A stretch of 64,000 nt of DNA, taken from contig CAZYUB010000004.1 of assembly GCA_964650515.1 (NCBI GenBank), forward strand, positions 5,541 through 69,540. The letters are read 5' to 3'. Made by a program: the position numbers and the translations under genes. Below, one piece after another: positions 1-64,000 of this stretch; the first letter of the stretch is position 1; each line of letters begins with the position of its first letter. Source of the stretch: an uncultured Planctomycetia bacterium. GTDB lineage: Bacteria > Omnitrophota > Gorgyraeia > Pluralincolimonadales > Pluralincolimonadaceae. The notes below the pieces were generated by a model. The model had not been told where the DNA came from and did no database searches. It saw only the letters and a list, made by a program, of their open reading frames with translations.

Positions 1-692
1 ATATAGGCGACAAGCCGATACTCAAGGGGATCGACCTCTCCATAAAGAAGGGGGAGGTCGTTATCCTTTTCGGCCCGAACGGCAGCGGCAAATCGACGCT
101 TATCAAGACGATCGCCGGCTTCGGCGGTTATTCCGTGGCCGGGGGGAAGATCTCCCTTAAAGGCAAGCCGATCCTCGCGTTGCCGACGGAGGAGAGGGCA
201 AAGCAGGGCCTCGGCATAATGTTCCAGCATCCCCCGGCGATACGCGGCGTGAAACTCCAGCAGATAGCGCGTTTCCTCTCCAAGGACGAGCAAAAGATCG
301 ACGAGCTCGCCGATAAATTATCCCTCAAAGATCACCTGAACCGCGACATAAACGTCGGCTTCTCCGGCGGTGAGATGAAACGCTCCGAACTTTTCCAGCT
401 GATACTCCAGAACCCCGATATGCTGCTCCTAGACGAGCCGGAATCCGGCGTCGACCTTGAGAATATCTCGATAATGGGCAAGGCGCTCGACCATTACCTG
501 AAGCAGGAGGGCAAGTCCGCGCTGATAATCACGCACACGGGATACATTCTCGATTACGTGAAGGCGGCGCGGGGATGCGTGATGATAGACGGCAAGTTCT
601 GGTGCGCCGGGGACCCGAAGGAGATGTTCAGGAATATCCGGACGAAGGGTTATGAACATTGCAAGGTGTGCGAATGCCCGCAGACGAACTGA
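1..692 (+). CDS. sufC: Fe-S cluster assembly ATPase SufC (5'-truncated by window edge)
   Basis: Frame 3 is open from position 3. It contains the Walker A motif GPNGSGKSTL and an ABC signature region LSGGEMKR; the ORF continues in frame with the 135..692 track ORF. Confidence 0.85.
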   Translation, partial: IGDKPILKGIDLSIKKGEVVILFGPNGSGKSTLIKTIAGFGGYSVAGGKISLKGKPILALPTEERAKQGLGIMFQHPPAIRGVKLQQIARFLSKDEQKIDELADKLSLKDHLNRDINVGFSGGEMKRSELFQLILQNPDMLLLDEPESGVDLENISIMGKALDHYLKQEGKSALIITHTGYILDYVKAARGCVMIDGKFWCAGDPKEMFRNIRTKGYEHCKVCECPQTN

Positions 693-1777
693 AGAATAAG
701 GTAGAAGGCGCCGACGCAGAGAGGGTATCATCCTCGGGGATGGACCTTTCCGAGAAGACGCGCTCAGCGAGCTTCCTCCAGCAGGACTCACAGGTGCAGT
801 TCCGCCGCAGCCTGTTTGAAGGCATCGAGATAATGAGCACGAACGAGGCGCTCGAAAAAGATCCCGAAGCCCGCGAATATTACGGCAAGGCGTTCAAGTC
901 GCTGGGCCGCGAATTCCCGACGGACACCTACGGCGGATATTTCATCCGCGTCAGGAAGGGCAAGACCGTCGAGCTGCCGATACAGGCGTGCCTGCTGCTA
1001 AAGAAACAGGGCTTCAAGCAGAAGGTCCATAATATCGTCATCATAGAAGAAGGCGCGAAAGTATACCTGATAACGGGCTGCTCCGCGTCGAAGGCCGCGG
1101 ATGAGGGCTTCCACCTCGGCATCTCCGAATTCTTCATCAAGAAGGACGCCTACCTGAATTTCACGATGATACACACGTGGAAAGAGGATGTGACCGTAAA
1201 GCCGATGGGAATCGCGCTCGTCGACGAAGGCGCGACATACATCTCGAATTACGTCTGCATGAAACCCGTAAAAGAGATAACGATGTACCCGACGGCCGTC
1301 CTGCAGGGCGAGAGGGCTAGGGCGAGCTTCAATACGCTCGTGCTGTCGCACCCGAACACATTGCAGGACATCGGCTCCCGCATAATCTTCAAGGCCGACA
1401 ACACGCAGGGCGAGATGATAGCGCGTGCGGTCAGCTTGGGCGGAAAGATGATATCGCGCGGCCAGCTGAAAGCCGAAGCCGAGAACGTCAAGGCCCACCT
1501 CGAATGCCGCGGGCTCATAATTTCGCGCGAAGGCACCGTCGAAGCGATACCCGAGCTCGACAGCAATTACCGCGACGTCGACATGTCCCACGAGGCCGCG
1601 ATCGGCAAGATAAGCAAGGAAGAGATAGAATACCTCAGCGCGCGCGGGATGTCCGTCGAAGAGGCGCAGTCGGTCATCATCCGCGGATTCATGGACGTAG
1701 AGATCCTCGGGCTTCCCGATATGCTCAAGAAAGAGATCGAATCCCTCGAGGACCGCTCGCTTAAGGGGAGCATGTAG
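674..1777 (+). CDS. sufD: SufB/SufD-family Fe-S assembly protein (SufD-like, about 370 aa)
   Basis: Directly follows and overlaps sufC; size and composition fit SufBD. A TTG at 659 or the ATG at 674 are both possible starts. The antisense ORF 998..1906 is rejected. Confidence 0.6.
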   Translation: MPADELKNKVEGADAERVSSSGMDLSEKTRSASFLQQDSQVQFRRSLFEGIEIMSTNEALEKDPEAREYYGKAFKSLGREFPTDTYGGYFIRVRKGKTVELPIQACLLLKKQGFKQKVHNIVIIEEGAKVYLITGCSASKAADEGFHLGISEFFIKKDAYLNFTMIHTWKEDVTVKPMGIALVDEGATYISNYVCMKPVKEITMYPTAVLQGERARASFNTLVLSHPNTLQDIGSRIIFKADNTQGEMIARAVSLGGKMISRGQLKAEAENVKAHLECRGLIISREGTVEAIPELDSNYRDVDMSHEAAIGKISKEEIEYLSARGMSVEEAQSVIIRGFMDVEILGLPDMLKKEIESLEDRSLKGSM

Positions 1778-1784
1778 CGAGCGT

Positions 1785-1824
1785 GTAGGGACGGTTCTTG
1801 AGCCAAGAGGAGAAGTGTCCCCCG
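1785..1824. repeat. Family-1 hairpin repeat copy 1 (GGGACGGTTCTTGAGCCAAGAGGAGAAGTGTCCC), 8 nt after the sufD stop
   Basis: A 10-bp arm GGGACGGTTC pairs with GAAGTGTCCC (one G-U and one mismatch). The same 34-bp element recurs at 10267, 57975 and 62738. Confidence 0.8.
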
Positions 1825-1882
1825 GTATTGATATATAGGTATTTTTGGTGTAAAATAATAAATTAGTAAAGAGTGCAACCTT

Positions 1883-4800
1883 ATGGGGATTATTAAGATC
1901 AAACATTTAGCACTGTATGTATTTCTGGCGATCGTATCGCCTTTTTTTATTCCTTCAAACGCCCACGGGGGCATTGATATCGACCTAACCCTCCCCGTCG
2001 GCTTCAAATCTATTTCCCCCGCGCAGTTCTCAATAGTCCGCGATGACCATTTTGTCCTAAAAGGCAAATTGATGGGTGATTTCAGGATCTCTTCGGTGAG
2101 CATAAAAGGCACGGAGGCCAGGATAGATGACGAGAACGGCTTTGAGTTCAGCGATATCCAGATGAAGGAAGGCCTGAACACCTTCCTTATATCACTGACT
2201 GACGTGAATGGCAGGAGAAGGTTGGTATCATATTCGGTATATTCTGAGCCGAGAGGGCCGATGGCGGGCGGCGGCAGGATTGCCAATGGGCCTGTTGTTG
2301 ATGTAGGCGCGGCGGAGGGCTATACGGCGCCTCCCAGGAAGAAACTGTCTACGCGGATTGAAAGACGAACCGAAAAACCGAAACCTCCGGCAAGCAACAA
2401 GAACCTGGACGTAGTCTTCAGCTCCCCTTACTCCGGCCAAATAATAACAGAAAAAGAACTAAAGACCGGCGGCAGGTTCAACAAAGATGCCGGCATAACC
2501 TCGATCACCGTCAACGGCCAGCTGTGCGAGCTTAACCAGGCGACGGGCACCTTCGAAGGCCCGACACTCATCTGCCCCGGAAAGGCCAGGGAATATAACG
2601 TCAACGCTGATTCGCCAAAATATATACTTATGAGGGTAGACCCCAAGACGCATTCCGGGGAAAACATACTTAAGGTTAAGGTAACCCCGGCAGAAGGCAA
2701 GCCATACGAAGACAGGCTGGTGTACTACTATTATCAGCTATTCGTTAAGTCCGAGACCGAGGGGAAGCTTTTTGTGCCCATTGTAGGCGCAGGCGGAAGC
2801 GCTACTGAGACGGAATACGCCGTCCCTAAATCGGAGATGTTTAATCCGGACCTGTATTATGAAGCGCCTTTTGGTGGCTGGGGAGATATGAAGTCCAACT
2901 CAAGGATATTTTATCCCGAGTTTCCCCATTACCCGTATTATGGTGATTATAAAATAGGATATGTCTATGGTCAATCACCGCCGTTCTATTCGGTTCGGGA
3001 CGCTCCTTGGCTAAGTTATATGTCTCTGATAAATATAGGTATATGGAATTCAACAGATGGCAGCAGGGAGTGGAGCGATACCATAGTAACGCTCCACAGC
3101 CCTCCGTCGTCTGTCAAGACGTATACTATTTTACTAAAGAACTGCCAGTTTATAGAGACGGATTATATGGCCCTTAATGAGCACGAGGCTGTTGAGTCCT
3201 TTAACCCCGCCAACTATTTGGTAAACGGTTGCAGGTTAAATCCTCTCCTTAAGAAGACCGACGACATGCCGTACGGCAAGGTAACCTATGTGACATTGGA
3301 AAATGAGATTCCCGATAGGGATTTCCGGATGGAGGTAACAGCAACCAACTACAGCAAAAATCCGGTTCCGCAAAGCTTCGGTCTTCTTGCGAAACTGTTT
3401 AGTTGTGAAATTGACGATGGTTTTAAGGGCGACATCCTCGTTGACTCCAATAACGACGGCTATTTAGGCGGCGATGACAACGCTGTAGAACAGAATGCGC
3501 CAGGGTGCGTGTTTTGGGTGAATGATGATGACGATTACGACGAATTGACAAAAGTTCATTCTGATGATAGCAAAGCAGTAAATAGCAACGGTAATGATAG
3601 TGCTGACGATAATATCAACGGCATTAGAGACCTCGAGGACTTTATGCCGATAAATATAGCCATTCCCAATATACAAGAATGGTCCAATTCTCTTAAGGGT
3701 GTGAAATTCTTCCTTAAGGCGGAAGGCTCAGGAAGGATTAAGATATATAAGAGAGTTACGGATTTAGAGAAATATAAATACCTAACTTATTTAAAGGATC
3801 TTAATAGTTCAATAGAGCAATATAAACAGACCTGTCTTATCAATCTGACGACAGGAGATAAGAATATGCAGGAATTGAAGTCCGTATATTTTGATGATAG
3901 CGGCAGTTTTCACGCCATCTTCGAAGGCATAGAAGCCGGCCAGCTAAAATTGAATCTTGTAGCTGCCATCATCGACGAAAGGAGCGGAAAAGTCAAGGAC
4001 GAGATACTTCTGGATGAGGCGTATGTTACTTTAAAAGATGTACGAGAGATGTACATGTTAGCAAATGTTAGAAAGAATCTGGAAATAACCGGTAATATCT
4101 ATTCTACCGAAGATGACACCATATTTATCTGGACCCACGGGTATAACACCAGTATCAGGGATAATGGGCAAAAGATCGATTCCCGGACGGATTCCTTCGT
4201 TGTAATAGATACTGTATATAAGAGAATGTATAGGACAGGATTCCGAGGCCCATTTATAGGGATTACCTGGCATGGAGATGAGGGAACGGTAATGGCTTTT
4301 AACGCCAACTGGGAAAACTCTTTCCGGGCGGCTCAGAAAGTAGCCGATTTAATAAAGGATACACGAATGAAATATCCTGACGCAAAGATCAACATCTCCG
4401 CACATTCTTTAGGCAATAACGTCCTTTGTTATGCACTAAGGTCACTTGCGGTCCAGACACAGACAAAAATAGATAATTTGATATTAGGAGAGGCCGCTAT
4501 TCCGGGAGAGGCCTTCTCGGGATACAGATACACGCCTAGGTATGATATACTTGGGATACGCCGAGATTTCTTCGATAATATGTACGGCAGAAGTATCGAT
4601 TCCATAAGAGGCAGAGTGTATAATACATATTCGACGGCTGATGAAATATTGGGAGGCTCTTTTAGAGCCAATCATTTTTTATCTAAATTGCCCACTCCCC
4701 TAGATGACAGATATAATCTTGTCAACTATAATACTGTTACAGCCGGCAGGCCAATTGATGCGTTGGGGTTAAACGATGCTTATTCTAAATATATAAATCA

Positions 4801-4975
4801 TAATAAATATAAGAATGAACCGTTCTATCCGCCCGATGATGATTCAGAAAAAAATAAAAGGAGCCGTCCATATTGGATCCGCAAACATGGTAGCATGATG
4901 GATGAATACTATTACGATGTGCAGGACTTTTATTATTATCTTATTTATCAGAAAAAGATAAAAGATAAAAAATAA
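1883..4975 (+). CDS. Large secreted protein (1030 aa) with a C-terminal alpha/beta-hydrolase (DUF900/PGAP1-like lipase-esterase) domain and an Asp-rich Ca-binding-like segment
   Basis: N-terminal signal peptide MGIIKIKHLALYVFLAIVSPFFIPSNAHG. Acidic DxNxDG-type stretch DSNNDGYLGGDDN...NDDDDYDE...NGNDSADDNINGIRD. The C-terminal part has WTHGYN and a GxSxG nucleophile elbow (AHSLGNN). AT-rich codon usage relative to the flanks. Confidence 0.55.
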   Translation: MGIIKIKHLALYVFLAIVSPFFIPSNAHGGIDIDLTLPVGFKSISPAQFSIVRDDHFVLKGKLMGDFRISSVSIKGTEARIDDENGFEFSDIQMKEGLNTFLISLTDVNGRRRLVSYSVYSEPRGPMAGGGRIANGPVVDVGAAEGYTAPPRKKLSTRIERRTEKPKPPASNKNLDVVFSSPYSGQIITEKELKTGGRFNKDAGITSITVNGQLCELNQATGTFEGPTLICPGKAREYNVNADSPKYILMRVDPKTHSGENILKVKVTPAEGKPYEDRLVYYYYQLFVKSETEGKLFVPIVGAGGSATETEYAVPKSEMFNPDLYYEAPFGGWGDMKSNSRIFYPEFPHYPYYGDYKIGYVYGQSPPFYSVRDAPWLSYMSLINIGIWNSTDGSREWSDTIVTLHSPPSSVKTYTILLKNCQFIETDYMALNEHEAVESFNPANYLVNGCRLNPLLKKTDDMPYGKVTYVTLENEIPDRDFRMEVTATNYSKNPVPQSFGLLAKLFSCEIDDGFKGDILVDSNNDGYLGGDDNAVEQNAPGCVFWVNDDDDYDELTKVHSDDSKAVNSNGNDSADDNINGIRDLEDFMPINIAIPNIQEWSNSLKGVKFFLKAEGSGRIKIYKRVTDLEKYKYLTYLKDLNSSIEQYKQTCLINLTTGDKNMQELKSVYFDDSGSFHAIFEGIEAGQLKLNLVAAIIDERSGKVKDEILLDEAYVTLKDVREMYMLANVRKNLEITGNIYSTEDDTIFIWTHGYNTSIRDNGQKIDSRTDSFVVIDTVYKRMYRTGFRGPFIGITWHGDEGTVMAFNANWENSFRAAQKVADLIKDTRMKYPDAKINISAHSLGNNVLCYALRSLAVQTQTKIDNLILGEAAIPGEAFSGYRYTPRYDILGIRRDFFDNMYGRSIDSIRGRVYNTYSTADEILGGSFRANHFLSKLPTPLDDRYNLVNYNTVTAGRPIDALGLNDAYSKYINHNKYKNEPFYPPDDDSEKNKRSRPYWIRKHGSMMDEYYYDVQDFYYYLIYQKKIKDKK

Positions 4976-4985
4976 GGAGAATTCG

Positions 4986-5936
4986 ATGAGACTATTAACG
5001 ATGGTGTCGATAATATTTATTATATTTATTGCCGTTTCATCAGACGCGCAGGAAATTCTGCAGGAAGAAGTGCTATTTCCAGTTGATATCTCCGGCAAGA
5101 TAGTCGATAAGGACGGAAAACTATTTACAGAAGAAGTGACACTAAACATTTATTCAGTAATTTGGCATATGGACTTGAACACTTATGATATACAAGAGAA
5201 AGAAGCCGATTATCAACAAAAAGTATCGGGAGGTTATTTTCAGTGGAAGGGAGCATCTAACAGAATATCAGTTAGTGTCGAAAGGGAAGGATACCATGAA
5301 GATAACATGCAAGTGCCGGATAGTGTTAGAATTATTGAAGAAGTAGACGGATATCCTACAAAATATGAGAATGAGATAATAGCAAAAGATATCATATTAC
5401 ATATGATCCCTAAAGGGGTTTCATCAAGGCTTGAATATGTCGGAGGTGCCGAGATACCCGACAAAAATGATAAAAAATCTGGCGGCAGGGAATGCGGATG
5501 GTCTTTCAAGAAGTTATGGTATTTTCCGGTTGCCGAAGAAGAGACTGTCTGGATGACAATGTCGCTTGATGAGAAAGGAAACAGCGTTTATACCATGAAA
5601 GAACCGGGCGGTTTTGTTTTATTTCGGGGGTATCCGAAATATGAAAGTAAGCCCGATAGACTTTTCGGAGGCTTTAATTGGATGACGCAGGCTCCGGAAT
5701 CCGGCTATGTACAGACTGTTAATCCAGAAAAGGATAAAATTGATAACAAAATAGCCTCATCGCCCTATTATTATTTCCGTACACCCGACGGAAAATACGG
5801 GAAGATTACATTTCCGGGTCTTTTTACTTACTACCTCAACCCCTCTGGCTCCCGCGACCTCGAGGCAGGGGAGGTAAAAGAGTTGGGTCCCGTCAACCCT
5901 AGTTATCAGGAATGGCTCGATGAGTGGGAAAAATAA
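4986..5936 (+). CDS. Secreted hypothetical protein (316 aa)
   Basis: Signal peptide MRLLTMVSIIFIIFIAVSSDAQE; AT-rich like the upstream gene; no recognisable catalytic motif. Confidence 0.5.
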   Translation: MRLLTMVSIIFIIFIAVSSDAQEILQEEVLFPVDISGKIVDKDGKLFTEEVTLNIYSVIWHMDLNTYDIQEKEADYQQKVSGGYFQWKGASNRISVSVEREGYHEDNMQVPDSVRIIEEVDGYPTKYENEIIAKDIILHMIPKGVSSRLEYVGGAEIPDKNDKKSGGRECGWSFKKLWYFPVAEEETVWMTMSLDEKGNSVYTMKEPGGFVLFRGYPKYESKPDRLFGGFNWMTQAPESGYVQTVNPEKDKIDNKIASSPYYYFRTPDGKYGKITFPGLFTYYLNPSGSRDLEAGEVKELGPVNPSYQEWLDEWEK

Positions 5937-5990
5937 TTGAAAGAATTTCCTCATAACTTACGTCTACTACCTTAGAAAGGAGATAAACAC

Positions 5991-6557
5991 ATGAGACATG
6001 TCGCACCCGCATTAATTATAGGTATCGTGCTTTTGCTTCCGATCAAGGCGGCGGCAGGCGAGGAACCCACCATCCAGGAGCTCCAGAAGGCCGCCATAAA
6101 GTACGCCGAGGTAAGCCCCGAGAAGATCTCTACCTGGCGTAAGCAAGCCGCAATGAAAGCCCTGCTTCCCGAGATAAGCGTCGGATACGGCAACGACGTA
6201 GATGCCACCATAACATCCGCCACGGCATCCGGCAGGACGAATTACTACATAGGCCCCGACGACACAAGCAGCAGCTGGGACTTCACCGCAAAGTGGGACT
6301 TAGGCGACCTCGTCTACAACAGCGCCCAGACCTCCATCGACTCGCGTTCCAAGCTCATGGTCCAGCTGCGTAACGACGTCCTCAACGACCTCAACACCGC
6401 CTACTTCGAAAGAAAGAAGATCCAGAAACAACTCGGTAAGATCCAGGACAAGGAAAGCGCCTCATACCTCGAAAGGGAATTCCGCATTGAAGAGCTTACC
6501 GCAACGATAGACGGCCTCACCGGCGGCTACCTGAGCCGAAGGATGGGGGAGGAATAA
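5991..6557 (+). CDS. Secreted hypothetical protein (188 aa)
   Basis: Signal peptide MRHVAPALIIGIVLLLPIKAAAG; coding-like composition; no family recognised. Confidence 0.5.
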   Translation: MRHVAPALIIGIVLLLPIKAAAGEEPTIQELQKAAIKYAEVSPEKISTWRKQAAMKALLPEISVGYGNDVDATITSATASGRTNYYIGPDDTSSSWDFTAKWDLGDLVYNSAQTSIDSRSKLMVQLRNDVLNDLNTAYFERKKIQKQLGKIQDKESASYLEREFRIEELTATIDGLTGGYLSRRMGEE

Positions 6558-6558
6558 A

Positions 6559-7005
6559 CTATTTACGAGCGAAGAGCTTGATGATCGACCGGCGGGTGAA
6601 GAGGTAGAGGAAAAAGGACGGCACGAATATCAGGCATACCAGCACTTCCAGCCAGTAGTATAATCCCCGTATGTCATCAACGGCCATCGGGCCGACGCCC
6701 GCCGGAAGCATGTGGTGGAGAAAGCGGATCATTATAAAGATCGACACCCCGAACAGCAGCGCGATCACGGAGATCGCGAGCACCATGTTCCTCGCCCAGT
6801 TCTTGAACGACAACAGCCCGAAACCCATTATTGTCGACAATACCGCGAAGAGCGTTATTACGGTGAAATTGATAGAGTAGAACATCCGGTGGTGCGCGTC
6901 GGGGCAGTTGAGTATGAAATGGTAGCGGGGCCAGAAGCGCGCGAGGTGGAACGCGCCTAAGACCAGCAGGTAGAGCCCCGATATCTGTACAAGGAATTTT
7001 CTCAT
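6559..7005 (-). CDS. Small integral membrane protein (about 148 aa; alternative start at 7055 inside a family-2 repeat)
   Basis: Starts MRKFLVQISGLYLLVLGAFHL and has four predicted hydrophobic helices. The track ORF extends upstream through the repeat-encoded MGTCHLGTCQKGTLHIL. Confidence 0.5.
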   Translation of the reverse strand: MRKFLVQISGLYLLVLGAFHLARFWPRYHFILNCPDAHHRMFYSINFTVITLFAVLSTIMGFGLLSFKNWARNMVLAISVIALLFGVSIFIMIRFLHHMLPAGVGPMAVDDIRGLYYWLEVLVCLIFVPSFFLYLFTRRSIIKLFARK

Positions 7006-7013
7006 AAGTATGT

Positions 7014-7056
7014 GGAGTGTCCCCTTCTGACACGTCCCTAAGTGACACGTCCCCAT
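7014..7056. repeat. Family-2 repeat copy A (reverse orientation): GGGGACGTGTCAC TTA GGGACGTGTCA GAA GGGGACACTC
   Basis: Three tandem GGGGAC(G/A)(T/C)GTC units. Related copies are at 12473, 13187 and 29683. Confidence 0.8.
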
Positions 7057-7101
7057 GGATATTATGGATATTATAGTACGTTTATAGTAAAATACAACAA
7101 A

Positions 7102-8145
7102 ATGGACATAATTACAGGGCTGATCAAGGAGATCTGGCACACGTTCAACGAGGCCGCGCCGTATATACTCTTCGGCACGTTCATGGCCGGCGTCATACAG
7201 ACCTTTGTCGATAAGGACAGGATAGCGAAGCATCTCGGCAAGCCGGGATTTAAGTCGGTTTTTATGGCAGCGCTATTCGGCGTGCCGCTGCCGCTCTGTT
7301 CGTGCGGCGTCCTGCCGACGGCGATGTCCCTGCGCAAGAACGGCGCCTCGAAGGGCGCGACACTCGCGTTCATGATATCTACGCCTGAGACGGGCATCGA
7401 CTCTATAATGCTGTCGTTCGCCCTGCTCGACCCCATCATGGCGGTCTTTAGGCCGGTGGCCGCGTTCATCACGGCCGTCGTCGCCGGCGTAATGGAAAAT
7501 ATATTCGGCCATAAAGAGAAGGCTCCGGAACTTCCCAAAGAAGAAAAATGCCCGCATTGTGAAGCGGAAGTCCATACACACAAGCCACACTACGGCAGGC
7601 GCTTCATCGACGGCATGGAATACGCGTTCATCGACCTGCTCGGCGATATAGCGTTGTGGCTCGCGCTCGGTATCGGTATCGGCGGCGTCATATCTTTTTT
7701 CATCCCGGCGTCTTTCATAGAGAACTACCTCGGCCGTGGCCTTTCGGCGATGCTCATAATGCTCGTCATCGGGATCCCGCTTTATATCTGCGCGTCGGCG
7801 TCGACGCCGATAGCGTCCGCGCTTATAGCGAAGGGGATGGCGCCGGGCGCCGCGCTCGTCTTCCTGCTCGCCGGCCCGGCGACGAACACCGCCGGCATAC
7901 TCGCGATAGGAAAGTTCCTCGGCAAGAGGTCGGTAGTTATATACCTCGCCGCGATATCGGTCTGCGCGATAGCGATGGGCCTCCTGCTTAACCTGATATA
8001 TTCGACTTTCAGTATAAACGCGAAGGCGCTCATGGGTAGCGGCGGGCATTCGGAGCTGACGCACCATCTCGGCCTTGTCGCGGCGCCCGTGCTGGTTATC
8101 CTCATGATAAACGCGTCCCTGCGCCGCAATAAATGCAATGACTAA
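7102..8145 (+). CDS. UPF0718/DUF318-type permease (ArsP-like CSCG motif) with a Cys/His-rich cytoplasmic loop
   Basis: MDIITGLIKEIWH..., multiple TM segments, a PLCSCGVLP motif like that of putative metal(loid) permeases, and a CPHCEAEVHTHKPH loop. Confidence 0.6.
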   Translation: MDIITGLIKEIWHTFNEAAPYILFGTFMAGVIQTFVDKDRIAKHLGKPGFKSVFMAALFGVPLPLCSCGVLPTAMSLRKNGASKGATLAFMISTPETGIDSIMLSFALLDPIMAVFRPVAAFITAVVAGVMENIFGHKEKAPELPKEEKCPHCEAEVHTHKPHYGRRFIDGMEYAFIDLLGDIALWLALGIGIGGVISFFIPASFIENYLGRGLSAMLIMLVIGIPLYICASASTPIASALIAKGMAPGAALVFLLAGPATNTAGILAIGKFLGKRSVVIYLAAISVCAIAMGLLLNLIYSTFSINAKALMGSGGHSELTHHLGLVAAPVLVILMINASLRRNKCND

Positions 8146-8878
8146 ACCTGACCACAAACAGTACGACAAAGAGTTCCACAGGAAGACGGCCCGCGAATAC
8201 GACGAGCGCGTAGACAAGAAAGCCCGCGTATACCATTCGGCATTCCTTTTCCCGTATATCGACGAGGTCCGGAAGAGTTTGCCGTCCGGCAGCGGGTTCA
8301 CGGCGCTTGATATCGGATGCGGCACAGGAAGTGTTGCGATACCGCTGGCCGAGAGGGGCTTCAAGGTCAAGGCGATAGACCATTCGCCCGAGATGATAGA
8401 TATCGCGCGGCAAAAAGCGGCGCGCAAAGGCCTGCACGACAGGATAGAATTCATCATCGGCGACGCTGAGAATACCGGGTTTCCCGACGGGATGTTCGAC
8501 TTTGTAACGTGCCAGGGTGTCATCCACCATCTTGCGGATAAAGGCCCGGTGATAAAAGAGATGCACCGCCTCACGAAGAAAGGCGGATTTTATTACATCT
8601 CCGAGCCGGTCGAGCTGTTCCCGCGCCTGAAGATACTCGGCCTTCTCGGGAAGGTATTCCATTTTGCGCGCGGAGAGAGGAGCGTCGAGGCGCCGCTAGT
8701 TAAAAACGAGCTGCTCGGGCACCTGAAATCCGCGGGCGCGTCATCATTCGAGTATTCGCTCGTATTTTATATCCCATACCTGCCGATAAAGCACTGGGAG
8801 CATGCGAGGGCGGCCCTTGCTAAATCCTTTAAAAACAAGCGGATGGGTAGTATAATGTTCGTATACGGAAGGAGGTAG
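8138..8878 (+). CDS. Class I SAM-dependent methyltransferase
   Basis: Motif I LDIGCGTGSVAIPLA and a post-I acidic residue (KAIDHSPEM); overlaps the permease stop. Confidence 0.7.
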   Translation: MTKPDHKQYDKEFHRKTAREYDERVDKKARVYHSAFLFPYIDEVRKSLPSGSGFTALDIGCGTGSVAIPLAERGFKVKAIDHSPEMIDIARQKAARKGLHDRIEFIIGDAENTGFPDGMFDFVTCQGVIHHLADKGPVIKEMHRLTKKGGFYYISEPVELFPRLKILGLLGKVFHFARGERSVEAPLVKNELLGHLKSAGASSFEYSLVFYIPYLPIKHWEHARAALAKSFKNKRMGSIMFVYGRR

Positions 8879-8881
8879 GGC

Positions 8882-9265
8882 ATGAAAAAGCTGATCACGC
8901 TGGCAGTTATAATGTGCTTCGCCGCGACCTGCCAGGCGGCATGGTGGGACAAGAAGGAAGAAAAAACGACTACGATAACAACAGGTAAAGACGCCGCAAA
9001 GAAGACAGAGCAGGCCTCCGTAAATGTCATGAAAGGCCTCATTATATCCGTGAATATCCCGCAGAACGAGATAGTCGTAAAGGACGAGAAGACGCTCATC
9101 GACAAGGTCCTCATAGTAAAGCCCGATATGTACAATTCCATCAAAGTAGGCGACACGGTCGAAGTGAAGACGAAGGCCGGCTCAAACATCGTCGATAATA
9201 TCAAGGTCACAAAAGCCGCGTCAGTAGAAAAGAAGATCGAAAAAGCCAAGGGAAAGAAAAAGTAA
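8882..9265 (+). CDS. Secreted Lys-rich small protein (127 aa)
   Basis: Signal peptide MKKLITLAVIMCFAATCQA; KKxE-rich. Confidence 0.5.
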   Translation: MKKLITLAVIMCFAATCQAAWWDKKEEKTTTITTGKDAAKKTEQASVNVMKGLIISVNIPQNEIVVKDEKTLIDKVLIVKPDMYNSIKVGDTVEVKTKAGSNIVDNIKVTKAASVEKKIEKAKGKKK

Positions 9266-9312
9266 GGCGTTGCCGTCCTATTTTAACCCACCCTATGGGG
9301 TGGTTATCCACA
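9266..9312. repeat. Family-3 hairpin element copy a (GGCGTTGCCGTCCTATTTTAACCCACCCTATGGGGTGGTTATCCACA)
   Basis: Contains the internal palindrome AACCCACCC-TAT-GGGGTGGTT. Its reverse complement recurs at 11644..11690 with 2 mismatches. Confidence 0.8.
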
Positions 9313-9325
9313 GCCCTGGAGAGCA

Positions 9326-10261
9326 ATGAAAAAATTCATAAAAGACCTGAAGGTAAATGACGGCATAGAGTCGGTATTTTTCCTCAAGAAGAAAGAGCTC
9401 GCGCGCACGCAGGCGGGCAAGCCGTACCTCAAGATGACGCTATCCGACAAGACCGGCCGCATGGAAGCGAAGATGTGGGAGGGCGGCGAGCAGGCCGACG
9501 AGATGGTCGCGACGGGGCAGGCGGTATTCGTCAATGGCCGCGTCGATTCCTATAACGGCCTGCAGATACGCGTGGACGGGATCCGCCTCGCCGACCAGAA
9601 GGAATACAAATTCGAGGAGCTCGTCCGCTCCGTCGAGGACCCCGACAAGATATTCAAGAGCATAAAGGAGATGCTCGACGGAATCCGGGACAAGTGGCTT
9701 GCCACACTCGCGAAGGAATTCCTCGACGACGAAGAGCTGATGGCGAAGTTTCGCAAGTCGCCCGGCGCGCAGAACTGGCACAACGCCTACATCGGCGGGC
9801 TCATGGAACACACCTACGAGGTGATGCACATCTGCCGCGAGGTATGCGGGCTCTATCCTGAGGCCGACCGCGACGCTGTCATCATCGGCGCTTTTACGCA
9901 CGACATCGGCAAGACGGTCGAGCTCGACATCAACACTTTTGAATACACGCTCGACGGCGGCCTGATAGGCCACCTGACGCTCGGCTTCGAGATATTATCT
10001 CGCAAGATCGCGGGCATCAAGGGATTCCCGCAGGATAAGGCCCTGGCGCTCAAGCATATAATCCTCGGCCACCACGGCGAGTACGACCAGCAGTCGCCGA
10101 TATTGCCGAAGACGCTCGAGGCGACGATCGTCTACCACGCCGACGAGCTCGTCTCGCAGGCGAACGCGGTCAAGGAAGTGATCTCGCAGCAATCCGACGG
10201 CGACAAGCTCTGGTCCAACTTCATCACGATCAAGAACCGCAAGTACCTGCTGAAAAAATAA
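9326..10261 (+). CDS. OB-fold + HD-domain protein (YhaM-like 3'-5' exoribonuclease family)
   Basis: N-terminal OB-like region; HD motif context ...IGAFTHDIGK... and HIILGHHGEYD; length about 310 aa, typical of YhaM. Confidence 0.55.
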   Translation: MKKFIKDLKVNDGIESVFFLKKKELARTQAGKPYLKMTLSDKTGRMEAKMWEGGEQADEMVATGQAVFVNGRVDSYNGLQIRVDGIRLADQKEYKFEELVRSVEDPDKIFKSIKEMLDGIRDKWLATLAKEFLDDEELMAKFRKSPGAQNWHNAYIGGLMEHTYEVMHICREVCGLYPEADRDAVIIGAFTHDIGKTVELDINTFEYTLDGGLIGHLTLGFEILSRKIAGIKGFPQDKALALKHIILGHHGEYDQQSPILPKTLEATIVYHADELVSQANAVKEVISQQSDGDKLWSNFITIKNRKYLLKK

Positions 10262-10263
10262 TA

Positions 10264-10303
10264 ATAGGGACGGTTCTTGAGGCAATCGGAGAAGTGTCCC
10301 CCT
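10264..10303. repeat. Family-1 hairpin repeat copy 2, immediately after the 10261 stop
   Basis: TAGGGACGGTTCTTGAGGCAATCGGAGAAGTGTCCCCC. Confidence 0.8.
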
Positions 10304-10316
10304 TTTTGGAGGCGCA

Positions 10317-10862
10317 GTGGCAGACAGTTCCAATATTTTCCTGTGGATCATCAAAACCTGCGGCAAAGTCATCCTGAAACCGTCGGAGTTTTTCGGCGGC
10401 CTCAGCGGCAGGAAACCGGAATACTGGCAGGCATACGCGTTCAGCTTACTGCTGACGTTCGTTTCGGTGATAACGGCCGTCGCCGCGGACACGTTCCTGG
10501 CGTCCTCGGGGTATTTCGCGACAACGATGCCGCCGGGCCTGTCGCTCGCGACGATGATCGGCGCGATGATAGCTTCCGCCGTCGCGGTGTTTTTCATCAC
10601 CGGCCTGCTCCACGGGTGCCTTATCGTGGCGGGAAGCTCGGGAAGCATCAAGAAGACGTTCCTCGTTACGGCATACAGCTCGGCCGCGTACATATTTTTT
10701 GTCATCCCGTTCATCGGCGGGACATTGAGCAACATAATCTGGATAATCCTGGTCATTACTGGCCTCAAGAAAATACACGACATAAGCATCGTCAGGGCGA
10801 TAGCCAGCGTCCTGGCGTTCATGATCATCCCGGTGATAATCGGCATACTGTTTTTCAGATAG
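10317..10862 (+). CDS. Yip1-like multi-pass membrane protein (GTG start)
   Basis: Five hydrophobic segments; FFGGLSGRKPEYWQAYAF... resembles the Yip1/DUF1282 family. Confidence 0.45.
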   Translation: MADSSNIFLWIIKTCGKVILKPSEFFGGLSGRKPEYWQAYAFSLLLTFVSVITAVAADTFLASSGYFATTMPPGLSLATMIGAMIASAVAVFFITGLLHGCLIVAGSSGSIKKTFLVTAYSSAAYIFFVIPFIGGTLSNIIWIILVITGLKKIHDISIVRAIASVLAFMIIPVIIGILFFR

Positions 10863-10870
10863 GAGGCAAG

Positions 10871-11254
10871 ATGTACAAGGTCGACGTTTCGTGCATGGCC
10901 GGCAACACCTTCAGCGTGACTTCAGGCGAGGGGAAGATGACCATCGATATCGCCGAAAAGGACAACCTGGGGCCGCTGCCGACGCTTTTAGCGGCGCTCG
11001 GCTCGTGCATCGGCGTTTACCTGCGCCGTTATGCCGACAACCTTAAACTGCCGATAGGGGAATTCAGCGTCAGCGTCGAGGCGGACCTCATCAAGGAGCC
11101 GCCGGTGGGCTTCCGCAAGATCAACGTCTCGGTGGATTTAAAGGGCGCCCAGCTCGACGAGCAGAAGACGGAAGGGCTCGCGCGCTTCATCAAGAATTGC
11201 CCGGTGCACAATACGCTGCACGGGAACCCGGAGATTGGTTTTAAGATAGGATAG
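10871..11254 (+). CDS. OsmC/Ohr-family peroxiredoxin-like protein
   Basis: MYKVDVSCMAGNTF...LLAALGSCIGVYL...NCPVHNTL: the two conserved Cys regions of OsmC. The 10277..11254 track ORF is an over-extension. Confidence 0.75.
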   Translation: MYKVDVSCMAGNTFSVTSGEGKMTIDIAEKDNLGPLPTLLAALGSCIGVYLRRYADNLKLPIGEFSVSVEADLIKEPPVGFRKINVSVDLKGAQLDEQKTEGLARFIKNCPVHNTLHGNPEIGFKIG

Positions 11255-11262
11255 GAGTTGCC

Positions 11263-11637
11263 GTGTTGAATATCCTCCTGTTTTTGGTGGTGTTTGTAGT
11301 CGATTTTATTATAGAAGCATTGTTTGTGCAGGTCGGCACGAAGATAGTCGCGAGATTCTGGCCGCCTTTCTGGACGGCTGTTAAGGCCGTGTTCCTCGGA
11401 TTTATGTGCTTAATGGTCATCGGGATCCTGGCACTGCCTTTTAGCAAGAATATGATCGGCATCTTCGCGTCTTTTATAGGATTCTTTTCTGTGGCGACAA
11501 TATATGGGATCATGATTAAGAGCCCCGAGCAGCGCCCGATCGGAACGGGAAAGGCCTGCCTTGTCCTGCTGATACAGTTAGCTTTGACCGTAATCATCGG
11601 GCTGGCAGTGACAACGGTGTTCCCTCCGGGGGATTGA
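11263..11637 (+). CDS. Small membrane protein (GTG start)
   Basis: Three TM helices; no recognised family. Confidence 0.45.
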   Translation: MLNILLFLVVFVVDFIIEALFVQVGTKIVARFWPPFWTAVKAVFLGFMCLMVIGILALPFSKNMIGIFASFIGFFSVATIYGIMIKSPEQRPIGTGKACLVLLIQLALTVIIGLAVTTVFPPGD

Positions 11638-11643
11638 AGTAAA

Positions 11644-11690
11644 TGTGGATAACCACCCCCTAGGGTGGGTGAAAATAGGACGGCAACGCC
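11644..11690. repeat. Family-3 hairpin element copy b (inverted relative to copy a)
   Basis: TGTGGATAACCACCCCCTAGGGTGGGTGAAAATAGGACGGCAACGCC is the reverse complement of 9266..9312 apart from 2 mismatches. Confidence 0.8.
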
Positions 11691-11692
11691 TT

Positions 11693-14600
11693 ATGCCTTT
11701 AAATTTAAATGAAAAACAAAAGTTAGCCGCGGAGACGCTTGAAGGGCCCGTATTGGTGCTGGCAGGGCCGGGAACGGGAAAGACCGAGCTCTTGTCCGTG
11801 CGCGCGGCGAATATAATCAAGTCGAAGAAGGCCCGCCCCGAGAATATCCTTATTTTGACATATACAAACGCGGCCGCTAAGGCGATGAAAGAGCGGCTCG
11901 TGAAATTACTCGGAGCCGACGCTTATAATATCGAGACCGCGACATTCCACAGCTTCGCGAATAACGTCGTTCTCGAGAGCGATGAAGCCGCCGAATACAT
12001 ACAGGAACGCGTCCAGATAACAGATATCGAGCAGATAAAACTCCTCGAATACATTTTGGACAACACCGACGGCATCGACAAGATCCGGCCGTTCCGCGCG
12101 CCGTACGCGTTCGAGCGCGAGATAAGCCAGCGGATAACCGAGCTCAAGCGCGAAGGCGTCTCGCCCGCCCGGTTCGCCGAGATAATCGAAAAAACCGAGC
12201 CAGACGGCGCCTACATCGAAGAAAAGCACATAGAGCGTCTCAGAGCCCTGGCCACCGTGTATAAGCTGTATGAAGAGTACAAAGCGGGCAAAAATAAGGC
12301 ACTTTTCGATGACCGCGGCCGCTACGATTACGACGACATGATACTTTTCGCGACCGAGGCGATCAAAAATGAGCCCGAGCTTGCGCGCGCGCTTCGCTCA
12401 CAGTACACCTACATCATGGTTGATGAGTTCCAGGACACCAACGGTGCCCAGATGGATTTGCTCTTCCAAATAGGGGACGTGTCGCTTGGGGACGTGTCAA
12501 AAAGGGACAGGTCGCCTAATTTATGCTGCGTCGGGGATGACGATCAGTCAATTTTCCGCTTCCAGGGTGCCTCTGTCGCGAATTTCAGGGAGTTTAAGAA
12601 GAGATTCCCCGATCTGAAAGTAATCCCTCTGGAGAAGAATTATCGCTCAACAAAAGAGATAATCTCGCTTTCCGACCGCATAATAAATAACCTGCCCAAA
12701 AAAGAGCGCTACGAGGCCAAAACGCTCGCCCCGGAGCAGGATTTCAAGCAAAAGACCATAGAATACAACGAATTCACGACCGAGACCGAAGAACTGCTCT
12801 TCATCACGCGCCGCATAAAGGAGCTGATGAAGGCCGACAAGTCGCTGACATATGACGAGATCGCGGTCCTCGTGCGCCAGCGCGACGACATCCTCAAGAT
12901 CGTCGACACTTTCCTGCGCGCCGGCATTCCGTACGCGACCGACGGCAAGGAGGACATCGCCGGAGAAAAGCGCGTCCGCCAGATGCTCGACGTGTTGTAT
13001 TTCGCGCACACGCCGGATATGGAGGTCGAGCAGAAGGACGCCTATCTTTACCGAATTTTGACCGCCGATTACATGCGCATCCCGATGAACGACGTCCTGC
13101 GCTTCATTGCCGCCGTCCGCGCGAAGAAGCATGACCAGCGCAAGAAGGGCGAAGCCCCGACGATTTCGATGTTCAGCGAATACATGGGGACGTGTGGATT
13201 AGGGACGTGTCAAAAGGGGACAGGTCGCAAAGCCGGAAAAGAGGGCGGAGTGTCCCAAAGTGACACGTCCCCTCTTGCTACGCTTCTTTACGAAGCCGAA
13301 AGCAAGCCCGTGCACGCAATGCTTATGCAATTCATCAAGGATGCCGGGGTAATGAAGTTCATCCTCGAAAAATATAATGATAACGATCTTTTGCGCATTC
13401 GCGACCTGCGGGCGCTGACGTCGTTCGTGAACATGGTCAAGGAGTCCGACATCGCGCGGCCGGGCATCACGCTAAAGGAATTCATCGACGAGCTCGAGAC
13501 GCGCAAGGCCCACGGCATTTCCCTGCAGGGCGAGCTCGTGACCGCCACACAGGAGGGAGTCAGGATCTACACGGCCCACGGCTCGAAAGGCCTGGAGTTC
13601 AACACGGTCTTCATCCCGTTCTGCCTCGACAAGAAGCGCTGGCCGAAGAAGCCGCAAGGGGTCACCATCCCGCTTCCGCCCGAGGTCTACAAGTCGAAGG
13701 AGATCCCGACCGACAAGGAGATCTTGAAACAGCTCGATTATTACGACGAGACGCGGCTCTTCTACGTCGCCTCGACGCGCGCGAAGGCGAATCTTATCTA
13801 TACGGCAAGCCCGACCGAGAGCACGGTCCCGAGCTCTTACCTTTCAGGCGTTGAGGTAAAAGGGGAGAGCCGCAAAGAGGAAGCCCTGCTCAAAGTTTCG
13901 CTTCAGCTCGCTGAAGCTCAAGACCCGTTCATCGGCACGTCCAAGGTCCTGTCGGACCTTGTCCAGGACCTTTCGCTGAACCCGACCGCGCTAAACAATT
14001 ACATCAACTGCCCGCGCAAATATCTTTATGATGACGTCCTGCTCCTGCCGTCGGCAAAGAAGCAGTCGCTCGTCTTCGGTAACTGCACCCACAAGGCGCT
14101 CGAGGACGTGTATGATAAATTCATGAAGACCGGCAAGTTCCCGGATTTCGCGTCCTTCAAGGCCTCGTTTGCCCGCGAGCTCGACCACGAAGCCCCTGAA
14201 ACCGCGATAAAGACCGCCTGCCTGCGCCAGGTCGAGACTTTCAAGAAGTGGTATAAGGAAGAGTCGCGCGCGCCGGTCAAACCGCTCGGCCTCGAGAGGC
14301 GGCTGGTGGTCATGCTCGATGACGATTTGAAATTCACGGGCAAGTATGATAAGACCGAGGCACTGGATGGGAGTGTACGAGTCTTAGATTATAAGACGGG
14401 CGAGCCGGACCGCCATGTCAAAGGTATAAATAAATCCCTCAAAGAGGCGATCCCGCTTGCCAGCGACGAGTTCGAGGATTACCTGCGCCAGCTCATCTCA
14501 TACAAATTGCTCTTCGACAAGGACAAGAAAGAGTCGCAGGGCCGCAAGGTAAAGGAGGGCGTGCTCGTCTTCCTCGACCCGGCCAAAGAGACGGTCGCCA

Positions 14601-14794
14601 AGCACGACCTCGAAGAGGGCGAGTTCGTCAAAAAGAGGGTGGAGTTGACCGAGGATATGGTCTCCGAGCTCGAATCGCTCATCAAGGACGTCCGCGCCCG
14701 CATCAGGAAGCTCGAATTTGACAAATTACCCGCCCGTGATCCTGACATGAAAAAATGCGGCGGATGCGATTTTGACGATATTTGCTGGAGATAG
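11693..14794 (+). CDS. UvrD/PcrA-type superfamily-1 helicase fused to a C-terminal Cas4/AddB-like PD-(D/E)xK nuclease with a 4-Cys Fe-S motif
   Basis: Walker A AGPGTGKTE, motif II DEFQDTN, motif III VGDDDQSIFRFQGAS; nuclease part with DYKTGEP, QLISYKLLF and CGGCDFDDICW. Carries two in-frame insertions encoded by family-2 repeats. Confidence 0.8.
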   Translation: MPLNLNEKQKLAAETLEGPVLVLAGPGTGKTELLSVRAANIIKSKKARPENILILTYTNAAAKAMKERLVKLLGADAYNIETATFHSFANNVVLESDEAAEYIQERVQITDIEQIKLLEYILDNTDGIDKIRPFRAPYAFEREISQRITELKREGVSPARFAEIIEKTEPDGAYIEEKHIERLRALATVYKLYEEYKAGKNKALFDDRGRYDYDDMILFATEAIKNEPELARALRSQYTYIMVDEFQDTNGAQMDLLFQIGDVSLGDVSKRDRSPNLCCVGDDDQSIFRFQGASVANFREFKKRFPDLKVIPLEKNYRSTKEIISLSDRIINNLPKKERYEAKTLAPEQDFKQKTIEYNEFTTETEELLFITRRIKELMKADKSLTYDEIAVLVRQRDDILKIVDTFLRAGIPYATDGKEDIAGEKRVRQMLDVLYFAHTPDMEVEQKDAYLYRILTADYMRIPMNDVLRFIAAVRAKKHDQRKKGEAPTISMFSEYMGTCGLGTCQKGTGRKAGKEGGVSQSDTSPLATLLYEAESKPVHAMLMQFIKDAGVMKFILEKYNDNDLLRIRDLRALTSFVNMVKESDIARPGITLKEFIDELETRKAHGISLQGELVTATQEGVRIYTAHGSKGLEFNTVFIPFCLDKKRWPKKPQGVTIPLPPEVYKSKEIPTDKEILKQLDYYDETRLFYVASTRAKANLIYTASPTESTVPSSYLSGVEVKGESRKEEALLKVSLQLAEAQDPFIGTSKVLSDLVQDLSLNPTALNNYINCPRKYLYDDVLLLPSAKKQSLVFGNCTHKALEDVYDKFMKTGKFPDFASFKASFARELDHEAPETAIKTACLRQVETFKKWYKEESRAPVKPLGLERRLVVMLDDDLKFTGKYDKTEALDGSVRVLDYKTGEPDRHVKGINKSLKEAIPLASDEFEDYLRQLISYKLLFDKDKKESQGRKVKEGVLVFLDPAKETVAKHDLEEGEFVKKRVELTEDMVSELESLIKDVRARIRKLEFDKLPARDPDMKKCGGCDFDDICWR
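12473..12516. repeat. Family-2 repeat copy B, in-frame inside the helicase gene between motifs II and III
   Basis: GGGGACGTGTCGCTTGGGGACGTGTCAAAAAGGGACAGGTCGCC, translated as GDVSLGDVSKRDRSP. Confidence 0.8.
13187..13272. repeat. Family-2 repeat copy C (forward triplet plus an inverted partial copy), in-frame inside the helicase gene
   Basis: GGGGACGTGTGGATTAGGGACGTGTCAAAAGGGGACAGGTCG ... GGAGTGTCCCAAAGTGACACGTCCCC, translated as MGTCGLGTCQKGTGRKAGKEGGVSQSDTSP. Confidence 0.8.
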
Positions 14795-14800
14795 CGAAGC

Positions 14801-15172
14801 ATGCCGATAATTATTGATGGGTGGAATATGGTGAGGCATGAGCATTCAGGTATCGATTATGATGATGCTCTTGCAGGAGCATCCCATCTGATTGCCATAT
14901 TAGAGAGATTTCAGGAAACGCATGCAGATCAAATCGTGCTCGTGTTTGACAGTAAGAATGAATATCTAGATATCCCGATACGGAGCACACCGAAGCTCCA
15001 CATCGTCGCGGCGAAGGACGCCGACAACTGGATCAAGCGCCACATCGACAAAGTCCCGCCGCGCCAGCGCCGCAACCTCCGCGTCGTTTCCTCCGACCGG
15101 TCGTTGTATTTTTATGCGAAAGATGCAAGAGCAACGCCGGTGAAATGTGAAGAATTTTGGGGGAAGCTTTAA
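14801..15172 (+). CDS. NYN/PIN-like domain protein (YacP/Rae1-like)
   Basis: N-terminal MPIIIDGWNMV matches the LxIDGYNV start of YacP-type NYN RNases; size 123 aa. Confidence 0.5.
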   Translation: MPIIIDGWNMVRHEHSGIDYDDALAGASHLIAILERFQETHADQIVLVFDSKNEYLDIPIRSTPKLHIVAAKDADNWIKRHIDKVPPRQRRNLRVVSSDRSLYFYAKDARATPVKCEEFWGKL

Positions 15173-15211
15173 AATAGACAGAAAAGCACGAAAATAAAGC
15201 TGATAATATGC

Positions 15212-15240
15212 TTGACATATATTATACAATAATATATACT
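15212..15240 (+). promoter_or_regulatory. Sigma70-type promoter upstream of the fic-radC-hsdM operon
   Basis: TTGACA (15212-15217), a 17-nt spacer, then TATACT (15235-15240), in a 100-bp AT-rich intergenic region. Confidence 0.6.
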
Positions 15241-15278
15241 TCTTATTGTAAACAAACAAGTTAAGTGTGACAAAATAG

Positions 15279-16418
15279 GTGACAATAATGATACATAAAG
15301 TAGATACGTTTAAATCCGGGCCTTTTTTCTTCAGCCTCAATTATGACAGAGGAAAGCTACAAGGTCTTTTGGTTGAAGCAAGAATTTTATACGAAACAGT
15401 TGCCGATATACCCATTCTCCCGGATATTGCGGCTAGGCTCGAAGAAGATTTAATCAGGAAATCGATTTTTGGAACCGCCGCGATAGAGGGTAATCCTCTA
15501 ACAGAGGAGGAGGTAAAAAAGACTCTTTCTCAGGAAGAGATAAAAGGAAAGATAGAGAAGGCAGAAAAGCAAATACGTAATTTGAAAGATGCGTATGAAA
15601 TTATCAGGAAAACAACCCCCAGCGGCAAACCGATCACTCTGGAAGAAGCTTTCATAAAAAATTTACATAAAATTATCACGAAAGATTGCGAAAACCCTGA
15701 GAATATCCCAGGTGGTTATCGTAATCGTCCAGTCAAAGTGGGTGATGAGGAGCACGGAGGCGTTTATACTCCGCCTAAAGCATTCGATGATATAAAGAAT
15801 CTAATGGTCAGCTACATCGAATGGATCAATTCGCCTGATGTAATGAAGGAAGATCCCGTAATCCGAGCATGTTTAGCGCATTATCATTTAGCTCTTATTC
15901 ATCCTTTTGATAACGGAAATGGTAGAACTGCTCGAGCTGTTGAAGCGGTCCTGATAAAGAGCGGAGGAGTTAAGTATGTTCCCCATATGCTTTCCAATTA
16001 TTATTACAGGCATATTGACGATTACTTCAGAGCATTTTCATTAGCGGAACGTAATGAAGCCAATGACATTACACCTTTTGTCGAGTTCTTTCTTAAAGGA
16101 TTAGTTAGCTCGCTGGAAGAGATAAAACTAATAATATTTTCCTGGATCAGGGAATATACTCTCAGAGATTATTATATATTTTTAAGAAGAAAGAGAAAGA
16201 TTACACAAAGACAACATGATTTGATCGGTCTTTTATTGGAAACGCGAAGCGGAGAGTTTACCCTAAAAGATTTATTTGAACAAGAGAAATTCAAGATAAT
16301 TTATAGAAAAGTTAGCGAGAGAACCGCTCGTAGAGACCTGAAAAAACTTGAAGGGAATAGGCTGATAACGATTGTTAAAGATGGCGTGTATGCATTAAAT
16401 GCTAAAGTATTAGGATGA
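15279..16418 (+). CDS. Fic-family protein (adenylyltransferase/Doc-like)
   Basis: Canonical Fic motif HPFDNGNGRTAR; alternative ATG at 15288. Confidence 0.85.
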   Translation: MTIMIHKVDTFKSGPFFFSLNYDRGKLQGLLVEARILYETVADIPILPDIAARLEEDLIRKSIFGTAAIEGNPLTEEEVKKTLSQEEIKGKIEKAEKQIRNLKDAYEIIRKTTPSGKPITLEEAFIKNLHKIITKDCENPENIPGGYRNRPVKVGDEEHGGVYTPPKAFDDIKNLMVSYIEWINSPDVMKEDPVIRACLAHYHLALIHPFDNGNGRTARAVEAVLIKSGGVKYVPHMLSNYYYRHIDDYFRAFSLAERNEANDITPFVEFFLKGLVSSLEEIKLIIFSWIREYTLRDYYIFLRRKRKITQRQHDLIGLLLETRSGEFTLKDLFEQEKFKIIYRKVSERTARRDLKKLEGNRLITIVKDGVYALNAKVLG

Positions 16419-16427
16419 TGTAACGTT

Positions 16428-17147
16428 TTGAAAAAAGAGAATCGTTCTACAGGTATTAAGAGCTGGCCGGAGGACGACAGGCCGCGCGAAAAGCTACTCA
16501 AGAAGGGGGCGGGGGTTTTGAGCAATTCTGAGCTTCTGGCAATTCTTCTTCGAACCGGCACAAACGGGACCAGTGCAATAGACCTTGCCCGCGATATCCT
16601 CAAGAAATTCGGCTCATTTCGCAATATGGCGTATACAGATGCTCGAGACTGGAAGGAATTCAAGGGTTTGGGGGGTGCCAAGATTGCCCATATTCAGGCC
16701 GCGCTTGAGATCGGGCGACGTTATCGTGAAAATGATGTATCCACAGGGAAACAGAAGATTGTCTCCGCCAAGGATATTGTAGATATAGTCATGCCCCAAC
16801 TTCGCGACCTCAAAACCGAAGTATTTAAAGTTGTCTATCTCGATAGCAACAATCGTATAATAGATATATCCGATACAGCCGCCGGAACAGTCGACAAAGC
16901 ATTTCCAATTGTCCGTGAAATTATCCATGCCGCTTTGCAAAAATTCGCCAAGTCGATTGTTTGCGTTCACAACCACCCCAGTGGCAATACTGTTCCAAGC
17001 GCTCAAGACAAGAAATTCACCGAAGATTTAACCGCCGCCGCGGATTTGTTAGGCATTAAGGTTCTCGACCATATCATCATAGGCGGTACCGATTATTATA
17101 GTTTTTCAGAAGAGGGGAGGCAGAATGCCCAGAAGCAAACAGTCTAA
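16428..17147 (+). CDS. radC: RadC-like JAB/MPN-domain protein (TTG start)
   Basis: ERPREKLL helix-hairpin region at the N-terminus and JAMM motif HNHPSGNTVPS. Confidence 0.8.
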   Translation: MKKENRSTGIKSWPEDDRPREKLLKKGAGVLSNSELLAILLRTGTNGTSAIDLARDILKKFGSFRNMAYTDARDWKEFKGLGGAKIAHIQAALEIGRRYRENDVSTGKQKIVSAKDIVDIVMPQLRDLKTEVFKVVYLDSNNRIIDISDTAAGTVDKAFPIVREIIHAALQKFAKSIVCVHNHPSGNTVPSAQDKKFTEDLTAAADLLGIKVLDHIIIGGTDYYSFSEEGRQNAQKQTV

Positions 17148-18738
17148 CGCTAAACCCAAGAAACAGGAATCCTTCACAGACGCCCTCTGGAAATCCGCGG
17201 ACAAACTGCGCAAGAATATGGACGCCGCGGAATATAAGCATGTGGTGATGGGGCTTATCTTCCTGAAATATATCTCTGACGCTTTCGAAGTCCTGCATTC
17301 AAAGCTCGTCCGGGGCAAGGGCGAATACGAAGGCGCGAACTCCGAAGATCCCAACGAGTATACCGCCGAAAAAGTATTTTTCGTGCCTCCGATAGCGCGC
17401 TGGAAGCATATCTCAGACAACGCTAAAAAGACCGAAATTTTGCTCGATAACGGTAAGAAAGTCGACATCGGCGGTTATATCGACGAAGCCATGGAAGCAA
17501 TCGAGCGACAGAATACCTCACTCAGAGGCGTTTTGCCTAAAGTGTATGCCCGGCAGAACTTGGACCGCACCAGTCTCGGCGGTTTGATAGATCTTATAGG
17601 CACCATAGCCTTGGGAACCGAAGAAGCCAAGAGCAAAGACATCCTCGGTCAGGTATATGAATATTTCCTCGGCCAATTCGCCCTCGCCGAAGGCAAGAAG
17701 GGCGGGCAGTTCTACACTCCGCGCAGCGTTGTAAAACTGTTGGTCGAGATGCTCCAGCCATTCGAAGGCCGGGTATTCGATCCCTGCTGCGGTTCGGGCG
17801 GCATGTTCGTGCAGAGCGAGAAGTTCATTGAAGCCCATCAGGACCACTACAAGAAGAAACCCAAAGGTGTCAGCCTCAATCCGAGCGACATGATCTCCAT
17901 CTACGGTCAGGAATCCAACCAGACCACCTGGCGCCTGGCCAAGATGAATCTGGCTATCCGCGGCATCGACAGCTCCAACGTCAAATGGAACAACGAAGGC
18001 TCTTTCCTCAACGATGCGCACAAGGACCTGAAGGCCGATTTTATCATCGCCAATCCGCCGTTCAACGATTCCGACTGGTCCGGCGATCTCTTGAAAGATG
18101 ACGCCCGCTGGAAATACGGTATTCCGCCCAGCGGTAACGCCAATTATGCCTGGATCCAGCATTTCATCTATCATATCTCGCCGTCAGGCGGAATGGCCGG
18201 GTTTGTCCTGGCCAAAGGTTCTCTGACTTCCAAGACCAACAACGAAGGCGAAATCCGCAAAACCATCATCGAGGCCGGGTTGCTCGATTGTATAGTCAAT
18301 CTTCCGGCAAAGCTTTTCCTGAATACCCAAATTCCCGCTTGTCTTTGGTTCTTATCGCGTAAAAAAGAGGGTAGGCTGGATAAAGTATTGTTCGTCGATG
18401 CCCGCAATATGGGTTATTTGATCAACCGCCGCACCCGCGATTTTACGGATGAAGATATCGCCAAGATTGCAGATACCTACCATCATTGGCGCAACAAAAA
18501 CGATAAATATGAAGACGTCCCCGGCTTCTGCAAATCCGTCACTCTCGACGAAATCAGGCAGAAAGATTATGTGCTCACGCCGGGCCGCTACATCGGCTTG
18601 CCGGAAGAAGAGGATGATTTCGACTTTGCCGAACGTTTCTCCAAGCTTAAAACTGAGCTGGAAGAGCAGATGAAAGAAGAGGCGCACCTGAATGAGCTTA
18701 TTCGTCAGAATCTTGCGAAATTGGAGATAAAGAAGTGA
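17125..18738 (+). CDS. hsdM: Type I restriction-modification system methyltransferase subunit HsdM
   Basis: N-terminal LWKSADKLRKNMDAAEYKHVVMGLIFLKYISD, SAM motif DPCCGSGGM, catalytic IIANPPF. Confidence 0.9.
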   Translation: MPRSKQSNAKPKKQESFTDALWKSADKLRKNMDAAEYKHVVMGLIFLKYISDAFEVLHSKLVRGKGEYEGANSEDPNEYTAEKVFFVPPIARWKHISDNAKKTEILLDNGKKVDIGGYIDEAMEAIERQNTSLRGVLPKVYARQNLDRTSLGGLIDLIGTIALGTEEAKSKDILGQVYEYFLGQFALAEGKKGGQFYTPRSVVKLLVEMLQPFEGRVFDPCCGSGGMFVQSEKFIEAHQDHYKKKPKGVSLNPSDMISIYGQESNQTTWRLAKMNLAIRGIDSSNVKWNNEGSFLNDAHKDLKADFIIANPPFNDSDWSGDLLKDDARWKYGIPPSGNANYAWIQHFIYHISPSGGMAGFVLAKGSLTSKTNNEGEIRKTIIEAGLLDCIVNLPAKLFLNTQIPACLWFLSRKKEGRLDKVLFVDARNMGYLINRRTRDFTDEDIAKIADTYHHWRNKNDKYEDVPGFCKSVTLDEIRQKDYVLTPGRYIGLPEEEDDFDFAERFSKLKTELEEQMKEEAHLNELIRQNLAKLEIKK

Positions 18739-19805
18739 GTGAGTGGAAGGAATGTAAATTAGGTGATTTCGTCCAGATTAATTACGGAAAAGGCTTGCCC
18801 GAACATAAAAGAACTTTTGGTAATGTACCAGTATATAGTTCTGCAGGTGTAACAGGTTGGCATGATACGCCACTAGTAAAGTCTGAAGGAATTATTATTG
18901 GCAGAAAAGGTACGATCGGTACTGTCTATTATGCTAGCGAACCGTTTTTTTGTATTGATACGGCATATTATATTGAACCAAATAAGTCGAAGTACGATCT
19001 TAAATTTCTTTTTTATTTGTTGCAGACACTTAGATTAAATGAGTTAAACGAAGATAGTGCCGTGCCTGGCCTAAATAGGAATACGGCATATGATCAAGAT
19101 ATAATTCTTCCATCTTTGCCAGAACAGCGTGCCATTGCCGTAATCCTTTCCAGTCTTGACGACAAAATCGACCTTTTACATCGCCAGAACCAAACCCTCG
19201 AATCCATAGCTGAGACAGTTTGGCTGAAGGCACTCGAAGAAGATGTAAATCCGTCCACAGTAAATCTTGGAGATATAATTGACTTATATGACAGTAAGCG
19301 TATTCCTCTTTCAAGTATGCACAGAAATAAAATGAAAAAAGGCGCTCTGTATCCTTATTATGGGGCTGCTAAAATAATGGATTATGTAAATCAATATATT
19401 TTTGAAGGCGAATATTTATTATTAGGTGAAGATGGAACGGTTCAAACTGAAGAAGGTTTTCCCATTCTACAGTTAGCAACTGGAAAATTTTGGGTAAATA
19501 ATCATACGCATGTTATAAAAGCTAAAAATCCGTTTAGCAATTTTTTGTTATATATTATCTTAAGAAAAATGACTATCTCTCAAATTATAACGGGTGCAGT
19601 GCAGCCAAAAATCAATCAAGAAAACTTAAAATCTCTAAGAATAGAAATTCCTGGTAAAAGGCGCATCAATGAAATTGCGATATTGATGGATGAGATATGG
19701 CAAAAAATTCAAAATAACAAATCTCAAGTTATTATAGTTGAAAAAATAAGAGATGCATTGCTGCCAAGATTGATGTCAGGAGAAATGATAGTTGATTTAA
19801 ATTGA
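18735..19805 (+). CDS. hsdS: Type I RM specificity subunit HsdS (two target-recognition domains)
   Basis: Start overlaps the hsdM stop; central conserved LPSLPEQRAIAVILSSLDDKIDL; AT-rich as is typical for hsdS. Confidence 0.8.
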   Translation: MSEWKECKLGDFVQINYGKGLPEHKRTFGNVPVYSSAGVTGWHDTPLVKSEGIIIGRKGTIGTVYYASEPFFCIDTAYYIEPNKSKYDLKFLFYLLQTLRLNELNEDSAVPGLNRNTAYDQDIILPSLPEQRAIAVILSSLDDKIDLLHRQNQTLESIAETVWLKALEEDVNPSTVNLGDIIDLYDSKRIPLSSMHRNKMKKGALYPYYGAAKIMDYVNQYIFEGEYLLLGEDGTVQTEEGFPILQLATGKFWVNNHTHVIKAKNPFSNFLLYIILRKMTISQIITGAVQPKINQENLKSLRIEIPGKRRINEIAILMDEIWQKIQNNKSQVIIVEKIRDALLPRLMSGEMIVDLN

Positions 19806-19823
19806 TCTAACAGGAGGCAATAA

Positions 19824-21293
19824 ATGGAAGAAAAATCTTGGGCTTCGGATGATGTAATAACATTAGATATTTTGCTAGATTATCAGAATTCTCGAATAGA
19901 TGCTAATGAGAAATCCTCACAAGAAGAAATTAGAAAACTTTTACTAAAAACAGAGGATGTTGTTGAGCTTGCCAATAGTATTATTAGTACCAAAGGACTT
20001 TTACACGGAGAAAGAGTAATTATTGTTAACGAAAATAGTAAATCTATAGTATTGGAAGGCAATCGGAGAACTTGTGCGTGCCAATTATTATTAAACCCAG
20101 GGCTAATCCCTCAGGAGTTTAAGACAATATTTCCTATTTGTAATGATGAGTTAATAAAAAAAGAACTAGAATACTTGAAGGCTGACGTTGCCCCCAATAG
20201 ATTAGCAGCAGAAACTACTATAACCAAGAGACATACTGAACCTGGAGTATCACAATGGACTCCTCTTGCAAAACAAAGAAGGATTACGCGTCTTGTTGAA
20301 GCAGGTCGTTCTATTGAGGAATTAATGTCTGAGTTTGGAATGACTAGGCCGAATATTATAAAAACATTAAAAGAATACCATATTTTCCAATATGCAAAAA
20401 ATCTTCCTATCTGGGGGAAGACCGAACAGGACATATTTAATGATCCGACCCTTTCGATTAATCCCTTCACACGTTTTTTTGAGTTAAAAGGGGTCAAGAA
20501 AATATTAGCATTAAAACACAAGGAAACAGGTGAATTAGAAATCGGAATTGGCGAAGAACAATTTAACAAGATAATAGCTTTTATTGCTCGTGAATTTTTG
20601 ATTCCCGACAAAAATATTGGTAAGCCTAGCGCAAATACTCGAACGACTCCAGGGGAGTTGTTCGAAAAGATTTGTTCGCAGGATAAAGATATTAATGCAG
20701 TCTTGAAAGATAAATTAGAAGGGCATGATTTAGAAAGCAATAAAGAAAATCATACTGAAACCGAGAAAACGAAGCAAAACGCAGCTATTGTAACTACAGA
20801 TTCAACGACTCAACTGACTCCAGCACAACCTTCAGCAAAACCTGGGAAGTTCTTTGAGAATCTCAGCTGTTCCTTAAAAGATAATCAATTATTGTTAGTA
20901 GTAAGTGAAATATCCGATATAAATTACAAAAAATATCGTTTGGCGGCTACTTTTCTTGTAAGGGCTCTAGTTGAAAGAACTCTAAATTACTGCATTGATA
21001 AATATAAACTAAGAAAGCAACTACTAAAAGAGTTCCATACAGCGCATAAGGGATGTAAAGGTCTAGAGCCGGGTCTTGATTTCGTGATTAAATTTTGTAT
21101 AAATAACCACGATAAAATGTTTAATGTTAATAAAGTAAGTGATATGCTAAAAAAATGGAAAGGTGACAAGGATTTATTAGATATTATTATTCATGGCCGT
21201 TGGGCTAATCCCAGTGTTACAAACCTAGAACATTTTGCATCTATCATTCGGCCTACAATCGAAAAAATTCTTACTGGAAACGCCTTAAAATGA
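19824..21293 (+). CDS. ParB/Srx-like nuclease-domain protein (489 aa) nested in the type I RM operon
   Basis: N-terminus DILLDYQNSRIDANE...ELANSIISTKGLLHGERVIIVNEN..SIVLEGNRRTCACQLL matches the ParB N-terminal (ParBc) pattern including the GxRR box. The C-terminal 300 aa are unassigned. Very AT-rich. Confidence 0.5.
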   Translation: MEEKSWASDDVITLDILLDYQNSRIDANEKSSQEEIRKLLLKTEDVVELANSIISTKGLLHGERVIIVNENSKSIVLEGNRRTCACQLLLNPGLIPQEFKTIFPICNDELIKKELEYLKADVAPNRLAAETTITKRHTEPGVSQWTPLAKQRRITRLVEAGRSIEELMSEFGMTRPNIIKTLKEYHIFQYAKNLPIWGKTEQDIFNDPTLSINPFTRFFELKGVKKILALKHKETGELEIGIGEEQFNKIIAFIAREFLIPDKNIGKPSANTRTTPGELFEKICSQDKDINAVLKDKLEGHDLESNKENHTETEKTKQNAAIVTTDSTTQLTPAQPSAKPGKFFENLSCSLKDNQLLLVVSEISDINYKKYRLAATFLVRALVERTLNYCIDKYKLRKQLLKEFHTAHKGCKGLEPGLDFVIKFCINNHDKMFNVNKVSDMLKKWKGDKDLLDIIIHGRWANPSVTNLEHFASIIRPTIEKILTGNALK

Positions 21294-22222
21294 AAATGGG
21301 GCAAGAGGGCGGTCATCTAAATAATAAATTAATAACAAGAAATCTGAGCCCACTAAGGTATCCAGGATCAAAGCGTAAATTATCTCTTTATATTCGAGAA
21401 ATACTTCACCATAATAAACTTAATCCAGATCTTTTGATAGAGCCATTTGTTGGAGGCGGTAGCATTTCCCTATTCTTTATTGTCAATAACTTAGTAAAAA
21501 AAGTCCTTATTTCTGATAAGGACAAATTAATTTCTAGTTTTTGGAAAGTGATATTTTCCAATCCGGAACATATCATTCGCTTTGTTCAACGAGTAGAAAT
21601 AAGTGTTAAGAATTTCGATAAATATAAAAATATTGCCAAAGATGCAGGAAATTATAATGACATTGAATTAGCGAAAACATGTATTTTTCTTAATAGAACT
21701 AGTTTTTCCGGTGTCTTAGCTAATTCTGCTGGCCCAATCGGAGGGAGGAGACAGAAATCAGACTACAAAATCGATTGTCGTTTTAATAGAAAAGATATCG
21801 TAAAAAGAATTGTTTACATTTCCTCTTTAAAAGACAAAGTCATTGTTCGTGATGGTGAGTGGAAGGAGGTAATTAAGTATGCAGATGAATGGAAAAGAAA
21901 TAATAAAGAATATAATAAATCTTTTATATATTTAGACCCCCCTTTTTATTTTAAAGCTGAGAGTTTATACAGAACATATTTTAATTGTAAGCAACACGAA
22001 GAATTGGCCAAAGAATTAGAAAAATTAAATTGTCCATGGATTCTTAGTTATGATAATGTTCCACAGGTTAGAGAATTATATGAAAAGTCCAAAAATATTG
22101 TGCATATTGATATGCCATATTCAATCAATTCACATGCAAAGAGAATAGAAAAAGAACTGATAATTACCGGTTTGGCTTTACCTGGAGTAGATGAAATTAA
22201 TTTTGACCATAAAAATGAATAA
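21290..22222 (+). CDS. Dam-family (D12 class) N6-adenine DNA methyltransferase
   Basis: N-terminal RYPGSKRKL (compare Dam KWAGGKRxL), motif I EPFVGGGSISLFF, catalytic YLDPPFY (DPPY-type). Overlaps the upstream stop and the hsdR start. Confidence 0.7.
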   Translation: MKMGQEGGHLNNKLITRNLSPLRYPGSKRKLSLYIREILHHNKLNPDLLIEPFVGGGSISLFFIVNNLVKKVLISDKDKLISSFWKVIFSNPEHIIRFVQRVEISVKNFDKYKNIAKDAGNYNDIELAKTCIFLNRTSFSGVLANSAGPIGGRRQKSDYKIDCRFNRKDIVKRIVYISSLKDKVIVRDGEWKEVIKYADEWKRNNKEYNKSFIYLDPPFYFKAESLYRTYFNCKQHEELAKELEKLNCPWILSYDNVPQVRELYEKSKNIVHIDMPYSINSHAKRIEKELIITGLALPGVDEINFDHKNE

Positions 22223-25200
22223 CTTCACCGAATCCGAAATCGAAAATTATTCTCTCGATGAGCTAAAAAGGCTTGGGTTCTCGTATATTCCGGGCCCTGC
22301 AGTAGCTCCAGATGAAGCAGGGGCAGAGATGGTTGCGGAACCCGCAGTGCCTTATGGTTTATTTGAAAAGCGCGAGAGCTATGAAGATGTCATATTGAAG
22401 CATGCTTTAGAACAAGCCATCGAGCGGTTAAACCCCGCTATCTCCGAATCCGCACGCAAGGAAGCATTTAAAATGGTTCTTTCCGTATTTTCTCCTCAGC
22501 TAATCACTGCAAACGAAACTTTCCATACCATGCTTTCCGAAGGTGTGCCGGTTACTACGCACAAAGATGGGCAGGAGCGGGGGGAGAGGATATGGCTGAT
22601 CGATTTCCAGAATCCGGAAAACAACGTATTTTGCGCAATTAATCAGTTTACTGTCCAAGAGAATAATCAGCATAAGAGGCCGGATATAATTTTATATGTA
22701 AACGGAATGCCATTAGTGGTAATTGAGCTCAAGAATCCGGCTGATGCCAATGCTACGATTCGCAAGGCGTATGATCAAATCCAGACTTATAAAGTGGTTA
22801 TCCCGTCTTTATTCTTCTATAACGTTATTTGTGTGATTTCCGATGGTCTGGAGGCGAAGGTTGGCACAATAGCTTCTTCGTTTAGCCGGTTCCAGGCATG
22901 GAAGACTATCGATGGCAAGCAAGAGTCCTCAAGCCATGTTAGCCAGCTTGAGGTGCTGATTAAAGGAATGCTGAATAAGGCGACGCTTCTGGATTTGATA
23001 CGGAATTTCATCGTTTTCGAGAAGGACAAGAAGATCGATCCTAAGACCGGTTTGACGCAGATAGAAACAGTCAAGAAGATTGCCGCATATCATCAATATC
23101 ATGCGGTCAACAAGGCGGTTGAGAGCACGCGATGTGCCATATCCGAAAAAGGCAATCGCAAGGCTGGCGTAGTCTGGCATACTCAAGGCTCCGGCAAAAG
23201 CCTTTCTATGGTTTTCTATGCAGGCAAACTCATCCATAATCTCGACAATCCCACCGTTGTAGTTATTACCGACCGAAATGATCTTGATCAACAGCTTTTC
23301 GATACTTTTGCCGCTTCGCAGAGTTTACTCGGCCAGCCGCCGGTACAGGCGGAATCTCGCGACCATCTAAAATCTTTACTCAAGGTGGCATCGGGCGGAA
23401 TCGTATTTACCACAATCCAGAAGTTCTTTCCCGAGAATGAAAGCTCCACTTATGATCTGTTATCGGATCGCCGCAATATAATCGTCATTGCCGATGAGGC
23501 GCATCGGTCGCAATACGGGTTTGGGGCGAAGTTCGACGGCAAGCGGTTGGCCTACGGTTTTGCGAAATATTTGAGGGACGCCCTTCCAAGTGCGACATTT
23601 ATCGGGTTTACCGGTACGCCGGTTGAAAGTACAGATATCAACACTCCCGCAGTGTTCGGTAATTATATCGATATCTACGACGTCGCCCAGGCCATGGAAG
23701 ACGGAGCGACGGTGAAAATATATTATGAGAGTCGCTTGGCAAAGGTAAATCTGACGGCAGACGGTAGAAAACTGATCGAGGAGTTCGAGAAAGAGATGAC
23801 GGACGATGGAGCGACCGCCGTCCAGCAAGCCAAGGCCAAATGGACCAAGCTCGAAGCCATTGTCGGACATCCTCAACGGTTGAAGAATTTGGCAAGGGAT
23901 ATCGTCGAGCATTATAAGAAGCGTGCGGAAGTATTCGATGGCAAAGCCATGATCGTTACCATGAGTCGCAGGATTGCAGTGGCTTTGTACGACGCGATTA
24001 TCGCCTTGCGGCCGGAATGGCATAGCGATGATCTGAAGGAAGGTGCGCTGAAGGTCGTTATGACTTCGTCATCTTCCGATAAGATGGAATTCGATCCCGA
24101 AGATCCGGACAGCCTTGTTATTCCTGCTTGTCATCGCACGAACAAGCAAGACCGCCAGGTGCTTGCAGAAAGGATGAAAGAGCCGCGGGATCCTTTGAAA
24201 CTGGTTATCGTTCGGGATATGTGGTTGACGGGATTCGATGTTCCGTGCTTGCATACACTTTATATCGATAAACTAATGAAGGGCCATACTCTTATGCAGG
24301 CCATTGCGCGTGTGAACCGCGTGTTCATGGACAAGCCGGGTGGGCTTGTCGTCGATTATATCGGTATCGGCAACGCTCTTAAAGAAGCACTTGCATTTTA
24401 TGCGAGTTCGGGAGGAAAAGGCGATCCAGCCCAGACACAAGAAAAAGCAGTGGCTATGCTGGTCGAAAAAATAGAGGTGGTGCGCCAGATATTCCACGGA
24501 TTCGATTATATGCGGTTTTTCAAGGTGGGAACAGCGGAACGCTTGTCGATTATTCTACAAGCAGAGGAATTCATTCTTTCTAAAGAGCAGACGAAAGAAC
24601 GTTTTGTGAAGGAAGCGACTGCGCTTTCCAAGCTGTTCGCCTTGGCTGTACCGAACGAAGAAGCGATGAAACTGACGAATGAAATCGCTTTTTTTCAATC
24701 GGTCCGGGCGCGACTGCTTAAATTCGAAGGTGACGGAGAACGTGGAGAGAAAAGCTACGAAAGCGCTATACGTCAGATCGTGAATCAGGCGGTCGAATCG
24801 ACCGAGGTAGTAGATATTTTCGATGCGGCAGGGATTAAGAAGCCCGATATTTCCTTACTTTCCGAAGAATTTATGCTGGAAGTCAAGGAGATGAAGAATA
24901 AGAATCTAGGCGCTGAACTTCTGAAGAAGATTCTTAATGATGAGATTAAAGTGCGACTGAAATACAATATTACCGAAGGCAAAAAACTGTTGGATCTGCT
25001 GGAAGCATCTATAAGAAAATATCAGAACAATTTATTGACTACGGCAGAGATAATCGAAGAATTGATAAATATTGCCCGTCAAATTCGCGAAGTTGACGGG
25101 TTATCGGAGAAATTGAAGTTATCCAACGAGGAATTCGCTTTTTATACGGCGTTGGAGGTGAACGATAGCGCTGTAAAGGTATTAGGTGATGAAACACTCA

Positions 25201-25415
25201 AAGTCATCGCACGAGAAATAGCCGATAAGGTGCGCAAAAACGCTAGTATCGACTGGGCCCTGAAAGAAAGCGCTCGCGCGCGTCTCATGGTCATCGTCCG
25301 CCGCACACTGAATAAATATGGTTATCCGCCTGACAAGCAGCAGAAAGCGATCGATACCGTTATGAAGCAGGCCGAAGTGTTGGCGGATTATTGGGTCAAG
25401 AATGAGGAGAAATAA
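22214..25415 (+). CDS. hsdR: Type I restriction enzyme R subunit HsdR
   Basis: Nuclease region VIELKNPAD, helicase motif I TQGSGKSLSM, motif II IADEAHRSQ, motif VI QAIARVNR; about 1070 aa. Confidence 0.9.
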
Positions 25416-25432
25416 AAGTAGAAGGAGGTACC

Positions 25433-25699
25433 ATGGGGATTGAAAAAGAGTTTAGTTTTGGCAGTTGTGAATTTTCACGTTTAAGCCCGGATAAAATAAT
25501 TCCAAGTACAAAAAAGTTAAATATTATAGTTGGCTTTGGGGAAGCTTTAAAGCTAAATCTTGCTATTGAAGAATGCCTGAGGAAATTAAATAGATATAAA
25601 AGAAGCACGAGAGAAGGAAAGAGAGCCGCCATAAACCTCACCATACATTTTGATGTAGAAAGAATTTCTGTTTCCGAAGAAAAGACCAGAGAGATTTAA
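25433..25699 (+). CDS. Hypothetical small protein (88 aa)
   Basis: AT-rich ORF with an RBS (GGAGG) 8 nt upstream; no family recognised. Confidence 0.35.
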   Translation: MGIEKEFSFGSCEFSRLSPDKIIPSTKKLNIIVGFGEALKLNLAIEECLRKLNRYKRSTREGKRAAINLTIHFDVERISVSEEKTREI

Positions 25700-25709
25700 A
25701 AACAAAAAT

Positions 25710-26210
25710 GTGAGGTACAACATGCTTATTAAAAACGAGATAACTGTAGGAGATTTAATTGCAATGGCTGGCTTTATCGCAGCTGCGATAGGTTTGTTTC
25801 TGACGTTTTATCAAATACTTAAAAGCAATAAGCATAAACGAGCAGAATTTATCATGGATTTTTGTAAACAATTTATGGATTCAAACGATTTGCTAAAAAT
25901 GTATTATGATATTGAATACGGGAGCTTTCATGCGCCTGTTTTTGGTTCTCATTCTTCCGAAGAAGTTCAGCTAGACAAGTTGTTAATGCTTTTTGAAAAT
26001 GTATCCACGCTGTATGAAATGGGTAATATTTGTCTTAAGGATTTAAGCGTTATTTCGTATTACTTTATCAGAGTTTATGAAAACGAAGGTGTAAAACAAT
26101 ATTTATTTGCATTAGATGATTGGTGTAAAAAAAGCGGATTGCCTAAAAGGTACTGTTCTTTTAGAAATGTTTATATTGTTTTGAGTAAAAATCCACAAAA
26201 ATTATTATAG
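25710..26210 (+). CDS. Hypothetical protein with an N-terminal TM helix (166 aa)
   Basis: ITVGDLIAMAGFIAAAIGLFLTFYQIL TM segment followed by a soluble domain; it sits in the defence island immediately after hsdR. Confidence 0.4.
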   Translation: MRYNMLIKNEITVGDLIAMAGFIAAAIGLFLTFYQILKSNKHKRAEFIMDFCKQFMDSNDLLKMYYDIEYGSFHAPVFGSHSSEEVQLDKLLMLFENVSTLYEMGNICLKDLSVISYYFIRVYENEGVKQYLFALDDWCKKSGLPKRYCSFRNVYIVLSKNPQKLL

Positions 26211-26220
26211 ACAATAAATC

Positions 26221-26619
26221 ATGAAAATTTTTATCAAAACTTCAACTAAAACTTTTTCCGCCGAACTTAATTCCTGCGCTACAGCCTGTGCCATAGCCTC
26301 CAAGCTTCCCATCACCGCGAAAGCGGAAGTATGGGGAGAGGAGATATATTTCAGGATCCCGATAAAGTGCAAGCCGGAGAACGCCACGATGGACGTCAAT
26401 GTCGGCGATATTGCCTACTGGCCGCCGGGGGCATGCTTGTGCCTGTTCTTCGGCCAGACGCCGGAAAGCACAGGGGCCAAGCCGGTCCCCGCCTCGGAGG
26501 TCAATATAGTCGGCAGGATCGCGGGGAATCTTTCCGCACTTAAGGGCGTCAAAGAGGGCGATACCATAAAAGTGGAAGATGCCAAAGAGGCAAGCGAGAT
26601 ACTTAAAGATTTGAGTTAA
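26221..26619 (+). CDS. Cyclophilin-like-fold (DUF3830-like) protein
   Basis: Pattern ...LPITAKAEVWGEEIYF...GDIAYWPPG resembles the DUF3830/cyclophilin-like family. Low certainty. Confidence 0.35.
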   Translation: MKIFIKTSTKTFSAELNSCATACAIASKLPITAKAEVWGEEIYFRIPIKCKPENATMDVNVGDIAYWPPGACLCLFFGQTPESTGAKPVPASEVNIVGRIAGNLSALKGVKEGDTIKVEDAKEASEILKDLS

Positions 26620-26644
26620 GATTCAGGGGTGTTTCCCGCCAAAA

Positions 26645-26702
26645 ATAATTATGAAAGGAAATTCCTCCTTTTAGCGTCTATTATAGTGAAAGGAGGCGCT
26701 TC
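26645..26702 (+). promoter_or_regulatory. Conserved TA-cassette leader element, copy 1 (SD-sequestering hairpin)
   Basis: AAATTCCTCCTTTTAGCGTCTATTATAGTGAAAGGAGG. The upstream arm is complementary to the SD sequence AAAGGAGG, and an ATG follows 8 nt later. Confidence 0.6.
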
Positions 26703-26777
26703 ATGGCTGTTAAAGGCATCTTGACATCCGGCCCGGGATCGGTTAAACTATGTTTAGGTAAGGAAGTAAGAAAGTAA
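26703..26777 (+). CDS. Possible 24-aa leader peptide
   Basis: The ATG directly follows the conserved SD sequence; MAVKGILTSGPGSVKLCLGKEVRK; may be only a regulatory uORF. Confidence 0.25.
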   Translation: MAVKGILTSGPGSVKLCLGKEVRK

Positions 26778-26781
26778 GGAA

Positions 26782-27060
26782 ATGGAGGATAACATGACCG
26801 TAGTCGGAATGTCAAAGATCACATCAAAGGGGCAGGTTACCTTGCCGGCCGCAGTAAGAAAACTGCTTAAGCTCGACAAGGGCAATTGCGTGGCGTTTTG
26901 CGTCGATAAGGCGGGAATAATCCTTTCCCAATGTAAGATAAGCGTCGAGCCGTCAGCTTTCACGGCCGAGGAATGGCGCAAGATCGAGCAACTGGCCGGC
27001 GCAAAAGGCAAAGTATTCGCATCTGCCGAAGAAGCCAAGAAGCATATCAAGAGTTTATGA
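26782..27060 (+). CDS. AbrB/MazE/SpoVT-family antitoxin
   Basis: SpoVT_AbrB signature ITSKGQVTLPAAVRKLLKL. Confidence 0.7.
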   Translation: MEDNMTVVGMSKITSKGQVTLPAAVRKLLKLDKGNCVAFCVDKAGIILSQCKISVEPSAFTAEEWRKIEQLAGAKGKVFASAEEAKKHIKSL

Positions 27061-27341
27061 GATATGAGTTCAAGCCATCGTTTGAAGACTCCATAAAGAA
27101 CTTGAATCTGGAAGACAGGGGAGAGATAATTAAAGCTGCCTTTCAAGTAATTGATATTTTAGGCCGGGAAAGAATGTTACATAAGGGTGTCGGGCTTAAG
27201 CGCTTGAAAGGTGATTATTGGGAGATAAGAAAAGGATTGGATGCTCGGATATTATTCAGGTTTAGCGGGGACCTGGTTGAGTTTGTACTATCTGGCAATC
27301 ATGATCAAATTAAACGATACCTGCGGAATTTAAAATCTTAA
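27057..27341 (+). CDS. RelE/ParE-family toxin
   Basis: ATGA start/stop overlap with the antitoxin gene; LKGDYWEIRKG.DARILFRFSGDLVEFVLSGNHDQ fits the RelE/ParE core. Confidence 0.65.
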   Translation: MRYEFKPSFEDSIKNLNLEDRGEIIKAAFQVIDILGRERMLHKGVGLKRLKGDYWEIRKGLDARILFRFSGDLVEFVLSGNHDQIKRYLRNLKS

Positions 27342-27429
27342 AGCGTGATTTTGTTTGCACCGACATAGCATGGAGGAGGTGATGAAGATCAAACAATGAT
27401 GCCGGGCAAGCGGTTGAGATAAATTACCA

Positions 27430-27540
27430 ATTTACCCCAGAGGGGTCACCCCGAGAAACAGTTTAAATCTCTTCGAGATTTAAACATCGGGCCCTGCGGG
27501 GTAAAATTCGCCTGAAACTTGAAGCGGGCGAATTTTAGTG
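27430..27540 (+). promoter_or_regulatory. Structured 5' leader (three consecutive hairpins) upstream of the SIMPL gene
   Basis: ACCCC-AGA-GGGGT; a perfect 11-bp stem GTTTAAATCTC-TTC-GAGATTTAAAC (27461..27485); a 10-bp stem AAAATTCGCC-N14-GGCGAATTTT (27503..27536). Confidence 0.4.
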
Positions 27541-27555
27541 AGGGGAGATAAGCGG

Positions 27556-28284
27556 ATGGGTAAGTATGTCATTTTCGGGGTATGTTTTTTGGCAGCATCG
27601 GTAGGCTCAGCGGTGATATTGACCAACGGGATGGTGAAGTTCAAGAAGGCCTCGGCAGAGGTGATAAACGTCACCGGCTCGGCCGAGAAGAGGATAACGT
27701 CGGATTACGCGGTCTGGACGGCCGAGTTCTCGGCGCGGGACCCGCAGATGAAGGCCGCGTTCGCCAGGTTAAAAGAGGACACGGCCAAGGTCAGGGCCTA
27801 CCTCGCGTCCAAAGGGATAACCGAGGGCGAGATGATCGTTTCGCAGGTGGAGACGGCGGTCATCTACAAGAAGAACGAGAAGGGCATCGCCACCAACGAG
27901 ATAGAGGCCTACAGCTTGAGCCAGGGGATAGAGGCGCGCTCGACCGACGTCGCCAAGATAACCGCCGTGTCGCGCGAATCGACGGCGCTCATCGAGCAGG
28001 ATATCAGGTTCGTTTCACACCCGCCGCAGTATTTTTACACCAAGCTGGCCGAGCTGAAGCTCGAGATGCTTGGCGCGGCATCGGCGGACGCCAAAAAGCG
28101 GGCCGAACAGATCGCGTCGGCCTCGGGCAACAGGGTCGGCAGGATTCGCTCCGCGGACATGGGCGTCTTCCAGATAACGCCGGTCAATTCGACCGAGGTC
28201 TCGGACTGGGGCAGTAACGATACCTCATCACTCGAGAAGAAGGTCTTCGCGGTCGTGCATGCGGATTTTGCGATAACGGAATAA
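27556..28284 (+). CDS. SIMPL-domain (DUF541) periplasmic protein
   Basis: N-terminal TM/signal segment, then INVTGSAEKRITSDYAVWTAEFSARDP... typical of SIMPL/26-kDa periplasmic immunogenic proteins. Confidence 0.6.
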   Translation: MGKYVIFGVCFLAASVGSAVILTNGMVKFKKASAEVINVTGSAEKRITSDYAVWTAEFSARDPQMKAAFARLKEDTAKVRAYLASKGITEGEMIVSQVETAVIYKKNEKGIATNEIEAYSLSQGIEARSTDVAKITAVSRESTALIEQDIRFVSHPPQYFYTKLAELKLEMLGAASADAKKRAEQIASASGNRVGRIRSADMGVFQITPVNSTEVSDWGSNDTSSLEKKVFAVVHADFAITE

Positions 28285-28287
28285 GAT

Positions 28288-28309
28288 GGTTGCCCCCGCG
28301 AGGGCAACC
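28288..28309 (+). terminator. Hairpin after the SIMPL gene (GGTTGCCC-CCGCGA-GGGCAACC)
   Basis: Perfect 8-bp GC-rich stem 4 nt after the stop, followed by an A/T-rich tract (TAAATAATT) rather than a clean U-run. Confidence 0.4.
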
Positions 28310-28313
28310 TAAA

Positions 28314-28369
28314 TAATTGAAAGAAAATTCCCTCCTTTGGCGTCTATATAGCTAAAGGAGGGAGTTTTT
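28314..28369 (+). promoter_or_regulatory. Conserved TA-cassette leader element, copy 2
   Basis: TTGAAAGAAAATTCCCTCCTTTGGCGTCTATATAGCTAAAGGAGGGAGTTTTTATG. The 14-nt arm AAATTCCCTCCTTT and AAAGGAGGGAGTTT pair at 13 of 14 positions and cover the SD sequence. Confidence 0.65.
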
Positions 28370-28600
28370 ATGAGAATTGTACTTTCATCTCATGCGCAAG
28401 AGCGTATCGTTGAACGAAACATCAGAAAAGACGATGTGATAGAAACAATAAAGAATCCTGGTATTACCTGTCCGACGAAACATAAACATCGAAAAAGGGT
28501 TATGAAGAGCTTGAACGGCGCTACCCTCGATGTTATAATTGAAACACGAGGAGATAAGATTATAGTCGTTACATGCGCGATGCTGAAGAAGGAGGCCTGA
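28370..28600 (+). CDS. DUF4258-family toxin
   Basis: MRIVLSSHAQERIVERNI...DDV pattern (H..ER..ERgI) typical of DUF4258. Confidence 0.6.
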   Translation: MRIVLSSHAQERIVERNIRKDDVIETIKNPGITCPTKHKHRKRVMKSLNGATLDVIIETRGDKIIVVTCAMLKKEA

Positions 28601-28602
28601 AA

Positions 28603-28842
28603 ATGATAATAAATATAGACACCCAAGCTAAAGCTGCATACGTAAAATTAAAAGAAGGCGCATGCCACCACACCAAGGAGATCCTTCCGGAGGTTTTTGC
28701 CGATTTTAACTCCCGCAACGAAATCATCGGAGTGGAGCTTATTAGCCCGTGTACTGTCACGCTCAGGAAGCTCGCGCAAAAATTAAAATTGCCCGTTTTT
28801 AACAAGATCAAAAAACCCCTCGAAGAGATCTGCTCGCAATAA
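28603..28842 (+). CDS. DUF2283-family antitoxin
   Basis: MIINIDTQAKAAYVKLKEG (M.I.YD.E.DALYI.L pattern). Starts 2 nt after the toxin stop behind GAAGGAGG. Confidence 0.6.
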   Translation: MIINIDTQAKAAYVKLKEGACHHTKEILPEVFADFNSRNEIIGVELISPCTVTLRKLAQKLKLPVFNKIKKPLEEICSQ

Positions 28843-28857
28843 ATAAAGGAGCCCCAA

Positions 28858-29682
28858 ATGCTTAAAGAACAGAAGATCCGCGACCTGACGCTGAAGATCA
28901 TACAGGTCATAGTGTGGTTCGAGATACTCTGGGCGGTAGTGTTCATCACGAGCATGGTCTTCCAGTGGTCAGGCATAACCGACCAGCTTGCGTCGGCGTT
29001 CTTCAGCAGCGGGTTCTGCGCGGTCATCATACTCGTGGCGCTGACGCTGCTGAACGTCACCGCGAACCTCAACATCATATCGAAGGCGCAGGTCAATAAA
29101 TATGCCGGCGCAGAAGAGGCGCCGGAGGACAAACAGGCGACGATGAAGATACTCGCCGTCTCGGGCGCGCTGATAGTCGCTATAGTCGGCTCGCTCTGGC
29201 TCGTCGAGTTCCATACGTACAGGATAAAGGCCGCCGATACGGCCGCGAAGATAGAGTCGATAGTCGACACAAAACTGATCGACGACGCCATCGGCATCGT
29301 AAAAAGCGACGGCAAGATATCCGACCTGTCCGCGATAAGGGACGCGCTCACCGCGACGATGAACACGGGCGGCCACCTCTCCGTGATATTCCCTCAGGAC
29401 GTGCTCGGCGTGAAGGTCTATTACGAGCTTACCGCGTGGAGCCACTGGCAGGATAAGGACGACAAGAAGATATCCGAGGCGTACCTGCAGAAGTACGTTC
29501 CGCGCGCCGGCGAGCAGAAGAAGTGGGATAAGCTTGCCGCCGGCCAAATAGACACCTTCACGGTGCCTTCGGGCGGCAACCTGCGCATGTTCCGCCGTGT
29601 CAAGCGCGCGAACGGCGAACTTATCCTGTGCGTCGACACAAGCCGCAGGTTCGATTACAGCAGGAGCAGCTTTAAGGACTAG
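28858..29682 (+). CDS. Membrane protein, hypothetical (274 aa)
   Basis: Three N-terminal TM helices plus a soluble domain; the antisense ORF 28569..29366 is rejected on Ser-rich antisense composition. Confidence 0.5.
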   Translation: MLKEQKIRDLTLKIIQVIVWFEILWAVVFITSMVFQWSGITDQLASAFFSSGFCAVIILVALTLLNVTANLNIISKAQVNKYAGAEEAPEDKQATMKILAVSGALIVAIVGSLWLVEFHTYRIKAADTAAKIESIVDTKLIDDAIGIVKSDGKISDLSAIRDALTATMNTGGHLSVIFPQDVLGVKVYYELTAWSHWQDKDDKKISEAYLQKYVPRAGEQKKWDKLAAGQIDTFTVPSGGNLRMFRRVKRANGELILCVDTSRRFDYSRSSFKD

Positions 29683-29728
29683 GGGACGTGTCACTTTGCA
29701 AAGTCCCGCCACAGCGGGGGGACACTCC
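29683..29728. repeat. Family-2 repeat copy D (intergenic)
   Basis: GGGGACGTGTCACTTTGCAAAGTCCCGCCACAGCGGGGGGACACTCC. Confidence 0.7.
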
Positions 29729-29731
29729 ATA

Positions 29732-29790
29732 AAATAGTTGAAAGAAAATTCCCTCTTTTAGCGTCTATTACGTTAAAGGAGGGAATTTTT
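29732..29790 (+). promoter_or_regulatory. Conserved TA-cassette leader element, copy 3
   Basis: AAAATAGTTGAAAGAAAATTCCCTCTTTTAGCGTCTATTACGTTAAAGGAGGGAATTTTTATG, followed by a 6-codon uORF (MGKLVK). Confidence 0.65.
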
Positions 29791-29817
29791 ATGGGCAAAC
29801 TGGTTAAGTAGGATGTT

Positions 29818-30354
29818 GTGCGGCAGAAGATCTTTTTAGTAAGGGACAAAAAGGTGATGTTTAGTGTGCACTTGGCAAAGCTTTATGGAGTTGAAACTAA
29901 GGTACTGATGCAGGCAGTAAAGCGTAACATAAAAAGGTTTCCGGCAGATTTTATGTTCCAGCTGACATGGGAAGAGGCCGTTTCTTTAAGGTCACAGATT
30001 GTGACCTTAAATACCCAAGAACTCGAAAACCCAAGGTCACAGATTGTGACCTTGAAACGCGGGAAGCATATAAAGTATTTGCCCTACGCATTTACCGAGC
30101 TGGGAGTAGCCATGTTGTCTAGTGTATTGAAAAGTGAAAGGGCTATTCAGATAAATATGGCTATAATGCGTGCTTTTGTAAGGATAAGGGAAATATTTGC
30201 GGAAAATAAAGAACTTGCACGGGAAGTGAAAGAGCATGGTAAAATATTAAGCGAGCACGGGCGACATATTTCAGCCATCCATCACATGATAGATGAATTA
30301 ATAACGCCGCCTGAAGAGAAGCCAAAACGCAAGATCGGTTTTCATCGGGATTGA
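29818..30354 (+). CDS. ORF6N (KilA-N-related) domain protein (GTG start)
   Basis: VMFSVHLAKLYGVETKVLMQAVKRNIKRFPADFMFQLT...YLPYAFTELGVAMLSSVL matches the ORF6N domain. Contains a duplicated LRSQIVTL segment encoded by two perfect 21-bp palindromes. Confidence 0.65.
   Translation: MRQKIFLVRDKKVMFSVHLAKLYGVETKVLMQAVKRNIKRFPADFMFQLTWEEAVSLRSQIVTLNTQELENPRSQIVTLKRGKHIKYLPYAFTELGVAMLSSVLKSERAIQINMAIMRAFVRIREIFAENKELAREVKEHGKILSEHGRHISAIHHMIDELITPPEEKPKRKIGFHRD
29988..30063. repeat. Two identical 21-bp perfect palindromes AAGGTCACAGATTGTGACCTT (29988..30008 and 30043..30063) inside the ORF6N gene
   Basis: 9-bp arms AAGGTCACA/TGTGACCTT with a GAT centre, repeated 55 bp apart. Confidence 0.85.
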
Positions 30355-30418
30355 TACCGGATGCCCAAAAGATTGAAATGCCTTGCGCCTATTGTCGACT
30401 CGCGACCGGCAGGAGACC

Positions 30419-31369
30419 ATGACTAAAGGTAAGCATACAAACAGGCAGGAGTACGTGATGCGCGCGGCTCTCGTGAGCCTGTGGTGCAACGTCGTTCTCT
30501 TCACTTTTAAGGGCACGGCGTTCTTTATCGTCCATTCGCTCGCGATCGCCACCGACTTCGCGATAACGGTGGTGGGGCTGAGCGTATCGGTCATATTGTA
30601 TTATTCGCTGAAGCTCGCGCACCGGCCCGCCGATATAATGCATAATTACGGCTACGGCAAGATAGAGCACGTCTGCGAGGCGATAGAGGGGATAGTGCTC
30701 ATCGGCATAGCGCTCGCGATGATCGCCCAGTCGGCGAAGTCGCTCGTGCACCCGGAGCATGTGAACAACCCCGTCCTCGGCCTCGCGTCGAGCATCCTGA
30801 GCTTCACGCTGAATTTCGGCGGGTCGTATTATATCCTGAAGATGGGAAGGAAGAGCGGCTCGCCCGCCGTGCGCGCCGAAGGCATCCATTACATGCTCGA
30901 GGGTTTTATCTCCCTCGCGATAGCCGGGGCGTTCGTGCTGTCGATGTTCCTGGTCTCCCGCGGCAATGATAGGGTCGCGATATATCTCGACCCCGTCGTA
31001 ACGATGATCGTCAGCATCGCGATAGCGGTGCCCTCGTTCGGCATCGCGAAAGGGGCCTTCTCGAACCTGCTCGATGCCTCGATAGAGGAGCCCGGCAAGA
31101 TGGATGTCGTCGTGAGCTTGGCGCAGAACGCCGGCCTCTTCTGCGACTTCAGCGACATACGCACGCGCGTCGCGGGCCACAAAAAATTCATAAACCTCAA
31201 GATAATCCTGCCGGCGCAGTTGTCGTTCGTCGAGGCGAACAAGATAGTAAAAAAGGTGGAAGACGATATAACGTCCGCCGTGCCGGACAGCGAGGTCTTC
31301 GTGAAGATGGAGGCCTGCCGCCGCGACTGCCTCGTGCTCAAGAACGGCGGGGAATGCCCGTACCTTTAA
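30419..31369 (+). CDS. Cation diffusion facilitator (CDF) family metal efflux transporter
   Basis: TM domain with LAIATDFAITVVGL and HNYGYGKIEHV; C-terminal cytoplasmic domain. Confidence 0.8.
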   Translation: MTKGKHTNRQEYVMRAALVSLWCNVVLFTFKGTAFFIVHSLAIATDFAITVVGLSVSVILYYSLKLAHRPADIMHNYGYGKIEHVCEAIEGIVLIGIALAMIAQSAKSLVHPEHVNNPVLGLASSILSFTLNFGGSYYILKMGRKSGSPAVRAEGIHYMLEGFISLAIAGAFVLSMFLVSRGNDRVAIYLDPVVTMIVSIAIAVPSFGIAKGAFSNLLDASIEEPGKMDVVVSLAQNAGLFCDFSDIRTRVAGHKKFINLKIILPAQLSFVEANKIVKKVEDDITSAVPDSEVFVKMEACRRDCLVLKNGGECPYL

Positions 31370-31382
31370 CGGGGGCTGCTCA

Positions 31383-32600
31383 GTGCGAATAATAGCCGCA
31401 ATATCCCTTTTTTTGATTATATGCGCTCCTGCCGCCGCGCAGGAGATGCACCATCACGATATGCCGATGTCGTCCGAGGAATCATCCGGCACGAGCTGGC
31501 AGCCGGCGTCGTCCCCGATGGAAGGCATCCACACCTCATATAAGGACTGGTCGCTTATGTTCCACGGTTTCGCGAACGGCATCTATACGAGCCAGGGCGG
31601 CCCGAGGGGCAGGGACAAATTATTCAGCACGAGCATGTTCATGGCCGGCGCGGATAAGGTCTCCGGCGCAAATAAGATCGCCCTGCGCGGGATGCTCTCG
31701 CTCGACCCGGCGATGGGCAGGAAGGGCTACCCGCTGCTGCTGCAGACGGGCGAGACCTACGACGGAATCCATCCGCTTATCGACCGCCAGCATCCGCACG
31801 ACCTTTTCATGGAACTCTCCGCGGCGTATACGCGCGAATTCTCCGACGATAAATCGGGCTATATATATTTCGGCCTGCCGGGAGAGCCGGCGCTCGGCCC
31901 GCCGACGTTCATGCACAGGTTCTCGGGCGCGGATAATCCCGAGGCGCCGCTCGGCCACCACTGGCTCGACTCTACCCACATAACATACGGCGTCGTGACA
32001 CTCGGTTACGTCTGGGACAAGATGAAGATTGAGGCCTCGTCGTTCCGCGGGCGCGAGCCCGACGAAGACCGCTGGGACATGGAGACACCGGGTTTCGATT
32101 CGTATTCATTCCGGCTCTCGTATAATCCGGCGCCGGACTGGTCGTTCCAGGCGAGCTACGGGCACCTCTACAGCCCCGAACAGCTCGAGCCGTGGGTGAA
32201 CGTAGACCGTTACACCGTCTCGGCGATGTATAACAAGCCGCTGGAAGACGGCAATTGGCAGACGACCTTCGCGTGGGGCCGTAACGTTAAGGACCCGGGC
32301 AAGGGCACCGACGCGTACCTGCTCGAAAGCGCCGTGAATTTCAAAAAGAAACATACCGTCTTCGGCCGGTTCGAGAGCGTAAAGAAAGACGAGCTCTTCG
32401 AGCATGACGACCCGCTCGCCGGCCGCGCGTACCGCGTATATAAAGTCAGCACGGGCTACGTATTTGATTTTGTCGAGGTCAAGGACGTGAAGTTCGGCGT
32501 GGGAGGGGAGGTCGGCGTCGATTTCGTCCCCGGCGCCATCAAAGATGCCTACGACAGCGATCCCGTGTCGTATCTTGTGTTTATAAGGGCTAAACTTTAG
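31383..32600 (+). CDS. Secreted/outer-membrane beta-rich protein with a His-rich N-terminus (GTG start)
   Basis: Signal peptide, then MHHHDMPMSSEESSG; frequent aromatic/alternating pattern and C-terminal F. Its metal-related neighbours suggest a metal-binding OMP. Confidence 0.4.
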   Translation: MRIIAAISLFLIICAPAAAQEMHHHDMPMSSEESSGTSWQPASSPMEGIHTSYKDWSLMFHGFANGIYTSQGGPRGRDKLFSTSMFMAGADKVSGANKIALRGMLSLDPAMGRKGYPLLLQTGETYDGIHPLIDRQHPHDLFMELSAAYTREFSDDKSGYIYFGLPGEPALGPPTFMHRFSGADNPEAPLGHHWLDSTHITYGVVTLGYVWDKMKIEASSFRGREPDEDRWDMETPGFDSYSFRLSYNPAPDWSFQASYGHLYSPEQLEPWVNVDRYTVSAMYNKPLEDGNWQTTFAWGRNVKDPGKGTDAYLLESAVNFKKKHTVFGRFESVKKDELFEHDDPLAGRAYRVYKVSTGYVFDFVEVKDVKFGVGGEVGVDFVPGAIKDAYDSDPVSYLVFIRAKL

Positions 32601-32611
32601 GTTCCAACAGC

Positions 32612-33790
32612 ATGCCAAATAAAGCGAAAGACCCTATCTGCGGGATGACAGTGGACACGGCGACCGCGCTGAAGCTCGAAGCCGGTGCGGAGATGTTCTA
32701 TTTCTGCAGCGAACATTGCCTGAATAAATTTGCGGAAGAAAAAGGCATCGCGCCGGGCGCGGCCGTCTGCGCTTCCTGCGCCGCCGTCAAAGCCCCGTTT
32801 TATAAAAATAAGACGTTCGTGGTCGCGTCCGTCATCGCCGCGCTTATCGCTTTATCTTTTGTATTCCCGCCGCTTACGCTTTTCAGGAGGGCGTTCCTGG
32901 ATTATCTCGGGATAATATGGTGGGCGGTCCTGCTCGGACTCTTTCTCGGAGGCGTAATAGACCGTTTCGTGCCCAGGGAGTATATATCGAGCATACTCGC
33001 GCGGCCCGGGAAAAGTTCTATAATAAACGCCGTATTCCTCGGGTTCCTGATGAGCGCGTGTTCGCACGGGATATTGGCGCTGTCGATACAACTGCATAAA
33101 AAAGGCGCCTCGAACCCCGCGGTTGTCGCGTTCCTGCTGGCGAGCCCCTGGGCTAACGCCGCGATAACCGTCATGCTTGTCGGGTTCTTCGGGATGAAGG
33201 CCTTTTATATCATCGCCTGCTCCATACTGATAGCCCTGACGACCGGCTTTATATTCCAGGCCCTGGAAAAGAAGGGGCTTATCGAGACGAACAAGAACAT
33301 CGCGAAGGTGGACAAGGATTTCTCGATAAGGTCCGATATAACTAAACGCGTTAAAGCTTACAAGCTTTCGGCGGATGGCGTGAAGGCGGACATAAAGGGG
33401 GTCTGGTCCGGCGCGGTGTCGCTCGGCGACATGGTGCTTTGGTGGATATTGATAGGCATGGGGATCGCGAGTTTGGCCGGCGCGTACATCCCGCCGGAGG
33501 TCTTCCATAAATATATGGGCCCGGGCACGGTGGGGCTTGTCGTTACGCTGGCGCTGGCTACGATAATAGAGGTCTGCTCGGAGGGGTCATCGCCGATGGC
33601 GTTCGAGATATACAAGCAGACGGGCGCGTTTGGCAACAGTTTTGTATTCCTGCAGGCGGGCGTCGCCACGGATTATACCGAGATAGGCCTCATCTGGGCG
33701 AATATTGGCAGGAGGACAGCCCTCTGGCTGCCGGTAATTGCCGTGCCGCAGGTAATAATATACGGGATCATCGCGAACCTGTTATTTTAG
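32612..33790 (+). CDS. YHS(TRASH)-domain protein fused to a UPF0718/DUF318-type permease
   Basis: N-terminal DPICGMTVDTATA...FYFCSEHC (YHS metal-binding domain), then a multi-TM permease. Confidence 0.6.
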   Translation: MPNKAKDPICGMTVDTATALKLEAGAEMFYFCSEHCLNKFAEEKGIAPGAAVCASCAAVKAPFYKNKTFVVASVIAALIALSFVFPPLTLFRRAFLDYLGIIWWAVLLGLFLGGVIDRFVPREYISSILARPGKSSIINAVFLGFLMSACSHGILALSIQLHKKGASNPAVVAFLLASPWANAAITVMLVGFFGMKAFYIIACSILIALTTGFIFQALEKKGLIETNKNIAKVDKDFSIRSDITKRVKAYKLSADGVKADIKGVWSGAVSLGDMVLWWILIGMGIASLAGAYIPPEVFHKYMGPGTVGLVVTLALATIIEVCSEGSSPMAFEIYKQTGAFGNSFVFLQAGVATDYTEIGLIWANIGRRTALWLPVIAVPQVIIYGIIANLLF

Positions 33791-33803
33791 GAGTTGCCTC
33801 GGG

Positions 33804-34415
33804 ATGTGCGGAAGGTTCACCCTCTATAAAGCCGACGACGGCACGATAAAGAAGAAATATTCGCTGACGAAGATAACGTTCAAGCTCGCGCCGCGCCGCA
33901 GCATCTCGCCGCAGGAAGATATCCCCGTCATCCTCAACGATACGCCCGATACGCTCTCGCTCGCGAGGTGGGGGTTCATCCCGCATTGGGCCAAGGACGG
34001 CTATGACGTCCACGCGATGATTAACGCGAGGGCTGAGACGCTCGCCGAAAAGCCGTTTTTCCGCGATTCCGCGCGCTCGCGCCGGTGCATCATCCCCGCC
34101 GACGGGTTCTATGAGTGGCAGGCGCCTGCCGGCGGCAAGGGCCGCAAGGTCCCGTATAAAATATCAATGAAGGACGGAAGGATATTTTCGTTCGCGGGGG
34201 TATGGGACCTCTGGGAAAAAGAGGGGCAGCGGCTTGTCAGTTGTGCTATAATAACCACTGAAGCCAATTCGCTGGTCAAAAAGATACACGACAGGATGCC
34301 CGTTATATTGCCCGACGGCTCGGAGAAGGCGTGGCTGGGCTCCTACGACGCAAAATTCTTAAAACCATATGACCCCGATAAGATGAAAGCGGAGGTTTCT
34401 GACCCCGATGAATAA
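33804..34415 (+). CDS. SOS-response-associated peptidase (SRAP/YedK family; abasic-site processing)
   Basis: Starts MCGRF (catalytic Cys2 of SRAP). Confidence 0.8.
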   Translation: MCGRFTLYKADDGTIKKKYSLTKITFKLAPRRSISPQEDIPVILNDTPDTLSLARWGFIPHWAKDGYDVHAMINARAETLAEKPFFRDSARSRRCIIPADGFYEWQAPAGGKGRKVPYKISMKDGRIFSFAGVWDLWEKEGQRLVSCAIITTEANSLVKKIHDRMPVILPDGSEKAWLGSYDAKFLKPYDPDKMKAEVSDPDE

Positions 34416-34434
34416 CCGCACCGAAAGGAGATCC

Positions 34435-36729
34435 ATGAATAAGCCCGTCAGCATAATACTGTCCCTCGCAGCAGCCCTTTTAATGTTAGCGGCGCCTTCC
34501 TATTGCAAGGACGAAGCGCCTGCGCCGGTCATCAAGAGCATAACCGCATCCTCCGATTATAACAACAACCGCGCGGAGAAAGCCGCCGACGGCAAGCCGC
34601 TCACGCGCTGGGAGTCCGAATGGAAGGACAAGCAGTGGGTGCAGGTAGAGTTCGAGGCGCCGGTCATGCTCTACGGAGTCGGAATAAGATGGGAGACGGC
34701 CGCCGCGTTCCGCTACACCGTAATGGGCTCGAACGACGGGGACCTGTGGGCCACCCTCGCGATGGTCGAGGACGGCGTCGAAGGCGAAGAGATGAAGATA
34801 AATTTCCAGAAACCCTCCGAATACAAATATGTGAGGATCGACTGCTACGACAGGGCCACGGCCTGGGGATTCTCGATATGGGAGATAGAGTTCAAGACGG
34901 GCGGTCCGTACAAGAAGCTCGCGAAGAGGCAGGCGATAATGAAGGGCAAGTCGTTCTTCTCGGTGGAGCAGAAGGACGGGAAGTACTGGTTTGCCGACGC
35001 GTCCGGCAAACCGTTTATATCGAAGGGCGTGAACGTCGTGCTCAGCAACGACGGCGCGGTCCTGCAGAATTCGCAGTATTACGATGTCTCGAAGAATTAC
35101 AAGGACAACCAGGACTGGGCGAAGAGCGCGGTCAAACGCCTTAAGAAATGGAAATTCAATACCGTCGGCTGCTGGTCCGACGCGGCGACGTTCTATTACG
35201 ACATGCCGTTCACGACGATCCTGAACATACCTTCCACGACCGACCACCGTCTCGTCGACGTCTTCGACCCGATGTTCGTGGAGAACGCCGACGCGGCCAC
35301 GGCGAGCAAGTGCAAACGTTTCAGGGACGCGAAGTACCTGCTCGGGTATTTCATCGATAACGAACTTCCGTGGTACGGCGATGTCGGCTGGCACACGGGC
35401 CACGCGCCATTGCTGCTCGACGAATATTCACGCCTGCCGGAGAGCGCGCCCGGCTATGCCAGGCTCGCGGAGTTCCTGAAAGAAAAATACGGCCTTACGG
35501 TCGAGGAGTTCATGAAGGTGCGCGGCGCGCAGGCGAAAGAGGCGCGCGAGCTGTTCGCGGGCGTGGTCGCCGAGGAGTATTTCTCGGTAATAACCTCGCG
35601 CATAAGGAAGTACGACCCGAACCACCTGATACTCGGCGTGCGGTTCGCGGGAAGCGCGCCGGAAGGCGTCATCGCTGCATGCGGGAAATACTGCGACGTC
35701 ATCTCGCTGAATTACTACTGCAAGAACATGAAGGTCGACAGGCAGCATATCGACAATTTCTATTTTATCGGGCAGAAACCGCTGATGATAACGGAGTTCT
35801 CGTATCGCGCGATGGAGAACCGCAGCGGCGTGAAGAACAATAAGGGCGCCGACGTTACCGTCAAGACGCAGGCCGACAGGGCCGAGGGTTTCGACAAGTA
35901 TGTCACGCAGATGATGGAGTTCCCTTACATGATCGGCTACCACTGGTTCCAGTACTTCGACCAGTCGCCGCAGGGGCGCAGTTTCGACGGGGAGAACAGC
36001 AATTACGGCATCGTCGATATCTACGACAAGGAATACGAGCTGCTGACCGCCGCGATGAAGAAGCTCAACCCGAAGGCGGACACGATACATAAGAAGACGG
36101 CCCTGCCGTATCCGGAGAAGGCCGTGAAGACGGACGGGTACGCGCCGGTCAATAACAAGGGCGAGAGGAAGGAAGCCGGGCAGTTCTGCGATGTCGCCGG
36201 CCTCGACCTGCGCAAGCTCGGCGTCTGGGCGGATGCATCGTCCTCGGCGAAGATAAGGTTCACGAAGGAGAAGGCGGAGGGCGGGGAAGCGGAATTCCTC
36301 AGATGCGCCGTCGATACCGGCAGCGGGTGGGGCTGCGGGTTCAGTGTTGCCTGCGACGCGAAGATGAAGAATGCCGACGGCTCGTTCGACCTGCAGGGGT
36401 ATAAAGGGATAAAGATAAGGTTGTCCGCCACCGAAGGGCTGCCGTTCTCGGTCTTCATCAACGAATCCGGCGCCGATGAGATGGGAAAACCCGAATACAA
36501 GGGCGTCCGCGGGGCCGACGGGGAGAGCTTCACCTCCGAGCCGAACAGCGGCGTTGGCAAGATAGAGGTGCTTGACTATCCGTTCGACCAGTTCATGCTG
36601 CGTACCGTGTACGGCAACCAGAGCGGCAACAGGACACTGGACCTGCAGGCAGTCCGCAACATCGACCTGTATTTTCCCGGCAACTCCGGCGACGGCACCT
36701 GCGATATATACGAGGTAACGTTATACTGA
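34435..36729 (+). CDS. Secreted glycoside-hydrolase-like protein with an N-terminal F5/8 type C (discoidin/CBM32-like) domain
   Basis: Signal peptide; KPLTRWESEWKDKQWVQVEF...WGFSIWEIEF discoidin signature; TIM-barrel-like catalytic region with ITEFSY (candidate catalytic Glu). Confidence 0.5.
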   Translation: MNKPVSIILSLAAALLMLAAPSYCKDEAPAPVIKSITASSDYNNNRAEKAADGKPLTRWESEWKDKQWVQVEFEAPVMLYGVGIRWETAAAFRYTVMGSNDGDLWATLAMVEDGVEGEEMKINFQKPSEYKYVRIDCYDRATAWGFSIWEIEFKTGGPYKKLAKRQAIMKGKSFFSVEQKDGKYWFADASGKPFISKGVNVVLSNDGAVLQNSQYYDVSKNYKDNQDWAKSAVKRLKKWKFNTVGCWSDAATFYYDMPFTTILNIPSTTDHRLVDVFDPMFVENADAATASKCKRFRDAKYLLGYFIDNELPWYGDVGWHTGHAPLLLDEYSRLPESAPGYARLAEFLKEKYGLTVEEFMKVRGAQAKEARELFAGVVAEEYFSVITSRIRKYDPNHLILGVRFAGSAPEGVIAACGKYCDVISLNYYCKNMKVDRQHIDNFYFIGQKPLMITEFSYRAMENRSGVKNNKGADVTVKTQADRAEGFDKYVTQMMEFPYMIGYHWFQYFDQSPQGRSFDGENSNYGIVDIYDKEYELLTAAMKKLNPKADTIHKKTALPYPEKAVKTDGYAPVNNKGERKEAGQFCDVAGLDLRKLGVWADASSSAKIRFTKEKAEGGEAEFLRCAVDTGSGWGCGFSVACDAKMKNADGSFDLQGYKGIKIRLSATEGLPFSVFINESGADEMGKPEYKGVRGADGESFTSEPNSGVGKIEVLDYPFDQFMLRTVYGNQSGNRTLDLQAVRNIDLYFPGNSGDGTCDIYEVTLY

Positions 36730-36734
36730 AAAGG

Positions 36735-37229
36735 GTGACGGTCAACGATAAGATGCAGCAGGGCTATGCGTATTACCTGTCTGCGCCGATGGGCAAGGAT
36801 TTCCATCCGGAGTTCAAGCCCGAGTTGACGCCTGAAGAGATGTTGAGGCTCGGCGTCTTCGGCGGGAAATACATGACCGATTGCAGGAAAGAATTTCCGA
36901 GAAGCTGGTTCGCGAAGGCCAAGCTTTCGCCGGAGAAGAAAGATCCCGCGCTGAATTATTTCAAGGTCGACGCGTCCCTTCCTTTGAAGGCCTGGCAGGA
37001 CAAGGGATGGATAAACCCCGATGACCCGCGCGGATGGTTCCAGTGGTATTGCAGGTATTACATGGGCCGCCGCCTCCCCGGCGAGGACGAACGCCAGATA
37101 AAGAGATGGAAGGCGATAAGGCGCCATGCGATGGCGATAAGGAAGAATTGCCCGCCGAAAGACCTCGGCTGCAGGCGCAAGCAGCGCCAGGCCCTTTTGC
37201 ACTGGGCCTACGATTCACGTAAAATATGA
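36735..37229 (+). CDS. Hypothetical protein (164 aa)
   Basis: Trp/Arg-rich C-terminus GWFQWYCRYYMGRR; no family recognised; alternative ATG at 36753. Confidence 0.4.
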   Translation: MTVNDKMQQGYAYYLSAPMGKDFHPEFKPELTPEEMLRLGVFGGKYMTDCRKEFPRSWFAKAKLSPEKKDPALNYFKVDASLPLKAWQDKGWINPDDPRGWFQWYCRYYMGRRLPGEDERQIKRWKAIRRHAMAIRKNCPPKDLGCRRKQRQALLHWAYDSRKI

Positions 37230-37254
37230 GTGATGAGGGCCTCGAGACGATAGA

Positions 37255-37812
37255 ATGAATGACAAGGAAGCGCGAATAGCCGTCTTTAAACGGATAAGGG
37301 ATATCCCGTACGCTATAGTGCCCGCGATGCGCGACCCGGCGGTCGGCCCGTGCATGATGCTTAAGGAGAACCGCGGCTCGTGCAACCCGAAGCATGTGCT
37401 GCTCGCGGATGAGTTCAGGAAGCTCGGACTCGAGGTAAGGTACGCAAATTATGCTTTTTACTGGGACGATCCTGCGGTAAAATATCCTCCGGAGCTCAGG
37501 GCGCTGACGAAAAAGTTGCCTGCGGGCAACCATCTTGCGGTCAAGGCGCTTATCGAAGGTAAATGGGTTCTTGTCGACGCGACATGGGACCTTCCGCTGA
37601 AGAAGGCCGGTTTCCCGGTAAACGAGGGCTGGGACGGCGTCAGCGATACGAGAAATGCAGTGACACCGATAAACGAAGTCCTCAACGAGACGATAGAGGA
37701 ACGGGTGAAATACGATACCGCCCTGCGTTCGAAGTATACAGACGGGCAGAAGGCGGCGTATGCGGAGTTCATGGATAAGTTGAATAAGTGGCTGGAGGAG
37801 TTACGTGCATAG
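37255..37812 (+). CDS. Transglutaminase-like (Cys-His-Asp) superfamily protein
   Basis: Candidate triad in GSCNPKH ... GNHLAV ... LVDATWD. Confidence 0.45.
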
Positions 37813-38821
37813 ACCTGTCTCCCGCTGCGGCGGGACCTTGCCTTTTTTGGCTATTTTATTGGTAATTAGCGGAGGGTGCATGGCAAAATCCGAAGAAGCG
37901 GCCGTGAAGGTCCCCATATATTATGCGAAGGCCGGCGCGGTCAAAGAGATGCTGAAGGTCAATAGGCCTAATGCCGAATGGAAGAATGTGCTGACTCCCG
38001 AGCAGTACAAGGTTACCCGGCAGAGGGGCACGGAGAAGCCGTCGGGCGGCGTCTGCGAGACGCCTAAAGAAGACGGGTTGTATGAATGCGTCTCCTGCGG
38101 CACGGACCTTTTCGGGGCGTCTACGAAATTTGAGTCGGGAACGGGCTGGCCGAGTTTCTGGACGCCGGTAGCCCCCATCAATATTACGCTTCACGAGGAC
38201 CTTGATTTCGGGATGGAGCGAGTAGAGGTCGCTTGCGTCCGCTGCGGCGCGCACTTAGGCCATGTTTTTGACGACGGGCCCATGCCGACCGGCAAGCGCT
38301 ATTGCATAAACGGCGTCGCGCTGAAATTCGTCAAAGGGCCTTATAAGCCGGCACAGCTCGCGATATTCGCCGCGGGTTGCTTCTGGGGAGTCGAGGAATC
38401 CTTCAGGACCCTCAAAGGCGTGATATGGACCAGGGCCGGATACACCGGCGGGAACTTCAAGAATCCCACATACCAGGATGTCTGCAGCCATAAGACGGGG
38501 CATGCGGAGGCGGTGCAGGTGTTGTTCGACCCGTCGGTGATAACGTACAGCCAGTTGCTCGATGTATTCTGGAAGATACACGACCCGACCCAGGTCAACA
38601 GGCAGGGAGCGGACACGGGGTCGAATTACAGGTCCGCGATATTCTACCGGAACGCGGAACAGGAGAAACTTGCGAAGGAATCGAGGGACCGCCTCGAGAA
38701 ATCGGGAAAATCGAAGGGGAAGATAGCGACGCAAATTACGAAAGCGGGCGTCTTTTATCCCGCCGAAGAATACCACCAGCAGTATTACATGAAGCACAAC
38801 CTTCCGCCGCAGTGTAATTAG
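37805..38821 (+). CDS. msrBA: Bifunctional peptide-methionine sulfoxide reductase MsrB-MsrA with a lipoprotein-type signal peptide
   Basis: Msr[10 protein letters not shown]...GWPSFW...[14 protein letters not shown], followed by the MsrA motif [11 protein letters not shown]. Confidence 0.85.
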
Positions 38822-38843
38822 GCCGGCGGGAAAGGAGGAGCGG

Positions 38844-39380
38844 ATGGCAGATATATTACCCGAAAAGTGGATGAAGGGCGTGGCGATAACCACGACGTGC
38901 CTGGCGGTCATGACCGCTATCGCCGCGTCGAGAGGCGCGGCCTGCGGGGCGAAGACGCAGCTTTTGACCGCGATAGAAGGCAGCCAATGGGCGTATTACC
39001 AGGCGAAGAGCATCAAGCAGAGCCTCGCCGAGACCCAATTGGGCGCCTTCGAGTCCGACGCGCTTGCGCCGAGGAACTCGAAACATATCGCGCTGCTGCA
39101 GAAGAAGATGGCGGAGGCCTCGTCGGAGATCGCGCGCTATGAGGGGGAGAAACAGGAGATAAAGAAGGATGCGGAAGCGACCGGGGCCCTGAACCGCCAG
39201 GTCGGCATGAAGGCGAACAAGTTCTCGATAGCGGTCGTCTTCTTCCAGATATCGATAATGATGTCGTCGGTCAGCGCGCTGTTGAAGAGGAAGGAACTCT
39301 GGTATATCGGCCTTGTCTTCGGCGCGATCGCGCTGGCCTACCTCGTGTACGCGCTGATGCTTAAACCGTTGCTGTTCTAA
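38844..39380 (+). CDS. DUF4337-like membrane protein
   Basis: N-terminal TM helix, coiled-coil middle, C-terminal TM helix. Confidence 0.4.
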   Translation: MADILPEKWMKGVAITTTCLAVMTAIAASRGAACGAKTQLLTAIEGSQWAYYQAKSIKQSLAETQLGAFESDALAPRNSKHIALLQKKMAEASSEIARYEGEKQEIKKDAEATGALNRQVGMKANKFSIAVVFFQISIMMSSVSALLKRKELWYIGLVFGAIALAYLVYALMLKPLLF

Positions 39381-39397
39381 AAAGACAGGAGGTACGG

Positions 39398-39913
39398 ATG
39401 GACGTCCAGCAGATGTGGGAAAAAGCGCTAACTTATATCATACCCTACGGATTGTCTTTTATAACAGCTCTGCTTATCTTCCTGGTCGGAAAATGGGTCG
39501 CGAAGGTCGTCGCTAGTATCGCGCAGGTCGCGATGGAGAAATCGAGGGTACACAAGTCGCTCGCGTCATTCGCGAAGAGCATATTGTATTACGGCATCCT
39601 TATATTTGTCATACTGGCCGCGCTCAACAAGCTCGGGGTCGAGACGAACTCGTTCGTCGCGATAATCGGCGCCGCGGGCCTCGCCGTCGGCCTGGCCCTG
39701 CAGGGCTCGTTGGCCAATTTCGCGGGCGGAGTAATGATAATCCTTCTGCATCCGTTCGATGTCGGCGATACGATAGAAGCCGGAGGCGCGTCGGGCAAGG
39801 TCACCGAGATTCAGATATTCAGCACCGTCATAGAGACGCCGGAGAAGAAGGTAATCGTCCCGAACGCGAAGATCACCGGCGACAAGATAACCGTATTCAC
39901 GCAGAAGGCGTGA
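39398..39913 (+). CDS. Small MscS-type mechanosensitive channel homologue
   Basis: Pore helix GAAGLAVGLALQGSLANFAGGVMIILLHPFDVGDTIE. Confidence 0.65.
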   Translation: MDVQQMWEKALTYIIPYGLSFITALLIFLVGKWVAKVVASIAQVAMEKSRVHKSLASFAKSILYYGILIFVILAALNKLGVETNSFVAIIGAAGLAVGLALQGSLANFAGGVMIILLHPFDVGDTIEAGGASGKVTEIQIFSTVIETPEKKVIVPNAKITGDKITVFTQKA

Positions 39914-39942
39914 CGTTACCGTAAAACAGGAGGAGATGCGGA

Positions 39943-40308
39943 ATGAACAGGATAGCGATGGCGGCATTTGCGTTAATGATCGGCGCGGCCCTGCTTGTGT
40001 CGGGGTGCGGGCAGAAGGCGGCCTCGACGGCGTCAAGCGGCGACGCGATAAAGAACTCGCAGGCGCTCCAGACCGTAAGCGAGAAAGTTAAGTACCTCGT
40101 CGGCCAGGCAAACACGTTCATGAACTCGAAGAACTACCAGCAGGCGGTCAACGTCGCGCAGTATATACTTACGAACCTCGATAAGGACTCCGCCGACGCG
40201 AAGAGCATATTGCAGAAGGCGACTGAGTTGCTGAAAGCCGAAGCGGCGAAGGCGATGGATTCGGCCAAGACCGACCTTCAGAACAAGCTCGGCGGGTTAG
40301 GTAAATAA
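39943..40308 (+). CDS. Lipoprotein, hypothetical
   Basis: Lipobox LVSGC. Confidence 0.45.
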   Translation: MNRIAMAAFALMIGAALLVSGCGQKAASTASSGDAIKNSQALQTVSEKVKYLVGQANTFMNSKNYQQAVNVAQYILTNLDKDSADAKSILQKATELLKAEAAKAMDSAKTDLQNKLGGLGK

Positions 40309-40610
40309 TGGGCATGCGCGTTTGCGGGCTTATGATGGCGCTCGCGTTGGCTTTACTTTCCGCCGGATGCGATGAAGGCGCGCAGGACGGGAAAACCCTC
40401 GATTCAAAGGATGTGGAACAGGCAGTGTCGCAGGCGGACCAGGGCCTCAAGGATATAGCGAAGGAGGCGGAGGCCTCATCGGAGGCGGTCAATAAGCACC
40501 TGCCCTCGATAATGGAAAGCATTAAGAAGATCCTCGGTATCGTCGATAAAGAAGCTAAACAGGTCCAGCAGGAGCTCGATAAGCTGCCGAAACAGCAGCC
40601 GCAGCAGTAG
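40308..40610 (+). CDS. Lipoprotein, hypothetical
   Basis: Lipobox LSAGC; Gln-rich C-terminus. Confidence 0.45.
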   Translation: MGMRVCGLMMALALALLSAGCDEGAQDGKTLDSKDVEQAVSQADQGLKDIAKEAEASSEAVNKHLPSIMESIKKILGIVDKEAKQVQQELDKLPKQQPQQ

Positions 40611-40639
40611 ATCAGCCGTCCGGCGCCCGTAAAGAGGCA

Positions 40640-40674
40640 TTGCCTGCTTTATTTTGGGCGCTGGATTTGGTATA
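40640..40674 (+). promoter_or_regulatory. Candidate extended -10 promoter for trpB2
   Basis: TGGTATAAT at 40666-40674, with TTATTT 16 nt upstream. Confidence 0.35.
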
Positions 40675-40723
40675 ATAACCCCGTATCGTAAATCTTGCCC
40701 GTAAAATCATAAGGAGCCCCGTA

Positions 40724-42073
40724 ATGGACAACGAAAGAGTGATTTTGCCGTTAAACGACATCCCGAAGGCATGGTACAACATCATGCCCGACCTTCCGGA
40801 GCAGCTTCCGCCCCCGCTGAATCCTGCAACGGGTAAGCCGCTTGGTCCCGCAGACCTGGCGCCCATATTCCCGATGTCGTTGATAGAGCAGGAGATGAGC
40901 AGCCAGCGCTGGATCGATATACCCGATGAAGTCCTCGATGTCTACAAAATATACAGGCCGACTCCGCTCAAGAGGGCGGTACGCCTTGAGAAGGCGCTCA
41001 AGACCAATTGCAGGATATATTATAAGGACGAGAGCGTATCGCCCGCCGGAAGCCATAAGCTGAATACCGCCATCGCGCAGGCATATTATAATAAAAAAGA
41101 GGGCGTAAAACGCATCTCGACGGAGACCGGGGCGGGGCAGTGGGGTTCCGCGCTTTCATTCGCGTGCAATATACTCGGGCTAAAGTGCACCGTATATATG
41201 GTCAAGGCGAGCTATTTCCAGAAGCCGTACCGCAAATCCCTGATGCATGTCTGGGGCGCGGAGGTCTTCCCGTCTCCGACGAACAAGACCAATTACGGCC
41301 GCGCGGCGCTCGCGGAAGACCCCGAGACGCCGGGCAGTTTGGGCATCGCGATATCCGAGGCGGTCGAGGACGCGGCCACGCACGACGACACGAAATATTC
41401 CCTCGGAAGCGTATTGAACCACGTGCTGACGCACCAGTCGGTCATCGGCCTCGAATCGAAGAAACAGCTCGAGCTCATAGGCGAGAAGCCCGATACCCTC
41501 ATAGCGTGTGTCGGAGGAGGGAGCAACTTCGCGGGGTTCGCTTTCCCGTTCGTGCCCGAGAAGCTGAAAGGAAAAGATATGAAGATAATCGCGGTGGAAC
41601 CGACCGCCTGCCCGTCGCTTACCAAGGGCGAATATCTTTATGATTTTGGCGATACGGGCAAGCTTACGCCGCTCGTCAAGATGTATACGCTCGGCCACAG
41701 CTTTATCCCCGCGGGAATACATGCGGGCGGGCTCAGGTACCATGGGGTCGCGCCGCAGGTATCGCTTCTTGCGAAAAAGAAAGTGATAGAGTCGAGGGCA
41801 TTCTCGCAGAATCCCGTCTTCGAGGCGGCGATAATGTGGGCGAGGACCGAAGGGTTCCTGCCGGCGCCTGAAACATCGCACGCGATACGCTGCGCGATAG
41901 ACGAGGCGAAGAAGAACGACAAGAAGGTCATCGTCTTCAATTACAGCGGCCACGGCCATTTCGACCTCTCCGCGTATGACGCTTATCTCGAAGGGAAGCT
42001 CGAGGATTACGAGCATCCGGAAGAGAAGATAAAAGAGGCGATAAAGAAGATTCCGGAGATCGGGAACGCATGA
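40724..42073 (+). CDS. trpB2: TrpB-like PLP-dependent enzyme (tryptophan synthase beta, type 2)
   Basis: Long TrpB2-type N-terminus; PLP lysine region [11 protein letters not shown]; glycine-rich loop. Confidence 0.85.
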
Positions 42074-44448
42074 GGGTGTCCCCTCGGAGGATGGCTCCTA
42101 TATATCGGTTTATAGATAGCAACGGGACGTTCACGGTAAAGGACCCGCAGAGGTTTAGTTTGTATTTCCCGCTGACGGATAAGGACGGGCGGATACTCAG
42201 CTCGATAAGCCCGAACCTCGGCGGGGACATAAAGCGCGACAACGACCGTTTCCTGACGCCGCCGGCGAGCATAGAGGATATCCGCAACAACCTCTTCTGC
42301 CGCCGCGATTTTTTCCTGAAAGCAGGCGGCCATGTGATACGGCTGTCATACCCGCACGACGACGTGCTCGAGGCGGGATTCCTCTACCATAAAGTGACGA
42401 AGAGGACGGCGGGCCTGAAGATAGAGATACTCAATTTCGTCCCGTTCGACATGCCGGTAGAAGTCATGCAGGTGCGCGTCACGAACTACAGCGGCAAGGA
42501 CATCGATATCACCCCGACCTCGTTCATCCCGTTATTCGGACGCAGCGAGAAGAACATCCGCGACCACAGGCATGTGAGCTCCCTGCTCAACCGCGTCGAG
42601 CTCGACAGGCACGGGATATTCCTGAAGCCCACGATGATATTCGACGAGAAGGGCCACATGGAGAACAGGACGCAGTATTTTGTCCTCGGATACGAGGGAA
42701 GCGGCAAGGCGCCCGTCGGCCAGTATCCGGCCCTCGGGATGTTTTACGGCGAGGGGGACATGATATTCCCCGACGCTATATACAAGCTCGTCGTGCCGGC
42801 GACGAGGAAAACGCCGGATTTCGACGGGAAAGAGGCCTGCGGCGCATTCAGGTTCTCGCGCCGGATATTAAAAAAGGGCGCTTCGCAGGAATATTGCCTG
42901 GTCATGGGGATCGAGGAGAGGAAGAGCGACGCGCTGAAATATTTCCGGAAGCTCAATACCCCCGCGAAGGTCGCCAAAAGCCTGGTCGCCACTAAAAAAT
43001 ACTGGCGCAATTATCTTTCAAAGCCCCCGCTCAGGTTTAAGGACAGCGATTACAACAACTGGCTGTTGTGGGTAAAGCTGCAGCCGACGCTCCGGAAATT
43101 GTTCGGCTGCTCGTTCCTGCCGCATTTCGATTACGGCAAAGGCGGCCGCGGCTGGCGCGATATCTGGCAGGATGCGCTGACGCTATTATTAACAGAGCCG
43201 AAGAAGGCGAAAGATTTCATATTCGGGAGTTTCAGGGGCGTCCGGCTCGACGGGTCGAACGCGACGATAATAACGAAGGACGGCAGGTTCATCGCCGACC
43301 GCAACAGGATAAGCCGCGTATGGATGGACCACGGCATCTGGCCGTACCTTACCACGCGCATGTATATTAACAAGACGGGGGACACCGGCTTCATGCTCAG
43401 GGACGCGGAATATTTCCGTGACCACCAGCTGAAGCGCGCGAAAGAGACGGACAAGTCATTCAGCCAGGCGGATTTCATCCAGCGCGACAGCTCCGGCAAG
43501 GTATACAAGGGCAGCGTCCTAGAGCACCTTCTTGTCCAGAACCTTGTCCAGTTCTTCAATGTCGGCGAACATAACGTGATACGCCTCGAGAACGCCGACT
43601 GGAACGACGGCCTCGACATGGCTTCCGACAGGGGAGAGAGCGTCACGTTCAGCTTCATGTACGCGCATAACCTCTGGGACATCTGCTCGATCCTCGAGAA
43701 GATGAAACAAAAACACGAGAAAGTAAAGGTCCTCGTTGAGCTCCTGCCCTTGCTCGACAGCATGAGCTCGCCGGTAGATTACGGCGACTACAGGCAAAAG
43801 CAGAAGCGGCTCGACGAATACATGGAGTCGGTGAAGAGCATAAGCGGGCAGAAAGTCGAGGTCGATATTGACGATCTCGCGAAAGACCTCCGCAAGAAAG
43901 CCGACCACATGTTCGCATGGCTCGGCGAAAAGGAATGGATGCCGGCCGCGGGTTTCTTCAACGGCTATTACGACAACAACGGCCGCCGCGTCGAGGGTAG
44001 GAATAAAGGCCATGTAAGGATGAAACTGCAATCGCAGGTCTTCGCGATAATGAGCGGCGGAGCGACCGACGAACAGATCGCCGTGATATGGGCTTCGATA
44101 AAGAAGCACCTCAAGGACAGGCGCCTCGGCGGTTTCCGCCTCAGCACGGATTTCAAGTCGCTCTATATGGAACTCGGGCGCGCGTTCGGGTTCGCCTACG
44201 GCGACAAGGAGAACGGCGCGTTCTTCAACCACATGGTCGTGATGCTCGCTAACGCCCTTTACAGGAGAGGCTTCAAGAAAGAGGGCAAGGAGGTCCTCGA
44301 CTCGATATACAAGATGGCGACCGGCGACAGGGCGCGCATCTATCCGATGATACCGGAATATTTCAATAACGAGGGCCGCGGGCTTTACCTGTACCTGACC
44401 GGCTCGGCGAGCTGGTATATCTATACGCTTATCGAGGAAGTCCTGTGA
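42070..44448 (+). CDS. (alpha/alpha)6-barrel glycoside hydrolase/phosphorylase-like protein (GH94/GT36-like)
   Basis: About 790 aa; [10 protein letters not shown] resembles the catalytic DWND region of GH94 phosphorylases. Confidence 0.4.
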
Positions 44449-45308
44449 AGAAAGAATACCTGATATTCGCCTCAATAATCATCGTGATAGCCGTGCTTGC
44501 CGTCATCGGCAGGTCGCTTATTACCGATTTCGCGATAAAACAGATAAAGGGCGCTTTTCCGGATTACAGTGTCGCGGTCGGCAATGCCGAGATAAAGAGC
44601 GTCGACCTTATATCTTTCAGCGATATTGAGATCGCCAAAGGCGACACTAACAGGTACAGGGTCAGGGAGCTGGATATACGGTTCACTCCGCTGACCCCGT
44701 TTGGCAGGACGATACCCAAGGTGTCGGTCGACGGCTGCAGCATAGTCGTGTCCTCCCCGAAGGGAAAGCTCAAGGAGCTCGTCCAGTTCCCCAAGGCGAA
44801 GGCGGGCCCGATGTTCATAATCGAGTCGCTCGAGATAAACGACCTTGTCCTCGAGATACACACGTCCGATTTCGACACGACGGCCCTGATACGGGCCAAT
44901 GCGGCCATTAAAAGGGATATCTCGTACGACGCCGTCGTTAAGGTCGAGAAGATAAACCTGGGCCTTCTCGCGAAGATGCTCGGGGCGGGGGAGAAGGTCG
45001 ATATAAGCGGTAAGATGGGCGGCGAGATATCGCTGAGCGGGAAGGACTTCAGGATAGACGCGATAAAGGGCGAGTTCACGGCCAAAAACCCCGGCGGCAC
45101 GGTGATAATAAAGGACGAGGAGTTCATCAATACGCTGGCAAAGCAGTCGAAACAGCCGGTGGAGATGATACGCGACAGCTTCAAATTCTATAACTATACG
45201 AGCGGGACGCTGTCGGTATCGAAAGACAAGGACGCGATATTGCTGCACCTGTTGATGGAAGGATTGCAGGGGAAGAGGGACCTGACGATAGCGTTGCACG
45301 GATTTTAA
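44445..45308 (+). CDS. Membrane-anchored hypothetical protein
   Basis: N-terminal TM helix; the antisense ORF is rejected. Confidence 0.45.
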   Translation: MKKEYLIFASIIIVIAVLAVIGRSLITDFAIKQIKGAFPDYSVAVGNAEIKSVDLISFSDIEIAKGDTNRYRVRELDIRFTPLTPFGRTIPKVSVDGCSIVVSSPKGKLKELVQFPKAKAGPMFIIESLEINDLVLEIHTSDFDTTALIRANAAIKRDISYDAVVKVEKINLGLLAKMLGAGEKVDISGKMGGEISLSGKDFRIDAIKGEFTAKNPGGTVIIKDEEFINTLAKQSKQPVEMIRDSFKFYNYTSGTLSVSKDKDAILLHLLMEGLQGKRDLTIALHGF

Positions 45309-45319
45309 AGGAGGATAAG

Positions 45320-45886
45320 ATGAAGAACAGGATGGCGGTGCCGGTAACGGTTTTACTCGTGATTTTGGTGATGGGCTGCGCGTCGGTTCAGGTCAAGGCG
45401 CCCAAGGACCCGATAAAGGTCGATATAACCATGCGGCTTGACGTTTACCAGCATGTCGAGAAGGATATCGACAGCATAGAGGACATAGTGTCCGGCAAGG
45501 CCGCCCCGAAGCCGAAGGGCGGTATGCAGCTGAACCTGCTTTTCACGAACGCTTACGCGGAGGAGGGCCTTTCGGCGGATGTCGAACAGGCGGCGTTAAG
45601 GCGCAGGGACAGGAGGGATGAGCTCGTATCCTGGGAGCAGAAAGGCGTCATCGGCGAGAACAGCATGGGGCTTGTCGAGGCGAGGTCCGGTCAGGCGCCC
45701 GGCGGGCTGGTAAGCGCCGAGAATGCCGATAGGATGGTGATATATAAGGGGATAGCGAAGAAGAACGGGACCTCGGTAGAGGATGTGCAGAAGATATATG
45801 CCGTCCGCCTGCAGGAAGACGCCCCTGCGGGGACCCCGATAGAGATCGCGGCCCCGGCGGGAAACCGCGTATGGAAGACAAAATAA
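45320..45886 (+). CDS. Lipoprotein, YdbL/DUF1318-like
   Basis: Lipobox VMGC; C-terminal IYKGIAKKNGTSVEDVQKIYAVR. Confidence 0.4.
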   Translation: MKNRMAVPVTVLLVILVMGCASVQVKAPKDPIKVDITMRLDVYQHVEKDIDSIEDIVSGKAAPKPKGGMQLNLLFTNAYAEEGLSADVEQAALRRRDRRDELVSWEQKGVIGENSMGLVEARSGQAPGGLVSAENADRMVIYKGIAKKNGTSVEDVQKIYAVRLQEDAPAGTPIEIAAPAGNRVWKTK

Positions 45887-46108
45887 TTGAAGATAGCGGT
45901 AAAGGTCAAGGCCGGCTCCAGCAGGGAGAAGGTCGAGAAGACAGGCGACGGGAACTACGCGGTATGGGTCAGGGCCAAGCCAACGGACGGCAAGGCGAAC
46001 GAGGCGGTGATTAAAGCCCTTGCCGCGCATTTCGATATTTCAAGATCCCGCGTGGCGCTCATAAGCGGGCATACGTCAAAACAGAAATTACTATCGATAG
46101 ATGTTTAA
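45887..46108 (+). CDS. DUF167 (YggU) family protein (TTG start)
   Basis: IAVKVKAGSSREKVE...VWVRAKPTDGKANEAVIKALAAHF. Confidence 0.7.
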   Translation: MKIAVKVKAGSSREKVEKTGDGNYAVWVRAKPTDGKANEAVIKALAAHFDISRSRVALISGHTSKQKLLSIDV

Positions 46109-46760
46109 ACTTGTGATATTCGACATAGACGGGACGATCGTCGACGCCTACAGCGCGATAGAGAAGAGCCTGAATTTCGCGCTGCAAAAGCTCGGCTACC
46201 CGAAGGCGAAGATGCCGGTCATAAGGAAGGCCGTGGGCCACGGCGACAGGAACTTCGTCGAGCAATTCGTCGGCCGGAAGGACGTCGAGGAGGGGCTGAA
46301 ACTCTACAGGGCGCACCACGAGAAGGCCCTGCTGAAACACTCGAAAGTCATACCGGGAGCCAGGCGACTGCTGGCCGGCCTTAAGAAGTCCGGCTATAAG
46401 CTCGCAATCGCGAGCAACAGGCCGCCGAATTACAGCATGATATTGTTGAAGCACCTCGACCTGTTGAAATATTTCGACGTGATTGAGTGCGCGAAGAACA
46501 AGAGGCAGATAAAGCCCAAGCCGTTCCTGATACCGAGGATACTGAGGAAGCTCAAGGTAGACAATAAGTCGGCGCTGTATGTCGGCGATATGACGGTCGA
46601 CGTGCACGCAGGGCACAACGCGGGCGTTAAGGTAGTCGCGGTCCTCGGCGGTTCTTCATCCCACTCCGAATTGAAGGAGGCGGGCCCCTGCGGCATAACC
46701 AGAAAGATATCCGGCCTGCTGAAAGTGGCGAAAAAATGCCGAAAGAAAGCATACTTATAG
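46101..46760 (+). CDS. HAD-superfamily hydrolase (phosphoglycolate-phosphatase-like)
   Basis: Motif I FDIDGTIVD; motif III/IV region YVGDMTVDV. Confidence 0.75.
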   Translation: MFKLVIFDIDGTIVDAYSAIEKSLNFALQKLGYPKAKMPVIRKAVGHGDRNFVEQFVGRKDVEEGLKLYRAHHEKALLKHSKVIPGARRLLAGLKKSGYKLAIASNRPPNYSMILLKHLDLLKYFDVIECAKNKRQIKPKPFLIPRILRKLKVDNKSALYVGDMTVDVHAGHNAGVKVVAVLGGSSSHSELKEAGPCGITRKISGLLKVAKKCRKKAYL

Positions 46761-46786
46761 GAAGACGAAAGGGTCCTATTTTTTTC

Positions 46787-46813
46787 TTGACAATACTCTA
46801 CCAAAATGGTAGA
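46787..46813 (+). promoter_or_regulatory. Candidate promoter plus palindromic operator upstream of the Rrf2 regulator
   Basis: TTGACA (46787-46792) followed by the palindrome CTACCAAAATGGTAG (46798-46812). Confidence 0.45.
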
Positions 46814-46841
46814 AATAGTAGAAATTGAATGGAGACCGGAA

Positions 46842-48221
46842 ATGAAGATGTCGACGAGGGGAAGGTATGGGGTGCGGCTGATGCTCGAGCTCGCGGCGCA
46901 TTACGGGAAAGGGGCCGAGACGCTTAAACAGATATCGAAGAGCCAGTGCATATCGGAGAAGTACCTATGGCACCTGGTGCCGCCGCTTAAGGCTGCGGGG
47001 CTCTTGGCTTCGGGAAGAGGCGCGCACGGCGGGTATTCGCTCGCGAAGTCACCCTCGAAAATAACGCTTAAGGATATCGTGACGGCTGCGGAAGGCCCGC
47101 TGTTCCCGACAATGTGCGCGGGGAACCCCTCGTCATGTAAAAGGTCGTCCTTGTGCGCGTCAAGGGACATTTGGGAAGAGATTGGCAGGAAGGTCGGGCA
47201 GATACTGTCCTCGGTGACGCTCGAAGAGCTGATGCAGAGGCAGAATAACAAGGCGAAAAAACCACCGGTATGTATTACATATAGGAGGAGGAAGATGGGC
47301 AGGATATTCGAAGATATAATTGAGGCGATAGGCAACACTCCGTTGGTTAAGATAAACTGCCTTGCCAGGGGCATGAACGCCGAGATACTGGCCAAGATGG
47401 AGTCGTTCAACCCGCTTTCGAGCGTCAAAGACAGGATAGGCGCAGCGATGATAGAGGCGGCCGAAGAGAAGGGGCTTATCGACGAGGGGAGCGTCATCAT
47501 CGAGCCGACGAGCGGAAATACCGGTGTCGCTCTCGCGTTCGTGTGCGCCTCGAAGGGCTACCGCCTGATATTAACGATGCCGGAGACGATGAGCGTCGAG
47601 AGGAGGCAGCTGCTGGGGATACTCGGCGCGGAGATAGTGCTGACAGAGGGAGCCAAAGGCATGAAGGGCGCCATCGATAAGGCGAAGGATCTCGCGAAGC
47701 AGACGCCGAATAGTTATATACCGGACCAGTTCTCGAACCCCGCTAATCCGGAGATACACAGGAAGACGACCGCGGAAGAGATATGGATGGACACCGGCGG
47801 CAAGGTCGATATCTTTATCGCGGGCGTCGGCACCGGCGGGACGCTGACCGGCGTCGGGGAAGTCCTTAAAAAAAGGAACCCGAAAGTTAAGGTCATAGCC
47901 GTTGAGCCGAAGGACAGCCCCGTGCTCTCGGGAGGCAATCCGGGCCCTCACAAGATACAGGGGATAGGCGCGGGTTTTGTGCCGAAGGTCTTGAATACGG
48001 GCGTGATCGATGAGATAATACAGGTCGCTTCAGAGGATGCCGGCGAGATATCGCGCCGCCTCGCGAAGGAAGAAGGCATTCTCGCGGGCATATCGTGCGG
48101 CGCGGCCATGTGGGCGGCGCTCGAGGTCGCGAAACGGCCCGAATCCAACGGTAAGACGATAGTCGTCATCCTTCCCGATACCGGGGAACGCTATCTATCC
48201 ACGTGGTTATTCCAGGAGTGA
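46842..48221 (+). CDS. Rrf2-family (IscR/CymR-like) regulator in one continuous frame with cysteine synthase CysK
   Basis: Rrf2 [19 protein letters not shown].. plus a Cys cluster ([14 protein letters not shown]); then, with no stop codon, the RBS-like AGGAGGAGG followed by ATG GGC... starting a complete CysK ([27 protein letters not shown]). Confidence 0.6.
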
Positions 48222-48225
48222 GGAT

Positions 48226-49416
48226 ATGAAACGCAAAGTATATCTTGACCATAACGCGACCACTCCGCTGCACCCGGAAGTGAAGAGCGCGATGGTTGAG
48301 GCGATGGAGGTGTTCGGCAACCCTTCGAGCATGCACAGCTTCGGCAGGCAGGCCAAGCGGCTGGTCGACGACGCGAGGGAAAAGATATCGTCGTTCATCG
48401 GCAGCGGGCCGGAGGATATCGTCTTCGTCGGGAGCGGCTCCGAGGCGAACAATACCGTGCTTAACCTTCTCTACTGCACGGCAAAGCGCTGTGAAGCCCC
48501 GCATACAAAAAGGCGCCAGGTCGTCACCTCGCAGATAGAGCACCCGTGCATCCTTGAGGCCGCCGGATGCCTCGAAGAAAGGGGCATCGAGGTCATATAT
48601 CTGCCGGTCGACAAATACGGCAAGATAGATATGGAGAAATACGAAGAGCTCGTGTCGGAGAAGACGGCGCTTGTCTCGGTAATGATGGCGAATAACGAGA
48701 TAGGCACGATACAGGACATAAAAAAGATAGGAAGCATCGCGCACAAGCACGGGGCGCTATTCCACACGGACGCGATCCAGGCGGTCGGCAAGGTCCCCGT
48801 TGACGTCAGGGCTCTCGGCGTCGATTACCTTTCGCTCTCGGCGCATAAGATCTACGGGCCGAAAGGCGTCGGGGCGCTTTACGTCTCGCCAGGCGCGCCG
48901 TTCTGCCCGTTCATACGCGGCGGCCACCAGGAGAGGGGCCGGCGCGCGGGCACCGAAAATACCGCGGGCATCGCGGGCTTCGGCAAGGCCATCGAGATGC
49001 GCGCGAAAGAGATGGATGGCGAGAGCAATAGATTGCTCTCGCTCAAATCGCGCCTGAAGGCGGGCATAGAAAAAAATATAAAGGATATCGAATTTAACGG
49101 CCATCCGGTCGACTCGCTGCCGGGCACGCTAAACGTATCGTTCGACGCGTCGGAGGGCGAGGCCATATTGTTGTATCTCGACCTCGAGGGCATCGCCGTA
49201 TCGACCGGCTCGGCGTGCGCGTCGGGCTCGCTCGACCCGTCGCACGTGCTGATAGCTACGGGAGTCCCCGCCGAACAGGCGCACGGATCGATAAGGATAA
49301 GCATGGGCAGGGACAATACCGAGGAAGATATCGATTATACCGTAGGGAAGCTCGCGTTTGTCATCGACAAGATCAGGAAGATGTCTACCGTCGGAAAGGG
49401 GCCTCATGGAAAATAA
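48226..49416 (+). CDS. iscS: Cysteine desulfurase (IscS/NifS)
   Basis: VYLDHNATTP, SAHKIYGPKGVGALY (PLP lysine), catalytic loop SSGSAC-type. Confidence 0.9.
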   Translation: MKRKVYLDHNATTPLHPEVKSAMVEAMEVFGNPSSMHSFGRQAKRLVDDAREKISSFIGSGPEDIVFVGSGSEANNTVLNLLYCTAKRCEAPHTKRRQVVTSQIEHPCILEAAGCLEERGIEVIYLPVDKYGKIDMEKYEELVSEKTALVSVMMANNEIGTIQDIKKIGSIAHKHGALFHTDAIQAVGKVPVDVRALGVDYLSLSAHKIYGPKGVGALYVSPGAPFCPFIRGGHQERGRRAGTENTAGIAGFGKAIEMRAKEMDGESNRLLSLKSRLKAGIEKNIKDIEFNGHPVDSLPGTLNVSFDASEGEAILLYLDLEGIAVSTGSACASGSLDPSHVLIATGVPAEQAHGSIRISMGRDNTEEDIDYTVGKLAFVIDKIRKMSTVGKGPHGK

Positions 49417-50017
49417 GCCCGGATGGGTCTATTCCGAAAAGGTAAAAGACCATTTCATCAACCCGCGCAATGTGCTCGGCGACGAGGCGGAATATGATGC
49501 GGACGGCAAAGGCACTGTAGGCAATATAAAATGCGGCGACGAGATGATAGTCGCGATCAAGGTGGACAAGGCAAGCGGCACCATAGCCGACTGCAGGTGG
49601 AAGACCTACGGGTGCGCGAGCGCTATCGCCAGCACGTCGATATTATCCGAGGTGGTCAAGGGCAAGACGCTCGACTTCGCCTACCATATCACGGCGAAAG
49701 ATATCGCGAAGGAGCTCGGCGGCCTTCCGGAGCACAAGGTCCATTGTTCGGTCCTCGGCCACAAGGCCCTGCGCGCGGCGATAGACGATTATTACAAACG
49801 CAACGGCATGACCGACAAGGTGGAGGAAGAGAAGTCGCACCTTATCTGCCAGTGCATGAATGTGACCGACATCGAGATAGAGCATGCCGTGCTTGAGGGC
49901 GCGCGCACCTATCTCGAATTGCAGGAGAGGACGAAACTCGGTACCGTATGCGGACAGTGCAAGGAGAAGGCGTCCGCGCTCATGGAAGAATATAAGAAGA
50001 GGCATTTTTCGGGATAA
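49407..50017 (+). CDS. nifU: NifU-like Fe-S scaffold with a C-terminal BFD-like [2Fe-2S] domain
   Basis: YSEKVKDHFINPRN...CGDEM...GCASAIAS, then CQCMNVTDIEIE...CGQCK. Confidence 0.8.
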
Positions 50018-50018
50018 T

Positions 50019-50516
50019 ATGAGAAAGATCGCTATAGTCGGCTCGCCCAACGTCGGAAAATCCGTGATCTTCAATAACCTCACGGGAAGCTACGCGGACG
50101 TCTCGAACTACCCCGGCACCACCGTCGAGGTCTCGAGGGGCAGGTGCAGGATAGGCGCGGAAGATTTCGAGGTCATAGATACGCCGGGAATGTATTCTCT
50201 GCTGCCGATATCGGAAGAGGAGAAGGTGGGCCGCTCGATACTTATGGAGGAGTGCCCGTGCCTTATCCTTCATGTCATAGACGCGAAGAACATCGAGAGG
50301 ATGCTCTCGATGACGCTGCAGCTGCTCGAGGCCGGGCTGCCGCTCGTCCTTGTGCTCAATGTCTTCGATGAAGCCGAGGCGCTCGGGATAGACATAGATA
50401 CCGCGTATCTGGAAAAGGAGCTTAAGATACCCGCGGTCAAGACAGTAGGGACCAAAGGCGCCGGAATGGACATACTCAGGGGAAAGATAGAGGAGCATGT
50501 TAAGAGATTTTGTTAA
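50019..50516 (+). CDS. feoB: FeoB G-domain (stand-alone small GTPase)
   Basis: G1 GSPNVGKS, G2 YPGTT, G3 DTPG, G4 absent or atypical. Confidence 0.8.
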   Translation: MRKIAIVGSPNVGKSVIFNNLTGSYADVSNYPGTTVEVSRGRCRIGAEDFEVIDTPGMYSLLPISEEEKVGRSILMEECPCLILHVIDAKNIERMLSMTLQLLEAGLPLVLVLNVFDEAEALGIDIDTAYLEKELKIPAVKTVGTKGAGMDILRGKIEEHVKRFC

Positions 50517-51957
50517 GAATATAGGATACGACGACCCGCTCGAGGCGTCCCTCTCGAGGATCGAGGGGCTCCTGCTGTCGGATTACAGGATATCGAAGCG
50601 CTCCGTCGCTTTGCTGGTATTGCAGGAGGATCCCGACGTATCGGAAGCGGTCAGGAAGAGGGAATCAGAGGATAACGCGAAAGAGATCCTCGCGATCGCC
50701 TCGGAACTGAAGACGCATTATTCATACCCTCTTACATATATAATAACCGAACGCAGGCAGAGGGAAGCGAGCCGGATCTCTTCCGCGGCTACGACGGTGA
50801 AGAAGAAGGGTTCGCTCGGCATCAGGGAGGCGGTGAGCAGGGCGATGATGAACCCGTTCATCGGCGGGCCGATACTGCTTGCGGTAATGTACTACGGCCT
50901 TTATAAGTTCGTAGGCAATTTCGGCGCGGGCGTTGTCGTGGATTTCCTTGAGGACAAGGTATTCGGGAACTACGTGAATCCCTTCGTTGTCGGTATCGTC
51001 GATAAATACGTGCCATGGGCGATGATCAGGGACCTTATCGCGGGCGATTACGGTGTCGTAACCCTCGGTATCAGGTACGCGTTCGCGATAGTGCTGCCTA
51101 TAGTCGCAACTTTCTTCCTCGCGTTCGCGGTGATCGAGGACAGTGGGTACCTTCCGCGTCTCGCTATGCTCATAGACCAGATATTCAAGAAGATAGGCCT
51201 CTCGGGAAGGGCGGTCATTCCGCTCGTGCTGGGGCTCGGATGCAGCACGATGGCGACTATGGTGACCCGTACGCTCCCTACAAAGCGGGAGCGGATCATA
51301 GCGACGCTGCTGCTGGCCCTGGCGATACCATGCTCGGCGCAGATGGGCGTCATACTCGCCCTGCTCGAATCGAGGCCGTTGGGCCTTATCGTATGGCTTT
51401 CGGTCATTGTGGGCGTCTTCCTTGTCGTCGGGTACCTCGCCTCTAAAATAATGCCGGGAGAGCTTCCGAGTTTTTACATGGAGATACCGCCGTTGAGGTT
51501 TCCGCAGGTATCGAACGTCCTGCGCAAGACTGCCAGCAGGATGAAATGGTATTTCCTTGAGGTCCTTCCGCTCTTCATGCTCGCGAGCGTGATGATATGG
51601 ATAGGGCAGATAACCGGCATATTCGGTTTCCTCGTCAGTATACTGGAGCACCCGGTCAGGTGGATAGGATTGCCTTCGGAAGCGGCGGTAGCGTTCCTGT
51701 TCGGTTTCTTCCGCCGCGATTACGGCGCCGCCGGCCTTTACGACCTGAAGATGGAAGGGCTTTTAAACGGCAACCAGCTGGTAGTGGCGTGCGTGACGTT
51801 GACGCTCTTCCTGCCGTGTATTGCGCAGTTGCTGATGAACATAAAGGAACGCGGTATGAAGGTCGGCATAGCGATGTCGGCGTTCATCCTGTTCTTCTCG
51901 TTCAGTGTCGGCTGGATCGTCAGTATTTTGTTGAGCATATCCGGATTGAGCCTATAA
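50497..51957 (+). CDS. feoB: FeoB membrane (GDI-like + permease) portion
   Basis: Helical linker followed by 8 or more TM segments with FeoB gate-motif context; overlaps the G-domain ORF by 20 nt. Confidence 0.75.
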   Translation: MLRDFVKNIGYDDPLEASLSRIEGLLLSDYRISKRSVALLVLQEDPDVSEAVRKRESEDNAKEILAIASELKTHYSYPLTYIITERRQREASRISSAATTVKKKGSLGIREAVSRAMMNPFIGGPILLAVMYYGLYKFVGNFGAGVVVDFLEDKVFGNYVNPFVVGIVDKYVPWAMIRDLIAGDYGVVTLGIRYAFAIVLPIVATFFLAFAVIEDSGYLPRLAMLIDQIFKKIGLSGRAVIPLVLGLGCSTMATMVTRTLPTKRERIIATLLLALAIPCSAQMGVILALLESRPLGLIVWLSVIVGVFLVVGYLASKIMPGELPSFYMEIPPLRFPQVSNVLRKTASRMKWYFLEVLPLFMLASVMIWIGQITGIFGFLVSILEHPVRWIGLPSEAAVAFLFGFFRRDYGAAGLYDLKMEGLLNGNQLVVACVTLTLFLPCIAQLLMNIKERGMKVGIAMSAFILFFSFSVGWIVSILLSISGLSL

Positions 51958-51974
51958 TATAGAGGGAGCATCAT

Positions 51975-52232
51975 ATGGTAAAGCAGGAAAAAGAAGATAA
52001 GAAGCCCGTCGTGCCGTTGTCGGACCTGCAGCCCGGCGGGAAGGGCCAGATCGCCTACCTCCAGGCGAAGGGAAAGGGCCAGATGCAGAAATTGTTAAGC
52101 ATCGGCGTGATCCCCGGGATGCATGTAGTCCTCGTGCAGAGGTTCCCGTCTTATGTGTTCAAACTGGGCCATACGCAGTTCGCGATAGACAAGGAACTCG
52201 CGCGCAGCGTATACGTCAAAATAACGAAATGA
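51975..52232 (+). CDS. feoA: FeoA
   Basis: SH3-like fold; LSDLQPGGKGQIAYL. Confidence 0.8.
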   Translation: MVKQEKEDKKPVVPLSDLQPGGKGQIAYLQAKGKGQMQKLLSIGVIPGMHVVLVQRFPSYVFKLGHTQFAIDKELARSVYVKITK

Positions 52233-52239
52233 GGCGAAG

Positions 52240-52752
52240 ATGGATAACAAAGTGACATTCAAAGGGAGCCCGTTGACGCTTTCGGGCGGCGGCATCGAAA
52301 AAGGCGGCCCCGCGCCCGGGTTCAAGGCGCTGAAGCAGGACCTCTCCGAGACGGGGCTCGCGGATTTCAGGGGCAAGGTGAAGATACTGACGTCATTCCC
52401 GTCGCTCGATACGCCGGTTTGCGACCTGCAGGTAAAGGAGTTCAACAAGAGGTCCGCGGGCTTCTCTTCGGACGTCGCGGTCATAGGCATAAGCATGGAC
52501 CTGCCGTTCGCGCAGAAGAGGTTCTGCCAGGAGAACGATATAAATAATGTCACAGTCGTATCCGACCACAGGGACGCATCCTTCGGCCTGAACTATGGCC
52601 TGCTCATAAAAGAGCTGCGCCTGCTTGCCAGGTCTATCATCATAGTCGACAAAGAGGACATTGTGAGGTATATTCAGGTGGTGGGCGAACTGACGAACCC
52701 GCCTGATTACGAGGCGGCGCTCAAGGCGCTGCAGGACATATTGAGAGGATAG
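52240..52752 (+). CDS. tpx: Thiol peroxidase Tpx
   Basis: SFPSLDTPVCDLQ (peroxidatic Cys) and a resolving Cys in RFCQEN. Confidence 0.85.
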   Translation: MDNKVTFKGSPLTLSGGGIEKGGPAPGFKALKQDLSETGLADFRGKVKILTSFPSLDTPVCDLQVKEFNKRSAGFSSDVAVIGISMDLPFAQKRFCQENDINNVTVVSDHRDASFGLNYGLLIKELRLLARSIIIVDKEDIVRYIQVVGELTNPPDYEAALKALQDILRG

Positions 52753-52753
52753 C

Positions 52754-53212
52754 ATGGGAAAGATACCCGACGATATAGCGAAATTCCTTCACGCGCAACA
52801 TTTCACGGTCGTCTCGACGATAGGAAAGGACGGCCTGCCGCATAATTCCTGCAAGGGGATCGTCAACATAGAAGACGATACCGTTTACCTGCTCGACCTT
52901 TACAAGGGGCAGACGCATGAAAACCTCGAGAAGAACCCCGCGATCAGCGTAAGCGTCGTGGATGAGCACCGCTTCAAGGGGTACTGCCTCAAAGGCACCG
53001 CGAAGCTGTTGACCGAGGGCCTGCTGAAATCCCATATAATCAAGTCATGGGAAGATAAGATAACGGCAAGGATAACGCATCGGCTCATCAAGAACCTGAA
53101 GGGCGAGCACGGGCATGAAAGCCATCCCGAAGCCCAGCTTCCGAAGCCGAAATACCTGATAGCGATGAAGGTCTCAGAGATAGTCGACCTTACGCCCCCT
53201 CCGCTCAGATGA
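52754..53212 (+). CDS. Pyridoxamine 5'-phosphate oxidase-like FMN-binding protein
   Basis: Split-barrel PNPOx-like pattern. Confidence 0.6.
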   Translation: MGKIPDDIAKFLHAQHFTVVSTIGKDGLPHNSCKGIVNIEDDTVYLLDLYKGQTHENLEKNPAISVSVVDEHRFKGYCLKGTAKLLTEGLLKSHIIKSWEDKITARITHRLIKNLKGEHGHESHPEAQLPKPKYLIAMKVSEIVDLTPPPLR

Positions 53213-53706
53213 CGGACCAGATCGTGATGTGGCTTAAGGGCCTCCCGAAAGACTATATAGTGCTGATAACGGCGGCGCTGCCGGTCTCGGAATTGAGGGG
53301 GGCGATACCGCTTGCGCTCTCCTTCGGGATGACGGTTCAGAAGGCCTTCCTGTTATCGGTCATCGGGAATTTCATCCCGGTCATTCCCGTGCTTCTCCTG
53401 CTCGAGCCCGTCTCGAGCCGGCTCGGGAGGTTCAAGATATTCGCGCGGTTCTTCGACTGGCTGTTCACGCGGACCCGCAAGAAGGCGGACACGATACAGA
53501 AATACGAGATGCTCGGGCTCGCGGTATTCGTCGCTATACCGCTGCCGATGACCGGCGCATGGACCGGAGCGATAGCGGCGTCGCTTTTGAAGATAAAGTT
53601 CAGGTATGCGATAACGGGAATAATACTCGGCATACTCGGAGCCGGCCTTATAGTCTCGTCCCTGTGCACCCTCGGGATAATGAGCTGGCAGGCGGTCACG
53701 AATTAA
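53209..53706 (+). CDS. Small integral membrane protein (COG2426-like)
   Basis: Four TM helices. Confidence 0.45.
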   Translation: MTDQIVMWLKGLPKDYIVLITAALPVSELRGAIPLALSFGMTVQKAFLLSVIGNFIPVIPVLLLLEPVSSRLGRFKIFARFFDWLFTRTRKKADTIQKYEMLGLAVFVAIPLPMTGAWTGAIAASLLKIKFRYAITGIILGILGAGLIVSSLCTLGIMSWQAVTN

Positions 53707-53725
53707 TACGGAAAGGTAATTTCAG

Positions 53726-55423
53726 GTGAGCTTAATAATCTTGATCATCTCTTCGTCGGTGCTTCTCTTCCTCGGCTACGCCATATACGGCAGGTTTCTC
53801 AGCAAGCTGCTCCAGTTGAATCCCGATACGAAGACGCCGGCCGTCGTCCTTAAAGATGATGTCGACTATGTCCCGACCAATAAATTTTACCTTCTCGGCC
53901 AGCATTTTTCGGCGATAGCGGCCGCGGGCCCGATCGTCGGCCCGGTACTGGCCGGCATGTGGTTCGGGTGGGTCCCGACGGTAATATGGATAATCATCGG
54001 AGGCATATTCATAGGCGGCGTCCACGACCTGTTCACCCTCGTCGCCTCGCTGCGCCACCACGGGCGCTCGATAGCCGAGGTCATTAAAGAATACAAGAGC
54101 AAGAAGGCGTTCATAATATTCCTGGTATTCCTCTGGATATCCATCATTTATATAATAACGGCTTTTACCGACATAACTGCCGGGACGTTCGCCGACCCGG
54201 CAAGGGGCGCGGGGGTAGCGTCATCGTCCATGATGTATCTGCTGCTCGCCCTGGTGATGGGGATAATACTCAGGGTCTTTAAACCGCCGCTCGCGATCTC
54301 GACGTTCATATTCATGCCGCTCGTGCTCGTCTGCATATGGCTCGGGCCGAAATTCCCGCTGCATATGCCGCCTCTCTTCGGCATGGACCTGCGCACGACC
54401 TGGGATGTGCTGCTGCTCGGGTATTGTTTTATCGCGGCGGTAATACCCGTGTGGCTGCTTTTACAGCCGCGCGGGTATCTAGGAGGGTTCTTCCTTACGC
54501 TGACGGCGGGTGCCAGCCTTATCGGCATAATCGTCGGGCATTTCACGCAGAAGCTCGTGATAAACTATCCCGCCTTTACGGGATGGGTCAATCCGGGCGG
54601 CCTGCCGTTGTTCCCGCTGCTTTTTACGACGGTCGCGTGCGGCGCATGCTCGGGTTTCCACGCGCTCGTCTCGTCGGGGACCACGTCGAAACAGGTGGCA
54701 AAGGAGACGGACGCGAGGGTAATAGGCTACGGCGGGATGCTTTTGGAGAGTTTTGTCGCGATAACCGCCCTCGGTACGCTGCTGCTGCTGACAAAGACGC
54801 AGGCGCAGGGCCTGGGCAGCCCCGACCAGATATACGCGAACGGCGTTGCCACGTTCCTGAACAGCCTCGGCATAGACAGGGAATTTGCTCTGACCTTCGC
54901 GCTGCTGGCGTTCGCCACTTTCGTTTACGATACGCTCGATGTGGCCACGAGGCTCGGACGCTACATCTTCCAGGAGCTTACCAATATACGCGGCAAGGTA
55001 AGCCTGTTCGTCTCCGCGTTCGCGACGCTGCTGCTGCCGGCGTTGTTCGTGACGAGCAAGATGACCGACGCGCAGGGGAATGTCATCCCGGCATGGTCGC
55101 TCTTCTGGACGGTATTCGGCTCGAGCAACCAGCTGCTGGCCGCCATGGTGCTGTTGGGCCTAAGCGTCTGGCTCTTCAGGAGGAGGAGGAATTACGCGGT
55201 GACACTGCTCCCGGCCATATTCATGACATTCGTCGCGCTGACGTCCTTGTTCATGGTGTTGAAGCCGTGGGTAGCCAAGCATATCGCGGAGCACAGGTTC
55301 CTTCCCGAGCCGCTTGTCGCCACCTGCTCGATACTGTTCCTGCTGTCATTCCTTCTGATCATAGAAGATATAATGATATTCTCGAAAGGTAATAAAGATG
55401 AGCACAAAAAGACCGGCGCCTGA
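53726..55423 (+). CDS. cstA: Carbon starvation protein CstA family transporter (GTG start)
   Basis: N-terminus ...GRFLSKLLQLNPDTKTPA...GQHFSAIAAAGPIVGPVLA... typical of CstA. Confidence 0.8.
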   Translation: MSLIILIISSSVLLFLGYAIYGRFLSKLLQLNPDTKTPAVVLKDDVDYVPTNKFYLLGQHFSAIAAAGPIVGPVLAGMWFGWVPTVIWIIIGGIFIGGVHDLFTLVASLRHHGRSIAEVIKEYKSKKAFIIFLVFLWISIIYIITAFTDITAGTFADPARGAGVASSSMMYLLLALVMGIILRVFKPPLAISTFIFMPLVLVCIWLGPKFPLHMPPLFGMDLRTTWDVLLLGYCFIAAVIPVWLLLQPRGYLGGFFLTLTAGASLIGIIVGHFTQKLVINYPAFTGWVNPGGLPLFPLLFTTVACGACSGFHALVSSGTTSKQVAKETDARVIGYGGMLLESFVAITALGTLLLLTKTQAQGLGSPDQIYANGVATFLNSLGIDREFALTFALLAFATFVYDTLDVATRLGRYIFQELTNIRGKVSLFVSAFATLLLPALFVTSKMTDAQGNVIPAWSLFWTVFGSSNQLLAAMVLLGLSVWLFRRRRNYAVTLLPAIFMTFVALTSLFMVLKPWVAKHIAEHRFLPEPLVATCSILFLLSFLLIIEDIMIFSKGNKDEHKKTGA

Positions 55424-56651
55424 TTTCCATGAGATAGCCGTTGTCGGCGGCGGCCCCGCTGGCATAATGGCCGCGATCCGCGCGGCGGAGCTCGGCAAGG
55501 ACGTCGTGCTTATCGAAAGGAACAGGTCCCTCGGCCGCAAGATACTCATAACGGGCAAGGGCAGGTGCAACCTTACGAATTCCTGCGATATGGACTCGTT
55601 CATGGGGAAGTTCGGCAGGAACGGGCAGTTCCTCAGGTCGGCGTTCTACGCGTTCTTCAACGAGGACCTCATGGAATTCTTCAGGAAGAACGGCCTCGGC
55701 GTGAAGGTCGAGCGCCAGGGCAGGGTATTCCCGTCGGACGACAGGTCGATGTCCGTCGTGAAGGCCCTCGAGAAATCCCTTGCCGGGAACAATGTCCCCG
55801 TCATGCTCGAAGCGCGCGCGATGGAGATAAGGCATGACGCGGGGATGTTCACTATCAGGATCGCCGGCGGCGGCGAGGTGATGGCCAAGAAGGTGATACT
55901 CGCGACGGGCGGAGCGTCCTACAAGGCGACCGGCTCGACCGGCGACGGGTTCCATTTCGCTAAACTGCTCGGCCATACGTTCAACCCGCTGAAGCCGGGG
56001 CTCGTCCCGCTGAAGACTAGGGAGAAGTTAGCCGCAGACATGCAGGGGCTGACGCTGAAGAACATAAAGATAACGTTCGAATGCGACGGGAAAAAGCTGG
56101 CGTCCGATGTGGGCGAGCTGCTGTTTACGCACTTCGGGGTCTCCGGGCCGCTCGTCCTCGATATGAGCGCGCAGGTGGTAGCGATGCTCGACAGCAAGAA
56201 ACCCGTTTATATATCCATAGACCTGAAGCCCGGCCTCACCGAAGGGCAGATAGACAACAGGATACTCCGCGATATCGGCGAGCACGGCAGCATAAGCATC
56301 AGGACGATGCTGAAGGAGATGCTGCCGGTCAAGATGGTCCCGGTATTCGCGGGCCTGCTGAAACTCGATGCGTCAAAGAGGATAAACCAGCTTACCGCGG
56401 CCGAGAGGCGCGGGATAGCCGGGCTGATGAAATCTTTCGTGCTTACGGTCACCGAGCCGCTGCCCCTAGAAGAGGCGATGGTGACCTGCGGGGGCATACC
56501 GGTAAAGGACATAGACCCGAGGACGATGGCCTCGCGGATAGTGCCGGGATTGTATTTCGCCGGCGAGATGATCGACGCGTCGGCGCCGAGCGGCGGGTAT
56601 AACCTGCAGCAGGCGTTCTCGACGGGTTACCTGGCGGGCTCCAATGCGTAA
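55398..56651 (+). CDS. HI0933/BaiN-family NAD(P)/FAD-dependent flavoprotein
   Basis: VVGGGPAGIMAAIRAAELG and ITGKGRCNLTN. Confidence 0.8.
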   Translation: MSTKRPAPDFHEIAVVGGGPAGIMAAIRAAELGKDVVLIERNRSLGRKILITGKGRCNLTNSCDMDSFMGKFGRNGQFLRSAFYAFFNEDLMEFFRKNGLGVKVERQGRVFPSDDRSMSVVKALEKSLAGNNVPVMLEARAMEIRHDAGMFTIRIAGGGEVMAKKVILATGGASYKATGSTGDGFHFAKLLGHTFNPLKPGLVPLKTREKLAADMQGLTLKNIKITFECDGKKLASDVGELLFTHFGVSGPLVLDMSAQVVAMLDSKKPVYISIDLKPGLTEGQIDNRILRDIGEHGSISIRTMLKEMLPVKMVPVFAGLLKLDASKRINQLTAAERRGIAGLMKSFVLTVTEPLPLEEAMVTCGGIPVKDIDPRTMASRIVPGLYFAGEMIDASAPSGGYNLQQAFSTGYLAGSNA

Positions 56652-57222
56652 GATAATCCTCGCTTCGCAATCAAAGCAAAGGCAAAGGCTGCTGAACCAG
56701 ATAGGGCTGGATTTCGTCACCGCGGGTTCGGACGCGAAAGAGGACATGGAACTCAAGGGGAGCTGCGCCTCGCTCGTGATGGCAAACGCGCTGAGGAAGG
56801 CCGAGGACGTGGCGAAGAGGTACCGTTCGGGGGTCGTCATAGCGGCGGATACGGTGGTCCTCTCCGGCAGGAAGATAATAGGGAAGCCGAAGGACCTCGC
56901 CGACGCGTTCAGGACGCTGAAGCTGATCTCGCGGAGGCCGCAATGGGTATATACGGGCATGGCGGTCGTCGATATAGACAACAAAAAGGTCCTCGCGGAT
57001 TACGAGAAGACGAAGATATACATGTACCGCCTCAGCGACAGGCAGATAAGGAACTATTTTAGGAAGGTCTCGCCGCTGGACAAGGCGGGCAGTTTCGACA
57101 TACAGGGGCTCGGCAGCATATTCATAAACAGGATAGAGGGCTGCTTCAATAACGTGATCGGCCTACCACTCGCGAAACTCGCGAAGATGCTCAAGGAGAT
57201 AGGCATAGACCTATTCTCATAG
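56644..57222 (+). CDS. maf: Maf-like nucleoside triphosphate pyrophosphatase
   Basis: ILASQSKQRQRLLNQIGL. Confidence 0.8.
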   Translation: MRKIILASQSKQRQRLLNQIGLDFVTAGSDAKEDMELKGSCASLVMANALRKAEDVAKRYRSGVVIAADTVVLSGRKIIGKPKDLADAFRTLKLISRRPQWVYTGMAVVDIDNKKVLADYEKTKIYMYRLSDRQIRNYFRKVSPLDKAGSFDIQGLGSIFINRIEGCFNNVIGLPLAKLAKMLKEIGIDLFS

Positions 57223-57225
57223 GAT

Positions 57226-57987
57226 ATGGACGACGCAAAGAAGTCATATGGCGGGTATTACAAGGGCCTCGACAGCGCGATAGGCGGCGACGAGAGGTTC
57301 CGCTGGGTAAACGACTCCCTGCTGGAAGGCATCGGCGGCAAGGCGGTGCTCGATGTCGGCTGCGGCGAGGGCTCGCTGCTGCGCATGCTCAAGGAGAAGG
57401 GCAACAGCGTATACGGCATAGATGCTTCGCAGAGCGGGCAGGAGGCCTGCCGCGCGAAGGGCGTAGAGTGCGCGGTCGTCGATATCAGCTCCGAGAAGTT
57501 CCCGCTCAAGGACGACAGTTTCGATATCGTGCTTTGCCTCGAGACGCTCGAGCACCTCGAAAACCCGCAGCATTGCGTGAGCGAGATGAAGAGGGTCCTT
57601 AAGGAAGGCGGCATGTTCATCGCGAGCATTCCCGGCCCGAAGGTCTGCCACCCGTATATCTATCCCGGGCTGTTCGGCATAAAGAATTTCAGGGAATTCC
57701 TCTGGGCTAACGGTTTCAAGATACTGAAGGTCAAGGGATGGGGCCAGTCCCCGGCCTTTACGAAAGCGAAGAAGTGGCTCCAGGAGAAGGACATCCCGCT
57801 CGCGCGCAATACCGCGGACGTCCTGCATTACATCGGCAGGAAGAGGAACATGATAATGCGCAAACATTCCGGGACCCCGCTTAACTTCAGCCATTGCGTG
57901 AATTTCGTGTGCCTCAACAGGAAGCAGGATAAGACCCTCTCCGCCCGCGTCGCCGAAGATACAAAACCAATCAGGGATGGTTCTTAA
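57226..57987 (+). CDS. Class I SAM-dependent methyltransferase
   Basis: VLDVGCGEGSL. The last 5 codons and the stop lie inside family-1 repeat copy 3. Confidence 0.7.
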   Translation: MDDAKKSYGGYYKGLDSAIGGDERFRWVNDSLLEGIGGKAVLDVGCGEGSLLRMLKEKGNSVYGIDASQSGQEACRAKGVECAVVDISSEKFPLKDDSFDIVLCLETLEHLENPQHCVSEMKRVLKEGGMFIASIPGPKVCHPYIYPGLFGIKNFREFLWANGFKILKVKGWGQSPAFTKAKKWLQEKDIPLARNTADVLHYIGRKRNMIMRKHSGTPLNFSHCVNFVCLNRKQDKTLSARVAEDTKPIRDGS

Positions 57988-58010
57988 GCCAAAGATAGAA
58001 GTGTCCCTAT
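57972..58010. repeat. Family-1 hairpin repeat copy 3, overlapping the methyltransferase 3' end
   Basis: CAGGGATGGTTCTTAAGCCAAAGATAGAAGTGTCCCTAT. Confidence 0.75.
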
Positions 58011-58017
58011 TTTAATC

Positions 58018-58048
58018 TTGACTACCATAAATAATTATGGTAAATAAC
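58018..58048 (+). promoter_or_regulatory. Candidate lexA promoter with palindrome TACCATA-N6-TATGGTA (putative LexA operator)
   Basis: TTGACT (58018-58023), immediately followed by TACCATAAATAATTATGGTA (58023-58042), 12 nt before the lexA ATG. Confidence 0.4.
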
Positions 58049-58053
58049 CAAGT

Positions 58054-58662
58054 ATGGAAGAGCTGACCTTAAGACAGGCGAGCATACTGGATTTCATAAG
58101 GGACAGGAAGCTCCGCGCGGGCGTCACGCCGACGCTCGAGGAGATAAAGGGGCATTTCCGCCTAAAGGCGATAGGGACGGTCCAGGACCACCTGCATGCT
58201 ATAGAGGCGAAGGGGTATATAAAACGCTCGAGGAAGTCGCGCTCCATAGAGATAGCCGGCCTCGAAGCCCGCGATGCGATAGATGTGCCGGTAATAGGGC
58301 GGATAGCCGCGGGGAAGCCGCTCTTGGCGGAAGAGAACCTCGAAGGCAGGATATGCGTCGACAGGTCGCTGGCCGGGTCCGCTAAAGTATTCGCGCTACG
58401 GGTAAAAGGCGAGAGCATGTCCGGGGCCGGCATCAACGACGGGGATATCGCGATAATAAAAGAGCAGCATTACGCTGAGGACGGCGATATAGTCGCAGCG
58501 CTCATAGACGGTGAAGCGACCTTAAAAAGATTCCGCAAAGAAAAAAGTCGCATAACGCTCAAGCCGGAGAACCCCGCGTTCAAGCCGCTGCATTTCGGGG
58601 TATCCGACGGCGTATCTATATTAGGGAAATTAACAGGAATATACCGCAGTGTTCAATCCTAA
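58054..58662 (+). CDS. lexA: LexA repressor
   Basis: wHTH N-terminus; cleavage site AG; S24 peptidase GESMSGAGINDGD ... K in LKRF. Confidence 0.9.
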   Translation: MEELTLRQASILDFIRDRKLRAGVTPTLEEIKGHFRLKAIGTVQDHLHAIEAKGYIKRSRKSRSIEIAGLEARDAIDVPVIGRIAAGKPLLAEENLEGRICVDRSLAGSAKVFALRVKGESMSGAGINDGDIAIIKEQHYAEDGDIVAALIDGEATLKRFRKEKSRITLKPENPAFKPLHFGVSDGVSILGKLTGIYRSVQS

Positions 58663-58927
58663 CGCCCGCTGGGACAGGAAGCTCCCCCGCGACGATAATC
58701 CCGACGAGAAGATACAGGTCGAGGCATCATTCAGTAACGGCTCGGTAACTCCGCGCAGGTTCTTTTATGCCGGGACGGTCCACCAGGTAAAAGAGATAAC
58801 GTTCCGCTGGAAGGAGCGCGTCGGCGCGGAGCAGTTCTATTATTTCAACGTGGCCGACGGCGTCGACGTATATAAGATATATTTCGGGGACAAGGGCCTC
58901 GTCTGGAGGATATCGAGGGTTGAATAG
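58649..58927 (+). CDS. Hypothetical small protein (92 aa) in the lexA-dinB operon
   Basis: Overlaps lexA by 14 nt; the dinB ATG is 8 nt after its stop. Confidence 0.4.
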   Translation: MFNPNARWDRKLPRDDNPDEKIQVEASFSNGSVTPRRFFYAGTVHQVKEITFRWKERVGAEQFYYFNVADGVDVYKIYFGDKGLVWRISRVE

Positions 58928-58934
58928 GGTGATA

Positions 58935-60119
58935 ATGCATATAGACATGGACGCGTTCTTCGCTTCGATAGAGCAGGCGTCCGACCCGCGCCTGCGCGGA
59001 AAGCCCGTGATAGTCGGCGGCAAAGCGAACAAGCAGAGGACCGTAGTATGCGCGGCCTCATACGAGGCGAAGCGCATGGGCATAGATTCCGCGATGAGCG
59101 TGGCCGAGGCGTTCAGGATATGCCCGCAGGCCGAGTTCGTCGCCGCCGACACCGCCAAATACATCTTCACGTCCCACGCGATATTCGACATGCTCAAGCC
59201 CTACAGCCCGCGCGTCGAGCAGGCGTCCGTGGATGAGTTCTGGCTCGACATGACCGGGACGGAAAAATTCCTCGGCCCCGCCAAAGAAGCAGCGCGCGCG
59301 ATAAAAGAGAGGATACGCTCGGAGTTCGGCGTGACAGCTTCCGTCGGGATATCGTCGAGCAGGCTGTTCGCGAAGATCGCGTCAAAACTGAAAAAGCCCG
59401 ACGGGCTAGTGGTGCTCGACAAGGATGATATAGCGGAGACGCTGAAGGAGATGCCGGTAGGTAAGATAACGGGGATAGGCAGGAGCACGAGGGAACGGCT
59501 CAACGGCTTCGGGATATTCGTTTATTCCGATATGGCCAGGTTCGGGATGGATTTCTACCGCGATAAGTTCGGGAAGCTCGGGCTGTGGCTCTACGGCGTG
59601 TCCCGCGGCGAGGACGGATTATTCATTCCCTCATGGCAGGCCGAGGAGGCGCCTCCCAAATCTGTCGGCCATTCATATACGCTCCCTTATAACGCGCATA
59701 ACCCTGAGCTTATAGAGGCATGGATAAGGTTATTGTGCGAGATGGTCGCGTCGCGGCTGCGTTCGCTCGGGCTTGAGGGAAGGCGCCTGCATGTCTTCCT
59801 GAGGCAGCCGGATATGGGTTTCGTAGCGAAACAGAAGATGTTCGGTGTCCCGACGTCCGACGGGGCGGAGATGTTCCTGCGCGCCATGGCGGTGATCGGC
59901 ATTACGGCCGCAAACGGCCACGTACCGCGCGGGCTGAAGGGGTTCCGCCTGCGCGCGCTCGGCGTCTGCGCCTCGGCGCTTACGCCTGCCTGCGGCAGCT
60001 GCCTGCTGGAGACGGATATAAAGAGACGGAAACTGATAAAGTCCGTGGACGAGATAAACGGCAGGTTCGGCGAATGGACGGTCTATCCCGCGAGGGTCAG
60101 CGGCCTGCGGCCTACATGA
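58935..60119 (+). CDS. dinB: Y-family DNA polymerase IV (DinB)
   Basis: MHIDMDAFFASIEQ, catalytic SVDEFWLD, SIGISSSRLFAKIAS. Confidence 0.85.
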   Translation: MHIDMDAFFASIEQASDPRLRGKPVIVGGKANKQRTVVCAASYEAKRMGIDSAMSVAEAFRICPQAEFVAADTAKYIFTSHAIFDMLKPYSPRVEQASVDEFWLDMTGTEKFLGPAKEAARAIKERIRSEFGVTASVGISSSRLFAKIASKLKKPDGLVVLDKDDIAETLKEMPVGKITGIGRSTRERLNGFGIFVYSDMARFGMDFYRDKFGKLGLWLYGVSRGEDGLFIPSWQAEEAPPKSVGHSYTLPYNAHNPELIEAWIRLLCEMVASRLRSLGLEGRRLHVFLRQPDMGFVAKQKMFGVPTSDGAEMFLRAMAVIGITAANGHVPRGLKGFRLRALGVCASALTPACGSCLLETDIKRRKLIKSVDEINGRFGEWTVYPARVSGLRPT

Positions 60120-61344
60120 GCGATCCGGAGAGGTTCCTGAGGACCGGGACGGCTTCCTTTACGACGACCGGGTCGAACTGGCTGCCGGCGCATTTCTCGA
60201 TCTCCTCGCAGGCGGTCTCCTTCGACATCGCCCTGCGGTATGTCCTGGTAGAAGTCATCGCGTCGAAGGCGTCCGCGATAGATATTATCTTCGTGCCTAC
60301 GGGTATCTGGTCGCCCTTCAGGCCGACGGGATAGCCCCTGCCGTCGAACCGTTCATGGTCTGAGCTGGCTATCAGCGCGACATCCTTGAAATCGGTTATC
60401 GTCTCGAGAAGGTCGCGCGTGTATACCGCGTGCAGTTTTACGGTGTCGAACTCCTCCGGCGTGAGCTTGCCCGGCTTGTTTATGAGGCTCCTCGATATGC
60501 CGAGCTTGCCTACGTCATGCAGCAGCGCGGACCATTTCGTCTTGGTTATGTCGTCGTGCGAGAGGTTCATCGCGAGGGCTATCAGCATCGAGTAGACCGA
60601 CACCCTCTTTGAATGGCCTATCATCGAGGGATGTTTCGTGTCTATAAGCTGCGAGAAGACCTCGCAGGCGATGCCGACGGCGTCGACGCTCGCGGGGATA
60701 TCTATCTGCCCGGTCTCGGACCTTACCCTCTTGAAGACGTCCGCGACCTTGTCTTTTTCCATCACCTCGTCGAGGATCCTGCTTTTCTTCATGATATCGA
60801 GCACGGTATCGACGAGTTCTCCCGAAGCGCGCTCGTTCCTCCAGGATATCATCGCCTTCTCGACGTCCGCGATGCCCTGGACCGACTCGTCCCTCAGGAG
60901 CAGGTCGAGCTGGTCGGCTATCTGTATGACCTGCGCGCCGAGCGGGATCTCGTTGCGCTGCCTGCCGAGCGGGTATCCCTTGCCGTTATACCATTCATGG
61001 TGGTTCAGGATCAGTTTCGCTATCGTGGAAAGGTTCGGTATCTGGCTGGTCAATTCGGCGCCGATTATGGTATGCGAGAGTATTATCGGGTTCTGGCGCG
61101 GGTCCTCGTGCGTGAAGAGGTAATGCGTTATATGCTCAGGAAGCGCGAGGTATCCGATGTCATGCAGGAGGGAGGCGTAGAAGATATCCTTTCTTTCGCC
61201 GGGATCTATCGTCTTCGCGAACTCGGACGAGAAGATGCCGACGCGCCACGAGTGGTAGAGGTTGGTGCCTTCGCTCATCACGTCGAGCACGTAGGCTATA
61301 GCGGAGACAAGCTCATTTATCGTCCTGGTAGTGTTTATCTCCAT
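60112..61344 (-). CDS. Tandem HD-GYP domain phosphodiesterase
   Basis: Two HD...GYP units: LLHDIGYLA/KGYPLG and LLHDVGKLGI/GRGYPVG. Confidence 0.75.
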   Translation of the reverse strand: MEINTTRTINELVSAIAYVLDVMSEGTNLYHSWRVGIFSSEFAKTIDPGERKDIFYASLLHDIGYLALPEHITHYLFTHEDPRQNPIILSHTIIGAELTSQIPNLSTIAKLILNHHEWYNGKGYPLGRQRNEIPLGAQVIQIADQLDLLLRDESVQGIADVEKAMISWRNERASGELVDTVLDIMKKSRILDEVMEKDKVADVFKRVRSETGQIDIPASVDAVGIACEVFSQLIDTKHPSMIGHSKRVSVYSMLIALAMNLSHDDITKTKWSALLHDVGKLGISRSLINKPGKLTPEEFDTVKLHAVYTRDLLETITDFKDVALIASSDHERFDGRGYPVGLKGDQIPVGTKIISIADAFDAMTSTRTYRRAMSKETACEEIEKCAGSQFDPVVVKEAVPVLRNLSGSLM

Positions 61345-61413
61345 GCTCGTAATAAGTTAACACAGAAGTTTTGCGTTGTCAATCCGGCTGTTCGAGCGGT
61401 ATAATCATCTGCG

Positions 61414-62028
61414 ATGAGCCGGATAAATGTAGTATACGAGGACGAACGTATCATGGTCGTCGAAAAGCCGGCGGGGATGCTCGTTGTCCCCGCGCCGGGC
61501 GATACCCGTAAGACGCTCACCGACCTGCTGAACCATGACGCATCCTTTCGCGTGCAGCCGTGCCACCGCATTGACAGGGATACATCCGGCTTGATACTAT
61601 ATGCGAAGGGCAAGGGCACCCAGCAGGCGATGATGGAGGAGTTCAAACAGCGCCGCGTGAAGAAGTCGTATATCGCGTTTGTGAACGGCCTGCTCGCGGG
61701 CAGGTCGGGGACGATAGACCGCCCGATAGAAGGCAAGAGGGCCGTCACGAGATACAGTGTCGCCGAGCAGCGCGGGGATTTCGCGGTCGTAGATGTCGAG
61801 CCGCTGACCGGGCGCACGAACCAGATCAGGATACATTTCAAGGCGATAGGCCATCCGTTGGTAGGCGAGAGGAAGTTCGCTTTCGCGAAGGATTTCAAAC
61901 TCAAGTTCAGGCGCGCGGCGCTCCATTCGCAGAAGATAGAGTTTTTTCATCCGGGTACCGGAGAGGCGATGTCGTTCACGTCGCCGATGCCGGATGACAT
62001 GAGGAAGTTCCTCGAAGAGAATAAATGA
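61414..62028 (+). CDS. RluA-family pseudouridine synthase (short form)
   Basis: Catalytic HRIDRDTSGLILYAK. Confidence 0.8.
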   Translation: MSRINVVYEDERIMVVEKPAGMLVVPAPGDTRKTLTDLLNHDASFRVQPCHRIDRDTSGLILYAKGKGTQQAMMEEFKQRRVKKSYIAFVNGLLAGRSGTIDRPIEGKRAVTRYSVAEQRGDFAVVDVEPLTGRTNQIRIHFKAIGHPLVGERKFAFAKDFKLKFRRAALHSQKIEFFHPGTGEAMSFTSPMPDDMRKFLEENK

Positions 62029-62041
62029 AAGGAGGCTGGCG

Positions 62042-62728
62042 ATGAAGAGAGTATTTGTATTGGCAATGGCGGGCATGTTCGCTGCGTCGATGCTGGCGGT
62101 GTCCCCGAAAGCATATGCCGACAAGTGGGAAGATCTCGTGACGGAGGCCCAGAAGGTGCTCGATGAGGTCAATTCGATGCCGGATACGTCGATCCCGTCG
62201 GATATGTTCAAGAAATGCAAGGCGATAGCGATATTCCCGTCGACCGTGGGCGGAGGGTTCATATTCGGCGCCAAATACGGGCAGGGCGTCGTGCTCTATA
62301 AGGACGACAAGTGCAACTGGAGCGCCCCGGCCGTGTTTAATATAGGAGGGGGCAGTTTCGGTTTGCAGATAGGCGGGCAGGCATCGGACCTTATACTTGT
62401 GATCATGAACGATCGAGGCGTTGACGGCTTCCTCGCGAGCAAGTTCACGCTCGGAGCCGACGCTTCTGTGGCGGCGGGGCCTGTCGGAAGGGACACGCAG
62501 GCGGCGACCGACCTCCAGCTGAAGGGCGGGATATTCTCGTATTCGAGGTCGCGCGGAGCGTTTGCCGGAGTGAAAGTAGAGGGCAACGCTATATCGCAGA
62601 ATAAGGAAGGCAACAAGGCGTTATATAAGAAGGAATTGACGGCGAAAGAGATATTGAAGGAACACGCCGCGACACCGACCGCCGCGGGCCAGGCGCTCCT
62701 AAAGGACCTGGAGAAGTACTGCAAATAA
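62042..62728 (+). CDS. SYLF/Ysc84 (DUF500) lipid-binding-domain lipoprotein
   Basis: Signal peptide; AIAIFPSTVGGGFIFGAKYGQGV...GGGSFGLQIGGQ. Confidence 0.6.
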   Translation: MKRVFVLAMAGMFAASMLAVSPKAYADKWEDLVTEAQKVLDEVNSMPDTSIPSDMFKKCKAIAIFPSTVGGGFIFGAKYGQGVVLYKDDKCNWSAPAVFNIGGGSFGLQIGGQASDLILVIMNDRGVDGFLASKFTLGADASVAAGPVGRDTQAATDLQLKGGIFSYSRSRGAFAGVKVEGNAISQNKEGNKALYKKELTAKEILKEHAATPTAAGQALLKDLEKYCK

Positions 62729-62734
62729 AATTAG

Positions 62735-62774
62735 GTAGGGACGGTTCTTGAGCCAATCGGGGAACCGTCCCTAT
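62735..62774. repeat. Family-1 hairpin repeat copy 4 (perfect 10-bp stem) between convergent genes
   Basis: GTAGGGACGGTTCTTGAGCCAATCGGGGAACCGTCCCTATTG. Confidence 0.8.
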
Positions 62775-63349
62775 TGTATATGAGGGGTGAGGACGATCTC
62801 GAGGCTGCGGCTGGACGAGGTCGTGAAGAAATGCCTGTCGAAATCCCTGTCCTTTTCGAGCCCGCCGATGACAAGGGGCTGGCCGTCATAGGCGATGACC
62901 GTCGTGCTTAATTTTTGTATATCTATAACGCCGCGCTTCCTGTCCGCGAGGAAGCTTATCTGGGGCGTCAGCGTTATCTCTACGGAACCGTTGCCTATGA
63001 TGCGCGGCTCAACCTTGAGCTTGGTGCCGACCTCTTTTATGGTTACATTCGAAGAGATATAAGCGTTGTCATAGAGGAAATTCACGTAGTATTCTACGTA
63101 TGGGACCTCTTCGCCCACGAATATGCTCGCCGAGAGGCCGTCGGATACCACGATGAATTGTTTTGTGTAGGAGCTGCTCCTGCCGGTGCGCCATTTTGCC
63201 GCGCCTATGCCTTTGCCGCTCTCCCCGTATTCCTTGAACTCGACGTCGATCCGCACGTTCCTCGGCAGATAGTCCGTCTGCGCCAAAGCCGGCGCCGCGA
63301 CAACGGCCAAAAAGGCGGCCAAAGCAAGAAAACCCGTTATTTTCGCCAT
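62771..63349 (-). CDS. Lipoprotein with a secretin-like C-terminal region
   Basis: Signal peptide; [15 protein letters not shown] resembles the secretin signature (DGQT.VIGGL). Confidence 0.4.
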
Positions 63350-63417
63350 ATCGCACCTCCGCCGGTATCATATCACTTATTGTCACCCGGGGCAATTCCT
63401 GTTATAATTACCCTACT

Positions 63418-63834
63418 ATGAGATCCTACACGGAATACCTGGTTTTCAATACGGAGAAACGTTACGATATCATAAATATCACGCCGCACGTCGGGAAGGC
63501 CGTCGAGAAGAGCGGGATAAAGGAAGGGCTCTGCCTCGTCAACGCGATGCATATAACGGCGAGCGTCTTCATCAACGACGATGAATCCGGCCTACATAAG
63601 GATATCCTCGACTGGGTCGAGAAACTGGCGCCTTACGGCAAGGATAGATACAGGCATAATATGACCGGCGAGGACAACGGCGACGCTCACCTGAAGAGGG
63701 CTATAATGGGCCGCGAGGTCGTCGTGGCGATCACTAAGGGAAAGATGGACTTCGGCCCGTGGGAGCAGATATTTTACGGCGAATTCGACGGGCAGAGAAA
63801 AAAGAGGGTGCTCGTGAAGGTCATCGGGGAGTGA
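63418..63834 (+). CDS. YjbQ/UPF0047 family (secondary thiamine-phosphate synthase)
   Basis: [19 protein letters not shown]... Confidence 0.75.
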
Positions 63835-63835
63835 T

Positions 63836-64000
63836 ATGAAGACGGCGGCATCAGAGGGGCTGTTTTTCCAGTGGCACATAACCGACGCGTGCAATTTCAG
63901 GTGCAGGCACTGCTACCGGGATATTTTCACCCGCGACTCCGAGCTCGCCCTGCCGGAGCTCATAAAGGTATACGAGAATATAGCCCCGTACTCAAAGGGC
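63836..64000 (+). CDS. Radical SAM protein (3'-truncated by window)
   Basis: CNFRCRHC (CxxxCxxC) 20 aa from the start. Confidence 0.7.
   Translation, partial: MKTAASEGLFFQWHITDACNFRCRHCYRDIFTRDSELALPELIKVYENIAPYSKG

Follow-up and report, generated by a model that had tools for sequence, protein, structure and literature searches.

A window of 64,000 nucleotides, meaning the whole stretch of DNA that was analysed, carries a type I restriction-modification (RM) operon in which two further genes, here called X (489 aa) and Y (310 aa), stand between the specificity and restriction subunits, in the order hsdM, hsdS, X, Y, hsdR. The genes, and the domains within X, are as follows.

17125..18738, + strand: hsdM, methyltransferase subunit of the type I RM system, 537 aa (Pfam N6_Mtase, 2.4e-109; HsdM_N, 8.3e-22).
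18735..19805, + strand: hsdS, type I specificity subunit, 356 aa, with two target-recognition domains (TRDs) (Pfam Methylase_S, 2.4e-41, in two stretches).
19824..21293, + strand: X, PD-λ-5 gene A, 489 aa, made up of a ParB/Srx NTP-binding fold, a helix-turn-helix (HTH), a linker and a HEPN-fold domain (PADLOC, hhalign, AF2).
19824..20258, + strand: X residues 1-145, ParB/Srx (ParB-CTPase) fold (motifs given below; AF2/Foldseek).
20262..20399, + strand: X residues ~147-192, HTH (profile against the PDB, Pfam, Foldseek).
20751..20834, + strand: X residues 310-337, low-complexity, disordered linker (pLDDT < 50; gapped and unconserved in the alignment).
20856..21290, + strand: X residues ~345-489, four-helix HEPN-fold domain (non-canonical triad R380/E384/H457).
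21290..22222, + strand: Y, PD-λ-5 gene B, 310 aa, D12-class (Dam-family) N6-adenine DNA methyltransferase (PF02086, 7.9e-18, full length).
22215..25415, + strand: hsdR, type I restriction subunit, 1066 aa (Pfam HSDR_N, SWI2_SNF2, T1R_D3-like and T1RH-like_C; TIGR00348, 1.5e-190).

The gene order and tight junctions described in the initial annotation were confirmed. Every junction is either an overlap or a gap of 18 nt, the X stop and the Y start overlap by 4 nt, an AGGAGG ribosome-binding site lies 9 nt upstream of X, and the translational coupling signals in the window are intact. Judging from these junctions, X and Y are probably co-transcribed with hsdMSR; a promoter and terminator scan of the window gave counts equal to those of shuffled sequences. 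The type I system is complete by Pfam, NCBIfam and PADLOC, with HsdM, an HsdS carrying two TRDs, and an HsdR with nuclease, motor and C-terminal domains. The hsdM gene is part of this host operon and lies outside the cargo. The HsdR start, MNNFTE..., is supported by homology: HsdR of the relative at locus L081 begins MHNFTE, and nucleotide homology between the window and L081 resumes at 22214; a further in-frame ATG lies upstream, at 22191. The cargo is also AT-rich, as had been observed, with a GC content of 0.31-0.35 for X and Y vs 0.47-0.51 for hsdM and hsdR. The hsdS gene is likewise AT-rich (GC 0.349).

That Y is a D12-class methyltransferase, as first proposed, is borne out by its full-length match to PF02086. 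It has motif I (FVGGGS, aa 53-58) and motif IV (DPPF, aa 216-219), and the closest solved chain is 7m6b, an adenine methyltransferase (6e-19). For X, plain Pfam and NCBIfam scans and a phmmer search of PDB sequences returned no match, and a profile search of the PDB yielded HTH matches alone (HTH repeats and HTHs of the PAI/ArsR type, at positions 150-188), so an AF2 model was needed to assign the fold. That model (pLDDT 90) agrees with the ParB N-terminal-like fold claimed earlier: its best PDB matches in Foldseek are ParB, Noc and KorB, with alignments running through the ParB HTH domain. The ParB-fold region contains the motif LDxxNxR (aa 17-25), a Box I-like stretch, ELANSI...GERVIIV (aa 48-68), and a Box II P motif, E78-G-N-R-R82 (GxxR), together with H137 and W145. 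The HTH, presumed to be a DNA-binding module, is reflected in five Pfam HTH families, each matched weakly by 7-11 of 46 X-family members. In the same lenient Pfam scan, ParB_N was matched weakly by six members (best 0.026) and DUF4145 by two (0.072); because these last matches are weak, we do not claim DUF4145 membership for X.

Conservation within the family picks out a small set of residues. N22, R24, E78-G-N-R-R82, H137, W145 and H457 are invariant in 49 of 49 diverse X members, as is an acidic residue (E/D) at 384, and R380 is kept in 48. The pattern ELAxSI...GER(I/V)I(V) is also conserved, so that X presents both the Box I-like and the Box II features of ParB CTPases, and the length of the linker varies. 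ParB-fold proteins do not bind NTP without the GxxR arginine (PMC12704722, which is also our source for the motif definition), and the nucleotide that such a protein uses cannot be predicted (PMC12704722). The catalytic glutamate in the GERR of ParB CTPases is replaced in X by N80, which suggests that X may bind NTP without hydrolysing it. The C-terminus has the HEPN four-helix fold, and X as a whole shows the 'ParB/HEPN' architecture that Vassallo et al. gave for gene A. The canonical Rx4-6H of HEPN RNases is absent from X: position 452, five residues before H457, is L, C, S or F, no Arg lies 4-6 residues upstream, and R380 and E384 sit on a different helix from H457. Because the domain lacks the Rx4-6H arginine, RNase activity of X is not assured, and it may instead serve for sensing or for oligomerisation.

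The initial annotation took the pair for a candidate undescribed defence module with no name. The defence module itself stands, in that X and Y form an autonomous two-gene module carried as cargo at the hsdS/hsdR junction; that it is undescribed and nameless does not, since the system is already named and validated. PD-λ-5 was discovered as a broad anti-phage system by Vassallo et al. in 2022, who label it 'ParB/HEPN, methyltransferase' and 'RM+Abi' (PMC9519451). X matches 22 PADLOC PD-Lambda-5_A models (best E = 7.5e-32), PDLC04017 spanning aa 5-480, and no model of any other system, and Y matches PD-Lambda-5_B (PDLC04018, E = 4.3e-80). BLASTP aligns X with E. coli PD-λ-5A over ~87 N-terminal residues only, at 36% identity; the X-family profile aligns with it over 420 columns, covering residues 6-498 of 501 (hhalign, 99.3%, E = 3.9e-20). 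The E. coli P2-prophage PD-λ-5A itself (locus L090) matches PDLC03998 at 5e-168, and Y is 31% identical to E. coli PD-λ-5B (E = 7e-57). The PD-λ-5 of E. coli ECOR7 protected against nine of ten phages tested, and its cloning required an mrr-deleted host (PMC9519451), which implies that B actively methylates DNA. A literature search found no mechanistic study of PD-λ-5. X-Y is a new, divergent member of this system in an uncommon context.

The two genes are linked well beyond the window. Y adjoins X in 48 loci from several phyla, mostly in the same direction and convergently in five, and the two proteins co-evolve (Mantel r = 0.66, p <= 0.0005); the initial annotation had named a lack of conserved linkage as what would speak against its proposal. 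Nor is the pair tied to type I loci: it is found mostly in mobile elements rather than in type I operons, and single loci lie in defence islands, in an integrase element or beside chromosomal housekeeping genes. Around 40 GTDB pairs, where the two nearest ORFs on each side were scanned, the neighbours include integrases, HTH regulators, Tn7-like genes and other defence genes. The 25 most recurrent families listed for these 146 neighbouring ORFs (Pfam and PADLOC) include no hsd family, a list that a single hsd neighbour could escape. When the HsdM, HsdS and HsdR of the window were searched by tblastn against 80 GTDB loci, type I genes appeared only in L053, where they lie upstream without flanking the pair; this search detects moderately related hsd genes only and is complemented by the 146-ORF scans. 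Two alphaproteobacterial loci (L023 and L024) have an intact X-like gene with no D12 methyltransferase within 10 kb, which is hard to square with a strict model in which Y shields self from X.

Only in a small clade of five lineages, with X at least 71% identical, is the pair nested between hsdS and hsdR. Within it, X and Y are 71-81% identical and show no truncation other than a contig end and an N-terminally short call in L092. All retain hsdS-X-Y, and the gap before hsdR is empty, or holds TIR-orf-TIR, or holds two unknown ORFs. Compared with L081, where the cargo GC is again far below that of hsdM and hsdR, the window has an HsdM 87% and an HsdR 89% identical but an HsdS only 26% identical; the specificity has therefore been swapped. 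That type I operons carry embedded defence genes, a premise of the initial annotation, was already documented, by PrrC, by TgvAB (PMC11411939) and by the systematic survey of Payne et al. (2024), whose supplements do not mention PD-Lambda-5. Taken together, we give a probability of about 0.85 to the reading that positions 19824-22222 hold a divergent PD-λ-5, a self-contained, mobile two-gene module that an intact type I operon carries as cargo between its hsdS and hsdR genes.

As to how such a module might work, an RM-like scheme with a possible abortive arm would fit its parts. Y would methylate adenines in host DNA at a short motif of its own. X would read DNA through its HTH, gated by a nucleotide in the GxxR pocket of the ParB fold, and would engage DNA that lacks the mark of Y. 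Engagement would then license the HEPN-fold domain with its R380/E384/H457 triad. This would most likely be a nuclease whose substrate is either RNA or the nucleic acid of the invader, so that the phage would be stopped directly or the infection aborted. In the window, the module would complement the type I enzyme with a methylation specificity and an effector of its own, the second of each in the operon, amounting to layered immunity and not to an additional type I subunit. Beyond Y being an m6A methyltransferase, each of these steps is one that we infer. A bolder version, which we hold to be a long shot, is that PD-λ-5A is an NTP-gated ParB-type clamp that loads where the m6A of its partner is absent and so activates a non-canonical HEPN effector, the copy in the nested clade serving also as a backup that fires on type I inhibition.

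A related alternative is that X of the nested clade is coupled to the type I enzyme as PrrC is: HsdMSR would keep it latent, its HEPN domain would become active once the type I enzyme was put out of action by an anti-restriction protein of a phage, and the nesting would be mechanistic rather than simple co-location. X does occupy the position of prrC, between hsdS and hsdR, and, like PrrC, places a HEPN-type effector behind an NTP-binding domain. Moreover, the hsdS-X-Y junction is kept in five lineages, even at 47% identity for HsdR and 53-71% for HsdM fragments, and the protection given by TgvAB, in its type I operon, rose 10- to 100-fold when the complete cluster was present (PMC11411939). 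However, the X-Y family is overwhelmingly stand-alone, as the 40 GTDB pairs with no recurrent hsd neighbour listed attest, and the validated E. coli PD-λ-5 acts from a hotspot in a P2 prophage, with no type I genes (PMC9519451). The methyltransferase that regularly accompanies X already provides self/non-self logic. PrrC has an ABC-type ATPase as its N-terminal domain, whereas that of X is a ParB fold, and PD-Lambda-5_A accounts for all PADLOC matches of X. On balance we consider such coupling improbable.

Experimental demonstration of phage restriction by PD-λ-5 (PMC9519451) speaks against another reading, in which the pair serves plasmid or phage maintenance and not defence, X being a partition or silencing protein of the ParB type and Y an orphan Dam methylase (e.g., for anti-restriction), inserted in the hsd operon by chance. 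The N-terminal half of X resembles ParB, Noc and KorB, HTH included, integrases and transposition genes are plentiful among the family neighbours, and combinations of a ParB fold with a methyltransferase are enriched in prophages, where an anti-defence role has been suggested (PMC12704722). Yet X ends in a HEPN fold with a conserved R/E/H triad and has no ParB dimerisation domain, some X-Y pairs lie among chromosomal housekeeping genes, and no partition-ATPase family is among the recurrent families listed for the 146 neighbours (two nearest ORFs on each side; ParA itself was not an explicit query). This reading is very unlikely. We give still less credence to decayed cargo with no current function, or to X alone regulating the hsd operon through its HTH: the strongly atypical GC and an hsdM that seems fragmented in the nested relative L091 would suit decay, but X and Y are full length for their families with all invariant residues present, their coupling signals are intact, and across the five nested lineages they remain as similar and as complete as described above.

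What the divergent PD-λ-5 of the window adds is thus an environmental member and not a new defence system, in what is broadly routine defence-island biology. The nested clade illustrates cleanly how a type I RM operon serves in nature as a cargo slot for defence genes: a pair that is normally free-standing and borne on mobile genetic elements has become fixed in the slot, where other cargo was exchanged and the specificity subunit swapped. New to the literature is the residue map, which marks NxR, EGNRR, H137 and W145 in the ParB fold and, in a HEPN fold that lacks Rx4-6H, R380/E384/H457; it should aid experimentalists working on PD-λ-5 function. If the clamp version were true, restriction would work on the principle that methylation status is read by a sliding-clamp switch and not by a classical endonuclease, with an R/E/H triad replacing Rx4-6H in the effector; if the nested copies do act as a backup, PrrC-like logic would have been achieved with different parts.

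Among known proteins, X shares with the CTP-dependent DNA clamps ParB, Noc and KorB the N-terminal fold, a Box I-like motif and Box II GxxR followed by an HTH. It differs in having asparagine for the catalytic glutamate of GERR, a linked methyltransferase, a HEPN fold in place of the C-terminal dimerisation domain, and neither a ParA partner nor a ParA-interaction motif. Identification as the ParB of a ParABS partition system, the outcome that the initial annotation had set against its own proposal, was rejected on the HEPN-fold C-terminus and on what adjoins X in its operon, namely Y and the hsd genes. A classical type II RM system was likewise rejected, as Y is not paired with a PD-(D/E)XK, HNH, GIY-YIG or PLD endonuclease, and so was a type IV (modification-dependent) enzyme, because the module carries its own methyltransferase.

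PrrC in EcoprrI has the same insertion point, hsdS-[cargo]-hsdR, the same layered defence beside a type I enzyme, and an NTP-binding N-domain with a C-terminal effector of the HEPN superfamily. In contrast to X-Y, PrrC is the product of one gene; it combines an ABC-type ATPase domain with a canonical HEPN active site and comes with no methyltransferase of its own. It depends on the type I complex and is almost exclusively embedded in type I RM loci (Payne 2024), whereas X is usually not embedded and brings its own methyltransferase. A PrrC homologue was accordingly rejected for X, there being no PrrC model among its PADLOC matches, a ParB-fold N domain and a mostly stand-alone family. TgvAB is likewise a two-gene defence module inside a type I RM operon (PMC11411939), and TgvB-type GmrSD proteins have a ParB/Srx-superfamily (DUF262) NTPase domain; PD-λ-5 differs in carrying a methyltransferase, which implies unmodified DNA as its target. 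The closest counterpart is the E. coli PD-λ-5, which is flanked by replication and portal genes in a P2-like prophage, where X-Y has hsdS and hsdR on its two sides. The sequences are very divergent, but both systems have the same gene order, an A protein of ~490-500 aa with the ParB/Srx-HTH-HEPN fold, a B protein of ~300 aa that is a D12-class m6A methyltransferase, and the same conserved motifs: NxR, EGNRR, H137, W145, R...[E/D] and H.

The 489-aa gene X and the 310-aa methyltransferase gene Y lie between hsdS and hsdR in a run of five ORFs, all at the positions given in the initial annotation:

17125-18738, hsdM: N6_Mtase, 2.4e-109
18735-19805, hsdS: Methylase_S, two TRDs
19824-21293, X: 489 aa
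21290-22222, Y: 310 aa; PF02086 over its full length, 7.9e-18; motif I FVGGGS, motif IV DPPF
22215-25415, hsdR: HSDR_N, SWI2_SNF2 and T1RH-like_C; TIGR00348, 1.5e-190; homology-supported ATG, MNNFTE...

Matches in Pfam, NCBIfam and PADLOC show that the type I RM system around the pair is complete, and Y matches the D12 class of adenine methyltransferases over its full length, in keeping with its earlier assignment to the Dam family. The junctions are as tight as first described: hsdM/hsdS and X/Y overlap by 4 nt (ATGA in the latter case), and an 18-nt spacer containing AGGAGG separates hsdS from X. The hsdR start is placed at the ATG at 22215 because of homology with a relative, which gives an 8-nt overlap with Y that contains the Y stop codon. 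In a scan of the operon, promoter-like and terminator-like sites did not outnumber those in shuffled sequence, which makes co-transcription of X-Y with the hsd genes plausible. X and Y are AT-rich (GC 0.346 and 0.307) compared with hsdM (0.507), hsdR (0.469) and the whole window (0.523), as had been noted; hsdS is equally AT-rich (0.349).

X has no match in Pfam or NCBIfam. In PADLOC-DB it matches 22 PD-Lambda-5_A models (best 7.5e-32), one of which spans residues 5-480, and Y matches PD-Lambda-5_B at 4.3e-80. Membership was tested directly against an E. coli copy (L090), which occupies a P2-prophage hotspot flanked by the genes for the replication endonuclease and the portal, and whose 501-aa protein and methylase correspond to PDLC03998 (5e-168) and PDLC04018 (8e-122). 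The X-family profile aligns with the 501-aa protein over residues 6-498 (hhalign 99.3%, E = 3.9e-20, 420 columns), and Y shares 31% identity with its E. coli counterpart (E = 7e-57). By these homologies, X-Y is a divergent member of PD-λ-5, an experimentally validated two-gene system that a functional selection recovered from E. coli ECOR7 (Vassallo et al. 2022, PMC9519451). PD-λ-5 affected 9/10 phages, T-even phages most strongly, and its cloning needed an mrr-deleted host (PMC9519451). The initial annotation was thus right to read the pair as a defence module and wrong to regard it as undescribed.

An AlphaFold2 model of X, built from an alignment of 46 homologues (mean pLDDT 90), gave the following architecture:

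residues 1-145, ParB/Srx fold
residues ~147-192, HTH
between HTH and linker, mixed middle region
residues 310-337, disordered linker
residues ~345-489, HEPN fold

The top Foldseek matches in the PDB were ParB, Noc and KorB (CTPase domain plus HTH; E = 4e-4, probability 1.0), and matches among viral structures were ParB/Srx and GmrSD-N proteins; a profile search against PDB sequences returned the HTH at ~150-188 as its sole match. The ParB-like N terminus proposed initially is therefore confirmed, whereas the C-terminal region, then left unassigned, can be assigned to the HEPN fold. Vassallo et al. labeled PD-λ-5 "ParB/HEPN, methyltransferase" in a supplementary table, with HHpred matches to ParBc (96.4%) and, weakly, to DUF4145 at the C terminus (35.6%) (PMC9519451).

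Conservation was scored over 49 X-Y pairs, including the E. coli protein. N22, R24, E78-G79-N80-R81-R82, H137, W145 and H457 are invariant (49/49), R380 is kept in 48/49, and position 384 is E or D in all 49. Where the GERR box of ParB has its glutamate, a residue implicated in CTP hydrolysis, X has asparagine. G79-x-x-R82 corresponds to the "GxxR" P motif of Box II, whose arginine is needed for nucleotide binding in ParB-fold proteins, with CTP, ATP or GTP bound unpredictably (PMC12704722). The HEPN histidine has D/N at -4 and lacks an arginine at any position from -4 to -6 (L/C/S/F at position 452); the conserved R380 and acidic 384 are on another helix. Judged by its motifs, the domain is non-canonical, and the putative RNase activity of X cannot simply be assumed.

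Searched with the family profile, 1.84 billion representatives yielded 884 X-family clusters at E <= 1e-30 and 4,153 at the looser cutoff of 1e-10. Lack of conserved methyltransferase linkage, named in the initial annotation as evidence against its reading, is not what we find: in 80 loci of GTDB species representatives, nearly every full-length X is directly adjoined by a Y-type methylase, which mostly follows it in the same direction. Distances among X proteins correlate with those among Y proteins (Mantel r = 0.66, p <= 0.0005, 49 pairs). In five loci (L033, L036, L045, L046 and L059, ~10001-12500 each) the two genes are convergent and still adjacent, so linkage is kept even when operon structure is lost. 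The nearest ORFs of 40 independent pairs, 146 in all, most often belonged to HTH_3 (7), phage integrase (6), N6_N4 methylases, AAA_15/21 ATPases (PtuA/AriA-like), TniB/TniQ and resolvases; none of the 25 most recurrent families was a type I RM family. Individual pairs outside type I loci sit in a defence island (NA-iREase2, RelA_SpoT, Mrr_cat, NERD), beside an MjaI-type RM system, in an integrase-bearing element or between plain housekeeping genes. These contexts show X-Y to be a mobile, autonomous module; the family as a whole does not share the type I nesting. In L084, a relative 53% identical whose pair lies inside an integrase-bearing element, an SNase (staphylococcal-nuclease) gene at 12327-12998 overlaps the methylase 3' end; X-Y-SNase may be a three-gene PD-λ-5 variant.

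The closest X relatives (71-79% identical) are also nested in type I operons:

L081, L082, L083: Fic - hsdM - DUF4062/HATPase gene and two ORFs - hsdS - X - Y - TIR, ORF, ThsB-TIR - hsdR
L091: hsdM - ORF - hsdS - X - Y
L093: hsdS - X - Y
L092 (Omnitrophica MAG): X - Y - two ORFs without known family - hsdR (HsdR 47% identical to that of the window)

Between the window and L081, HsdM, HsdR, X and Y are 87%, 89%, 79% and 81% identical, and HsdS only 26%; in both, the cargo genes and hsdS have a high AT content. L081 carries several distinct cargo blocks in a single operon: a DUF4062-HATPase_c_4 gene and two ORFs without known family between hsdM and hsdS (5513-8787), and TIR, an ORF without known family and a ThsB-like TIR between Y and hsdR (12429-13932). 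The divergent HsdS, variable cargo and retained hsdS-X-Y order show that the operon behaves as an exchange slot, in which specificity subunit and defence cargo turn over while X-Y stays beside hsdS.

Other genes flank the window operon. A Fic-domain gene (PADLOC SoFic, 5e-48; C-terminal HTH) and a RadC/JAB gene that overlaps the hsdM start lie directly 5' (15279-17147); the operon may begin before Fic, since the best promoter-like site of the region (15212-15240, 11/12 matches) is there. The Fic_N-Fic gene upstream of hsdM in L081 is 25% identical. Just upstream of this block, a 1049-aa UvrD-type helicase fused to a C-terminal PD-(D/E)XK/Cas4-like nuclease with a C-terminal cysteine cluster (11645-15172) is followed by a small YacP-like NYN-domain gene. 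Immediately 3' of hsdR, two AT-rich ORFs of 88 and 166 aa (25433-26210; GC 0.34 and 0.31), with no Pfam or PADLOC match, may be extra defence cargo; in L081, hsdR is likewise followed by AT-rich ORFs without known family (285 and 317 aa) and by a PLDc_2 gene. Where the AT-rich island ends, a 92-aa MazE/AbrB-type antitoxin gene overlaps a 122-aa ORF without a Pfam match (26782-27341); the two probably form a toxin-antitoxin pair.

We found no mechanistic paper on PD-λ-5 in the literature. From the homologies, folds, motifs and linkage observed here, and the published anti-phage activity and mrr-sensitivity, which implies active adenine methylation, we infer a model in which Y would mark self DNA at its own motif. 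X would bind DNA through its HTH, with nucleotide binding in the ParB-fold pocket controlling this step, and would engage DNA lacking the Y mark; the HEPN-fold domain would then be the effector, as a nuclease or Abi-type RNase. The non-canonical HEPN motif and the E-to-N change in Box II are main caveats, as are two orphan loci (L023 and L024, 9995-11467 in each) from Terasakiella sp. and a Rhodospirillales MAG, both alphaproteobacterial. Their 490-aa PD-λ-5A-like genes, ~25% identical to X, are intact with all invariant residues; no D12 methyltransferase gene lies within 10 kb of them, and their neighbours are housekeeping genes (two-component system, amidohydrolase, RNase H, APH). They are hard to square with a strict model of self-protection by the methylase, unless an unlinked methylase such as CcrM stands in for Y. 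In the nested clade X may depend on the surrounding type I enzyme as PrrC does; such dependence is unlikely for a family that is mostly stand-alone and brings its own methylase.

The initial description of gene order, families, junctions and composition was accurate, and part of what it described is known already: the pair is PD-λ-5, and type I RM operons that enclose other genes are documented, as with PrrC and the Campylobacter Rlo genes. What is new is a divergent environmental PD-λ-5 member, a small clade in which the nesting is conserved and the co-cargo can be exchanged, and a map of X at residue level for future experiments. The systematic "guilt-by-embedding" survey of Payne et al. 2024 found embedded genes to be frequent in type I RM systems; we found no mention of PD-λ-5 in it or its supplements. 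The slot behavior of the nested operon matches this documented pattern, as seen also in V. cholerae, where the TgvAB defence genes are embedded in a type I RM operon (PMC11411939).

Follow-up and report, generated by a model that had tools for sequence, protein, structure and literature searches.

A short element of about 60 bp, present four times in the 64,000-nucleotide stretch of DNA analysed here (the window), belongs to a family of about 40 copies from Candidatus Omnitrophota MAGs and metagenomes. On balance, we consider it probable that this element is a compact Omnitrophota expression module, combining a promoter, an SD with its start codon, and an insulator against read-through transcription. 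As such, it would most likely be a naturally occurring variation on insulation mechanisms already known rather than a novel type of RNA switch. The features of the window on which this reading draws are as follows.

5937-5993, + strand: copy 4, with TTGAAAG at 5937-5943, a 17-nt spacer and CGTCTACTA at 5961-5969
5974-5982, + strand: AGAAAGGAG of copy 4, with ATG at 5991
5991-6557, + strand: gene behind copy 4, a conserved Omnitrophota host gene (188 aa)
26651-26705, + strand: copy 1, a weaker, chimeric element
26651-26657, + strand: copy 1 -35-like block ATGAAAG (family consensus TTGAAAG), exactly 17 nt 5' of CGTCT
26664-26696, + strand: copy 1 hairpin, left arm CCTCCTTTTA (26664-26673), right arm TGAAAGGAGG (26687-26696)
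26675-26683, + strand: copy 1 loop with CGTCTATTA
26703-26777, + strand: short reading frame containing the sigma-70-type promoter TTGACA-N17-TAAACT
26721-26726 and 26744-26749, + strand: TTGACA and TAAACT of this promoter, assigned to the AbrB operon
26794-27060, + strand: AbrB/MazE-type antitoxin gene (PF04014)
27060-27341, + strand: RelE-like partner (93 aa), overlapping the antitoxin gene
28288-28309, + strand: GC-rich hairpin GGTTGCCCCCGCGAGGGCAACC, after the SIMPL stop codon and before copy 2
28317-28372, + strand: copy 2
28317-28323, + strand: copy 2 -35-like block TTGAAAG
28323-28369, + strand: copy 2 hairpin, left anti-SD arm 28323-28341, loop 28342-28350, right arm 28351-28369
28370-28600 and 28603-28842, + strand: DUF4258 and DUF2283 genes, a predicted TA-like pair
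29683-29724: similar GC hairpin region 5' of copy 3
29738-29793, + strand: copy 3
29738-29744, + strand: copy 3 -35-like block TTGAAAG
29744-29790, + strand: copy 3 hairpin, left arm 29744-29764, loop 29765-29769, right arm 29770-29790
29791-30354, + strand: ORF6N gene, codon 7 being an in-frame TAG (29809-29811)

Copies 1 to 3 lie where a preliminary description of this DNA had placed them. That description called them near-identical, which holds for copies 2 and 3 (28311-28372 and 29732-29793; 87% identity across 62 nt) and not for copy 1, with its stem of 10 bp. With a covariance model derived from related copies, copies 2 and 3 score 86.8 and 92 bits (E ~1e-15), copy 1 scores 41 bits, and the diverged copy 4, which had previously been missed, scores 22.1 bits. 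The significance of the element derives from this full-length similarity and not from a bare 14-mer search, which was weakly above chance (4 matches vs 0.68 expected, with 2/100 shuffles reaching 4). Exact-pattern scans returned matches only in Candidatus Omnitrophota MAGs, two Planctomycetales-labelled MAGs and unclassified metagenome contigs, the latter sharing the window's host genes at 76-92% nucleotide identity, and Rfam held no family matching the element. That one leader precedes unrelated cargo, as first proposed, is seen both in the window and across the family, whose cargo includes ORF6N, TA pairs, IS200-like Y1 transposases (Y1 HUH genes at six loci), a DNA methylase and DUF3800, among others.

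The arms of the element can form an anti-SD/SD hairpin able to bury the SD, with stable folds in copies 2 and 3 (19-21 bp, about -29 kcal/mol). Copy 2 forms 19 consecutive pairs (dG -29.6 kcal/mol, z -6.8) and copy 3 forms 21 (dG -28.8 kcal/mol, z -6.9), 0/200 shuffles being equally stable in either case; in both, the right arm carries the SD AAAGGAGGG plus a T-run, followed by the ATG (28370 and 29791). Copy 1, which reads ATGAAAG-GAAATTCCTCCTTTTAG-CGTCTATTA-TAGTGAAAGGAGGCGCTTCATG, folds over 10 bp (dG -15.8, z -1.45), and its mismatched outer arms (AAATT vs GCGCT) identify it as a chimera. From the loop rightwards it is 97% identical to a related copy (L105a), vs about 50% in the spacer, and the outer arms of L105a are matched (GCGCC/GGCGC, dG -29.1). 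Among 29 copies the core 8 bp of the stem are invariant, and compensatory changes occur at stem positions beside this SD core: at offset -1 (CG22/GC2/AT1/GT1), +8 (AT12/TG6/TA4/CG4/GT2) and +9 (GC7/TA6/GT5/AT4/TG2/CG1). Paired cells reach 89.5%, vs 50-67% in slid controls, and the 38 G.U cells on the + strand, vs 7 A.C cells, amount to a strand-asymmetric wobble pattern indicative of a single-stranded fold. Within a close subset of copies (A4), covariation was modest (0.165 vs 0.131, a score reached by 11/500 shuffles). Judged from these comparisons, the hairpin is real and under selection.

The best-conserved parts of the element are nevertheless TTGAAAG and the loop CGTCTAYTA, 17 nt apart, rather than the stem. 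The TGAAAG-to-CGTCT spacing is 17 in 6/6 matches (16-18 allowed), while the CCTCC block moves by 1 nt inside this spacer, and the loop CGTCTA, unconstrained in the genome-scan pattern, recurs in 10/11 Omnitrophota matches, the remaining one reading CGTCAA. The metagenome search pattern forced TTGAAAG, CCTCYTTT and CGTCT, so that conservation at those positions carries no independent weight in that subset. The -10-like sequence of copy 2, CGTCTATAT (28341-28349), starts on the final left-arm base and occupies most of the loop; that of copy 3, CGTCTATTA (29762-29770), spans the left-arm end, the loop and the first right-arm base. Copy 4 forms no hairpin (dG -7, z 0) and retains the two blocks along with SD and ATG; its -35 block directly adjoins the TAA (5934-5936) of the upstream gene. 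The same motif, again with the hairpin absent, precedes orthologues of the 188-aa gene in five Omnitrophota lineages (L117, L119, L121, L122 and L124). At amino-acid identities of 84/72/65/65/40%, these retain TTGAAAG-N17-CGTCTAYTA or TCGTTAG-N16-CGTCTATTA around divergent, non-complementary spacers. A Y1_Tnp gene in L119/L120 has its start codon 8 nt 3' of CGTC and lacks an SD (a leaderless-type start). This start, and the retention of the blocks without a hairpin, constitute promoter-like behaviour, which would place the upstream arm in non-transcribed DNA. Upstream ORFs also reach or enter TTGAAAG at several loci (L024, L091, L104, L110, L004, L109, L117 and copy 4), leaving no space for another promoter.

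These observations bear on the mechanism first suggested for the leader, namely a riboregulator lying entirely in the 5' UTR of the cassette, in which the SD is freed by heat, by a helicase or another protein, or by an RNA acting in trans. Although the buried SD, the covariation with sense-strand wobbles and the often toxic cargo are all consistent with such a leader, we consider it unlikely. Stems of 19-21 bp are far too stable for a thermosensor, and a factor-gated leader in the cassette's own mRNA conflicts with promoter-like blocks that would put the upstream arm outside the transcript. No upstream promoter is available where coding sequence abuts TTGAAAG, the flank and loop blocks keep their fixed spacing without structure before the host gene, and there is no Rfam match; by inspection, a pseudoknot of upstream AAUAG with loop CUAUU showed no covariation.

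We propose instead that the element is a non-sigma-70, ECF-sigma-like promoter with a -35-like TTGAAAG (TyGTTAG in other lineages), a 17 (or 16) bp spacer and a -10-like CGTCTAYTA. The -10 would lie inside the hairpin loop and the anti-SD arm inside the untranscribed spacer. On this model, transcription would begin 6-9 nt 3' of CGTC, at the right arm's 5' edge, and a strong SD (AAAGGAGG) and start codon would follow about 20 nt 3' of that point. Because the spacer would not be transcribed from the element's own promoter, the resulting mRNA would have a free SD. In copies driving toxic or mobile cargo, the spacer may have evolved into the anti-SD TTCCCTCYTTT, such that read-through RNA from a co-oriented upstream gene would carry both arms and fold into a 10-21 bp hairpin over the SD. 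The hairpin would then exist only in read-through transcripts, and cargo thus insulated would be expressed only when its own promoter fires. Calculated costs of exposing the SD are 14.8 and 17.0 kcal/mol in read-through RNA, and 2.0 and 0.5 kcal/mol in RNA beginning 7 nt after CGTC. Some points count against parts of this proposal. Only a degenerate hairpin stands before certain toxic genes (HigBA, an RHH-ParE pair and the L105 methylase), and in L098/L099 a 2-codon ORF and a separate sigma-70-type promoter lie behind the hairpin. A further group of copies (class B) is flanked by a conserved secreted-protein gene on one side and the sigma-70 promoter of recA on the other. Their right arm remains SD-like even though no start codon follows it, which insulation of translation fails to explain.

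Class B copies, at a gene 3' end ahead of a separate recA promoter, would fit a hairpin that serves chiefly as the intrinsic terminator of the upstream gene, its complementarity to the SD being a packing by-product. Most family members, copies 2 and 3 among them, have a T-run after the stem, and 5' terminators of mobile genes are known (PMC2965389). As the chief function this seems improbable to us: copy 1, L105a, L084 and L101 have no T-run, the elements were not called by a terminator scan, and separate GC hairpins, likely the terminators of the upstream host genes, already stand before copies 2 and 3. The invariant arm sequence, conserved loop and fixed 17-nt spacing would also be left unexplained. 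Termination is, however, compatible with the promoter and insulator reading as a second layer of insulation, and the U-run present after the hairpin in most copies may additionally terminate read-through transcripts.

The position of class B copies upstream of recA, one copy downstream of a lexA-dinB operon and an inverted repeat surrounding a promoter-like core could also suggest that a shared repressor, e.g., an SOS-like or ORF6N-type DNA-binding protein, recognises the repeat as an operator in duplex DNA. This is very unlikely given that the inter-arm distance varies from 5 to 20 nt, that the wobble asymmetry points to a single-stranded fold, and that hairpin-less copies retain TTGAAAG and CGTCTAYTA only; moreover, no similar motif was found upstream of lexA, and the promoter-proximal region of recA is different.

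Several known systems share parts of the proposed module. In sigma-54 promoters, anti-SD motifs in the non-transcribed part insulate against read-through (Levy et al., bioRxiv 10.1101/086108). The element likewise has a CT-rich anti-SD within the promoter, at most about 25 nt from the SD, predicted to appear in read-through RNA only and to silence its translation. It differs in having no GG-N10-GC, i.e., in not being a sigma-54 promoter, in an anti-SD of 10-21 nt forming a perfect long stem rather than a 3-5 nt motif, and in being propagated as a repeat family on mobile or toxic cargo, usually followed by a U-run. IS elements have 5' terminators, and Tn10 protects itself against external promoters (PMC2965389); the left end of IS200 combines a terminator with an SD-sequestering stem-loop (PMC4513863). 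Together with the fold-back inhibition of IS10/IS50, as cited in PMC2965389 (Davis, Simons and Kleckner 1985), these resemble the proposed module in that RNA structure over the SD and a terminator shield a mobile or harmful gene from outside transcription, and IS200-like Y1 transposase genes are among its cargo. Unlike the IS200 stem, which lies within its own 5' UTR, the stem here would be divided by the predicted transcription start, and the element has neither the terminal repeats nor the second hairpin of IS ends. ECF promoters (B. subtilis sigW/X/M/V) read tgaAAC, a 14-17 bp spacer and CGTC/CGTA (PMC5758882). The element is similar in its -10 CGTC, GAAA-rich -35 block and 16-17 bp spacer, and in being close to consensus with few targets per genome. 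Its -35, however, ends in G (GAAAG or GTTAG) where ECF promoters have AAC, which counts against the ECF assignment, and its conserved -10 extends to CGTCTAYTA. No autoregulated sigma operon was found for the element, and the motif is missing upstream of an ECF-like sigma gene in L122. As with mobile promoters (Matus-Garcia et al., PMC3488235), highly similar upstream regions precede non-homologous genes within and between genomes, here with a putative built-in structural insulator and a tie to defence, TA or mobile cargo in one phylum.

The family has spread with, or between, cassettes, and homology breakpoints within the element (window copy 1; L024 3598-3634) show that it is also a recombination junction. 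A stronger version, in which it is above all a site or handle for recombination at the cassette borders (integron-like or hairpin-directed exchange) and its regulatory features are secondary, strikes us as a rather remote prospect. In its favour, the slot after SIMPL holds DUF4258-DUF2283 (window), ORF6N (L024) or AbrB-RelE (L105) behind the same leader, and the slot after a TM gene holds ORF6N or HigBA. Copy 1 joins unlike left and right halves, a left half in L024/L093 stops directly after CGTCT, outer arms are unmatched in several copies, and the leader recurs on Y1 genes. Yet neither the cassettes nor the Y1 genes have a further copy beside them, whether second, inverted or at the 3' end; inspection showed no attC core sites (RYYYAAC/GTTRRRY); no recombinase is consistently linked; and a fixed host gene has the motif too. 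Identical junctions would also arise through palindrome-stimulated breakage or homologous recombination in a conserved 30-60 nt repeat. Integron cassette arrays share the small accessory or TA genes in one orientation, the conserved hairpin-forming repeat at boundaries and the variable cargo in one slot. In contrast to their attC sites and Pc promoter, the repeat here lies at the 5' end, with a promoter and SD, and has no R''/R' core sites, an integrase link was not found, and the cassettes alternate with host genes.

The cargo itself had been described as three TA-like cassettes, a label that does not apply to two of them. The DUF4258-DUF2283 pair behind copy 2 recurs with the same leader in L101/L111. 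Behind copy 1, AbrB is confirmed by PF04014, and its partner has no sequence match in Pfam, NCBIfam or PDB; five homologues are annotated as RelE by JGI. This pair has a sigma-70-type promoter of its own, 3' of the element, within what had been taken for a 24-aa uORF; the sequence of that region also occurs in L105a, and it is probably not a gene. The ORF6N gene behind copy 3 is no TA module. Its supposed 6-aa uORF is the nonsense-mutated ORF6N start: both share one frame (29791 vs 29818), and TAG replaces the codon 7 that reads CAG in the L004 and L104 orthologues and CAC in L024. The window gene is thus likely a pseudogene, or else restarts at GTG 29818. It also contains a 24-nt palindromic block that is repeated internally, 45 nt apart.

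The three elements of the preliminary description were all present, and a covariance model built from related copies scored copies 3, 2, and 1 at 92, 86.8, and 41 bits, respectively. Scanning the 64-kb window with this model for further copies, as had been proposed, revealed one more (copy 4, 22 bits) and no match beyond these four, all of which lie at the 5′ ends of genes. The cassettes, at ~40% G+C, are embedded among same-strand host genes of ~60% G+C.

Leader copies and associated genes in the window
5929–5993: copy 4, before a host gene
26651–26705: copy 1, before the AbrB and RelE-like pair
28317–28372: copy 2, before the DUF4258-DUF2283 pair
29738–29793: copy 3, before the ORF6N gene
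29791–30354: ORF6N gene, with an in-frame TAG at codon 7 (29809–29811)
Host genes around the cassettes, same strand as the cassettes: cyclophilin-like, SIMPL, membrane protein, CDF transporter

The copies had been called near-identical, which holds for copies 2 and 3 (87% identity over 62 nt) but much less for copy 1. An SD-sequestering hairpin was likewise confirmed in copies 2 and 3, whose stems run to 19 and 21 bp without interruption, at predicted free energies of -29.6 and -28.8 kcal/mol (z ~-6.9; 0 of 200 shuffles equally stable). In the family, the left arm, CCTCYTTT, is complementary to AAAGGAGG across a loop of 5–20 nt; in copies 2 and 3, the 3′ arm reads AAAGGAGGG(A/G)(A/G)TTTTT, continuing into the ATG. 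The hairpin of copy 1 is much weaker, with 10 bp at -15.8 kcal/mol (z -1.45), and its stem is not followed by a T-run. TTTTT follows the stem of copies 2 and 3; a consensus terminator scan did not call them because their loop or stem lies outside its limits. An Rfam 15 search of the window yielded no match at gathering score, and one of 26500–30000 at E up to 5 yielded only noise.

The proposal that one leader has spread and precedes unrelated cargo was borne out in the window and in ~40 related copies. These distinct copies were recovered with model R1 in loci (L-numbers below) from two scans, one of 185,579 species genomes with an arm-only pattern (80 loci) and one of JGI metagenomes with a left-half pattern (35 loci). 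Genome-scan loci that also carry the loop motif all derive from Candidatus Omnitrophota MAGs or from two MAGs labelled Planctomycetales, homologues of the protein behind copy 4 are exclusively Omnitrophota-named, and several family contigs share 76–92% nucleotide identity with the window host genes, which together assign the window to an Omnitrophota bacterium. Contigs such as L105 carry four copies within 12 kb. Most non-Omnitrophota matches of the loose hairpin pattern (Clostridia, Bacilli, others) were discarded as unrelated SD/anti-SD hairpins, and metagenome loci L083, L085, L087, L092, L096, L103, and L115 as apparent chance matches. The first collection pattern, AAATTCCNNCNTTTNGCGTCTAT, had no match in the genome and viral collections, nor had the family pattern in the viral collection.

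Cargo behind copies of the leader family
ORF6N (at least 8 copies)
IS200-like Y1 transposases (6)
DUF4258-DUF2283
AbrB with RelE-like partner
Gp49/HigB with HTH protein
RHH with ParE
RHH with MazF
N6/N4 DNA methylase
DUF3800
DUF6036 nucleotidyltransferase
RhuM-like protein

Base pairs were counted in 29 copies anchored on the SD core by a purpose-written script, and in a consistent alignment subset (A4), because the MAFFT alignment A3 had shifted six right arms by one column. Eight core pairs are unbroken in all 29 copies, with one position alternating between C-G and U.G. Flanking stem positions vary yet stay paired: CG22/GC2/AT1/GT1 at offset -1, AT12/TG6/TA4/CG4/GT2 at offset +8, and GC7/TA6/GT5/AT4/TG2/CG1 at offset +9, while outer stems differ by type (TTCCC/GGGAA, GCGCC/GGCGC, CTCCC/GGGAG, ACC/GGT, CGCC/GGCG). 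In A4, 89.5% of cells were paired versus 50–67% with partners slid, and covariation was modest (0.165 vs 0.131; reached by 11 of 500 shuffles). The + strand held 38 G.U cells versus 7 A.C cells, which points to a single-stranded fold of the sense strand rather than a duplex operator. These comparisons argue that the hairpin is selected, and in the sense strand.

Across the family, the best-conserved blocks are TTGAAAG and CGTCTAYTA, not the stem. Copies fall into two types according to the upstream block, class A (TTGAAAG-N17) and class B (TyGTTAG-N16). All class A copies carry (A)AAWTAR-TTGAAAG upstream of the left arm, in a few cases as ATGAAAG or GTGAAAG (e.g., window copy 1), and CGTCTAYTA in the loop. 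All class A copies found contain CGTCTA, as do 8 of 9 class B copies (CGTCAA in L064) and the copies that lack a hairpin, and where the pattern did not impose the loop, 10 of the 11 Omnitrophota matches of the genome scan contained CGTCTA and the eleventh CGTCAA. The spacer measures 17 bp in all class A copies and 16 (once 17) bp in class B. In 6 of 6 copies found with free 16–18 spacing, TGAAAG and CGTCT were exactly 17 nt apart, and they stay so although CCTCC moves by 1 nt inside this interval. CGTCT is followed by the SD at a variable distance, 8 to >30 nt. At many loci, the upstream ORF reaches up to or into TTGAAAG.

Copy 4 retains TTGAAAG-N17-CGTCTACTA, SD, and ATG at the usual distances (5937–5993), with a spacer that does not fold (-7 kcal/mol, z 0) and agrees with that of copy 2 at only 6 of 17 positions. 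It precedes a conserved Omnitrophota secreted-protein gene (5991–6557, 188 aa), and the blocks are kept upstream of separately retrieved orthologues in five lineages, all with non-complementary spacers.

Blocks upstream of orthologues of the copy 4 gene (locus, amino acid identity, blocks)
L117/L118, 84%, TTGAAAG-N17-CGTCTACTA
L119/L120, 72%, TTGAAAG-N17-CGTCTATTA
L121, 65%, TTGAAAG-N17-CGTCTATTA
L122, 65%, ATGAAAG-N17-CGTCTATCTA
L124, 40%, TCGTTAG-N16-CGTCTATTA

The block found in L124 exactly matches the one upstream in class B hairpin copies (TyGTTAG-N16-CGTCTATTA), which makes the two classes lineage variants of one element type. Two short, deeply conserved blocks at fixed distance, with a free spacer and the right distance to SD or ATG, carry the signature of a promoter. 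In L119 (4795–5484, - strand) and L120 (5175–5864), the called start of a Y1 (IS200-like) transposase lies 8 nt after CGTC without an SD, a layout pointing to a leaderless mRNA made from this type of promoter.

In geometry, the blocks resemble ECF-sigma promoters, which combine tgaAAC, a 14–17 bp spacer, and CGTC (PMC5758882): CGTCTA agrees with an ECF-type -10 (CGTC/CGTA), and the spacer is as tightly fixed and within the same range. They differ at -35, where TTGAAAG/TyGTTAG lacks the AAC motif and has G at the expected C. No motif was found upstream of the single ECF-like sigma gene examined (L122, 11618), which need not encode the cognate sigma. Other identities were rejected. A sigma-54 promoter (-24 GG/-12 GC) is contradicted by TAGCGT at that place in copies 1 and 3 and by spacing, and the sigma-32 consensus by both bases and spacing. 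Under a sigma-70 reading, TTGAAA and TAYTAY would be 22 bp apart, and transcription beginning 7 nt past TAYTAY would truncate the SD. For a pseudoknot between upstream AAUAG and loop CUAUU, loop changes do not match the TAA-type flanks. An IS200/IS605 end (hairpins on both sides of a Y1 gene) or REP-RAYT (many dispersed copies) does not fit an element present once per gene, always 5′, with no second copy, and integron attC (RYYYAAC...GTTRRRY) is excluded by the absence of core sites, GTTGAAA failing at Y and copy 2 having ATTGAAA.

From the observed sequence features and their conservation, we infer promoter activity, a start site, and insulation. Judging from a loop that holds the -10-like CGTCTA and from a leaderless-type ATG 8 nt past CGTC, the anti-SD would lie upstream of the element's own transcription start: the anti-SD arm would form the promoter spacer and be absent from the element's own transcript, which would begin at the right-arm edge with its SD free. 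Read-through transcripts from a co-oriented upstream gene would instead carry both arms, and the U-run that follows most stems may terminate them as well. Opening the SD was computed to cost 14.8 (copy 2) and 17.0 (copy 3) kcal/mol in read-through RNA, versus 2.0 and 0.5 kcal/mol in RNA whose 5′ end lies 7 nt after CGTC. Insulation also fits the cargo: ORF6N, toxins, transposases, and DUF3800 have a hairpin, and the host gene served by the same predicted promoter does not. The same logic has been shown in sigma-54 promoters that carry anti-SD motifs in their untranscribed portion (bioRxiv 10.1101/086108), and, as in such promoter-embedded insulators, the anti-SD here is CT-rich and within ~25 nt upstream of the SD; IS10/IS50 and IS200 self-protection follows it too (PMC4513863; PMC2965389). 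A thermosensor-like leader RNA, as suggested in the preliminary description, is poorly compatible with 19–21 contiguous pairs at ~-29 kcal/mol, since thermometers (ROSE, fourU) have imperfect, marginally stable stems. Among the readings, a self-insulating promoter module of Omnitrophota accessory cassettes suits the element best, a variant on promoter-encoded anti-SD insulators, the fold-back protection of IS elements, and mobile promoters. Separately, unrelated SD/anti-SD hairpins in Clostridiales MAGs (L012, L018, L020, L022, L043, L044) carry a perfect extended -10 in the loop (TGTGCTATAAT or TGTGATACAAT), so that the arrangement of an anti-SD spacer arm with a -10-bearing loop may exist in other phyla as well.

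Some family members have a degenerate right arm followed by a separate sigma-70 promoter. Class B hairpins of L006, L029, L052, L064, and L069 are syntenic, between a secreted-protein gene (ITITTYYPSPYGSY motif) and a canonical recA promoter (TTGACA-N17-TATAAT); in L046 and L070, a four-helix-bundle gene lies downstream instead of recA. In the copies between the conserved secreted-protein gene and recA, found in at least five genomes, the SD-like right arm is retained but not followed by a start codon. For these copies, terminator and upstream-promoter roles fit and translational insulation does not. An SOS/LexA box was rejected, because lexA of L114 has no related motif upstream and the sequence next to recA is different.

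Several proposed features of the window cargo required revision. The 6-aa uORF shares the ORF6N reading frame and ends at a TAG where orthologues have CAG (L004, L104) or CAC (L024), and thus represents the true start of a nonsense-mutated ORF6N gene. This gene also contains a 24-nt palindromic block, AAGGTCACAGATTGTGACCTT, twice, 45 nt apart (29988–30011, 30033–30056), and is probably decaying; with a single DNA-binding-type domain, it is not a toxin–antitoxin module. The 24-aa uORF contains a sigma-70-type promoter (TTGACA-N17-TAAACT) and is nearly identical in the intact relative L105a; more simply, this stretch is the AbrB operon's own promoter region. For the AbrB-RelE pair, the MazE/AbrB domain was found, but Pfam, NCBIfam, and PDB sequence searches gave no match for the partner, of whose 168 homologues 5 bear the name RelE in JGI. 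DUF4258 and DUF2283 are both present, with a toxin function assumed; an exact-protein search with DUF4258 returned only an identical short contig.

The cargo of individual slots varies between genomes. After SIMPL, always behind the leader, lie DUF4258-DUF2283 (window), ORF6N (L024), AbrB-RelE then ORF6N (L105), or others (L091); after the membrane protein, ORF6N (window, L104) or HigBA (L110, L024). From the loop onwards to the right, copy 1 shares 97% identity with L105a, but only ~50% in the spacer; together with unmatched outer arms, this indicates a recombinant. In L024 and L093 the left half of a leader ends directly after CGTCT. Variable slot cargo, the chimeric copy 1, and half leaders together argue for the leader as a frequent crossover point. 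This exchange may be ordinary homologous, palindrome-stimulated, or site-specific; no second flanking leader copy, attC core, or linked recombinase was found. In L024 (3180–3590), the HTH antitoxin gene of a HigBA-like cassette has a tail 86% identical in nucleotides to the window AbrB C-terminus (26969–27060). Behind this gene lie half a leader and the remains of ORF6N, which shows the cassettes to be mosaic.

The main value of the element lies in a probable new promoter class and its tie to cassette exchange. We consider it rather improbable that a dedicated alternative-sigma regulon (TTGAAAG/TyGTTAG-N16/17-CGTCTAYTA) co-ordinately switches on defence, toxin–antitoxin, and transposase cassettes plus recA, with the anti-SD spacer guarding toxic members and the leader serving as crossover between slots and genomes. 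If true, this would amount to an integron-like cassette economy without attC or integrase. The self-insulating promoter reading, if correct, would by itself define the first non-canonical promoter class, and a small regulon, for this uncultured phylum, whose genomes reportedly have an unusually active mobilome (bioRxiv 10.64898/2026.05.20.726742). Promoter-embedded anti-SD insulation has so far been shown mainly in synthetic libraries and E. coli sigma-54 promoters; if correct, nature would use it as a long, perfect, propagated module that silences toxins, transposases, and anti-repressor-like genes until their own promoter fires. The module would also provide a sequence tag for accessory-gene cassettes and exchange points in Omnitrophota genomes. 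For annotation, an SD-sequestering hairpin beside a gene need not belong to that gene's mRNA.

Other features of the neighborhood were noted. A second low-GC island (24800–26210, ~30–39% G+C), 82–91% conserved in nucleotides in L109 and L110, encodes two ORFs without known family (25433–25699, 25710–26210) and has no leader copy in front. A 21-aa ORF at 30361–30426 (MPKRLKCLAPIVDS...) is a remnant of a 339-aa host gene (MPKMLKCLAPIVGPNTRVLILGSFPG...) that is intact in L093, L024, and L105, which indicates that sequence was deleted between the ORF6N cassette and the gene for the CDF transporter. Upstream of SIMPL, the intergenic region 27342–27560 is 80–90% conserved in nucleotides in L024, L086, L091, and L105, is predicted to be highly structured (-69.2 kcal/mol, z -3.2; no Rfam match), and, with a perfect palindrome (27461–27485) and a hairpin (27503–27537), possibly represents a conserved leader or terminator cluster.

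Follow-up and report, generated by a model that had tools for sequence, protein, structure and literature searches.

An Rrf2–CysK reading frame very probably created by a one-base deficit between two adjacent genes

Organization of the locus

The window analyzed here, a stretch of 64,000 nucleotides, contains one open frame on the plus strand (46842-48221) in which an Rrf2 domain is followed by a complete CysK with no stop codon between them. The ORF listing extends this frame to 46806..48221 (+), 471 aa, spanning both domains; the probable true start is the ATG at 46842, which has GGAG 7 nt upstream and would give a 459-residue product. Pfam places both domains on the same polypeptide, Rrf2 at aa 15-144 (PF02082, 116 bits) and PALP at aa 173-458 (259 bits), and NCBIfam models agree, so the uninterrupted frame is present as the sequence-only reading had described it. 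At the junction, the residues YRRRK are encoded by AGGAGGAGGAAG (TAT AGG AGG AGG AAG), which abuts the ATG at 47295, again as described, and the protein continues MGRIF... In the +1 frame, a TAG lies at 47282-47284, exactly 10 nt ahead of the cysK ATG. The features of the locus are as follows.

46787..46815 (+): candidate sigma-70 promoter of rrf2-cysK-nifS-nifU, read from the sequence
46798..46812 (no strand assigned): inverted repeat CTACCA-AAA-TGGTAG (CTACCAAAATGGTAG), candidate Rrf2 operator, from sequence and conservation
46842..47284 (+): rrf2 regulator gene (CymR/IscR-like) in its native frame, from PF02082, TIGR00738, and relatives
47256..47261 (+): A6 homopolymer, one base short so that the two frames merge, from alignment with relatives
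47270..47284 (+): ATG TAT TAC ATA TAG, the M-Y-Y-I-stop tail in the native frame, identical in all close relatives
47283..47294 (+): intact cysK Shine-Dalgarno AGGAGGAGG and spacer, arranged as in relatives
47295..48221 (+): cysK (O-acetylserine sulfhydrylase A, 308 aa), beginning at an ATG of its own (TIGR01139)
48226..49416 (+): nifS/iscS-type cysteine desulfurase (PF00266, 278 bits)
49406..50017 (+): nifU-type Fe-S scaffold, 203 aa from the ATG at 49406 (PF01592, 143.7 bits; PF04324, 50 bits)

The regulator belongs to the Rrf2 family (PF02082, 116.1 bits, cutoff 30; TIGR00738, 115.7 bits, cutoff 73.3) and scores below the cutoffs of both the CymR equivalog (NF047409, 115.5 bits, cutoff 195) and the IscR equivalog (TIGR02010, 104.8 bits, cutoff 207.55). 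It carries three clustered cysteines, C-x6-C-x5-C, which is the IscR-type pattern at the sequence level; C92 and C105 are invariant and C99 is nearly so in an alignment of 11 homologues. The CysK part was rightly called full length: it matches TIGR01139 with 473.6 bits (cutoff 350.95) over profile positions 3-298 of 298, has its own ATG and ribosome-binding site (RBS), and is 95% identical to 308-aa CysK proteins. The iscS and nifU genes reported downstream are likewise there by Pfam and NCBIfam. The desulfurase scores 496.6 bits against TIGR03402, under the cutoff of 530.75, and holds the same position in all relatives, while the scaffold combines NifU_N with a BFD-like [2Fe-2S] (Fer2_BFD) domain and has a 203-aa counterpart at the same position in the related locus L012.

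Relatives carry two genes

The closest CysK proteins, from a search of 5.8 billion clusters, are 93-95% identical and come from Candidatus Omnitrophota metagenome-assembled genomes. Gene order around the locus matches that of relatives: GH94, a 287-aa protein, DUF1318, a 73-aa protein, HAD, Rrf2, CysK, NifS, and NifU. In all 12 close-relative loci, drawn from independent JGI, NCBI, ENA, and Logan assemblies, rrf2 (147 or 159 aa, according to which start is chosen) stops 10 nt before the cysK ATG. Orthologous fusions, which the sequence-only reading had suggested looking for in related genomes, were thus not found there; every close relative has two genes, separated by TAG and 10 nt.

Protein collections give the same picture. 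The 471-aa fused protein (P0396), identical to the window ORF, occurs on one NCBI contig of 140,239 bp in a collection of 15 billion proteins and is the only fused member of its 90% cluster of nine; the other members are 134-159 aa long and end in ...TTGMYYI. The Rrf2–CysK architecture is absent from the 120 best Rrf2 homologues (all 134-159 aa), and the 120 best CysK homologues are all stand-alone proteins of 303-329 aa, the closest being 95% identical and 308 aa long. When the fusion was used as a HMMER query against 1.84 billion cluster representatives, the Rrf2 part was unmatched in the top 150 matches. A scan of genome contigs gave 80 CysK loci, and no stop-to-stop ORF matched both domains in the 96 loci fetched. 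Altogether, there is no in-frame junction shared across the 12 or more relative loci and no recurrence in the protein collections, as an evolved fusion would show.

Several candidate fusions were examined and rejected. Five loci (L015, L019, L033, L040, and L043) matched query residues 1-459, but ORF calls and blastp against all loci placed rrf2 and cysK in separate genes, in reverse order in L040. Twenty longer CysK representatives (389-995 aa) contained Rrf2 in no case by Pfam scan; their N-terminal parts hold PMSR, QueH, HAD, JAB, Methyltransf_4, NIR_SIR, a second PALP, SAT, or nothing.

Some of these N-terminal CysK fusions among metagenome representatives, with JAB, QueH, HAD, Methyltransf_4, NIR_SIR, and PMSR (P0153, P0170, P0200, P0216, P0236, and P0270), may be real. 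P0200 is a HAD–CysK protein, and a HAD gene sits just upstream of rrf2 in the window. The variety of CysK partners suggests that read-through fusion with an upstream neighbor is a recurrent artefact or accident. Separately, a sister assembly (L003, 3358-4530; GCA_035453445.1, DAOTDD010000015.1) has its own frame-breaking difference: its nifS is called in two pieces of 92 and 294 aa, while assemblies sharing its CysK have nifS whole, at 397 aa.

A one-base deficit in the A-run joins the two frames

DNA alignment with the relatives (alignment A1) shows that the window junction is their sequence minus one base in the A-run. Where the window has six A's, the relatives have seven bases, AAAAAAA in L011 and L012 and AAAGAAG in L001-L010 and L094. 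Their consensus reads ...AAG(A/G)C(A/G) before this site and C(C/T)AC(C/A)GG(N)ATGTATTACAT(A/T)TAG-GAGG(A/C)G(G/T)AAG-ATG after it. By blastn, L011, L012, and L093 align with the window over 3.2 kb (~89.5% identity) with one gap, which falls in the A-run. Over ~21 kb against L094, the A-run has the only uncompensated indel within coding DNA that is not a multiple of three; the remaining gaps lie between genes, span a multiple of three, or offset each other as pairs where the sequences diverge. A degenerate pattern allowing either six or seven A's had one match among JGI metagenome contigs, L093, a relative with seven.

In the window, the missing A puts the last eight codons of rrf2 (TTGMYYI-stop) out of frame, and the regulator is 88-90% identical to the relatives' Rrf2 up to NNKAKK and unrelated beyond. 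Adding one A in silico gives a 147-aa Rrf2 that ends in KKTTGMYYI and stops at the TAG at 47282-47284. The sequence-only reading had offered an indel concealing a +1-frame TAG as an alternative to a covalent fusion acting as a natural single-chain complex. The alignment with relatives, whose A-run is longer by one base and whose rrf2 terminates at that TAG, bears out the indel and not the complex.

Substitutions at the junction also follow the native frame. Between the A-run and the TAG, eight aligned sequences have four variable sites (ACY, ACM, GGN, and ATW), and each of them falls on a third codon position when read natively. One is the window's own GGT, a change that would fall at a second position if read in the fused frame. 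The lineage therefore evolved under the native two-gene frame, and evolution of the linker or junction under the fused frame was not seen at any of these sites. Moreover, the native stop, the tail codons, the RBS, and the cysK start are all intact in the window, which together with the native-frame substitutions argues for a one-base difference without evolutionary depth. The RBS had been described as a relic. In the relatives, the rrf2 stop is followed by the 10-nt spacer GAGG(A/C)G(G/T)AAG, which contains the RBS, and then by ATG; judged by this shared layout, AGGAGGAGG is an intact, live RBS of cysK. We are thus highly confident that the joined frame reflects a one-base event between what are ancestrally and functionally two genes, and is not an evolved fusion.

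The C-terminal tail of the regulator

The residues displaced by the deficit form a conserved C-terminus. Ile is the last residue in 104 of the 120 best Rrf2 homologues, mostly as aromatic-x-Ile, and all 22 Rrf2 ORFs scored that adjoin a same-strand cysK end in YYI, YQI, YNI, FYI, YVI, or YMI. The C-terminus of the Thermincola potens Rrf2/IscR structure (PDB 4CIC) is MYYI, and Listeria 3LWF could be aligned up to its penultimate residue, with ...MFY. Ile-ending homologues that have a source name come from Omnitrophota, Deltaproteobacteria, Smithellaceae, and Dehalococcoidales.

In Staphylococcus aureus, crystal structures and SPR data reveal that CymR's C-terminal pentapeptide, YMFYI (...GYMFYI), enters the CysK active site, where four hydrogen bonds are made to its terminal carboxylate; the peptide binds with an affinity of 25 nM and, in the authors' description, competes directly with O-acetylserine binding (bioRxiv 10.1101/2024.09.19.614015). 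By analogy, the native tail of the window's regulator is probably functional in the same way.

An aromatic-x-Ile end is present in the native frame and in all relatives; the window's polypeptide as it stands lacks one, its tail codons reading ...CITYR. In the fused frame, MYYI is exchanged for out-of-frame residues and the C-terminus of the regulator is tied up in a peptide bond to CysK. Because docking needs a free terminal carboxylate and the MYYI is lost, the fusion cannot reproduce the known complex in a single chain. If it is made at all, it would, by comparison with CymR, be a regulator deprived of its docking device. The proposal of a natural single-chain CymR–CysK complex thus fails on three counts: the fusion is private to one assembly, its architecture is found nowhere else, and it deletes the docking tail.

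Sequence error or real mutation

As the cause of the A6, we lean toward a homopolymer-length miscall in the consensus, since the missing base lies in a homopolymer, its allele is private to one assembly, and it costs the regulator a strongly conserved functional motif. The locus resembles the spurious homopolymer-indel fusions of draft and metagenome-assembled genomes in having a one-base poly-A difference private to one assembly, an intact native stop and downstream RBS, and a linker that is an out-of-frame translation. It differs from them in that the rest of the window is without such events. None of the other 12 homopolymers of at least six bases in the compared 21 kb has an indel, and 25 of 25 neighboring genes agree with the lengths of their orthologues within a few codons. 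Three other overlapping ORF pairs were considered as possible split genes and set aside as members of distinct families (SufC/SufD, RadC/HsdM, and a Dam-like methyltransferase/HsdR). Pervasive homopolymer errors across the assembly are ruled out by these clean homopolymers, gene lengths, and unsplit neighbors. Errors of the long-read kind are therefore not general in this assembly, and that counts in favor of a real mutation.

Such a mutation, a very recent one-base deletion in this population by slipped-strand mispairing in an A7 tract, is an alternative that we rate nearly as likely. It would produce an Rrf2–linker–CysK chimera of ~50 kDa, and free CysK would also be translated from the undamaged internal RBS and ATG. 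With the docking tail lost, it would be a degenerative or neutral variant with a damaged regulator rather than an adaptation. Homopolymers are hotspots for real frameshift mutations, and the A-run is a site of this kind. An assembly with no other homopolymer indels or split genes also looks accurate in its consensus, and the fused ORF stays open through 11 out-of-frame codons. However, the deletion is seen in one contig only and eliminates a motif that 104 of 120 homologues retain, and the untouched native stop, tail codons, and RBS, with substitutions in the native frame, leave it no evolutionary depth. We consider improbable a fuller scenario in which an Omnitrophota population carries the deletion, makes the covalent chimera plus free CysK, and perhaps restores a low level of native regulator by slippage on the A-run. 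Such a population would be a natural experiment in which an Rrf2 repressor is tethered to its partner enzyme and has lost the usual docking tail.

Two other contigs match the window elsewhere: L097 (JGI 3300076594, Ga0565073_078611), whose 1,159 bp are 100% identical to 51878-53036, and L098 (Logan, SRR30949868), which is 97.4% identical to 51862-52830. By these matches, the window's strain or a close one is apparently present in both samples. They were the only contigs that a look-up by FeoA gave, and both end 4.6 kb short of the junction. Look-ups by exact product for the fusion (471 and 459 aa), NifS, the 308-aa CysK, and the 73-aa neighbor had no match from the same strain across the junction.

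An adaptive single-chain CymR–CysK regulator, in which the covalent link couples DNA binding to O-acetylserine sensing, is very unlikely. Both domains are complete and in frame, the CymR–CysK partnership is real in Firmicutes (bioRxiv 10.1101/2024.09.19.614015), and a fused dimer is sterically conceivable, given that Rrf2 and CysK would both be dimers. Against this, none of the collections searched holds an orthologous fusion, the linker is merely the out-of-frame tail plus RBS, the free carboxylate of the terminal Ile and the MYYI sequence are both abolished, and there is no signature of selection in the fused frame.

We give still less credence to recoding at the A-run, by a -1 ribosomal slip on GCG AAA AAA C or by RNA polymerase adding an A, whereby one gene would have two products, the fusion by standard decoding and the exact native 147-aa regulator by slippage. 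A -1 shift after AAA AAA does read ACC ACC GGT ATG TAT TAC ATA TAG, which is the native tail, and the A-run resembles known A-rich slippery sites such as A AAA AAG of dnaX. However, the 91 nt around the site have no stable structure (MFE -11.1 kcal/mol, z = -0.09), the zero-frame G AAA AAA departs from the canonical X XXY YYZ heptamer, a run of six A's is on the short side for transcriptional slippage to be efficient, and the relatives are in frame, some without a homopolymer (AAAGAAG), so that neither the downstream structure nor the conservation of a programmed -1 frameshift or slippage site was found.

The fusion itself, a one-base event private to one assembly, is of little consequence, and the locus is best annotated as rrf2 (frameshifted) plus cysK. 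There is a general warning in it: where an open frame crosses a perfect Shine-Dalgarno into a full-length gene just past a homopolymer, a length error or a young frameshift is indicated and not a fusion of domains.

Promoter, candidate operator, and likeness to known regulators

The candidate promoter upstream of rrf2 consists of TTGACA (46787-46792), a 17-nt spacer, and TAGAAA (46810-46815) preceded by TGG. A consensus promoter scanner made no call at 46787-46815; the -10 lacks the final T. The promoter block, TTCTTGACAA..CTCTAC.A.AATG.TAGA.ATAGT.GAAAT, is nearly invariant in L094, L011, and L012, and the DNA upstream of it is unalignable in the same three loci. The inverted repeat overlaps the spacer and the -10, with 0-2 arm mismatches in relatives. 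A palindromic operator had been proposed here; what stands is a conserved 6-bp inverted repeat around AAA, and what does not is a perfect 15-mer palindrome. The position of the repeat and the conserved block fit autorepression by an Rrf2 dimer, as far as sequence can indicate. The genomic context drawn by the sequence-only reading, a CymR/IscR-like Rrf2 gene followed by cysK, nifS, and nifU with a conserved promoter-proximal inverted repeat, is otherwise upheld.

The native regulator resembles both CymR and IscR. Its end, ...GMYYI, is like the ...GYMFYI of S. aureus CymR, structures of CymR are among its best PDB sequence matches (2Y75, 92 bits; 3T8R, 79 bits), and its gene adjoins cysK. In contrast to the CymR–CysK systems of Bacillus subtilis and S. 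aureus, it scores under the NCBIfam CymR cutoff (115.5 vs 195), and its C-x6-C-x5-C is missing from B. subtilis CymR (2Y75) in the alignment. CymR systems are found in Firmicutes, whereas this locus is in a Candidatus Omnitrophota lineage and its operon runs on into nifS-nifU; as written in the window, moreover, the tail is frameshifted away. Its best match of solved structure is T. potens IscR (4CIC, 104.7 bits, full length), which has cysteines in the same region and an identical MYYI C-terminus, and like iscR-type genes it precedes genes for a cysteine desulfurase and a scaffold. It differs from IscR in its score (104.8 vs the cutoff of 207.55) and in having cysK interposed before nifS. The native regulator thus joins an IscR-like three-Cys motif to a CymR-like ...MYYI tail, directly upstream of cysK-nifS-nifU.

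On our preferred reading, two ordinary adjacent genes, an Rrf2 regulator and cysK, would be written as one ORF because the A-run has six bases in place of seven. The operon rrf2-cysK-nifS-nifU would be transcribed from the conserved TTGACA/TAGAAA promoter, with an Rrf2 dimer possibly bound to the inverted repeat over the -10 region. The C-x6-C-x5-C motif may bind an Fe-S cluster, as that of IscR does, and by homology the free ...MYYI end may dock in the CysK active site as in CymR, where O-acetylserine could compete with it. In the simplest model, the repressor would sense Fe-S status through its cluster and cysteine/O-acetylserine status through CysK docking, and this integrated sensing would control the flow of sulfur into Fe-S assembly. 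Free CysK should still be made in the window from the intact internal RBS and ATG.

Since an Ile-terminated tail is common to 104 of 120 homologues from several phyla, the sequences suggest that CysK docking by Rrf2 regulators is widespread, beyond the Bacillus and Staphylococcus studied so far. It may link cysteine supply to Fe-S cluster assembly, and it may be a little-noticed property of IscR-like Rrf2 regulators outside Firmicutes.

Other features of the window

Downstream of nifU (50016-52752), the window is a mosaic in gene content when set beside L011/L093 and L094. A feoB-feoB-feoA cassette (~50019-52232) is shared with L094 and absent from L011/L093, while a peroxiredoxin/Redoxin gene (52240-52752) is shared with L011/L093 and absent from L094. 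The extra BFD domain of NifU is found in the window and in L011/L012; the NifU of L094 is a 143-aa NifU_N only.

FeoB is encoded as two plus-strand ORFs, 50019-50516 and 50497-51957, which lie in different frames and share 20 nt. The first encodes a 165-aa G-domain (FeoB_N) and the second a 486-aa cytosolic-helical and membrane portion (FeoB_Cyto, Gate, and FeoB_C). The relatives L094-L096 divide the gene identically, with equal lengths and overlap (88.5% identical, no gaps), and thus it is a conserved split or translationally coupled arrangement and not an error.

A stretch at ~15279-26210 (+) has a third-position GC of 0.23-0.5, compared with ~0.75 elsewhere. It holds RadC, HsdM (17125-18738), HsdR (22191-25415), and a Dam-like D12 methyltransferase (21290-22222), with HsdM and HsdR forming a type I restriction-modification system, and is probably a horizontally acquired defence island. 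Finally, genes for a SufC-like ABC ATPase and a SufB/D core lie at the start of the window (135-1777, +), indicating that the genome has a SUF system besides the NifS/NifU-type operon.
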